Under the pieces are notes generated by a model, which saw only the letters and a list, made by a program, of their open reading frames with translations, did not search any database and had not been told where the DNA came from. A stretch of DNA of 17,909 nt from Planctomycetota bacterium (GTDB taxonomy: Bacteria > Planctomycetota > UBA1135 > UBA2386), in the NCBI GenBank assembly GCA_039029375.1, contig JBCCGH010000196.1, positions 1-17,909 on the forward strand. The letters run 5' to 3'. Below are positions 1 through 17,909 of the stretch, piece after piece. Positions within the stretch are counted from its first letter, which is position 1, and the number at the start of each line of letters is the position of its first letter. Made by a program: the position numbers and the translations under genes.

Positions 1-120
1 GGCCTTATCCACGGCCCTCAGCGCCGCTCGCAGCGTTGGGTCGTCCTCGCCGTATCCACGAATATGCCTGCGGCGACCCGCCTTGCGACCGGCGCCGATG
101 TCTCGCGGATAAGGCCCCAT
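1..120 (-). CDS. 5' end of an unidentified gene that runs off the left edge of the window (N-terminus MGPYPRDIGAGRKAGRRRHIRGYGEDDPTLRAALRAVDKA...)
   Basis: ATG at 118-120 on the minus strand. The frame stays open to the window edge and the N-terminus is basic. No family could be recognised by eye. Confidence 0.35.
   Translation of the reverse strand, partial: MGPYPRDIGAGRKAGRRRHIRGYGEDDPTLRAALRAVDKA
44..90. repeat. Left copy of an imperfect direct repeat; the right copy is at 17838-17884
   Basis: tcctcgCcgtatccacGaatatgcctgcgGcg... against tcctcgAcgtatccacCaatatgcctgcgTcg... The 22-bp core (51-72 vs 17845-17866) has a single mismatch and the flanking ~50 bp are ~75% identical. Confidence 0.6.
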
Positions 121-443
121 CTGCCTGAATCACACCACTAGGCGACGACTGCTACTACGCCTTGGATCCGCAAGGCCTGGATGCCCTGCCTCGTCGTGTC
201 GGCCTTGAGGTCTTCCTATGGGACTGGTCCGACGACCAGGAGATCCTCGGGTGCGTGGCGACCCTTGAGCGATTCGGGGACGGATGGCGAGCGCGGCCGG
301 TCAGTGGCCTCTACGTTGGTCCGCCGCTGTGGTGAATCGCGGTGGCGGCCGACGGTGCTGCGCAACGTGGCCGCTTCGCATCGACTCCGGGGACGTTCGC
401 GCATCGCCATGCTCAGGCGTGGCCCCGCGGCCCTGGAGGCTCG

Positions 444-1535
444 CTAGAAGCCGAGAGTGACATCCTGGGCATTGAGCAGGACCAGTTGGTCTAGAGTTGT
501 CCCGTCCAGGCGAACGCCTTGGCTGGAGAGCCGGCCTCCTACAAGGCCAACTCTGGACGGGATTCGCACCGTGTGTGTTCCGGCAACCGGCGTCGCCCCC
601 AGGACGGCGAGGCTCGCCGTCGGCGCGAGCAGGAACTCACCGGTACCGAACGGCAGCGTTGCGGGAGCAGCACCGAGCACGACGAACGTGGCTGCCGTTT
701 GAGACGTCACGGCGATGGTGGTCATCCAGTCGTGACCGACGACGGGGCCGTTGACGCAGCTGTAGTCCGTGGGGTTGATCCCTGAACCGTTCCTGAACGC
801 ACAGGCAGCGCACGGCGCGGCCGACAGCAGCGCCATCTCTGGTCCGCTCAGAGTTCGCGTCCAGAGACCCGCATTGTCGTAGCTCCCACCCCGCCAGTAC
901 TCTTCCATCGAGGACACCGCAAACACGTCCTCCACCAAGTGCCAGTCGTGGGTCTGTGCGGCGATCGTCGATACCCCGAGGAGCTTGGTCGCGCCAAAGG
1001 GCGCTCCATCGACAAAGAACTGAACCGTTCCATTCGAGAACGTGAAGCCCGCGTGGTGCCAGCCGGCGTCCTCCGGGATGCTGGCATCCGACAGCACCGC
1101 CAGGCCGCCTGTCGTCAGCCGGAGCTGGCCGCCGCGGACGCGATCGAAAATGAGCTGCGATGGCGGAAGGGCGCCGGTTCCATCGAAGGACGTCAGCAGC
1201 CGTTTGAGGCGATTCGAGGTGTCCGACCGCGCGTTGTAGAGGATGCTGAACGATAGGCTGGGCGTACTGGTGAGGAGGCGAACCTGAGTGGCGACGTTCC
1301 CAAAGCCTGCGGCGGGCGACTGGATGTGTTGCGATGAGCTGGAGCAGAACGTGCCGGTGCTGCCGACCGGGATGTTCGCGGATTTCGTGGCGACCGGTCC
1401 GACGAGAGCGGTGATCGTGTTGCCGGTGACGTCTTCGAAATCATGGAAGAACGTGGCGTCGCCGACAGGCCCCTGAGCGGCCGCGGCAAGCGGTGCGACG
1501 AGGAGGGCGAGGGAGACATGGCACTTCAAGGTCAT
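444..1535 (-). CDS. Secreted LamG / concanavalin-A-like lectin-fold protein (363 aa) with an N-terminal signal peptide
   Basis: MTLKCHVSLALLVAPLAAAAQG is a signal peptide. DAGWHHAGFTFSNGTVQFFVDG matches the Laminin_G_3 / ConA-like core motif ('W-H-h-a-h-t...g...LYvDG'). Confidence 0.7.
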   Translation of the reverse strand: MTLKCHVSLALLVAPLAAAAQGPVGDATFFHDFEDVTGNTITALVGPVATKSANIPVGSTGTFCSSSSQHIQSPAAGFGNVATQVRLLTSTPSLSFSILYNARSDTSNRLKRLLTSFDGTGALPPSQLIFDRVRGGQLRLTTGGLAVLSDASIPEDAGWHHAGFTFSNGTVQFFVDGAPFGATKLLGVSTIAAQTHDWHLVEDVFAVSSMEEYWRGGSYDNAGLWTRTLSGPEMALLSAAPCAACAFRNGSGINPTDYSCVNGPVVGHDWMTTIAVTSQTAATFVVLGAAPATLPFGTGEFLLAPTASLAVLGATPVAGTHTVRIPSRVGLVGGRLSSQGVRLDGTTLDQLVLLNAQDVTLGF

Positions 1536-1740
1536 GGTTGCTCTGCTGAGTGGTGATGGGCCACGCGTGGTGTCCTCGGGGGCGAGTGGTTCGCCTCCCC
1601 CGAGGAGTGCGTCGTTCGAGCCCCGACTCTACCGAGCAACTCGCGCGAGGTCGTGGCGGGACGCGCACCGACCTCGGGTGACTCGTGGTTGGTCATGCGC
1701 TGGTCGCCCGGAGCGCGGGGACTGGCCGGTGGTGACCAGG

Positions 1741-1775
1741 CCTCGAGAAAACACCCCCGGGACCAGGCCCGGGGG
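1741..1775 (-). terminator. Rho-independent terminator downstream of the SPFH gene
   Basis: 8-bp GC stem cccccggg/cccggggg (1754-1775) with loop accagg. On the minus strand it is followed by TGTTTTCTC, 5 nt after the SPFH stop. Confidence 0.7.
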
Positions 1776-1779
1776 CCAC

Positions 1780-2916
1780 TCACTTCTCCTCTCCCTCCTC
1801 CTGGACCGCATCGCGGACCAGGCTGCGCAGCTGCGAGGCCACGTCGCCCGCGCCGAACACGAAGGTCGCCTTCGTGCCGGCGAGGATGTCCTGCAGCGCC
1901 TCCAGCTCCTTCATCCGGGCGAGCAGCGGGTTGTCGGCCAGGAGGCGCGCCGTGTTGGCCTGGCTCCGGGCTGCCGCTGTTTCCTCACGGCGCCGGATGA
2001 CGTTGGCCTCCGCCTGCTTCTGCGCCAGGATGACCTGGTTCAGAATCGTCTTCATGTCGCCCGGCAGAACGAGATCGCGGATGCCGACGCCGCGTACGGC
2101 CACACCGAACGCCTTGGCGCGCAACGCGACCGCGTCCCGCACCTCGGCACCCACGGCCTCCTTGTCGGCGAGGAGGCGCTCGAGCGGGCGGCCGCCGACC
2201 GCCGCGCGCAGCGCGAGCTGCGTTTCGCGGTAGAGGGCCTGTTCGGTGTCGCTCACGACGGACACTGCGAGTTGCGGGTCCGTCACCTGGTGTGTGATGA
2301 CGGCGTTCACGCGCAGAGTGACCTTGTCGGCGGTCATGATCTCCTGGCCGGCGACGTCGGCCACCCGCTCGCGCAGGTCCACGACCGCGAAGGTCAACCG
2401 GCCGGCGCCCTTCCAGAACGCGTAGACGCCCGGGCCGAACGAGTCGAGTCGCTCGCCTTCGACGAAGACGAGACCGCGGTGATCCGCGGCGACGCGCATG
2501 TCCTCGAAGAACGCCGCGGTGGGCAGCCGACTGAGGACAACGTCCAGCTTGTCGTGCTCGAACCGCACCGCGTCGGTCTTGTAGATCTCGGCGCGCAGCT
2601 CGTGCCGCGTCTTCCAGAACGCGTGCCGGCCCGGTCCGAGAATCCGCGCCAGGCGGCCGTCCTTCCAGAGGAGCGCCCGTTCGTGGTCGGCGAGCTCGAC
2701 GACGAGCAGCTGCTCGCGGACCTCGTGGTCCAACAGCAGTAGGTCGAGCAACTCGTGCGTGAATTCGTTTTGCAGGGTGTCGACCAACTCGACGTGGTCG
2801 CCGCGGAAGTAGCGTCCGGGCATCCAGTGGGCGCCGGGACGCAGAAGGGCACGAAAGTCGCCGTGGCGGAACCACAGTCCGACTTCGTGCTGACGAACTC
2901 GAATCAGGCTGCTCAT
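1780..2916 (-). CDS. SPFH / band-7 (stomatin-prohibitin-flotillin-HflKC) domain protein, 378 aa, with no N-terminal TM helix
   Basis: SPFH core: GERLDSFGPGVYAFWKG...DLRERVADVAGQEIMTADKVTLRVNAVITHQVTDP...GIRDLVLPGDMKTILNQVILAQKQAEA. An AAGGAG RBS lies 8 nt upstream of the ATG at 2914-2916. The 570-aa ORF in the track is an upstream over-extension. Confidence 0.85.
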   Translation of the reverse strand: MSSLIRVRQHEVGLWFRHGDFRALLRPGAHWMPGRYFRGDHVELVDTLQNEFTHELLDLLLLDHEVREQLLVVELADHERALLWKDGRLARILGPGRHAFWKTRHELRAEIYKTDAVRFEHDKLDVVLSRLPTAAFFEDMRVAADHRGLVFVEGERLDSFGPGVYAFWKGAGRLTFAVVDLRERVADVAGQEIMTADKVTLRVNAVITHQVTDPQLAVSVVSDTEQALYRETQLALRAAVGGRPLERLLADKEAVGAEVRDAVALRAKAFGVAVRGVGIRDLVLPGDMKTILNQVILAQKQAEANVIRRREETAAARSQANTARLLADNPLLARMKELEALQDILAGTKATFVFGAGDVASQLRSLVRDAVQEEGEEK

Positions 2917-3278
2917 GGCAGTGCTCCTTCGGTTGGGGGGGGTGATGGGGAGTCGTTGGGGCTTGGTTTCGATGGATGTCGCACGCGAGAGAGAGTGCGG
3001 TCGGGAGGTGTCACGCGATCCAGGCCCGCTTTGGCAGCGGAACCGCGCGTTCGTGCGGCGAGGGATCGAGGCGAAGGCCAGCGTCGGGATGCTCCATTTC
3101 GCGGAGTGGTCCGTCCGCCGGCGTGCGCGACGATGAGCGCCGAGCAAAGGACGCGATTGCGAGGCTGCCGCGACGGTGCCCCGGCTCGATTCGGCGACGC
3201 AAGGTCGCTCGGACCGAGTCCGGGCCGCCGGTCCGCAGGCACGCTCCCGACCGACACCGGGTCGTAAACGGCTAGAAA

Positions 3279-3422
3279 GGCCGGTTGGGGATTCGAACCC
3301 CGAGGACTGTGAGTCCTTTACCACCCAGACGGGTCTCGAACCCGGGCCGACGCTCGCGCGTCGGCCTCCCCCAGACGGGACACCGGGATAGGATTCTGCG
3401 AGGGACGCCGGTCGAACCCGCG
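3279..3422 (-). other. Cluster of tRNA-like T-arm hairpins (possible tRNA 3'-end remnants or an att-site scar); not an intact tRNA
   Basis: Three GGGTTCGA T-loop-like hairpins on the minus strand: CGGGG-TTCGAAT-CCCC, CGGG-TTCGAGA-CCCG and GGGTTCGACC. There is also a GGCCGACGC-GCGA-GCGTCGGCC GNRA hairpin. No 7-bp acceptor stem and no tmRNA tag frame could be built. Confidence 0.25.
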
Positions 3423-3810
3423 TTCGCGGAACGCAGCGTACCGACACCGGGATCGATCGAGCCGGTGGGGGCGCCGCGCCGCCGGACGACATCCGGTCGA
3501 AGAATGCGAAGTGGGGCCGGCCGCCAGCCGGCCCGAGTCACAGCGTGTTCGCTAGACGATTTCTCTCCATGGCTGCCTCCCTGGGAAAGCGGTGACGGTG
3601 TGAAATGTCGTCGATCCAGCGCGGGGCGACCGACGACGAGGAATGATGATGGGCGAGGACACAGTCCCAATGGACGAATGATGCCCTCATTGCGCCGGAC
3701 GCGGCGGTCCGGCGACTTGGGGTGGTGGCTTGATTGTCAAAGAGCGGGCGGTCCGCCAATGAGTACGGACCCCGACCGATCCGGCAGACCGGCGCATTGC
3801 GTCGTGGCCG

Positions 3811-3849
3811 GGTTAAAACGAAAAGGCCCGGGACACTGTGTCCCGGGCC
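3811..3849 (-). terminator. Strong minus-strand intrinsic terminator
   Basis: 11-bp perfect stem ggcccgggaca/tgtcccgggcc with loop ctg, followed on the minus strand by TTTTCGTTTTAA. Confidence 0.55.
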
Positions 3850-3960
3850 TTGCCATGCGCGAAGTGGACCGAGACGTCAGAGCGGTGGGTGCGCGCGACC
3901 GGAGAAGGGCGCGAACCGTTCGATGTCGAGCATCTGTGGTTGGTCGTGTTCCATCGCTAC

Positions 3961-3998
3961 GTCCTTGAACAGAAAAGGGCCCAGGTCATCCCGGGCCC
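3961..3998 (-). terminator. Weaker minus-strand terminator-like hairpin
   Basis: GGGCCC...GGGCCC stem with loop aggtcatcc, followed on the minus strand by CTTTTCTGTTC. Confidence 0.3.
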
Positions 3999-4499
3999 AC
4001 GCGTCGCGCAATGCCAGGGGGTCAGGCTTGGAGCGTCGTTCCGGCCGCGTCGAAGGGCGGCCCGGAATGGGGCTGCCCGGAGTGGGCTGACCGCATTCGC
4101 GTAAGGTGACTCCGTTCCATTGGCGGACCTTTGTATCACAATCGACGCGCGCGTGCTCCACTGTTTCTGGTCGAGCAGCGCGAAAGCGTTGGCCGTGCTG
4201 CGGACGATGGTGGCCCAGGGGAAAAGCGGCGGCGCGCGAATCGAGCTATGCTCCCGGGTCACCCGCACCATGACCGCTGCCAGCGTCCGCCTACCCCAGC
4301 TCGTGACCTTCCGCGTGAGGCACGGGAAACCGAAGCGGGGCGGCTCGCCGGTGCGGCGGAGCACCCGCCGTCGGTGCGCTCCGTCTCGCGCGATGGGACC
4401 CCGATCCTCATGGTTGCCGATGATTGGGTTCATCCTTGACCGAACCGTGGAGGTGCGGGGCGGGGATCTGCGGTCGGCGACCGTGGTGGGTGGTTAGGG

Positions 4500-6080
4500 G
4501 TGCGTTCGCAACCCGGAGTGCAACCACGCACGATCGCTGCGCTCGCGGGCCGGTTGCTCGAATGGAACGCTTCGGGGGTGGAGACGTTTTGGCGCGCGAG
4601 CTCGCGCCAGACCCTCGTCCAGTTGGTCGCCGGGAGCTTTGCCGCAATCGCGGTCATCGAGGTGTGGCGGCTGGCGTCTGTCGCTGCCACCGGTGATGTC
4701 GGTGTCCTTGGAGACGCCCCGTTCGCTTGGTACGCCTACCATCCGGGCCGGGGCGTCGCCTCGTGGGTGGTCTCTGCCTGGCCTCTCATTCCTTGGGCCC
4801 TCGGCGTCGGCGCGGGCTTGGAGTTGTGCGTGCGCAGTGCAAAAGGCCAAAGTGCGCGCCGGCATCGCCCCGCGGAGATCGTTCTGGTCGGCCGTGCTCT
4901 CCAGGCGGTTGTCCTGGTGGTCGCAGCCGCTCACGGCGCGACGATGGGTCGGACGGCACCCGGGCTGTGGATCGCGACGGGTTGGGGGGCCGGGTACGCG
5001 CTCGTCGTTTGGCTGCGCCGCTCGCCCCGCGGTCGCCAATGGTGGTCCTTCTGGACCCGGACACGCGGCCGGCAACCTCGGCTCGACGCGCGGGTCCTGG
5101 CGTGCTTGGTCGGGGCCGGCTTCGCTATGGCCGTGCTGTCGATTTTCCTTGCGAGGGCGGCTGGCGCGTGGGGGATTGTGCTCGTGGCGACCGTGCTCGC
5201 GGCGCCCGCTGTCGCGTTTGCTGCCCCGAGTTGGCGCGTGGCGGAGGTGGGAGCCGGGGGAGCCGAGTCTGGCGCGGCGCCGGATCTGGAATCCGAGCTT
5301 CCGGGGCTACACATGATCGAGATCGGCGCCGGGACGTTCGAGATGGGAGGGACGCGCTACGGTGATGAGCAGCCCGTGCACCGAGTCACCGTTGCCGCGT
5401 TCGCGATGGGCGCCACCACCGTCACGCGGGGGCTGTACCGCGCGGTGCTGCGGCGCGCTCCGGCAACGGAAGGACTCTACAAACCCAACTGGCTCGACGA
5501 GGCGGACGGAAACGAGTTGCCTGCCACCGCGTTGAGTTGGGTCGACGCAGCGCGCTTTTGCAATGCGCTGTCTCTACTCGCTGGACGGTCGCCGTACTAC
5601 CGGATGCGCGGCGTGGGAGACAACGCTCGGCCGGTCGCGGATTCGACCGGCGGCTACCGACTGCCCTCCGAGGCGGAGTGGGAGTATGCCTGCCGGGCTG
5701 GCACGACCACCGAGTATTCGTTTGGCGATGATGCATCGCTGCTCAGCGAGCATGCGTGGTGGGGGAACAACTCGGACACAGGATCGGGCCGCTCGGCCCA
5801 GCCGTGCGGCGGCAAGACACCAAATCCGTGGGGTCTGTGCGACATGCACGGCAACGTGTGGGAGTGGTGCGAGGACGACTGGCACGACGACTATCAGGGC
5901 GCGCCGACGGATGGCCGTGCGTGGAACGACGATGGCGTGAGTCGGGTGCTGCGGGGCGGCTCCTTCGGCGTCGACTACCCGGGGCTCTTGCGCTCGGCGT
6001 GCCGGCGCAGGAGCGAGCCCACGCGCCGGCGCGAGAGCATCGGCTTCCGCGTCGTCCGTCCCGCGCGCCGCCAGCGGTGA
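4500..6080 (+). CDS. DGR target protein 1: ~6 predicted TM helices at the N-terminus plus a C-terminal FGE-sulfatase (CLec-fold) domain that carries VR1; GTG start is uncertain
   Basis: Six hydrophobic segments lie within aa 40-235. The FGE/SUMF1-type domain reads GAGTFEMGGTRYGDEQPVHRVTVAAF...RLPSEAEWEYACRAGT...HGNVWEWCEDDW...RGGSF...IGFRVVRP. Its last ~45 codons are homologous to the TR. Confidence 0.8.
   Translation: MRSQPGVQPRTIAALAGRLLEWNASGVETFWRASSRQTLVQLVAGSFAAIAVIEVWRLASVAATGDVGVLGDAPFAWYAYHPGRGVASWVVSAWPLIPWALGVGAGLELCVRSAKGQSARRHRPAEIVLVGRALQAVVLVVAAAHGATMGRTAPGLWIATGWGAGYALVVWLRRSPRGRQWWSFWTRTRGRQPRLDARVLACLVGAGFAMAVLSIFLARAAGAWGIVLVATVLAAPAVAFAAPSWRVAEVGAGGAESGAAPDLESELPGLHMIEIGAGTFEMGGTRYGDEQPVHRVTVAAFAMGATTVTRGLYRAVLRRAPATEGLYKPNWLDEADGNELPATALSWVDAARFCNALSLLAGRSPYYRMRGVGDNARPVADSTGGYRLPSEAEWEYACRAGTTTEYSFGDDASLLSEHAWWGNNSDTGSGRSAQPCGGKTPNPWGLCDMHGNVWEWCEDDWHDDYQGAPTDGRAWNDDGVSRVLRGGSFGVDYPGLLRSACRRRSEPTRRRESIGFRVVRPARRQR
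5941..6073 (+). repeat. DGR variable repeat VR1
   Basis: 133-nt alignment to the TR. 17 mismatches, all at TR adenine positions (AAC codons). The A-free 3' segment cggcttccgcgtcgtccgtcccgcgcgccgcc is identical to the TR and is IMH-like. Confidence 0.85.
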
Positions 6081-6104
6081 TTCGCCCTTTGCGCCTTGCC
6101 CCTT

Positions 6105-6123
6105 GCCGCGCCGCAGGCGCGGC
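6105..6123 (+). other. GC hairpin downstream of VR1 (putative DGR homing/cruciform element)
   Basis: GCCGCGCC-GCA-GGCGCGGC followed by cgcgcgtgt, 31 nt after the VR1 end. A near-identical element follows VR2. Confidence 0.6.
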
Positions 6124-6172
6124 GCGCGTGTGTCACCGCAGCGACACTCACGTGTCACCTTGGTGACGACGC

Positions 6173-7165
6173 TCAGAAACACAGCAGCCCGCGATAGGAG
6201 GCCACCACCCGCTCCAACTGTGCGGGTGACTGAGCCGCGGCGACCCGCAGGCGCGCGTCGAGCCGGCGGCGCAACTTCCGCGAGGCGCTCACCCCGGCGC
6301 GACTGATGCGATAGCCCAAAAACACCGCGGGCTCCCGATTGGGGACGACGTGCCACCGCTTGCGATTCAGCTCCAGCCCGCGCTCGCGCTGGAGCCACGC
6401 CGCGATCTGAGCGCGCGCCTCGCGGAGCCGCCCAGCGTCGTCGTCGAACAGCACGAAGTCGTCGGTGTAGCGCACGTAGCCTGGGGCCTTGAGCTCTCGT
6501 TTCACGTGATGATCGAGCCCGTCCAGGTAGAAGGCTCCGGCCCATTGGCTCAAGTACGATCCCAAGCTCAGGCCGCTTTCGGTCGGCAAGGGCGCCCGTT
6601 CGAGGTCGAGTGCAGCCACTGCCAGGGGACTCTCGTACACCGCCGCGTGCGAAGCGAGCTGCCGGTCGATCAACTGCCGCGTGCACGGATCGCGCAAGCG
6701 GCGAAACATCAAGCGCCGCAGCGTCGGCAAGTGGATCGAAGCGAAATAGCGCCGCACGTCGAGGTGCACGCGGTGGCGATGCCGGCGCTGCAGCCGTAAG
6801 AACGTCAGACAAGCGCGCAGCGGACCCTTGGCCTGGGATTGCGCGAAGTGCTCGGGTCGGTAGCCCTGCTCATACGCGGGGCCGATCTCGTCGAGGAGAG
6901 CGCGCTGCACGATCCGGTCGCGGATCGCGGGCGCGGCGATGATGCGGACCTTGGGGTCCGCGATCACCCGTAGCGTCCAGGGCCGAGGCCGGTACCGGCC
7001 ATTGCGCAGTGCCCGGTGTAGCTCCAGGATCTTGCGATCGGCATCGAGGTCGAACCACGCCATTCGCGGCTGCCGCGACTTGCCTCGGCGGCAAGCGCGG
7101 TACGCGCGCCACAGCGCGACGTGGTCGGTCAGGCGTGCAAAAGACCCGGCTGGAACTCGGCGCAT
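6173..7165 (-). CDS. DGR reverse transcriptase (330 aa)
   Basis: RT motifs present: KVRIIAAPAIRDRIVQRAL (motifs 1/2), LDVRRYFASI (motif A), YVRYTDDFVLF (YxDD). The DGR-diagnostic SLGSYLSQ ([ILV]GxxxSQ) is also present. A TR lies immediately upstream. Confidence 0.9.
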   Translation of the reverse strand: MRRVPAGSFARLTDHVALWRAYRACRRGKSRQPRMAWFDLDADRKILELHRALRNGRYRPRPWTLRVIADPKVRIIAAPAIRDRIVQRALLDEIGPAYEQGYRPEHFAQSQAKGPLRACLTFLRLQRRHRHRVHLDVRRYFASIHLPTLRRLMFRRLRDPCTRQLIDRQLASHAAVYESPLAVAALDLERAPLPTESGLSLGSYLSQWAGAFYLDGLDHHVKRELKAPGYVRYTDDFVLFDDDAGRLREARAQIAAWLQRERGLELNRKRWHVVPNREPAVFLGYRISRAGVSASRKLRRRLDARLRVAAAQSPAQLERVVASYRGLLCF

Positions 7166-7337
7166 CAGCGCAACCCAAAGACCGCGTCCCTAAAAAGAGG
7201 CCCGCGCGGACGGTCGGCCGTGCGGCCTACAAGACCGCGCGGGCAGGGGGATCGCGGGGTGCCCCGGCCGTTTCGGCCGAGGTCGAAGCCCCGCCCAAGC
7301 CCTGCACGGCGCCGAGGCGGAGTCGCGGGCGGCGTGT

Positions 7338-7470
7338 TGGCGGCGCGCGGGACGGACGACGCGGAAGCCGATGTTCTCGTTCCGGTTCGTGGGCTCGTTC
7401 CTGTTCCGGTACGCCGAGCGCAAGTTCCTCGGGTTGTCGTTGTCGAAGGAGCCGCCCCGCAGCACCCGAT
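7338..7470 (-). repeat. DGR template repeat (TR)
   Basis: Adenine-rich in the sense (minus) orientation: 27 As, AAC codons translating as ...GGSFDNDNPRNLRSAYRNRNEPTNRNENIGFRVVRP. It is the invariant master copy for VR1 and VR2. It lies 45 nt downstream of avd and ~170 nt upstream of the RT. Confidence 0.85.
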
Positions 7471-7514
7471 GGGGCGGGACGGGAAGTTCGGGCTTGGTGA
7501 AGGTGTGAGCATGG

Positions 7515-7889
7515 CTAGCGGGGCTCGAGCGAGCGCAGCCAGCCGCCCAGCTGGCGGCCAATGCGATCCGCTTCGCCGAGCGCGAAGAACGCCTGCGAGG
7601 AGGCGAGCAGCGCACGCGCCTCGGCGAGCCGCAGATGCACGCGCAGCATCACGAGGCGGTCGTCGGCTTCGGCGAGCCGTTCGTCCACCTCGCGGTGCCG
7701 GACCGCGAGGCTGATGGCGTCGAGCAGACGCAGGCCGTTGTCGCACAGCGAGCGTGCCAGCGGCCGATCGTCGTCCTCCAGCCGATCGAGCAGCCAGGTG
7801 CAGAGTGCGAAGGTGTCGCGGAACACGGGCGCTGTGCCCGGCCGGGGGCGTGGCGTGGTCGGTGGTTCGGGAAGCATGGCGCGGCACAC
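7515..7889 (-). CDS. avd: Avd-like DGR accessory variability determinant (~120 aa helical bundle); start is GTG at 7889 or ATG at 7877
   Basis: Canonical position between the target gene and TR-RT. Size and helical character fit Avd. LVMLRVHLRL...EADRIGRQLGGWLRS resembles Bordetella-phage bAvd LAMLRFWLRFL...EVGRILGSWIAR. Confidence 0.6.
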   Translation of the reverse strand: MCRAMLPEPPTTPRPRPGTAPVFRDTFALCTWLLDRLEDDDRPLARSLCDNGLRLLDAISLAVRHREVDERLAEADDRLVMLRVHLRLAEARALLASSQAFFALGEADRIGRQLGGWLRSLEPR

Positions 7890-7890
7890 C

Positions 7891-8451
7891 TCAGTAGCGT
7901 CGGCGCCGGTCGACGCGGCGCAGCAGGCCGGCGAACGCCGGCATCAACTCCTGCTCGATCGAATCGGCAAGCTCCGCGGCCACCGGGCTCGTCTCTAGCA
8001 GGAGGTCGTTCAGGCAGCGGCTGGCCAGGTCGCGGGCTGTGCCATAGGCGGTGGCTTTCTCCGCGTGGTCGTAGCGGTGGCAACCGCAGCTCAACTGGGC
8101 GAGGGATTCGCGCAGCGTCGCCGTGGCGGCGTGCTCGGTGCCCAGCGATTGCGCAGCGCGCGCGTGGATTGGGGCCATGACCTGGAACGCCTTCAGGTCG
8201 CGTACCGAGTAGCGCTTGCGCGGCGTTGGCTCCGGTTCCAAGCCTAGGCCGGTCTCAACCGCCTCGCGCAAGCGCTCGCGCTTGCGCTCTTGAGCTTCCT
8301 TTCGCGTAGCAGTGAGCGGCAGATCATCGCTGGCAATGAGCCAGCGGCCTCCGACTTTGCGCGCGCGCAGGTTGCCTTGGCGGATGAGGTAGCGGACTTG
8401 GCGCGGGCTCTTGCCAAGCCTCGTGGCGGCGTCGTGCAGGGAAAGGTCCAT
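7891..8451 (-). CDS. Helix-turn-helix (excisionase / MerR-like HTH_17) DNA-binding protein, 186 aa, sitting between target 2 and avd
   Basis: MDLSLHDAATRLGKSPRQVRYLIRQGNLRARKVGGRWLIASDDL is a typical N-terminal HTH. The ATG is at 8449-8451 (internal to the 243-aa track ORF). It is tightly packed against avd. Confidence 0.55.
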   Translation of the reverse strand: MDLSLHDAATRLGKSPRQVRYLIRQGNLRARKVGGRWLIASDDLPLTATRKEAQERKRERLREAVETGLGLEPEPTPRKRYSVRDLKAFQVMAPIHARAAQSLGTEHAATATLRESLAQLSCGCHRYDHAEKATAYGTARDLASRCLNDLLLETSPVAAELADSIEQELMPAFAGLLRRVDRRRRY

Positions 8452-8587
8452 GGTCGTGCGCGTGCGCAGGGGGGAAGCGTCAGGCGTCGGGAGACCGCAC
8501 GGGGATTCCGGGATGCGCCGACGCACGGCGGTGGCGTGTGTGTCATCTTGGTGACCGGCGTGTCGCGCACGCGACAAAATACACGCG

Positions 8588-8604
8588 CCGCGCCTTCGGC
8601 GCGG
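8588..8604 (-). other. GC hairpin downstream of VR2 (counterpart of 6105-6123)
   Basis: Minus strand reads CCGCGCC-GAA-GGCGCGG then cgcgtgt, ~37 nt after the VR2 end. It shares the core CCGCGCCG..GGCGCGGCGCG.GTGT with the VR1 element. Confidence 0.6.
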
Positions 8605-8637
8605 AGACGAGGCAAGCGGCAATCCGCGAGCGGCGAG

Positions 8638-11600
8638 CTACTGGCGGCGCGCGGGACGGACGACGCGGAAGCCGATGTACTCGTTCCGGAGCGTGGGCTC
8701 GCTCCTGTTCCGGTACGCCGAGCGCAAGTTCCCCGGGTTGTCGTTGACGAAGGAGCCGCCCCGCAGCACCCGCCAAGCGTTGGCACCGGCGAGCCAGGCG
8801 TTGCCGTTGTCAGGGGCACCGCCATAGTCGTCGTGCCAACGATCCTCGCACCATTCCCACACGTTGCCGTGCATGTCGAACAGACCCCACGGGTTGGGCC
8901 GCTTGTGCGCGACCCGCTGCACCGAGCGGTCGGCCCCGCTGTCCGAGTTCCGGAACCACCAGGCGTGGGCACTCAATTCCCCGCCGTGGTTGCCGAACCA
9001 ATACGCACCGAGGGTGCCGGCCCGGCAGGCAAACTCCCACTCGGCCTCAGACGGCAGCCGGTAGCCGTCCGGGTTGTCGGGCGCCGGTTCTGCCGTTGCG
9101 CTCTGCCCCTGGCCGTGGACCGCGTAGTACGGGGCGCGGCCCACAAGCCGGGAAAGCGCGTTGCAGAATCGGACGGTATCGAGCCAGCTCAGCTCGTTGG
9201 CCGGGAGGTCGTGCCCGGAGTCCTTCTCCAGCCAGCCGGGCCGGTGAAGTTCCTGGTGGCCTGGCACGTCGTGCGACCGCGCGGCTGCCAACACGGCCCG
9301 GTATTGCGCACGGGTGACCTCGGTACGGCCGATCTCGAAGTCGCGGACGGTGACGGCGTGCTGTGGCAGCTCGTCGCCATACCTCGTGTCCGGGTCACTG
9401 GGGTCGCGGCCCATTTGGAACCGACCGCCTTGCAGACGCACCATGGACAGACCGAGCCGCAGCTGGGGCCGGCCCGCGGCGACCTCAATCGTGGCCTTTG
9501 GCCATAGATCCTCCAGCGGTACGAGTGACTCGGCGAACGCGCCAGCCATCCTGCCAAACCCGTCGGGGGAAACCGCGGCCAGAGACGGCGCGCCGCGCCA
9601 TGCTTGCAGCGCGTGCTTGGTTTGGCCAGTGGGGCCGATCCATACGATCTGCTCGGATTCCGCGCGTTCGAACGGTCTCTCCGCCTCGGCCGGCCCCGAC
9701 GCCGCCTCGCCGACCAACGCCACGTCCACCGACCCCGTATCGAGCAGGGCCATCGCCAACGGCACGGCTTCGCGGTCCTCTGCAGGCGCCGCGATCACCG
9801 CGGCGCTCTGGGTCCACCGGGGATCGTCGACGCGCCGCGGCTCATCGTCCAAGCCCCGCCAAAGGACCAGGAAACCGCCGGCTGGCACGGCGTTCTCGAC
9901 CTCGACCGGGCGCCAACGCGGGTCTACGTCGAGGTCTGGGTTGAACTCGACGCGCGTCAGCCGGCCGGGCATGCCGAGCAGCGCTCGGGCGCGCCCATCC
10001 GCGACATTGATCTTCGCGCATGCGCCCACGGTCACGGCCGGTGGGGGCGGCGGTGCCGTCAGCCGCGGCCCCCACCAGTGGCGCATCACGGGAAGGAACA
10101 GGCAGCCGCCCCCCAGGCCGCAGAGCAACGCCAAGGCGACGGCGGCGGGGCGCGGCAAGCGCGGGTCGGCGAACTCGGTGCGGCGCAGCGCGCCGAAGCC
10201 GAGCCGCTGCAGGCGGTGGACCGTGTCGGGGCGGGCGCACCAGGATGCGCGCGTCGCGGGGCCACCGACCCGCCACGGCAGCCGGACCAACCGGCGTTCG
10301 AGCTCGAGCCGACTCTCCTCCGCGCTGCCGCGGGCTGGCCGCGTGGCAGCCTCCTCGCGCGCTCTCGCGTTGCGCGGCGCCAAGGTTTCGAGGCGGGCCC
10401 GCACGCGCGTTGCGAGGCCGGACGCCGCGAGCCGCTCCAGCGTTGCGGCCGCGGTGTCGGGTGTGCGCCAGAGCTGGAGCAGCGCGATCTCCAGGCGCAA
10501 GGCGAGGCGCTGTTGCTCGCGCTGGTGTCGTTGCCGTGCCCGCTCGGATGACGGCTCCCGGGGCGCTGGGGGGCCTGCACGCACCTCCTCGCCATCGAGC
10601 CGGGCGAGCTCGCGCCGGTAGCCGTCCAGCCAGAACTGCACGCCGTGGCATAGCCAGCCCTCGGTGGGAAAGCCATGGGCAGCATCGTCCGTGCGCGCGA
10701 GCCAGTCACACCAGAGCGCGCGATCCTCGGGGGCGAAGCCGTAGCGCGCCCCGGTGGGGACCGCGTGCTCGAGCAGACGCTCGAGCTGACGCGCTTCGAC
10801 GCTCAGGCCGAGCGCCTCGCGCAGGGCCAGCGCGGTGTCGAAGTCAAAGCTGTCCGGTGTCAGTGCCAGTCCGGCCGCCCAAGCGCGCCGCGCGCCCGTC
10901 AGCGGCGGCGGCGTGCCGCCCGGGTGCAGCCGCGGCAGCTTGCCGTCCATCGTCCCCGGTTCGCCGCCGAGCCAACTCGGCACGGCGGTCGGCGCGAGGC
11001 ACGGAATGCCGTGCCGGCTGGTGATCCGCGCGAGGTCGAACGCGCCTCGGCCGTAGTCGGCAAACGCGAGACGCGGCCATTGGGCCAGGCCGGCCAGCTT
11101 CCGGTCGAGGCGTTGGCGGCGCAGTTCGCCCTGGTCTTGGATCCACAGGCCATGTCCGTCGGTCAGCACGGCGACCAGCGCGGTTTGACGCTGGCCCTCC
11201 ACGGTCTCGGGCCGAAACTGCGTTTGGTTTTCGTCCCACCACAGCGTCTCCAGTGTGCCGTGGAACATCGCGGTCTTGATCGGCAGCCCCGCGGCGCTCG
11301 CGCATTGACCGATCTCGTCACGCTCGCGCTCGATTAGCTCGCGGTCGGCCATGCCGTCGACCCAGAGCCAGATCTCGCGTGGATAGCGCTGCCGTTCTCG
11401 CAGCAACACGAGGTGGCCGCCGTTCTGCGAGGTGGCGGCGACCGTGCGGTCCAGGTCAATGCGGGGCGTGAGGTCGTCGCTCACGTAGTGTTGGACGTTC
11501 CACACCATGTGGCGCAGGGCGGGTTGCGGCAGCAGCGGTGTGGCCTTGGCGGGCGGCGCGAGGTGCGGCAGCGACAGCGCACTCTGTCCCAGCGCGTCGT

Positions 11601-12324
11601 CGTGGAGCTCGGGGACGCGCCGCGCCCGGGCGTAGAACACTGCGCGCGACAAGCCGGCGAGCGCGAGCAGGCCGAAACCCAACAGCAGTGCCGTCGCGAC
11701 TGACGGCGAGCGCGGCACCGGCACGGGGTCGGCCTCCCACGTGGCGAAGCGGCGCACCAAGTTGGGCGGCAGGCCGTCATCGGGCTCGGTGCCTTCGTTG
11801 CCCTGCCCCGGCGTGCCTCGGCCTTGGGCACCGCCCTCTGTTGGTGGTCCGGAGGAGCGGGGTTGCTTCAATGGAGCGTTCGAGCGGGGCTCGCGCTGCG
11901 GGCTTGGGTCACCCGGGTCGCCGGCGAGCGTCAAGACTGCGATCAGTGCGGCGAGGATGAGCCCACCGGCCGCGAGGGTTCTCCAACCGAGGAGGCCAGC
12001 GCAAGGGCGCTCCACTCCCTCTTCCTCCTGGTCCTCGGTCCACCCGCTCTCGATCGGCCGCTGCACCCGGCGCTCGATCTCCCATCGTGCGTTCTGCTGC
12101 CAGCGTTCGAACGCGGCGTCGAACGCCTCGCGCTGCGCCTTGTTTTTGGTCAGCGTGCAGCGCAGCACCTGACGCAGGGGGGCATCCTCGCTCGCCGCTG
12201 GGCCCGCCTCGTCGCCGAGCAGCCGGCACAGATGGTGCAGCCGGGCTCGTTCGAGGACCCCGACCGCGACGCCGTGCGCGTCGAGATCCCGGAGCAGCGC
12301 CTCGAGCTCGAGCGGCGAGTCCAC
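8638..12324 (-). CDS. DGR target protein 2 (1228 aa): N-terminal cytoplasmic domain, 3 TM helices, a ~500-aa middle domain (possible degenerate vWA) and a C-terminal FGE-sulfatase/CLec domain carrying VR2
   Basis: GTG start 1 nt after the MoxR stop. TM helices at ~aa 113-135, 205-227 and 720-741. A vWA-like ...TALVAVLTDGHG motif is present. The FGE domain reads GGRFQMGRDPSDPDTRYGDELPQHAVTVRDF...RLPSEAEWEFACRAGT...HGNVWEWCEDRW...RGGSF...IGFRVVRPARRQ. Confidence 0.85.
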   Translation of the reverse strand: MDSPLELEALLRDLDAHGVAVGVLERARLHHLCRLLGDEAGPAASEDAPLRQVLRCTLTKNKAQREAFDAAFERWQQNARWEIERRVQRPIESGWTEDQEEEGVERPCAGLLGWRTLAAGGLILAALIAVLTLAGDPGDPSPQREPRSNAPLKQPRSSGPPTEGGAQGRGTPGQGNEGTEPDDGLPPNLVRRFATWEADPVPVPRSPSVATALLLGFGLLALAGLSRAVFYARARRVPELHDDALGQSALSLPHLAPPAKATPLLPQPALRHMVWNVQHYVSDDLTPRIDLDRTVAATSQNGGHLVLLRERQRYPREIWLWVDGMADRELIERERDEIGQCASAAGLPIKTAMFHGTLETLWWDENQTQFRPETVEGQRQTALVAVLTDGHGLWIQDQGELRRQRLDRKLAGLAQWPRLAFADYGRGAFDLARITSRHGIPCLAPTAVPSWLGGEPGTMDGKLPRLHPGGTPPPLTGARRAWAAGLALTPDSFDFDTALALREALGLSVEARQLERLLEHAVPTGARYGFAPEDRALWCDWLARTDDAAHGFPTEGWLCHGVQFWLDGYRRELARLDGEEVRAGPPAPREPSSERARQRHQREQQRLALRLEIALLQLWRTPDTAAATLERLAASGLATRVRARLETLAPRNARAREEAATRPARGSAEESRLELERRLVRLPWRVGGPATRASWCARPDTVHRLQRLGFGALRRTEFADPRLPRPAAVALALLCGLGGGCLFLPVMRHWWGPRLTAPPPPPAVTVGACAKINVADGRARALLGMPGRLTRVEFNPDLDVDPRWRPVEVENAVPAGGFLVLWRGLDDEPRRVDDPRWTQSAAVIAAPAEDREAVPLAMALLDTGSVDVALVGEAASGPAEAERPFERAESEQIVWIGPTGQTKHALQAWRGAPSLAAVSPDGFGRMAGAFAESLVPLEDLWPKATIEVAAGRPQLRLGLSMVRLQGGRFQMGRDPSDPDTRYGDELPQHAVTVRDFEIGRTEVTRAQYRAVLAAARSHDVPGHQELHRPGWLEKDSGHDLPANELSWLDTVRFCNALSRLVGRAPYYAVHGQGQSATAEPAPDNPDGYRLPSEAEWEFACRAGTLGAYWFGNHGGELSAHAWWFRNSDSGADRSVQRVAHKRPNPWGLFDMHGNVWEWCEDRWHDDYGGAPDNGNAWLAGANAWRVLRGGSFVNDNPGNLRSAYRNRSEPTLRNEYIGFRVVRPARRQ
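8642..8774 (-). repeat. DGR variable repeat VR2
   Basis: Collinear with TR 7338-7470. 6 mismatches, all at TR adenines. The A-free 3' segment is identical to the TR. Confidence 0.85.
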
Positions 12325-12325
12325 G

Positions 12326-13285
12326 TCAGAGTTTCTGCCAGTCTTCGGTCAGCTTGATCAGCGCGTGGACGCCTGGCAAGTCGCGCCGCACCGTCTGCAG
12401 GTCGGCGGCCCGGGTGCCCTGCGCCGCGAGGACCGCGAGCCACGAGAGCAGCTCCGCCGTGGTGGGGGGCTTGGTCAGCTCCCAGTCGGCGAGCTCGAAG
12501 AAGCGATCGATCGCCGCCTCGCGCACGTCGTCCGACAGGCCCGGAAACGACGATTGAAGCCGGCTCTGCACGATGTCTTCGACGAGCTTGCGGGTGAGGG
12601 TCAAGTGCTGGTGGATGCAACGGCGCAGAAACGCGTCCGGGAGCCGTCGCTCGGCGTTGCTCGTGATGACCACGATCGGCGACCGCTGCGGCCGGATCTT
12701 GCGATCCTCGAACGGATGCTCGAACCACTGCTGGTCGAGCACGTGCAGCAGGTCGTTGGGAAAGTCGCGCGGCGCCTTGTCGATCTCGTCGATCAGCACG
12801 ACGGCGCCGTTCGGTTGGTCAAAGGACCTCCACAGCGCGCGCTTGCGGACGAAGTCGCCGCGGCCGCGGCGCAGCGCCGGCTGCCCGTCGCCGCCCCCTT
12901 CGCCCGGGGCCTCGCTGCCGTGCTGGGCCCAGTGCAAGTAGGCGACGGCGTCAAAGTCGTAGCACAGCTCCTGCGCCGTCGACGTTGACTGCACGTGAAA
13001 GGCAAAGACCTCGAGCCCAAAGAACCAGCCCAGGTAGTGCGCGACCTGCGTCTTGCCCGTGCCCGGCGCGCCGGTCAGCAGCAACGGTGCGTCCACCGCC
13101 AACGCGGTGTTGATCGCGGTCTCGAGGTCGGCGCTCAGCCGGTAGTCCGGGGCGGCCTCGGTATGGTCGTGCAGGCTGCGCGGCACGCCGCGCTGGTGCA
13201 TGCTGGCGCGCGCAGCCGCCGGGTCGTGGCCTTCGCGCGTCGCGCGGCGGTCCACCAGCTGGAAGCGTGGTCGACGGGGGGTCAT
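12326..13285 (-). CDS. MoxR-like AAA+ ATPase (AAA_5 type), 319 aa
   Basis: Walker A LLLTGAPGTGKTQVA. Walker B VVLIDEIDKAP. Sensor region IVVITSNAE...LPDAFLRRC. ATGA start/stop overlap with the upstream TIR gene. Confidence 0.85.
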   Translation of the reverse strand: MTPRRPRFQLVDRRATREGHDPAAARASMHQRGVPRSLHDHTEAAPDYRLSADLETAINTALAVDAPLLLTGAPGTGKTQVAHYLGWFFGLEVFAFHVQSTSTAQELCYDFDAVAYLHWAQHGSEAPGEGGGDGQPALRRGRGDFVRKRALWRSFDQPNGAVVLIDEIDKAPRDFPNDLLHVLDQQWFEHPFEDRKIRPQRSPIVVITSNAERRLPDAFLRRCIHQHLTLTRKLVEDIVQSRLQSSFPGLSDDVREAAIDRFFELADWELTKPPTTAELLSWLAVLAAQGTRAADLQTVRRDLPGVHALIKLTEDWQKL

Positions 13286-15588
13286 GGTTCGGGCACCTCG
13301 GCCGGCAGCCCGCGCAGCCTGTCGCGGACGTCGTACCAGTTGCTGCGCTGGGCATGCTCGAGCCAGCGGACGGTCTTCTCGAAGTCGCCATCCGTGACCT
13401 GGTGCAGCAGGCTGGCAAACTCGCGGGCGTCGGCGGGAGGGAGGCCGCTGAGGTCGATGACCGCGTCGAGGATGTGAGTGCGTTCCACTCGCTCGAGGGG
13501 GCGCAAAACCTCGAGGCGGAAAGCCTTGGTGCGCGAGTCAAAGGCTAGGTCTTCGAGCTGGACGCGCATCTTGTCATGCAGCGAGGGCTCGCCCTCGAGC
13601 CCGAGGAGGGTGAGGACCTTGACGGCGTGCGGTCGGTAGCGCTCTTGGGTCAGTGTGTCCCGCGAGAAATCGCGAAACGCCGCGACGAGCCGCTCGGCCT
13701 GCTGCCAGCTGTCGATGCCGCGGCACCCCCAATCCAAGAACAGGATTCTCGGTTTGTCAGGTTGGCCGCGGGGCGCCGCGGCATCCAACGCGGCGCGCAG
13801 CTCGTGGTCGCCATCTGCGTGGCTCATCGCCGCCACCAACGCATCGCCGAGATCGCCGGCCCGGAGGTCGATGTCAGGCGGGAGCCGCACGGGCACCCGT
13901 CGCACCGGCGCGATGTCGAGTGCGTGGTCCACGAGCGCCTGCTCGGCGTGCTCGCCGAACAGTTCGACGTGGTTGCCAGGGGAACCCCAAGCGATCGCCG
14001 CGTGCACCAGCTCCTCGCGGTTGGCCACCAGTCCATCGAACATCTTGCGAAAGGCGCCGCGCTGCTCGTGCCGGTCGAGCATCAACCGGGCCAGGCGCCG
14101 TTCGATCGGGCGGGCGCTGGCCTGGACGTCCACGCGGAACTGGTCGTAGCGCGTCCAGATGGCGGCCGCGCGGTGCAGTCCATGAGCGACGGCCTCGACC
14201 GGATCGCAGTTCTCGGCCCCGAGCACCGCCCGTAGCCACTCGACCGCATCGGTCTTGTTCTTCGCCAGGTCCTGCTTGCGGGGCGTGAGGAGCAGCACGA
14301 CCGAGGCGGCGCGGTACAGGGCCTGAGGCAACGCCGCGATCGTGGCGGGGCGCGCGCCCACGAGGTGCAAGACGACAACGCGGGCCTTGCAGCCGTCGAG
14401 GAGTTCTTCGAGCGGCACCCACGTGGCGTTCGACGGACTGTCGCCCAGCTCCACCTCGGCCACGCCCTTCCGTATGCGGCCGCGAGCGAACACATACGCC
14501 ACGACGGGCTGCTCGTGACGGACCAGGGATTGCGCTTGGGCCACGGTCGCGCAGGGAGCTGCGACGTTGGGCGCGCCCCACGCCTCCTCGAGCCCACTGC
14601 GGACGCCGTGGCCGTGCGAGAGCGCGCCGAGATCGTCGCGCGGGCCCGCGGCCACGATCAGCGTGGGGCAGGGCGCGCGCAGTGCCGACGCATCCGGGCT
14701 GCCGGCGCCTTGCGAGCACAGCTCAAAGGTCCAGAGCTGGCGCAGCGGTTCGCCGTCCCAGGTCGTTTCCCACCAGGGCAGCCCGAGCAGCTCTGGGTCT
14801 TCGGTGTCGATGCGCACTCGCAACGCGAGGCTCAACGGGGTGGGGTGCGAGCCCCCAGCCGGGGCACTCAGACTGCCGAGCACTTGTTCGGTGCAGGGCT
14901 CTGGGAGCAGGAGGTCGAACAATTCGCTGGGACGAGCGTCTCGCGCCAGTGCCGCATCCGCCTCGCACTGGGTGATGGTCGCTCCATCGGGGCCGTGGAA
15001 TTCGCTGCGCAGTTGGTCGCCGTCGCGGGAGATGCGCACGGTGAGGGTTTGCCGTTCGGCCTCGTACGCGGGGCGACGGAGCCACCTCGGCTCGCGCTGT
15101 GCCATGGCGAGCAGCTGCTGTACGGCGCGGTTTAGGGCTGTCTTCCGCTCGTGGCCGGATTCGGGGAGGCCATCAGGCCCGGTCAAGCCGTGCAGCTCGG
15201 ACAGACGGAACTCGTGCGGCGTCCCGTCTAGCTCCCGAACGTCCAGCGCGATCTGATCGATCAGCGTCGGCCCAACGGCCAGCCACGTGATGTCGAGGAG
15301 CTTGCGCTGGCGCTGCTGGTACAGCAGAGGCAGCTCGACTTCGGTGACCCACTTCGAGTTGAGCGCTTCGGCACTGACGAGAAGGACCCCGATCCGGGCC
15401 GCCTCGATCGCTTCGCGAATGGTCCGGTCCAACCGCGCGCCCGCGACGATTTCCTCGTCGGTCCAGATCTCCAGGGGCAGCGGCGGACTGGCACCGCGCA
15501 GTGCCGGCTCGAGCACCTGGCGGAACTCCTCCAGCACCGGCCGGTCCTTGCGCGAGTAACTAATGAAGATGTGGTTGCGACTCGCCAT
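13282..15588 (-). CDS. TIR-domain protein (768 aa): N-terminal TIR plus a ~600-aa uncharacterised C-terminal region; first gene of the operon
   Basis: HIFISYSRKDRPVLEEF is TIR motif 1. ARIGVLLVSAEALNSKWVTEVEL contains the conserved W..E (candidate catalytic Glu). No P-loop is present. Confidence 0.85.
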   Translation of the reverse strand: MASRNHIFISYSRKDRPVLEEFRQVLEPALRGASPPLPLEIWTDEEIVAGARLDRTIREAIEAARIGVLLVSAEALNSKWVTEVELPLLYQQRQRKLLDITWLAVGPTLIDQIALDVRELDGTPHEFRLSELHGLTGPDGLPESGHERKTALNRAVQQLLAMAQREPRWLRRPAYEAERQTLTVRISRDGDQLRSEFHGPDGATITQCEADAALARDARPSELFDLLLPEPCTEQVLGSLSAPAGGSHPTPLSLALRVRIDTEDPELLGLPWWETTWDGEPLRQLWTFELCSQGAGSPDASALRAPCPTLIVAAGPRDDLGALSHGHGVRSGLEEAWGAPNVAAPCATVAQAQSLVRHEQPVVAYVFARGRIRKGVAEVELGDSPSNATWVPLEELLDGCKARVVVLHLVGARPATIAALPQALYRAASVVLLLTPRKQDLAKNKTDAVEWLRAVLGAENCDPVEAVAHGLHRAAAIWTRYDQFRVDVQASARPIERRLARLMLDRHEQRGAFRKMFDGLVANREELVHAAIAWGSPGNHVELFGEHAEQALVDHALDIAPVRRVPVRLPPDIDLRAGDLGDALVAAMSHADGDHELRAALDAAAPRGQPDKPRILFLDWGCRGIDSWQQAERLVAAFRDFSRDTLTQERYRPHAVKVLTLLGLEGEPSLHDKMRVQLEDLAFDSRTKAFRLEVLRPLERVERTHILDAVIDLSGLPPADAREFASLLHQVTDGDFEKTVRWLEHAQRSNWYDVRDRLRGLPAEVPEP

Positions 15589-15660
15589 CGAATTCGGGCC
15601 GAGGGCGCCTCACAATACCGTGAGCGCTGGGCGCCCGAGAACTTAGCTCGAACGGCCGGA
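15589..15660. promoter_or_regulatory. Divergent intergenic region between the TIR operon (-) and the ATPase/HNH pair (+); presumed bidirectional promoter region
   Basis: 72-bp gap between two divergently oriented start codons. No confident -35/-10 elements could be assigned by eye in this high-GC sequence. Confidence 0.3.
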
Positions 15661-16737
15661 ATGTACCTGACCGATCTCCGCCTCCGAAACGTCAAGCTGT
15701 TCCGCGAGGTGGACCTCGCGTTCAGGGGGAACGACGACAGTGCGCGTATGTGGACCGTCGTCACCGGTGTCAACGGCCTGTGCAAGTCGACCTTGTTGCA
15801 GGCGATCGCCTTGGCCGCATCGGGGCCGAAGGTGGCCCGGGCGCTCGTCGACGACGCGCGCGACTATGTGCGCGGGGAGGGCACCGGCGGTTGCATGATC
15901 GCCGCCGGGTTCGAGCGCGCCGTCGATGCGCCGCCGATCGAGTCCGCGGGCGCCACCATTGACCGCAAACGCCTGGACTCCGTCCTGGAGCTCCACTCGA
16001 CGGACTACGATTTTGCTGGGCACGGCGAGGACTGGCGTCACATCGACGCCCTGCGGAGCGCTCGGGCGTCCGGGTTTCTCGTCGCGGGGATCGGGGTCGG
16101 CCGAACGCTGCCGCAGCCGGGCGAGGTGGCGGCGCCCAAAGACCCGATCGAGGATCGAGTGGTGGGCCTGTTTCGCTCAGGCCACAAGATGGTGGGCACC
16201 GAGTTCTATAACGCGCTCAAGCTGGACGGCCTGGAGCAGGATTTCGCCAAGTCACTTCGTTCGGTCCTGCTCCGCCTGCAGTCGACGGAGGACGGCCGGG
16301 CGCCGCTGCTGACGGGGCTTTGCGTCGACGACTTGCGGGGTCCGAACGGCCTCGATGCGATGCGGAACCTGTTGGAGACGCGGCGGTTTGAGATGTCCCT
16401 CGGAGAGACCCGGTTCCGAGTCAAGCCGACCATGCTGTCGCACGGTTATCAGGGTGTGCTGTCGTGGATCGGCGATTTGCTGGGCTACGCGTTCTTGGAG
16501 CAGCGGCGGCCGATCGAGCCGCAGGAACTCCGGGGGATCGTATTGCTCGACGAAATCGACCAGCAACCACTCGGTGCGCGAAGTGCTCCTTGCCGTTCAG
16601 CACAAGAAATGCTGCTACTGCGAGCAAGCCCTCGAGCGTGGCAACGGTGCGGTCGAGCATTTTCGGCCCAAGGTCGCGGTGCGTCGCGAAGTGACAGGAG
16701 GAGTGAAACAGACCGGCTACTGGTGGCTCGCCTATGA
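15661..16737 (+). CDS. PtuA-like (AAA_15/AAA_21, ABC-type) ATPase. Sequence after Walker B (~16565) looks out of frame and non-protein-like, so it is probably truncated or frameshifted
   Basis: MYLTDLRLRNVKLF...VTGVNGLCKSTLL is Walker A. LSHGYQGVLSWIGDL is an ABC-signature-like LSxGxQ. GIVLLDEIDQ is Walker B. No H-loop follows, and the tail QPLGARSAPCRSAQ... is Arg/Ser-rich junk. Confidence 0.5.
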   Translation: MYLTDLRLRNVKLFREVDLAFRGNDDSARMWTVVTGVNGLCKSTLLQAIALAASGPKVARALVDDARDYVRGEGTGGCMIAAGFERAVDAPPIESAGATIDRKRLDSVLELHSTDYDFAGHGEDWRHIDALRSARASGFLVAGIGVGRTLPQPGEVAAPKDPIEDRVVGLFRSGHKMVGTEFYNALKLDGLEQDFAKSLRSVLLRLQSTEDGRAPLLTGLCVDDLRGPNGLDAMRNLLETRRFEMSLGETRFRVKPTMLSHGYQGVLSWIGDLLGYAFLEQRRPIEPQELRGIVLLDEIDQQPLGARSAPCRSAQEMLLLRASPRAWQRCGRAFSAQGRGASRSDRRSETDRLLVARL

Positions 16738-17200
16738 ATTCCGCAACCTGCTTTTCTCCTGTGATGCGTGCAACAGCGCCAAATCCGATCGGTTCCCGCT
16801 CATTGAGGGCGCGACCGCTCTCGAACCAGAGCAGTCTCCGGATGAGGTCGAGGAACACCAGATGCTCGTCGACCCCCTTCGCGAGGACCCCGGTGCGCAC
16901 CTGACCTTCGTGCGCACGGGAGGGCGCTACCAGCTGGCGCCGCGCTCGGAGCGCGGCAGGGTGACGATCGAAGTGTTGGGTCTACGCCGGGACGGTCTCA
17001 AAGATCTCTATCAGCAGCACGTCAGCGAGACGTTGGCAGCGGTTATCCGAGACTACCGGCGCGACAAGAAGCGGGGGGACCGGAACGGCGTCCGCCGGGC
17101 CAGGGATCGGGCAAAGCGACTGTGCGTTCGAGAGAAGAGATTCTCGCTGCTCGCGCTTTGCTGTTTCCTTGAACAGGGTGTGGTGACGCTGCCTCGATGA
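16574..17200 (+). CDS. HNH endonuclease (PtuB-like / TIGR02646-type), ~208 aa, GTG start
   Basis: CCYCEQALERGNGAVEHFRPK...YWWLAYEFRNLLFSCDACNSAKSD fits the HNH pattern (C-x-Y-C-E ... H-x-x-P-K ... N-L-x-x-x-C-x-x-C-N). Its frame starts inside the upstream ATPase ORF. Confidence 0.7.
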   Translation: MREVLLAVQHKKCCYCEQALERGNGAVEHFRPKVAVRREVTGGVKQTGYWWLAYEFRNLLFSCDACNSAKSDRFPLIEGATALEPEQSPDEVEEHQMLVDPLREDPGAHLTFVRTGGRYQLAPRSERGRVTIEVLGLRRDGLKDLYQQHVSETLAAVIRDYRRDKKRGDRNGVRRARDRAKRLCVREKRFSLLALCCFLEQGVVTLPR

Positions 17201-17228
17201 GCCGGGTGCGCCCTTCGAACCGGCCCGG

Positions 17229-17735
17229 TCACGACCGCGTGCGCGACCGCGGACCACCCCCGGCACGGCACACCACCAAGCCGTCCGTTTGCATGCCGAG
17301 TCCCACGATGTAGTGCACGTAGTGGAACACGGCGGGGGCCACCAGAATCAGGCTGTCGAAGCGATCGAGCAAGCCGCCGTGTCCGGGGATCGTCTGGCCG
17401 AGGTCCTTGACGCCCAGATCACGCTTGATCGAGGACCGCATCAGATCGCCGAGCTGCCCCACGACGCTGACGATCAGCCCAAGACCGAGCAGCGGCAGGG
17501 GCGCGTCCATCGCGGTGCCTTTGAAGATGTAGTGACCGAGCAGCGCGACGAGCGGCGCGATGACGACGCAAGCGCCGATCGCGCCGCCGAGCGTCTTGTT
17601 TGGGCTCGTGTTGGGCGCGAGCTTGCGCTTGCCGAACGACTTGCCGGCGATGAACGCGGCGACGTCGTTTGCGGCTCGTTGTTTTGTCTCTAGAGCGAGG
17701 GGCCTCGGGGCGTGGTGGGCAGGACGCCGCAGGCT
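17229..17735 (-). pseudogene. cdsA: 5'-truncated phosphatidate cytidylyltransferase (cdsA) fragment; C-terminal ~150 aa only
   Basis: CdsA signatures: FIAGKSFGKRKLAPNTSPNKTLGGAIG and SSIKRDLGVKDLGQTIPGHGGLLDRFDSLILVAP. Upstream, the frame loses homology at ~17690 and hits TGA at 17736-17738 with no in-frame start codon. The N-terminal TM half is absent. Confidence 0.6.
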
Positions 17736-17837
17736 CAGTCACTGGCTGCCTTGGCGCGTGCGAACCGACCTAGTGTCCTGGATCCGAAGTTCCTGCACAG
17801 ATGGCACCCGTCCGGCCACCGCTCGCTGCGTCGCACC

Positions 17838-17884
17838 TCCTCGACGTATCCACCAATATGCCTGCGTCGGTGCTTCTTGCGAGC
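17838..17884. repeat. Right copy of the imperfect direct repeat (left copy at 44-90). Translated on the minus strand it is a start-less fragment of the gene at 1-120
   Basis: Minus-strand translation PDAARKKHRRRHIGGYVEEV... parallels PRDIGAGRKAGRRRHIRGYGEDD... from the gene at 1-120. The right copy is preceded by an in-frame TGA. Confidence 0.6.
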
Positions 17885-17909
17885 AGCGTCCGGTCACGCA
17901 CCCTCTGCA

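What the first reader, a model, noticed from the sequence alone, without database searches (positions are those of the whole stretch)
5941..8774. Complete DGR: RT + TR + Avd with two adenine-mutagenised variable repeats
The 133-bp TR (7338-7470) aligns collinearly with VR1 (5941-6073) and VR2 (8642-8774). Every mismatch is at a TR adenine: 17 of 27 As in VR1 and 6 of 27 in VR2. There are zero non-A substitutions and no indels. The A-free GC-rich 3' segment is perfectly conserved, and homology breaks right at the stop codons, which fits an IMH/IMH* boundary. This is the hallmark of mutagenic retrohoming and is not explained by paralog drift. The RT carries the DGR-specific LGxxxSQ motif.
Basis: seen in the sequence. 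Interest (0 to 1): 0.85.

Follow-up and report, generated by a model that had tools for sequence, protein, structure and literature searches.

The report
Complete DGR diversifying two membrane lectin proteins
This is a genuine, intact diversity-generating retroelement in a Planctomycetota genome that rewrites the tips of two lectin-fold membrane proteins, one of them wired to a MoxR ATPase and a TIR protein; it is a new example of a recently described kind rather than a new kind.

Summary
A 131-132-nt template repeat (TR, 7338-7469, minus strand) matches VR1 (5942-6073, +) and VR2 (8642-8772, -) without indels. All 22 differences in the shared core lie at TR adenines (16 and 6 of 26), and all 26 adenines sit at codon positions 1 or 2, including 8 AAC codons. 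The cassette is complete: HTH_17 protein, Avd, TR, structured spacer RNA and an RT with LGSYLSQ and YTDD. Both VRs end FGE-sulfatase (C-type-lectin-fold) domains of membrane proteins of 526 and 1228 aa. The long target closes a tightly packed TIR - MoxR-like AAA+ - target operon. The window is a whole contig of a Planctomycetota MAG. About 60 related loci share the RT clade (45-62% identity) and the gene order where enough sequence is held, including Thiohalocapsa PB-PSB1 DGR 9 (Doré et al. 2024). This is therefore a new member of a known kind. Comparison added three things: a covariation-supported spacer RNA fold, GC hairpins with GNA loops 3' of both VRs, and clade-specific TTG repeats and TGTCA palindromes that co-occur with the HTH gene. 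The last may reflect an undescribed accessory DNA-binding factor. Activity and the immune-sensor role remain inferred.

The parts
4500..6080 (+). Target gene 1 (526 aa). The N-terminal ~245 aa hold 4-5 hydrophobic segments, and the C-terminal part is an FGE-sulfatase / C-type-lectin-fold domain (residues 271-520) ending in VR1.
   Evidence: Pfam FGE-sulfatase, E 1.2e-51. Hydropathy. Identical to NCBI protein P0121, annotated 'FGE family protein [Planctomycetota bacterium]', on a 17,909-bp contig.
5942..6073 (+). VR1, the variable repeat of target 1.
   Evidence: Collinear with the TR; 16 of 26 TR adenines are substituted, with 0 non-A changes and no indels.
6086..6108 (+). Three short TTG-containing repeats with a 7-nt period (TTTGCGC / CTTGCCC / CTTGCCG), directly 3' of VR1.
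   Evidence: Read from the sequence. It is the counterpart of the 8-nt-period yTTGAy repeats found 3' of VRs across the clade: 3.9 TTG in the first 60 nt against 0.8 after TRs, and a spacing of 8 nt in 63 of 101 cases.
6106..6126 (+). GC-rich hairpin 3' of VR1 (CCGCGCC-GCA-GGCGCGG), 33 nt after the end of VR1.
   Evidence: The 21-mer occurs only twice in the window, both times 3' of a VR; 0.01 matches are expected by chance. Folds. Hairpins with covarying stems and GNA/GNNA loops occur in at least 17 of 35 clade VR flanks. They correspond to the hairpin/cruciform of Guo et al. 2011.
6152..6167 (+). Near-palindromic 16-mer GTGTCACCTTGGTGAC in the gap between the convergent target 1 and RT genes, 5 nt from the RT stop codon.
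   Evidence: Only two matches in the window, the other at 8540-8555; 0.01 expected by chance. TGTC/GACA motifs are enriched 3' of clade VRs (3.6 against 0.8 per 122 nt), with TGTC-N8-GACA the preferred arrangement.
6173..7165 (-). DGR reverse transcriptase (330 aa) with LGSYLSQW and YTDD.
   Evidence: There are 201 homologues with E <= 1e-30. Those listed are 51-62% identical apart from P0001, which is the same protein with a later start call.
7166..7337 (-). Spacer between the TR and the RT: the structured part of the DGR RNA. Helix P1 pairs 7336-7328 with 7313-7305. Helix P3 pairs 7244-7236 with 7208-7200 and encloses the conserved UCUUGUAG...GACCGUC.
   Evidence: Alignment of 20 loci: 24 pairs, 96% of cells paired, 13 pairs with compensatory changes, 0 of 500 shuffles as good, and slid controls reach 31-45% paired.
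7338..7469 (-). Template repeat (TR), non-coding, with 26 A in the core, all at codon positions 1 or 2 of the VR reading frame (8 AAC, 2 GAC, 2 AGG, 2 GAG, TAC, ACG, ATC).
7515..7877 (-). Avd accessory protein (120 aa counted from the ATG at 7877).
   Evidence: Pfam bAvd E 2e-8; NCBIfam DivGenRetAVD E 7e-8; PHROG 'Avd protein of DGR' E 7e-7. The clade profile finds 4dwl and 8ub7_B. 14 of 14 homologues hit bAvd.
7891..8451 (-). HTH_17 / excisionase-like DNA-binding protein (186 aa) with a conserved C-terminal helical domain. It is a clade-specific accessory gene lying immediately 5' of avd.
   Evidence: Pfam HTH_17, E 2.5e-8, above the cut-off. PHROG excisionase families. 52% identical to its counterpart in L001. 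HTH and Avd are both present in 24 of 29 clade loci with enough upstream sequence, and both absent in the other 5. The C-terminal domain is not Avd-like.
8540..8555 (+). Second copy of the 16-mer (GTGTCATCTTGGTGAC), 87 nt 3' of VR2 and 89 nt upstream of the HTH start codon.
8584..8604 (-). GC-rich hairpin 3' of VR2 (CCGCGCC-GAA-GGCGCGG), 38 nt after the end of VR2.
8609..8624 (-). Two TTGCC repeats with a 7-nt period, 3' of VR2.
8642..8772 (-). VR2, the variable repeat of target 2.
   Evidence: 6 of 26 TR adenines substituted, 0 non-A changes, no indels.
8638..12324 (-). Target gene 2 (1228 aa). It has a conserved N-terminal ~100 aa, three hydrophobic segments (117-135, 208-226, 729-747), a conserved middle domain (~270-460), and a C-terminal FGE-sulfatase domain (960-1223) ending in VR2.
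   Evidence: Pfam FGE-sulfatase, E 1.4e-54. Hydropathy. 30% identical over its full length to the long target of L001. The middle domain has no Pfam or PDB match.
12326..13285 (-). MoxR-like AAA+ ATPase (319 aa). Its stop codon lies 1 nt from the target 2 start codon.
   Evidence: Pfam AAA_5 E 4.5e-10, with a weak bpMoxR hit. 53% identical to its L001 counterpart. Present in 14 of 19 clade loci of at least 9 kb.
13282..15588 (-). TIR-domain protein (768 aa), with TIR at residues 1-100 and an unassigned C-terminal region. It overlaps the AAA+ gene by 4 nt.
   Evidence: Pfam TIR_2 E 6.5e-12. PADLOC SAVED-TIR and ThsB models.

Best explanation
This is an intact cellular diversity-generating retroelement.

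**DGR mechanism.** The minus-strand cassette HTH-avd-TR-spacer-RT is transcribed. The TR plus its structured spacer forms the DGR RNA. The RT-Avd complex copies the TR into cDNA and misincorporates opposite the 26 template adenines. The cDNA then replaces the homologous VR at the 3' end of either target gene. Direction is set at the CCAG (VR) against CCAACA (TR) boundary and by VR-only flank elements, namely short TTG repeats and a GC hairpin with a GNA loop. Because every adenine sits at codon position 1 or 2, and mostly in AAC codons, each event recodes up to 17 residues without being able to create a stop codon. That gives about 4e14 protein variants per target, by my arithmetic from the codon list.

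**Targets.** Both diversified residues lie in the ligand-binding face of an FGE-type C-type-lectin fold on two membrane proteins. The long target is co-transcribed with a MoxR-like AAA+ ATPase and a TIR protein. It is most likely a transmembrane sensor with the lectin domain outside and the conserved middle domain inside, relaying ligand binding through the ATPase to the TIR effector. This is the 'ternary-like conflict system' reading.

**Shown here:** repeat anatomy, the A-only signature, codon design, intact RT and Avd, conserved cis elements, the RNA fold, and synteny across the clade.

**Inferred:** current activity, membrane topology, the sensor/effector coupling, and any immune role. My confidence is about 0.95 that this is a bona fide DGR and about 0.45 for the sensor-MoxR-TIR reading.
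For: - **Mutation signature.** A-only, indel-free TR/VR differences with P 3.8e-14 and 3.7e-5. Adenines lie only at codon positions 1 and 2, and there are 8 AAC codons. There are zero non-A differences over 105 non-A sites in each VR, which argues for recent copying.
- **RT and Avd.** The RT carries LGSYLSQ and YTDD, and its best PDB hit is 8ub7_A. Avd is supported by a clade profile that finds 4dwl and 8ub7_B.
- **Conserved cis elements.** The same CCAG/CCAACA boundary, VR-only hairpins and TTG repeats occur in about 20 related loci. The hairpin matches the experimentally defined target element of BPP-1 (Guo 2011).
- **Spacer RNA.** Its fold has 13 compensatory pairs.
- **Synteny.** Relatives share the order effector - MoxR - long FGE target - HTH - Avd - TR - RT - inverted short FGE target: L001, L017, L018 (= PB-PSB1 DGR 9) and L019.
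- **Operon packing.** TIR/AAA overlap by 4 nt and AAA/target 2 are 1 nt apart.
- **Topology.** Target 2 has three hydrophobic segments and the TIR protein has none.
- **Not a prophage.** No phage structural genes were found.
Against: - **Activity.** It is not demonstrated. There is a single assembly, and no VR variants of this organism were found. The only other sighting is a Logan unitig that stops inside the repeats.
- **VR2 divergence.** VR2 differs from the TR at only 6 of 26 adenines, fewer than any related VR (13-23).
- **Avd score.** The window Avd on its own is below the curated family cut-offs.
- **No vWA or VMAP domain.** Neither could be detected in target 2 or in the TIR protein, and the structure model was unusable (pLDDT 40). 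The link to MoxR-vWA ternary systems therefore rests on gene neighbourhood alone.
- **No experiment.** No experiment anywhere has yet shown that such targets sense antigens (Doré et al. 2024 say so themselves).
Confidence: 0.85

Rival explanations
1. Fossil DGR: the repeats record past mutagenic retrohoming, but the element no longer works.
For: No population data for this organism. VR2 is unusually close to the TR. Related loci in Thiohalocapsa are often degraded by transposons (Doré 2024).
Against: All ORFs are intact and the RT catalytic motifs are present. The TR, spacer helices, hairpins and boundary motif are all conserved in the window. There are zero non-A differences between the TR and either VR over 105 non-A sites each, which would not be expected after long neutral drift.
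Confidence: 0.1
2. The DGR is real, but the targets are not immune sensors. They are surface adhesins or environmental or signalling receptors, and the TIR-MoxR neighbours have a regulatory or unrelated role.
For: DGR-diversified lectin-fold proteins act as adhesins or ligand binders in the studied cases (BPP-1 Mtd, the lead example; Bacteroides pilus tips). Cyanobacterial DGR targets have been read as signalling proteins (Vallota-Eastman 2020, listed). The short target 1 has no partner genes. No vWA or VMAP domain was found.
Against: The MoxR-like gene is translationally packed against target 2 and recurs in 14 of 19 long clade loci. TIR, trypsin or caspase genes recur next to it. A PtuA-like defence ATPase lies next door.
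Confidence: 0.3
3. Prophage-borne DGR that switches tail-fibre tropism, as in Bordetella phage BPP-1.
For: RT, Avd and the HTH protein all hit PHROG families, including excisionase.
Against: There are no capsid, tail, terminase or integrase genes anywhere on the 17.9-kb contig. The targets are membrane proteins in an operon with TIR and AAA+ genes. Relatives lie on chromosomes of 4-8 Mb with the same cellular neighbours.
Confidence: 0.03
4. Ordinary paralogous repeats: three copies of a lectin-domain segment diverging by drift or gene conversion, with no reverse transcription involved.
For: The two lectin domains are paralogues, with 80% complementary arms at 5651-5726 and 8992-9067.
Against: All 22 differences are at adenines of the one copy that is non-coding and lies next to an RT (P about 1e-14). 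Identity drops sharply outside the repeat. The same pattern recurs in about 20 independent loci.
Confidence: 0.01

Closest known systems
Thiohalocapsa sp. PB-PSB1 DGR 9 (RT N838_02030, targets N838_02010 and N838_02035; clade 5C of Doré et al. 2024, PNAS, PMC10907252)
   Same: The RT is 52% identical and also 330 aa. The gene order is identical: effector - MoxR-like AAA+ - long FGE target with TM segments and an unassigned N-terminal extension - HTH_17 - Avd - TR - RT - inverted short FGE target. The TR ends in the same way (CCGCCAACAUG), and the spacer RNA helices are the same. The paper describes DGR 9 as a target next to a MoxR ATPase and a peptidase, with no vWA or VMAP domain and with TM segments in the targets.
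   Different: The effector here is a 768-aa TIR protein, not a trypsin-like peptidase. The host is a Planctomycetota MAG, not a purple sulfur bacterium. Here the MoxR gene abuts the target directly. The window has GC hairpins 3' of both VRs, whereas L018 has none. Its TTG repeats have a 7-nt period and read TTGCC rather than 8-nt TTGAy. There are no MITE-like arrays.
Planctomycetota MAG STL-PLA50 locus (L001, JAXMCA010000002.1)
   Same: This is the closest genome relative: RT 60%, Avd 57%, HTH 52%, AAA+ 53%, long target 30% over its full length, and the TIR-region protein 26%. It has A-only TR/VR differences of 14 and 15, together with the hairpins, TTG repeats and TGTCA palindromes.
   Different: The two targets are swapped: the short one is co-oriented upstream and the long one is inverted downstream. 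The two lectin domains are 91% identical over 781 nt, which indicates recent conversion.
MoxR-vWA (VMAP) ternary conflict systems coupled to DGRs (Kaur, Burroughs, Iyer & Aravind 2020, eLife, PMC7159879)
   Same: A MoxR-like AAA+ gene sits next to a large protein whose C-terminal FGS/FGE lectin domain is DGR-diversified, with a TIR effector gene in the same operon.
   Different: No vWA domain and no VMAP domain could be detected, so two of the three defining components are not met. The resemblance is one of neighbourhood and logic.
Bordetella phage BPP-1 DGR (mtd-avd-TR-brt)
   Same: It has an avd-TR-RT core, A-to-N mutagenesis, AAC-rich TR codons, a C-type-lectin-fold target, and a GC-rich identical segment followed by a VR/TR-specific boundary. 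It has a GC hairpin 3' of the VR (7-10 bp stem and G..A loop, 4-34 bp away) and a structured spacer RNA next to the TR. The RT and Avd here are detectably homologous to the RT and Avd chains of 8ub7 and to 4dwl.
   Different: The context here is cellular, not phage. There are two targets in opposite orientation. There is an extra HTH_17 gene. The hairpin loop is a 3-nt GNA rather than a 4-nt GRNA. TTG repeats and TGTCA palindromes lie 3' of the VRs.

Membership tests
Diversity-generating retroelement (DGR) | A TR/VR repeat pair whose differences fall at TR adenines | tested here: met
   22 of 22 core differences are at A, with none elsewhere and no indels; P 3.8e-14 (VR1) and 3.7e-5 (VR2).
Diversity-generating retroelement (DGR) | An adjacent RT of the DGR type ([I/L]GxxxSQ in motif 4, YxDD catalytic motif) | tested here: met
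   LGSYLSQW and YTDD are present. The best PDB hit is 8ub7_A, E 1.8e-21, aligned over IGSLTSQ. PHROG phrog_1423 (reverse transcriptase), E 5e-65.
Diversity-generating retroelement (DGR) | The VR lies at the 3' end of a target ORF, with TR adenines at codon positions 1 and 2 (AAC-rich) so that changes are non-synonymous and stop-free | tested here: met
   Both VRs end 1-2 codons before the stop codon. The adenines split 12 at position 1, 14 at position 2 and 0 at position 3. There are 8 AAC codons.
Diversity-generating retroelement (DGR) | An IMH / IMH* arrangement: a GC-rich identical segment followed by a VR-specific against TR-specific sequence | tested here: met
   A 36-nt A-free identical segment is followed by CCAG in both VRs and CCAACA in the TR. 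The same holds in about 20 related loci.
Diversity-generating retroelement (DGR) | Avd accessory protein | tested here: met
   The window protein alone is sub-threshold (bAvd 35.1 against 40 bits). However, 14 of 14 clade homologues hit bAvd (best E 5e-13), and the clade profile's top PDB hits are 4dwl (Bbp7) and 8ub7_B (Avd). The single-sequence AF2 model was uninformative, predicting one long helix.
Diversity-generating retroelement (DGR) | Ongoing mutagenic retrohoming (VR polymorphism at A sites; TR cDNA) | not testable with these tools
   No VR variants of this organism were found in the metagenome scan or the protein collection. The Logan unitig ends inside the repeats.
DGR target-site hairpin/cruciform (Guo et al. 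2011) | A GC-rich 7-10 bp inverted repeat with a small G..A loop within ~35 bp 3' of the VR, absent after the TR | tested here: met
   Stems of 7-8 bp with loops GCA and GAA lie 33 and 38 nt after VR1 and VR2. The 21-mer is found nowhere else in the window. Stems covary in the clade. The loop is 3 nt rather than the 4-nt GRNA of phage DGRs.
MoxR-vWA (VMAP) ternary conflict system (Kaur et al. 2020) | MoxR-like AAA+ ATPase | tested here: met
   AAA_5 E 4.5e-10, with a weak bpMoxR hit; the gene abuts target 2.
MoxR-vWA (VMAP) ternary conflict system (Kaur et al. 2020) | A vWA domain in the partner (target) protein | tested here: not met
   No vWA family was found at E <= 1 in the conserved middle domain of 10 long targets. 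A profile search against the PDB found nothing. The AF2 model had pLDDT 40 and was unusable. The only hint is a motif-level resemblance (VWLWxD ... ALVAVLTDG).
MoxR-vWA (VMAP) ternary conflict system (Kaur et al. 2020) | A VMAP protein carrying the effector | tested here: inconclusive
   The TIR protein has a 640-aa C-terminal region with no Pfam hit at E <= 1. I had no VMAP model to test against. No adaptor shared with target 2 was found by BLASTP.
RT clade of PB-PSB1 DGR 7/9 (clade 5C of Doré et al. 2024) | RT groups with N838_02030, with the same cassette order and the same TR end | tested here: inconclusive
   52% identity, identical gene order, TR end and spacer fold. No phylogeny including the clade 5A-5F reference RTs was built, so the clade label is an inference.

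The most novel reading that the evidence does not exclude
In this RT clade the DGR has a fifth, undescribed component: the excisionase-like HTH_17 protein encoded just upstream of avd.

- Its probable binding sites are TGTCAy-N4-rTGACA palindromes and arrays. They lie about 80 nt 3' of BOTH variable repeats, including the gap between convergent genes where no promoter is expected.
- They are enriched 4- to 5-fold over background.
- They are absent from VR flanks of DGRs that lack the gene.
- HTH and avd are always gained or lost together (24 loci with both, 5 with neither).

The novel reading is that the HTH protein marks or remodels the DNA next to each target, as an excisionase does. It would then license or direct cDNA integration, or tie diversification to a signal, rather than only repressing its own operon.

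A second open point is the run of TTG repeats that starts exactly at the VR/TR boundary (8-nt period in the clade, 7-nt here). An analogous yTCTGr run occurs in unrelated DGRs. It may be a general, unrecognised part of DGR target sites.
Probability: 0.3. Interest if true: 0.6.

Novelty: new member of a known kind. Interest (0 to 1): 0.3.

Why it matters
The DGR itself adds one more well-preserved example, in Planctomycetota, of the cellular DGRs that diversify putative sensors of MoxR/TIR conflict systems. That idea is still untested experimentally. This locus is compact, with no transposons and all parts on 11 kb, and it has a TIR effector whose activity is easy to assay, so it would be a reasonable candidate for reconstitution. 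The comparative by-products may be more useful than the locus. They are a covariation-supported fold for the DGR RNA spacer of this clade, VR-only flank elements, and a candidate DNA-binding accessory factor. A recent preprint on Bacteroides DGRs notes that the signals and regulatory mechanisms controlling mutagenic retrohoming 'await discovery'.

Tried and rejected
- **VR variants, DNA scan.** I looked for VR variants of the same organism with a degenerate TR pattern (N at every A) in metagenome contigs and found 0 hits.
- **VR variants, protein search.** A protein search with target 1 found only the window's own NCBI protein.
- **Exact look-up of the RT.** It is not on record. The later-start version P0001 gave only a 1.3-kb Logan unitig that ends inside the repeats.
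- **vWA domain in target 2.** Pfam at E <= 1 on 10 homologues, a profile search against PDB sequences, and an AF2 model built from a 3-sequence alignment (pLDDT 40) were all negative or unusable. The word-based homologue search found only 2 relatives of the middle domain.
- **Is the HTH C-terminal domain a second Avd?** hhalign gave probability 0.1, so I rejected this. The HTH protein has no PDB relative by phmmer.
- **Shared adaptor (EAD-like) domain between target 2 and the TIR protein.** BLASTP found nothing.
- **Single-sequence AF2 model of Avd.** It gave one long helix and was not used for a fold search.
- **Rfam.** There were no matches at gathering thresholds.
- **Terminator reading of the TR-RT stem.** In the single-sequence fold, the GC stem followed by a U run between TR and RT looked like a terminator. 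Comparison shows it is helix P3 of the conserved spacer RNA.
- **Clade label.** I first filed the locus under Doré's clade 5A (DGR 8). The paper's dataset shows that the Thiohalocapsa relative is DGR 9, in clade 5C, so I corrected this.
- **'MadB ATPase' lead.** The weak NCBIfam hit for the AAA+ protein led to no paper.

Full report
**1. The observation**

The three repeats exist at the stated places. In the coding sense of the variable repeats, the template repeat (TR, 7338-7469, minus strand) aligns without gaps to VR1 (5942-6073, plus strand) and VR2 (8642-8772, minus strand).

In the 131-nt core shared by all three, the TR has 26 adenines. VR1 differs at 16 positions and VR2 at 6. All 22 differences are at TR adenines. 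The hypergeometric chance of that is 3.8e-14 for VR1 and 3.7e-5 for VR2. The last 36 nt contain no A before the final base and are identical in all three copies.

- Position 8773 of VR2 is a T-to-G mismatch that lies outside the homology.
- The A at 7470 is changed to G in both VRs.
- Just 3' of the core, both VRs read CCAG where the TR reads CCAACA. That difference is fixed in every related locus. It marks the VR/TR boundary and is not random mutagenesis.

**2. The parts**

In the VR reading frame, all 26 TR adenines lie at codon position 1 or 2: 8 AAC, 2 GAC, 2 AGG, 2 GAG, and one each of TAC, ACG and ATC. Changes are therefore non-synonymous and cannot create a stop codon.

The RT (6173-7165, minus strand, 330 aa) carries LGSYLSQW and YTDD. 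Its best solved relative is 8ub7 chain A (E 1.8e-21), an entry whose chain B is named Avd.

The Avd candidate (7515-7877) is below the curated cut-offs on its own. It is supported in three other ways. It hits the PHROG family 'Avd protein of DGR'. All 14 clade homologues hit Pfam bAvd. A profile of them finds 4dwl (Bbp7) and 8ub7_B (Avd) as its top two PDB hits.

Between target 2 and avd lies a 186-aa protein (7891-8451) with an HTH_17 / excisionase-like N-terminal domain. It also has a conserved helical C-terminal domain that is not Avd-like.

Both VRs end FGE-sulfatase domains, a C-type-lectin fold:
- Target 1 (4500-6080, 526 aa) has 4-5 hydrophobic segments in its N-terminal half.
- Target 2 (8638-12324, 1228 aa) has three hydrophobic segments, at residues 117-135, 208-226 and 729-747.
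- Upstream of target 2 on the same strand, and packed against it, lie a MoxR-like AAA+ gene (12326-13285) and a TIR-domain gene (13282-15588). The gaps are 1 nt and a 4-nt overlap.

There are no phage structural genes on the contig.

**3. Source and relatives**

The window is a complete 17,909-bp contig of an NCBI Planctomycetota MAG. Target 1 is annotated there simply as an FGE-family protein. A Logan unitig from SRR22824298 is 99.9% identical to 6045-7367 and breaks exactly inside the segment shared by the TR and VRs.

The RT has 201 homologues at E <= 1e-30. Those listed are 51-62% identical, apart from P0001, which is the window RT with a later start call. The closest genome is another Planctomycetota MAG, L001, at 60%.

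L001, L017, L018 and L019 share the gene set: effector, MoxR-like AAA+, long FGE target, HTH_17, Avd, TR, RT and an inverted short FGE target. L018 is Thiohalocapsa sp. PB-PSB1 DGR 9, according to the dataset of Doré et al. 2024. That paper describes the locus as a target next to a MoxR ATPase and a peptidase. It reports no recognisable vWA or VMAP domain and notes TM segments in the targets.

A profile scan of metagenome contigs gave 80 more loci:
- In the 63 clade loci (RT at least 45% identical), the roughly 20 with a usable TR show the same layout. There are two VRs, one co-oriented upstream and one inverted downstream, with A-biased differences. There is one long and one short target.
- Either target may take either position.
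- HTH and avd occur together in 24 of 29 loci with enough upstream sequence, and both are missing in the other 5.
- The AAA+ gene is present in 14 of 19 long loci, and a TIR homologue in 6 of 19.

**4. Cis elements found by comparison**

(a) Spacer RNA. The 172 nt between the TR and the RT fold into a conserved structure. In an alignment of 20 loci there are 24 pairs, 96% of cells are paired, and 13 pairs show compensatory changes. None of 500 shuffles did as well, and slid controls reached only 31-45% paired. In the window, helix P1 pairs 7336-7328 with 7313-7305, starting directly after the TR end. Helix P3 pairs 7244-7236 with 7208-7200 and encloses the conserved UCUUGUAG...GACCGUC. This is the counterpart of the spacer region of the BPP-1 DGR RNA; that statement rests on my own knowledge of Handa et al. 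2018, which I did not read here. Rfam has no match.

(b) Hairpins. A GC hairpin lies 33 nt and 38 nt after VR1 and VR2: CCGCGCC-GCA-GGCGCGG at 6106-6126 and CCGCGCC-GAA-GGCGCGG at 8584-8604. The 21-mer occurs nowhere else in the window. At least 17 of 35 clade VR flanks have such a hairpin, with differing stems and G-N-A or G-N-N-A loops. This matches the target-site hairpin/cruciform shown to be needed for efficient retrohoming in BPP-1, which has a 7-10 bp stem and a GRNA loop 4-34 bp from the VR. The difference is a 3-nt loop here.

(c) TTG repeats. Immediately after the boundary, clade VRs carry 3-4 yTTGAy repeats. There are on average 3.9 TTG in the first 60 nt, against 0.8 after TRs and 1.2 in shuffles. 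The spacing is exactly 8 nt in 63 of 101 cases. The window has a 7-nt TTGCC variant at 6086-6108 and 8609-8624.

(d) TGTCA palindromes. Further 3', TGTC/GACA motifs are enriched to 3.6 per 122 nt, against 0.8 locus-wide and 0.7 after TRs. TGTC-N8-GACA is the favoured arrangement. The window has one near-palindromic 16-mer, GTGTCAYCTTGGTGAC, after each VR (6152-6167 and 8540-8555) and none elsewhere. These motifs are absent from 17 VR flanks of more distant, HTH-less DGRs, at 0.18 per 122 nt. Several of those distant DGRs do carry an 8-nt-period yTCTGr run plus a hairpin.

**5. Mechanism**

*Shown here:* the repeat anatomy, the substitution spectrum, the codon design, intact enzymes, conserved RNA and DNA elements, and conserved synteny.

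*Inferred from established DGR biology:*
- The RT-Avd complex copies the TR RNA into adenine-mutagenised cDNA.
- The cDNA replaces either VR.
- Direction is set by the boundary and by VR-only flank elements.
- The hairpin probably helps keep the target accessible.

Recent work in E. coli finds that retrohoming is favoured when the target is co-oriented with replication. The fixed inverted arrangement of the two targets means that one of them is always in the favoured orientation. That is a remark, not a result.

*Inferred with less confidence:* target 2 may be a transmembrane sensor whose variable lectin domain faces outward and whose conserved middle domain talks to the cytoplasmic MoxR-like ATPase and the TIR effector. 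This follows the proposals of Kaur et al. 2020 and Doré et al. 2024. I could not find a vWA or VMAP domain. The locus therefore works like, but is not shown to be a member of, the MoxR-vWA ternary systems.

**6. Rivals**

- Paralogue drift is excluded by the substitution spectrum.
- A prophage DGR is unlikely, because there are no phage genes and the relatives have chromosomal neighbours.
- A fossil element cannot be excluded without population data. It is disfavoured by intact parts and by zero non-A differences across 105 non-A sites in each VR.
- The targets could be adhesins or signalling receptors rather than immune sensors. That remains a serious alternative.

**7. Novelty and score**

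DGRs, multi-target DGRs, FGE-type targets and their linkage to MoxR/TIR conflict systems are all published, and a syntenic relative (PB-PSB1 DGR 9) has been described. The finding is a correct call of a new member of a known kind, so I score interest at 0.3.

The part that may be new is the HTH_17 accessory gene with its VR-flank palindromes, together with the boundary repeats. I found no paper in the searchable library linking such a factor to mutagenic retrohoming. Wu et al. 2018 list only Avd, HRDC, MSL and CH1 as accessory classes. I give that reading a probability of 0.3.

Noticed in passing
window 6152-6167 and 8540-8555; clade loci L001, L017, L019, L020, L032-L034, L044, L050, L051 (VR 3' flanks): TGTCAy-N4-rTGACA palindromes or arrays lie 3' of both VRs, including between convergent genes. 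They co-occur with the HTH_17-avd gene pair and are absent from HTH-less DGRs. They are candidate binding sites for the excisionase-like HTH protein.
   Followed up: partly
window 6086-6108 and 8609-8624; 35 clade VR flanks; L003, L006, L009, L011, L097, L099: Short tandem repeats start exactly at the VR/TR homology break. In the clade they read yTTGAy with an 8-nt period, and in the window TTGCC with a 7-nt period. Unrelated DGRs carry an analogous 8-nt-period yTCTGr run. In many loci the 8-nt period places a TGA in all three frames, but not in the window. Their function is unknown.
   Followed up: partly
window 7166-7337 (-): The TR-RT spacer folds into a conserved multi-helix RNA supported by covariation (13 compensatory pairs in 20 loci). 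No Rfam family matches it.
   Followed up: yes
window 8642-8772 against 5942-6073: VR2 differs from the TR at only 6 of 26 adenines, while VR1 differs at 16. Related VRs differ at 13-23. The cumulative GC skew rises across the whole window. If that reflects the leading strand, VR1 would be the co-oriented target that E. coli work predicts to be favoured.
   Followed up: no
window 15571-16737 (+): A PtuA-like (Septu / retron Ec78-type) ABC/AAA ATPase lies next to the TIR gene (PADLOC E 3e-23). This suggests a defence-island setting. No PtuB partner was identified in the remaining 1.2 kb.
   Followed up: partly
window 44-94 and 17838-17888: The two ends of the contig share a 51-nt direct repeat at 80% identity. 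It may be a dispersed repeat or a pair of paralogous genes that caused the assembly to break.
   Followed up: no
window 1780-3492 (-), 444-1535 (-), 17229-17510 (-): Neighbouring genes are an SPFH/Band 7 protein (570 aa), a Laminin_G_3 / concanavalin-like protein (363 aa), and the C-terminal end of a CTP_transf_1 (cytidylyltransferase family) gene. No link to the DGR was seen.
   Followed up: no
window 8638-12324 (-), residues ~270-460 of target 2: The conserved middle domain of the long targets (RxLVWGIxRFV...TVxATAxxGG...REVWLWxD...ALVAxLTDG...WPRLxFVD) has no Pfam or PDB match. Its motifs loosely recall a degenerate vWA domain, which would pair naturally with the MoxR-like ATPase.
   Followed up: partly
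L044 (dn target) and L051 (dn target): In two clade loci the long target is instead a STAND/NACHT-type NTPase (GAGKST Walker A), with an N-terminal TIR-like or phosphoesterase-like region, fused to the variable lectin domain. The same DGR cassette therefore serves different sensor architectures.
   Followed up: no
L001 7888-8668 against 11078-11858: In the closest genome relative, the lectin domains of the two targets are 91% identical over 781 nt as an inverted repeat. This points to recent gene conversion or duplication between the targets. In the window they have diverged, with only a 76-nt stretch at 80%.
   Followed up: no
L016 (Logan unitig, SRR22824298) = window 6045-7367: The only other sighting of this organism is a unitig that ends on both sides inside the 36-nt segment shared by the TR and VRs. 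It shows how DGR repeats fragment short-read assemblies, and it may explain why VR variants were not recovered.
   Followed up: yes

Follow-up and report, generated by a model that had tools for sequence, protein, structure and literature searches.

The locus considered here raises the question of what a DGR-diversified membrane protein is doing directly behind a MoxR-like ATPase and a TIR-domain protein, and whether these genes belong together at all. The window, positions 1 to 17,909 of contig JBCCGH010000196.1 of a Planctomycetota MAG, had been given an initial annotation from its letters alone, which saw in it an extracytoplasmic ligand-binding domain, retargetable by the DGR and coupled through the membrane to an NTPase/TIR module.

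Organization of the locus

Three open reading frames follow one another on the minus strand, encoding a TIR protein of 768 aa (13,282-15,588), an ATPase of 319 aa (12,326-13,285) and a protein of 1228 aa, here called T1228 (8,638-12,324). The TGA of the TIR gene overlaps the ATG of the ATPase gene in an ATGA at 13,282-13,285, and between the stop codon of the ATPase gene and the GTG with which T1228 begins there is a single nucleotide (12,325); this start is backed by N-terminal alignment with homologues. The overlap and the 1-nt gap, both confirmed as the initial annotation had read them, indicate that the three genes are translationally coupled. The HTH gene, Avd, TR and RT of the DGR come directly downstream of T1228. 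A 240-aa ORF at 7,165-7,887, which overlaps TR and Avd, is rich in Arg, Pro and Ala and has no family match, is regarded as spurious. No sigma-70-like promoter was found between 5,800 and 16,000, and an Rfam scan of the window gave no match. PADLOC v2 has no model for T1228 or for the second DGR target described below and matches only the TIR domain of the third component, so the locus is not among the defence systems catalogued there. A PtuA-like defence ATPase gene adjoins it.

An apparently complete DGR with two targets

The TR (7,338-7,468, minus strand) contains 26 adenines, every one of them at codon position 1 or 2, and eight AAC codons. VR1 (8,642-8,772, minus strand), in T1228, is 95% identical to it, and all six of its mismatches lie at TR adenines; VR2 (5,943-6,073, plus strand) lies in a convergent second target of 526 aa (T526; 4,500-6,080, plus strand), and its 16 mismatches to TR are likewise all at TR adenines. 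This restriction to adenines, 6/6 and 16/16, is not a chance pattern; VR1, as read from one MAG consensus sequence, is altered at only 6 of the 26. Each VR reaches to within 3-6 nt of the stop codon, at the C-terminus of an FGE-fold target (1.4e-54 and 1.2e-51 for FGE-sulfatase in T1228 and T526, respectively). A GC-rich hairpin is found about 35 nt 3' of VR1 (8,584-8,603, minus strand; CGCGCCG-AAGGCG-CGGCGCG), and a near-identical one 3' of VR2 (6,105-6,123, plus strand; GCCGCGCC-GCA-GGCGCGGC), while none follows TR; by analogy with the Bordetella and Legionella DGRs, these may be the DGR target-recognition hairpins. T526 has a polytopic N-terminus, judging by its hydrophobic segments, and its FGE/CLec domain is 59% identical to that of T1228.

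The reverse transcriptase (330 aa; 6,173-7,165, minus strand) is recognized by RVT_1 (5.7e-14) and by the PADLOC RT models (3e-35), and has YTDD at aa 233. Two accessory genes accompany it on the same strand. The HTH_17 gene (7,891-8,454; Pfam 1.1e-8), which probably starts at Met57 of a 243-aa ORF, encodes a protein 55% identical to its homologue in L001, one of the related loci discussed below, and is kept between target and Avd in nine loci. The product of the bAvd-like gene (124 aa; 7,515-7,889) matches PF22296 at 2e-8 with 35.1 bits, under the 40-bit cut-off; its syntenic homologue in L001 is called bAvd. The DGR, with its HTH, bAvd-like, TR and RT parts, appears complete, and two genes bear its changes at codons templated by adenines, in agreement with the earlier description of an intact element whose TR and RT lie downstream of the operon. 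With the canonical DGRs, such as those of Bordetella phage BPP-1 (Mtd) and Treponema (TvpA), it shares an RT, an Avd-like protein and adenine-specific TR/VR mutagenesis; there as here, the VR forms the C-terminal end of a protein with the CLec fold and is followed 3' by a GC hairpin. The present element differs from them in having two targets in opposite orientation and an extra HTH accessory gene, and in that its target lies inside an NTPase/TIR cassette rather than being a tail fibre or lipoprotein.

The three cassette proteins

T1228 consists of a four-helix N-terminal domain, a first membrane segment, a Pro/Gly-rich loop, a second membrane segment, a vWA-like domain, a helical linker, a third membrane segment, a region of about 200 aa and the FGE/CLec domain with VR1. 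The N-terminal domain (aa 1-88; 12,061-12,324, minus strand, as are all the positions in this section) is conserved in homologues and is modelled by AF2 as helices 7-16, 23-39, 47-58 and 62-88; most of its 10-residue blocks have pLDDT values of 73-96, the lowest being 62 at aa 41-50. The middle of the protein models as a divergent vWA fold (aa ~279-455; 10,960-11,490) in which the MIDAS motif DxSxS is replaced by D323-G-M-A-D while the "LTDG" strand is kept. It is joined to the third membrane segment by the helical linker of the AF2 model (aa ~477-707; 10,204-10,896), which by its place in the protein may be compared with the linker called "vWA-L" in part of PMC8195603. The FGE-sulfatase/CLec-fold domain, predicted to be extracytoplasmic, occupies aa 960-1223 (8,656-9,447; Pfam 1.4e-54).

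The vWA assignment comes from the structure model, whose best structural matches are NorD of NorQ-NorD and the MIDAS domain of Rea1/Midasin; in a Foldseek comparison of the middle domain with the PDB none was significant, the top one being NorD at E 0.06. Pfam at E<=10, applied to T1228 and 20 core sequences, gave no vWA match, and a core-region profile had no relevant match among PDB sequences. Of the families that the initial annotation had named for checking, TIR_2, AAA_5 and FGE-sulfatase were recovered with Pfam, but neither VWA nor any VMAP family was.

The ATPase has intact catalytic motifs and matches AAA_5 (4.5e-10). Its GxPGTGKT, LIDEIDKA, TSN and RR motifs are invariant in 17 homologues, its N-terminus contains a conserved stretch of about 45 aa, and it is 44-50% identical to the neighbours of homologous target genes; an exact-sequence look-up among contigs gave no match, and no hydrophobic segment appeared in a Kyte-Doolittle scan. 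The best matches of its family profile to PDB sequences are the AAA modules of Midasin (4e-16). The strict MoxR models match it only weakly and below their cut-offs (bpMoxR 1.2e-3, AAA_3 0.2); of the TIR and MoxR matches looked for, those to TIR_2 and AAA_5 are significant. The best named NCBIfam match, "MadB family AAA-type ATPase" (8e-18), is also far below cut-off. MoxR-vWA pairs such as NorQ/NorD and midasin remodel complexes through the vWA/MIDAS domain. Both halves of the present pair, the ATPase by sequence and the middle domain by structure, find their best matches in these AAA ring and MIDAS systems; those, however, mature metalloenzymes or ribosomes with an intact MIDAS, whereas the present pair has a degenerate motif and belongs to a probable conflict system.

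The third component begins with a TIR domain (aa ~1-165; 15,094-15,588) recognized by TIR_2 at aa 7-94 (6.5e-12), and its family profile (A9) matches the TIR structure 3h16 at 1.1e-8. Glu85, the presumptive catalytic residue of this fold, lies in an S..W/F/Y...E[LVI]P motif and is invariant across the family, from which NADase activity may be inferred. The profile matched only TIR chains in the PDB, leaving the C-terminal 600 aa without a match. Behind the TIR domain lie a beta domain, a caspase/CHAT-like fold (aa ~305-480; 14,149-14,676) in which the conserved His/Cys dyad is absent, and an apparently inactive AAA+/STAND-like P-loop domain (aa ~500-768; 13,285-14,091) with a degenerate Walker A, AWGSPGNH, lacking the Lys, and a Walker-B-like strand, "LFLDWG". 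This inactive STAND-like domain is conserved in the family. The Kyte-Doolittle scan found no hydrophobic segment in the third component either.

Distribution of the family

A locus scan built on a 5-sequence alignment found the cassette again in about 30 loci, in Planctomycetota, Acidobacteriota, Gammaproteobacteria and others. A word-indexed homology search with the third component gave only self-matches, and its homologues were taken from the neighbourhoods of T1228 relatives and by exact look-up. The gene order effector-iSTAND, AAA, core-FGE recurs in about 24 of the 32 loci, in several phyla, so that the long target, the ATPase, catalytically intact by its motifs, and the TIR-headed protein form one conserved, tightly packed cassette. 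Its ends are more variable. The heads of the third component exchange, being TIR in 20 loci (the window included) and CHAT in two (L002 and L003), and the FGE tail is present in 80 of 107 long family representatives, the others ending in Sel1, OmpA, a beta-propeller or a tail of unknown kind. A core-FGE gene stands without adjoining ATPase and iSTAND genes in four loci (L018, L027, L028, L031). The lineages include bacteria of flocs, symbioses and consortia: Accumulibacter, Competibacter, Thiosymbion and Entotheonella.

A DGR is a frequent neighbour of the homologous operons, an RT being present in 11 of the 32 loci and an A-biased TR in nine. The differences from TR are adenine-specific in these nine, usually for both a long and a short target, and in seven of them both targets are served from one TR. 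A short FGE partner gene is found in 20 of the 32 loci. About nine homologous loci have both targets with neither RT nor TR nearby; the long and short targets remain co-diversified even without an RT in the vicinity. The orientation of the DGR core (short FGE target, HTH, Avd, TR, RT) relative to the cassette varies, as between the window and L001, L006 and L012.

Membrane topology

A Kyte-Doolittle scan of T1228 shows three strong hydrophobic segments, at aa ~111-135 (TM1; 11,920-11,994, minus strand; score 2.36, modelled as a helix from 111 to 134), ~208-231 (TM2; 11,632-11,703, minus strand; 1.96, followed by RARR) and ~727-747 (TM3; 10,084-10,146, minus strand; 2.17). A fourth, weak window at 853-871 contains Asp residues and is not a credible membrane segment. 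This 2 + 1 layout dominates in the family, a single segment separating the core from the FGE domain. The topology was called from the scan together with family statistics of K+R in the flanks of the segments, TM2 among them; the means over about 48 members, in order along the protein, are 4.3/1.5/1.6/4.4/3.5/1.65. They fit a protein with its N-terminus and vWA domain inside and FGE/CLec domain outside, as had been proposed from the hydrophobic segments, though the counts of T1228 itself (2/3/3/4/4/2) are weak. The CLec domain of T526 probably faces the cytoplasm.

Relationship to known systems

The initial annotation had noted a resemblance to MoxR-vWA ternary conflict systems with FGE domains, and the closest published relatives are indeed of that kind. 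In the sections of Kaur, Burroughs, Iyer and Aravind (2020, eLife, PMC7159879) that deal with them, such ternary systems with DGR-diversified FGS domains include an iSTAND type that has TM segments and is headed by TIR or caspase. By described architecture the present locus corresponds to it gene for gene: a third component with an inactive STAND-like core behind a TIR or caspase-like head, an AAA+ protein resembling MoxR, and a vWA protein with a 4-helix N-domain, TM segments and, often, a C-terminal FGS domain, or else OmpA or Sel1 after a TM. Several features said to mark the type recur here: the third component carries one of the heads named for it (TIR, caspase-like or EAD), a four-helix domain and TM segments lie near the N-terminus of T1228, a vWA protein, assigned by structure model, is encoded beside the ATPase, and the C-terminal region is variable, most members having one TM before the tail. 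The differences are that the vWA domain here is too divergent for sequence models and has lost its MIDAS motif; that the third component contains a dead caspase-like domain, unmentioned in those passages; and that the host is a Planctomycetota MAG, the systems treated there being mainly from cyanobacteria, proteobacteria and bacteroidetes. None of the organism names sought is present in the text of the paper's supplement. The VMAP ternary systems of the same article are alike in that MoxR, a vWA-FGS protein and a third protein with an effector head occur together near a DGR, but as described there they are cytoplasmic, and occur mainly in cyanobacteria and gammaproteobacteria. Neither VMAP-M, VMAP-C nor any other VMAP family appeared here among the Pfam matches even at E<=10, and membership was rejected for that reason.

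Doré et al. (2024, PNAS, PMC10907252) treat MoxR-associated DGR loci from Thiohalocapsa PB-PSB1 and relatives (clade 5A / DGR 8 and DGR 9 types). In the parts concerned these are described with a MoxR-like ATPase directly upstream of a long CLec target, an HTH gene, a short second CLec target, adjoining TIR or peptidase genes, and TM targets, one CLec domain being predicted to be periplasmic. Such a layout, with effectors near, is seen in the window and in L004, L006, L008, L010, L018, L020 and L029. In the Doré loci the N-terminal extension of the long target is given no domain, whereas here it is modelled as 4-helix, vWA and helical linker, and here the effector is a TIR domain fused to the third component. 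Through this assignment the two published groups, MoxR-associated DGR loci on the one hand and iSTAND ternary systems on the other, would be linked. As far as the relevant parts of the two papers go, both put forward this architecture and the idea of a sensor acting through MoxR on an effector, for which Doré et al. propose the CLec domain as sensor. The locus is therefore a new member of a computationally described kind and not a new kind of system; its novelty had been overstated. No experimental study of such systems was found in the literature searched. The analysis adds to these accounts the structural assignment of the N-terminal extension, a family-wide topology argument and the co-diversification of long and short targets at loci with no RT close by.

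Possible function

On balance we consider it probable, though by no means assured, that the locus belongs to the ternary MoxR-vWA conflict systems of iSTAND type, with T1228 as a three-pass inner-membrane vWA protein whose extracytoplasmic CLec domain, the DGR target, is the sensor to the TIR protein. The hypervariable lectin tip would bind a periplasmic or surface ligand, for example part of a phage or of some other invader, or a molecule on the surface of foreign cells, and TM3 together with the helical linker would carry the signal inward to the vWA domain in the cytoplasm. A hexamer of the MoxR-like ATPase might then spend ATP on remodelling the iSTAND scaffold or setting it free, whereupon the N-terminal TIR domains could oligomerise and consume or convert NAD+, with growth arrest, death or signalling as the outcome; the DGR would re-aim the sensor for the lineage and leave the signalling machinery unchanged. 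The outcomes that the initial annotation had named as counting against such an interpretation, namely an FGE domain placed in the cytoplasm, homologous operons never accompanied by a TR or RT, and profile searches without TIR or MoxR matches, were all looked for and none went against it; as a whole the interpretation is supported. Points that count against it are the weak matches of the ATPase to strict MoxR models, the weak K+R flanks of T1228 itself, the alteration of VR1 at only 6 of 26 adenines, and the roughly nine loci that have both targets with neither RT nor TR nearby. If the sensor reading is true, such loci would be the nearest thing in bacteria to an adaptive antigen receptor that hypermutates and is coupled to a TIR domain for death or signalling, the binding site being predicted to lie outside the cytoplasmic membrane.

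The published reading of the iSTAND and VMAP systems, in the relevant parts of PMC7159879 and PMC8195603, runs the other way, giving sensing to the iSTAND protein and taking the FGS domain as effector. Applied here, a cytoplasmic iSTAND protein would sense the invader, for instance as a nucleic-acid receptor, with TIR as the signal generator, MoxR-vWA as a thresholding chaperone, and the DGR-diversified FGS domain as an envelope output that traps or blocks the invader or engages the cell wall. The conserved dead STAND domain is consistent with such wiring, as are the envelope-binding OmpA and Sel1 tails of members without FGE, which are more like anchors or effectors than sensors. We nevertheless think it unlikely: TIR and CHAT, which in this family are carried on the iSTAND protein, are well known from other defence systems as effectors or generators of signals, hypervariability and retargeting of a binding site are to be expected where recognition takes place, and a domain held outside the membrane by its TM helix has no access to an invader within the cell. 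That the DGR with its own short target merely lies beside an unrelated TIR/ATPase operon, T1228 being functionally unlinked to the genes upstream, might be argued from the varying orientation of the DGR core (the window against L001, L006 and L012) and from L018, L027, L028 and L031, where the core-FGE gene has no adjoining ATPase or iSTAND gene; this is very improbable indeed, given the coupling indicated by the ATGA overlap and the 1-nt gap, the three-gene order kept in some 24 loci across phyla, an ATPase that co-varies with the core protein (44-57% identity), and a vWA/MoxR-class pairing that is a known functional couple.

The sensor might also have nothing to do with immunity. Many DGR targets are surface ligand-binding proteins, and with its CLec domain predicted outside and its family represented in Accumulibacter, Competibacter, Thiosymbion and Entotheonella, T1228 could be a retargetable surface receptor (for self/non-self, a partner, adhesion or the environment) in aggregating bacteria, while the TIR, MoxR and vWA parts would signal or set cell fate, much as in allorecognition or in the programmed death of cells within consortia; an earlier proposal, cited in PMC10907252, has the DGR targets of cyanobacteria tuning signalling. 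The TIR/CHAT heads and the MoxR-vWA ternary architecture, however, have so far been tied to conflict systems, the adjoining PtuA-like ATPase is a defence gene, and the cassette has no adhesion or secretion genes, all of which makes such a role decidedly unlikely. Within the preferred reading, that of a conflict system sensing through its CLec domain, a more particular version is possible but offered tentatively: the long target as a transmembrane immune receptor, whose periplasmic hypermutated lectin sees invaders such as phage particles before or during entry and acts through a vWA-MoxR switch on a TIR executioner, while the short target samples the same ligands inside. Were it true, bacteria would have an analogue of the somatically diversified surface receptor that is coupled to TIR signalling, and one template would furnish a pair of sensors, one outside and one inside. 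All three conflict genes, both targets, and the HTH, Avd, TR and RT lie within 11 kb and are apparently intact, so this compact locus could be cloned as a unit.

Gene order and the three operon proteins

The window is an entire contig (17,909 bp; GC content ~69%) from a Planctomycetota MAG and carries on its minus strand the genes for TIR768 (13282-15588, 768 aa), the TIR-headed third component; AAA319 (12326-13285, 319 aa), the ATPase; and T1228 (8638-12324, 1228 aa), the long DGR target, named "FGE family protein" by NCBI. The junctions are as the initial annotation described them: an ATGA overlap joins the TIR768 stop to the AAA319 start, and the AAA319 stop is a single nucleotide away from the GTG at which T1228 starts, a start that matches the N-termini of its homologues in alignment. 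Pfam recovered the domains that had been proposed (TIR_2, 6.5e-12; AAA_5, 4.5e-10; FGE-sulfatase, 1.4e-54), and T1228 has the expected three strong hydrophobic segments; a hydrophobicity scan detected none in TIR768 or AAA319.

In AAA319 the Walker A motif is GAPGTGKT; its family form GxPGTGKT, Walker B (LIDEIDKA), sensor-1 (TSN) and a pair of arginines (RR) do not vary among 17 homologues, and the ATPase motifs, like those of the TIR domain, are intact. The family profile matches Midasin AAA modules (4e-16) and then ClpA/ClpB D2. The earlier assignment as a MoxR ATPase holds at the level of the AAA_5 match, while strict MoxR models match weakly; AAA319 can safely be called AAA_5-class and MoxR-like, as a class-level call. 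Among named NCBIfam models its best match, at 8e-18 and well short of the cut-off, is NF047784, "MadB family AAA-type ATPase".

In the alignment of TIR768 homologues the TIR glutamate E85 never varies, no His/Cys dyad is conserved in the caspase-like domain, and the P-loop reads [AG][AGD][PE][GS][ND], without Lys. Judged by the missing dyad and the Lys-less P-loop, the protein appears to consist of TIR, a beta domain, a dead caspase-like domain and a dead AAA+/STAND-like domain. The caspase/CHAT-like fold lies at 14149-14676 (minus strand; aa ~305-480), with the TIR head on one side and the STAND-like domain on the other; the CHAT-headed homologues (L002, L003) would carry two caspase-like domains.

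Architecture and topology of T1228

Upstream of its FGE domain T1228 matched no sequence model, either among Pfam profiles or when a profile of the core was compared with PDB sequences. HMMER, run in full against 1.84 billion representatives, detected 296 sequences related to aa 1-760 (E <= 1e-3), 67 of which formed the input alignment for a confident AlphaFold2 model with a mean pLDDT of 80 and values > 90 over most of aa 260-650. The model opens with a four-helix N-domain (aa 7-88). TM1 and TM2 come next, joined by a disordered loop rich in Pro and Gly; after them are an alpha/beta domain (aa ~279-455), a long stretch of helices and, last, TM3. On this basis the "domain-less" extension is assigned a putative vWA domain.

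Topology was analyzed by the Kyte-Doolittle method, rather than a dedicated predictor, in 82 FGE-bearing relatives. In 43 of them two TM segments precede the core and a third separates it from FGE, and a further 21 show one plus one at the threshold used; the 2 + 1 layout is conserved. In the 48 members with two plus at least one, mean K+R counts in the 18-aa flanks (N-side, then C-side) are 4.29 and 1.52 for TM1, 1.60 and 4.44 for TM2, and 3.50 and 1.65 for TM3; T1228's own counts are weak. This clear positive-inside pattern, taken over the family, argues for N-in, vWA-in, FGE-out, and supports the initial proposal of cytoplasmic N-terminal and middle domains with the FGE/CLec domain outside. 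The inside location of the vWA domain is also favored because its presumed partners are soluble, one of them ATP-dependent.

The diversity-generating retroelement

Downstream on the minus strand lie an HTH_17 gene (7891-8454), a bAvd-like gene (7515-7889), the template repeat, TR (7338-7468), and a reverse transcriptase, RT (6173-7165), with the motif YTDD; convergent with the RT is T526 (4500-6080, plus strand, 526 aa), a polytopic protein with a second, C-terminal FGE domain. TR differs from VR1 (8642-8772) at 6 positions and from VR2 (5943-6073, other strand) in T526 at 16, all of them TR adenines; VR2 is thus changed at 16 of the 26 adenines, all 26 of which occupy codon positions 1 or 2, with eight AAC codons. 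A near-identical GC hairpin (CGCGCCG..CGGCGCG) lies ~35-40 nt 3' of each VR, at 8603-8584 (minus) and 6105-6123 (plus), and none follows TR. In the Bordetella and Legionella DGRs such a 3' hairpin marks recipient sites, and by analogy these are candidate target-recognition elements. Given the adenine-only mismatches in both targets, the TR, the YTDD RT and the VR hairpins, the DGR is complete and has two targets; the initial annotation was right that it is intact, but mentioned T1228 alone as target.

T526 has six apparent hydrophobic segments and Arg-rich loops at aa 112-123 and 173-196, from which we infer that its FGE domain may be cytoplasmic, opposite to that of T1228. The excisionase-like HTH_17 gene, between VR1 and Avd, is kept in 9 DGR-bearing loci; the first 56 codons of its ORF (7891-8622, minus) are probably untranslated, since homologues start at Met57.

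Related loci

Contig look-ups and one genome scan yielded 31 related loci, compared using local HMMs made from the window sequences and those of the loci recovered first. In ~24 of the 32 loci, window included, a gene for a TIR or CHAT head plus a conserved ~590 aa is followed by the AAA gene (44-57% identical) and then the core-protein gene, with hosts among Phycisphaeraceae, Holophagales, Thermoanaerobaculia, Accumulibacter, Competibacter, Thiosymbion, Entotheonella, Nannocystaceae and others. Third-component heads exchange (20 TIR, 2 CHAT), as do core-protein tails: FGE in 80 of 107 long representatives, otherwise Sel1, OmpA or beta-propellers. A short FGE partner gene is present in 20/32 loci, usually as "RRLDYLPxW", 2 TM, a Pro-rich linker and FGE.

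Homologues of the operon do occur with DGR components, so the proposed linkage stands: 11 of the 32 loci have RT genes, nine loci have a TR whose mismatches are A-biased, and a single TR serves both the long target and a convergent short FGE gene in seven. In five loci lacking an RT between the targets (L014, L015, L019, L021, L024), with no RT/TR nearby, the long and short targets still share 79-87% identity at their 3' ends, where the mismatches are clustered doublets and the flanks do not differ. This suggests diversification from a TR at another place in the genome, or from one that has disappeared. In L001 (Accumulibacter-related) the long target is split at 12805-12816 into a 934-aa ORF and a 214-aa FGE ORF in a different frame, either by a frameshift (pseudogene or assembly error) or as a natural vWA-linker/FGS split, as described for some ternary systems.

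Relation to published systems and possible mechanism

MoxR-vWA ternary systems were defined by Kaur et al., 2020 (PMC7159879), who describe an iSTAND subtype with a MoxR without extensions; a vWA protein with a 4-helix N-domain, N-terminal TM segments in ~28%, and a variable C-terminus (FGS in ~22%; also, after a TM segment, OmpA, PASTA, PEGA or Sel1); and a third protein built on an inactive STAND core, its head being TIR, caspase-like, trypsin or EAD. They also note vWA-FGS fusions accompanied by DGRs. Doré et al., 2024 (PMC10907252) report DGR loci in which MoxR is encoded upstream of a long CLec target "without predicted domains"; these loci also have an HTH gene, a short target consisting of CLec alone, and genes for TIR proteins or peptidases. 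For some targets with TM segments the authors predict that the CLec domain is periplasmic, and they propose signaling from sensor to MoxR to effector. The window matches both descriptions feature by feature, with a MoxR-like ATPase and a STAND-like third component, bearing out the suggested resemblance to ternary conflict systems; Pfam matches revealed no VMAP domains in its proteins. Since the kind is known from these two comparative-genomic studies, the window is a new, clean and compact member, not a new class. No experimental work on such systems was found in the literature searched, in agreement with the initial annotation, whose observation is confirmed and whose interpretation is supported. 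The locus offers an experimental entry point, and the present analysis adds the vWA assignment, a dead caspase-like domain, topology across the family, the pair of long and short targets that are diversified together, and the hairpins common to both VRs.

The cassette of TIR-iSTAND-like, MoxR-like and vWA-TM-CLec proteins is conserved and translationally coupled; chance adjacency is very unlikely. In the proposed mechanism the CLec domain of T1228, predicted to be periplasmic, would bind a ligand, and the signal would reach the vWA domain by way of TM3 and the linker. The ATPase would then remodel the vWA/iSTAND complex, and the TIR domains would come together and act on NAD+. In the main rival model the parts are the same but the roles are swapped: iSTAND would be the sensor, and FGS an output directed at the envelope. 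The original authors see it this way, and relatives with OmpA and Sel1 tails are consistent with it. A non-immune role in recognition or signaling is less likely but conceivable.

Flanking genes

Divergent from the TIR768 gene is a PtuA-like ABC/AAA ATPase (15662-16737, plus; PADLOC 3e-23), followed in another frame by an ORF (16355-17200, plus) with the HNH motif CCYCE...EHFRPK...CDACNSAK; together they resemble a Septu pair, which may be frameshifted or cut short after Walker B. Other minus-strand flanking genes encode a 570-aa SPFH/Band-7 protein (1780-3492), a 363-aa Laminin_G_3/ConA-like protein (444-1535) and an apparently frameshifted C-terminal fragment of a CDP-diglyceride synthase-like protein (CTP_transf_1; 17229-17510). 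A 51-nt direct repeat, 80% identical, lies at both contig ends (44-94 and 17838-17888) and codes on the minus strand for similar Arg-rich peptides (RK..RRRHI.GY.E); it could mark the boundaries of an island, or the ends of paralogous genes at which the assembly broke.

Follow-up and report, generated by a model that had tools for sequence, protein, structure and literature searches.

A probable remnant of a stand-alone Septu operon, truncated across the ptuA–ptuB boundary, in a Planctomycetota contig

What remains of a defence system when the protein-like sequence of its ATPase breaks off just behind Walker B, and an HNH nuclease domain begins at the same point in the +1 frame? This question is raised by positions 15661-17200 of a contig (17,909 bp) from the metagenome-assembled genome of a 'Planctomycetota bacterium'; the contig was analysed at its full length and is referred to as the window. 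The initial annotation recognized a Septu-like pair and offered three readings of the break: an internal deletion or frameshift in a decaying defence module, a sequencing indel, or an unusual compact fusion. The comparison with relatives set out below indicates that the locus is very probably the remnant of a stand-alone Septu operon, which was inactivated when one deletion removed ~0.55 kb spanning the gene boundary and left the remaining parts out of frame with each other.

Two gene stumps and their junction

The locus is covered by two open reading frames on the forward strand, 15571..16737 (the ATPase frame) and 16355..17200 (the HNH frame, +1 relative to the first). In the NCBI record, the former appears as AAF628_32410 (15661..16737, 358 aa, 'hypothetical protein'). 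The elements that could be placed are as follows.

15661..16560 (+): ptuA remnant, codons 1-300; N-terminal two thirds of an ABC ATPase of the Septu type, through Walker B plus ID
15766-15792 (+): Walker A (P-loop), GVNGLCKST, G36-T44; invariant columns of alignment A1: G36, N38, G39, C41 and K42
16435-16452 (+): ABC signature-like motif, LSHGYQ; L259, S260, G262, Y263 and Q264 are invariant in A1
16537-16554 (+): Walker B, IVLLDE, from alignment A1; homology ends two codons further on, at D300
16561..16571 (+): deletion junction, CAGCAACCACT, placed within ~11 nt
16561..16737 (+): out-of-frame tail of the 358-aa 'ATPase', QQPLGARSAP...VARL and stop; 58 codons plus stop
16571..17200 (+): ptuB remnant, residues ~47 to the end of a ~254-aa HNH nuclease of the TIGR02646 family, stop included
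16610..16774 (+): HNH core, CCYCE ... VEHFRPK ... N ... CDACN; its columns are invariant in alignment A2
16703..17200 (+): AAF628_32415 (NCBI CDS), 165 aa, GTG start, 'hypothetical protein'

The assignment to Septu is borne out by PADLOC, whose best profile for the first part is PtuA (2e-23) and for the second PtuB (PDLC00339, 1e-47). Alignment to relatives placed the true ptuA start at ATG 15661 (MYLTDLRLRNVKLF...). Over its 300 residues, the ptuA remnant is 41–46% identical to relatives of 421-463 aa, and the closest PtuA relatives in the databases reach only 46%. A profile built from A1, which holds the ATPase and seven relatives, matched the PtuA structures 8ee4, 9kjx, 9vh1 and 9e8z with E-values of 1e-24 to 1e-30; these are the PtuA chains of Septu (8ee4) and of the retrons Ec78/Eco7 and Ec83. 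The strongest stretch of this match was ...LLDEIDLHLHPsWQ...QFIVTTHSP. The Pfam families AAA_23, AAA_21 and AAA_15 stayed below their cut-offs on the ATPase part. Walker A, the ABC-like signature and Walker B, which had been read from the sequence before, all lie in invariant A1 columns, and PADLOC, A1 and the structure profile agree that this part is a PtuA-type ATPase. The window Walker B corresponds to 391-IVLIDE-396 of Retron-Eco7 PtuA (PMC12673091). What follows in a PtuA, the rest of the ATPase domain and the C-terminal domain to which PtuB docks, was not found, as homology stops at D300.

The second stump is 38–45% identical to relatives of 249-288 aa, with a best value of 45%. The PADLOC PtuB profile is matched over positions 51-247 of 261, and its first ~50 positions have no counterpart. 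The matches of this stump to the NCBIfam PtuB and TIGR02646 models lie below the curated cut-offs, as do those of an intact relative (P0064), and Pfam gave no match for the HNH part. Past the junction, a clean HNH motif, (S)VREVLLAVQHKKCCYCEQ...VEHFRPK..., appears in the +1 frame and aligns with the region around H57 of Retron-Eco7 PtuB; the putative catalytic histidine is encoded at nt 16658-16660. A TIGR02646-type HNH nuclease with CxxC...H...N...N and a helical C-terminal domain can thus be recognized, and its C-terminal part aligns to the end of the relatives in A2. The native start codon is missing, and there is no full-length frame with a start of its own directly after ptuA. The in-frame GTG codons at 16574 and 16583 lie upstream of the intact HNH motif and could in principle start an HNH-containing product; on reading the sequence, no Shine-Dalgarno-like element was found before either of them, and the PtuA domain with which such a product would pair has been lost.

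The point at which one gene gives way to the other was located in two ways. All seven PtuA relatives of 421-463 aa used as tblastn queries end at nt 16560, at query residues 283-300, and the family alignment of the ATPase puts the end of homology at the same nucleotide. All seven PtuB relatives of 254-279 aa begin at nt 16553-16574, at query residues 40-50. The tblastn E-values range from 1e-59 to 1e-71 and, with those of PADLOC, put chance out of the question for the family assignments. A test that makes no use of homology gave the same picture: GC3 in the ATPase frame is 0.86 up to 16560 and 0.42 after it, while in the HNH frame it is 0.73-0.75 from the junction onward, and the stretch of the 16355 ORF ahead of the junction shows non-coding behaviour in the HNH frame. 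The tblastn endpoints and the GC3 switch therefore agree with the earlier observation that protein-likeness is lost just after Walker B and that the HNH domain sits in the +1 frame. The junction is resolved only to 16561-16571, because no close relative exists.

The ATPase frame continues beyond D300 (nt 16558-16560) as QQPLGARSAPCRSAQ..., for which there is no match. Neither alignment nor tblastn revealed homology between the tail at 16561-16737 and any PtuA relative, and the tail is ptuB DNA in the wrong frame. That this frame stays open to 16737 by chance, as had been supposed, is unremarkable in DNA of 65–70% GC; dozens of spurious ORFs of 40-280 aa occur in the same 3.4 kb. The '164-nt overlap' of two genes described in the initial annotation is instead the truncated ptuA being read on, out of frame, through the surviving part of ptuB.

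Intact relatives and the extent of the loss

How much is missing can be estimated from relatives in which both genes are complete. In four loci (L002, L003, L004/L005 and L006/L007), a ptuA gene for 421-450 aa directly precedes a ptuB gene for 249-258 aa, and the stop and start codons overlap by 1 or 4 nt. A reverse transcriptase is absent beside ptuAB in all four, and since none adjoins them, they are regarded as stand-alone Septu operons. Among 60 relatives of the ATPase, 58 have 412-490 aa. Full-length members continue past DEID with LHLHPTWQ...QFIVTTHSP and another ~100 residues. The two exceptions are a protein of 374 aa, which retains LHLHP...TTHSP and ends in ...ELIEKER, and one of 260 aa, a chimera that switches midway to unrelated sequence. 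An ATPase that naturally ends shortly after Walker B was found in 0 of the 60 homologues.

In 29 relatives of each protein, a median of 139 PtuA residues (range 121-176) lies past the endpoint of the window protein, and a median of 46 PtuB residues (range 40-46) lies ahead of its entry point. These parts are encoded in no frame of the window, as judged by tblastn at E<=10 with a single weak and unrelated match at 9214-9516. That match (residues 300-401 of P0017, E=0.007) falls within the 1228-aa gene described below as a retroelement target and was treated as unrelated. A rearrangement that moved the missing parts elsewhere within the window was rejected on the same tblastn result. The operon spans 1540 nt in the window versus ~2040-2130 nt in the relatives. 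The codon that corresponds to V(R/K) of the window lies ~630 nt past DEID in L002 and, from residue counts, ~520-560 nt past it in the other three loci. On these distances, the lost DNA may be put at ~520-630 bp (~0.55 kb), a length not divisible by three. Distant relatives are the basis for the ancestral sequence, the exact size of the deletion and any microhomology at its breakpoints, because no close intact locus was found in the collections searched. The best relatives, only 46% (PtuA) and 45% (PtuB) identical, are too distant for alignment at the DNA level or microhomology analysis, and an exact 27-nt pattern from the left flank gave 0 matches in genome contigs and 0 in metagenome contigs.

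The course of events that best accounts for these data would start from a stand-alone Septu operon, ptuA then ptuB, with overlapping stop and start codons. One deletion of roughly 0.55 kb would have removed the last ~139 codons of ptuA together with the first ~46 codons of ptuB, and the two gene stumps would have been rejoined out of frame. Translation of ptuA would now pass Walker B, read 58 wrong-frame codons of ptuB and stop. The internal deletion in a decaying module that was among the first readings is supported in that the missing part of PtuA is absent from every frame. The truncation of PtuA had been seen correctly; the loss on the side of ptuB, ~46 N-terminal codons and the start codon, had been overlooked.

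The deletion is probably recent, because the surviving codons (300 and 212, with neither stops nor frameshifts) are intact and conserved residues have nearly all been kept. At positions conserved in at least 90% of the relatives, 59 of 64 residues are retained in ptuA and 40 of 40 in ptuB, which is within the range of intact relatives.

Since the contig comes from a metagenome-assembled genome, in which strain mixtures or rare alleles are possible, the junction might be an artefact: an intact ptuAB from which the assembler skipped ~0.55 kb, or a deleted minority allele that happened to be assembled. This is unlikely. The Logan contig SRR22824298_91115 (5034 nt) is 100% identical to window 12764-17797, junction included, and yields the same 358-aa product, although the Logan and NCBI assemblies represent two assemblers working on what are probably the same reads. 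A skip by the assembler would moreover require an exact repeat of k-mer length common to the stretch around Walker B and the one coding for the PtuB N-terminus. These regions have no mutual homology in the relatives (L002 5820-6540), and a repeat search of the window found none involving the junction region.

The undecayed state of the surviving segments could also mean that the locus is still in use as a compact form, either through a programmed +1 frameshift giving a PtuA(1-300)-PtuB(47-end) fusion, or as a short ATPase with an N-truncated HNH protein started from an internal GTG. The HNH motif is intact downstream of GTG 16574 and 16583, and fusions of PtuB and PtuA do occur naturally (PADLOC PDLC00292, PDLC00288). 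However, the known fusions have the reverse domain order and keep the full ATPase, and the architecture of the window was found in no relative. Elements shown to be essential in homologues, namely the histidines, the H-loop and the C-terminal domain, are missing from the join. A slippery site combined with a stop or rare codon is absent from the junction, the 0-frame stop lies 175 nt downstream, and neither GTG is preceded by a Shine-Dalgarno-like sequence. PtuB alone, finally, gives neither toxicity nor defence in E. coli. The compact fusion proposed at first must be called very unlikely: it is out of frame, essential ATPase elements are absent and the natural fusions are ordered PtuB then PtuA. 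A related idea is that the deletion allele lives on in another role, with the N-truncated PtuB or a fusion acting as an HNH nuclease whose regulation is absent or altered, or the PtuA stump as a decoy or dominant-negative regulator. The chance of this seems very slim; if it were so, the neighbouring TIR/DGR operon might have co-opted the HNH product.

A sequencing error of one base or a real 1-nt frameshift near 16565 in a full-length gene would explain why the frame shifts by +1 at one sharply defined point, yet it has practically no chance of being right and the sequencing indel considered earlier is refuted, since correcting the frame yields PtuB residues from ~47 on and not a continuation of PtuA, the ~139 PtuA and ~46 PtuB residues common to all relatives are encoded in no frame, and the operon spans 1540 nt against ~2040-2130 nt in relatives.

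Expected loss of function and annotation

If the locus is a deletion remnant, as preferred here, the truncated PtuA would lack the dimer-bridging histidines of LHLHP, the H-loop strand with TTHSP, the linker, and the helical domain at the C-terminus by which PtuB is clamped. The weight of these elements can be judged from Retron-Eco7. In its PtuA, the ATPase domain extends to residue 442, the LHLHP histidines H400 and H402 bond across the ATPase dimer, and defence is lost on substitution H400A (just after Walker B) or E396Q (PMC12673091). [quoted passage not shown] Either protein alone is inert, and PtuB alone gave no toxicity or defence in E. coli (PMC12819146). By analogy with these E. coli PtuAB proteins, to which the window proteins are only distantly related, the truncated PtuA would be expected neither to hydrolyse ATP as a dimer nor to dock the nuclease, which would leave the system non-functional.

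The public gene models do not reflect this state. Both coding sequences are annotated as ordinary 'hypothetical protein' and not as a pseudogene, and the 358-aa product of AAF628_32410 includes 58 wrong-frame residues. AAF628_32415 starts 3' of the CxxC motif and the catalytic histidine, as seen when its sequence (P0062) is compared with alignment A2, and as annotated it would, from its sequence, not be a nuclease. The Logan gene call for the HNH part (16679-17200) likewise starts 3' of the catalytic histidine. AAF628_32410 and AAF628_32415 would be better annotated together as one Septu pseudogene, and an active Septu should not be scored in counts of defence systems for this genome. The importance beyond annotation is small and no new question is opened, but the locus is a clean and precisely mapped case of one deletion that would disable both partners of a defence operon at once. 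Costly or toxic defence systems turn over fast in defence islands, and the locus fits that general picture.

Surroundings of the locus

The divergent neighbour of the ptuA remnant encodes 768 aa, with TIR_2 at the N-terminus and a large, uncharacterised remainder towards the C-terminus. Its gene overlaps that of an AAA_5 (MoxR-like) ATPase by 4 nt; the two occupy 12326-15588 (-) and are placed directly upstream, on the same strand, of the large target gene of a diversity-generating retroelement (DGR). The full string behind the TIR gene on this strand comprises the AAA_5 ATPase, the 1228-aa DGR target of the FGE-sulfatase type, an HTH protein and the DGR reverse transcriptase (RT). The parts of the retroelement are as follows.

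4500-12324: diversity-generating retroelement with two targets; RT at 6173..7165 (-)
7338-7468: DGR template repeat
8642-8772 (-): variable repeat 1, at the 3' end of the 1228-aa gene, C-terminal FGE-sulfatase domain; 95% identical to the template
5943-6074 (+, inverted): variable repeat 2, 3'-terminal part of an FGE-sulfatase gene of 526 aa; 88-89% identical to the template

The TIR/DGR operon next to the pair, noted before, is thereby confirmed as real by Pfam (TIR_2, AAA_5, RVT_1 and two FGE-sulfatase proteins) and by one template with two variable repeats. It is unusual for a TIR protein and a DGR target to share a gene string, and this arrangement may merit separate attention. No relative of the TIR protein was found in the GTDB species representatives. 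A defence-island context, as suggested in the initial annotation, is plausible, and no result gives the TIR/DGR operon a functional tie with the Septu remnant.

On the other side of the locus, at 17229-17740 (-), lies cdsA (phosphatidate cytidylyltransferase), of which only a 3' fragment is present. The fragment matches positions 145-263 of 264 in Pfam CTP_transf_1 and positions 164-275 of 285 in NCBIfam PRK11624. There is an in-frame stop upstream and no start codon before the M at 17510, and the N-terminal membrane part is absent from the remaining ~200 nt. It is the second truncated gene of the window and converges with the ptuB remnant at a distance of 28 nt.

The ends of the contig carry an imperfect direct repeat of ~90-100 nt (~9-125 and ~17805-17909), the core of which is 80% identical between 44-94 and 17838-17888. 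The Logan contig stops at 17797, just before the right-hand copy. A dispersed repeat family at which assemblies break would be consistent with this; a pair of att-like sites around a 17.8-kb island is a conceivable alternative reading. Rfam holds no match for the repeat.

The GC content is 64.7% in 16001-17000 versus 67-76% elsewhere in the window, and GC3 is 0.75 in the ptuB part versus 0.86 in ptuA. This mild difference in composition would fit horizontally acquired defence genes. A scan of 15400-17400 found neither promoters nor terminators, and scans of the window for tRNAs and Rfam families were empty.

PtuA and PtuB also serve as effectors of type I-A retrons (Retron-Eco7/Ec78 and Ec83), which consist of an RT, an ncRNA, PtuA and PtuB. 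The window proteins belong to homologous effector families (NCBIfam NF041760 and NF041761; PDB). In contrast to these retrons, the window has no retron RT or ncRNA upstream of ptuA, where the divergent TIR gene is found, and its only RT (6173..7165 (-)) belongs to the DGR, 8.5 kb away. Walker A begins at residue 36, compared with 93 in Eco7, and the RT-binding N-terminal extension is lacking. The retron I-A profiles of PADLOC score far below its Septu profiles, and Rfam detected no retron RNA in the window. An identity with retron I-A was rejected on the lack of the RT, the ncRNA and the extension.

The natural PtuB-PtuA fusions (PDLC00292 and PDLC00288, ~730 aa) resemble the locus in having HNH and ATPase modules without an intergenic gap. 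They carry the HNH module at the N-terminus (profile ~40-215) and a complete ATPase from ~308, in frame. This possibility was discarded too, as the window has the reversed order (ATPase, then HNH), a +1 frame difference and an incomplete ATPase.

The closest likeness is to Septu itself (8EE4/8EE7). Both gene families are the same and occur in the same order, ptuA then ptuB; the window PtuA has no N-terminal extension and begins directly at the ATPase domain; the HNH motif is conserved, as are Walker A, the ABC signature and Walker B; and the closest relatives of the window genes are stand-alone two-gene operons. Apart from an identity of at most 46% to any relative in the databases, the differences lie at the gene boundary, where the window lacks ~0.55 kb and the stumps are joined out of frame: PtuA is without the dimer histidines, the H-loop, the linker and the C-terminal domain, and PtuB is without ~46 N-terminal residues and its start codon. 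Since neither a complete ATPase with its docking domain nor a full-length PtuB is present, the locus is filed as a pseudogenised relative of Septu and not as a working member.
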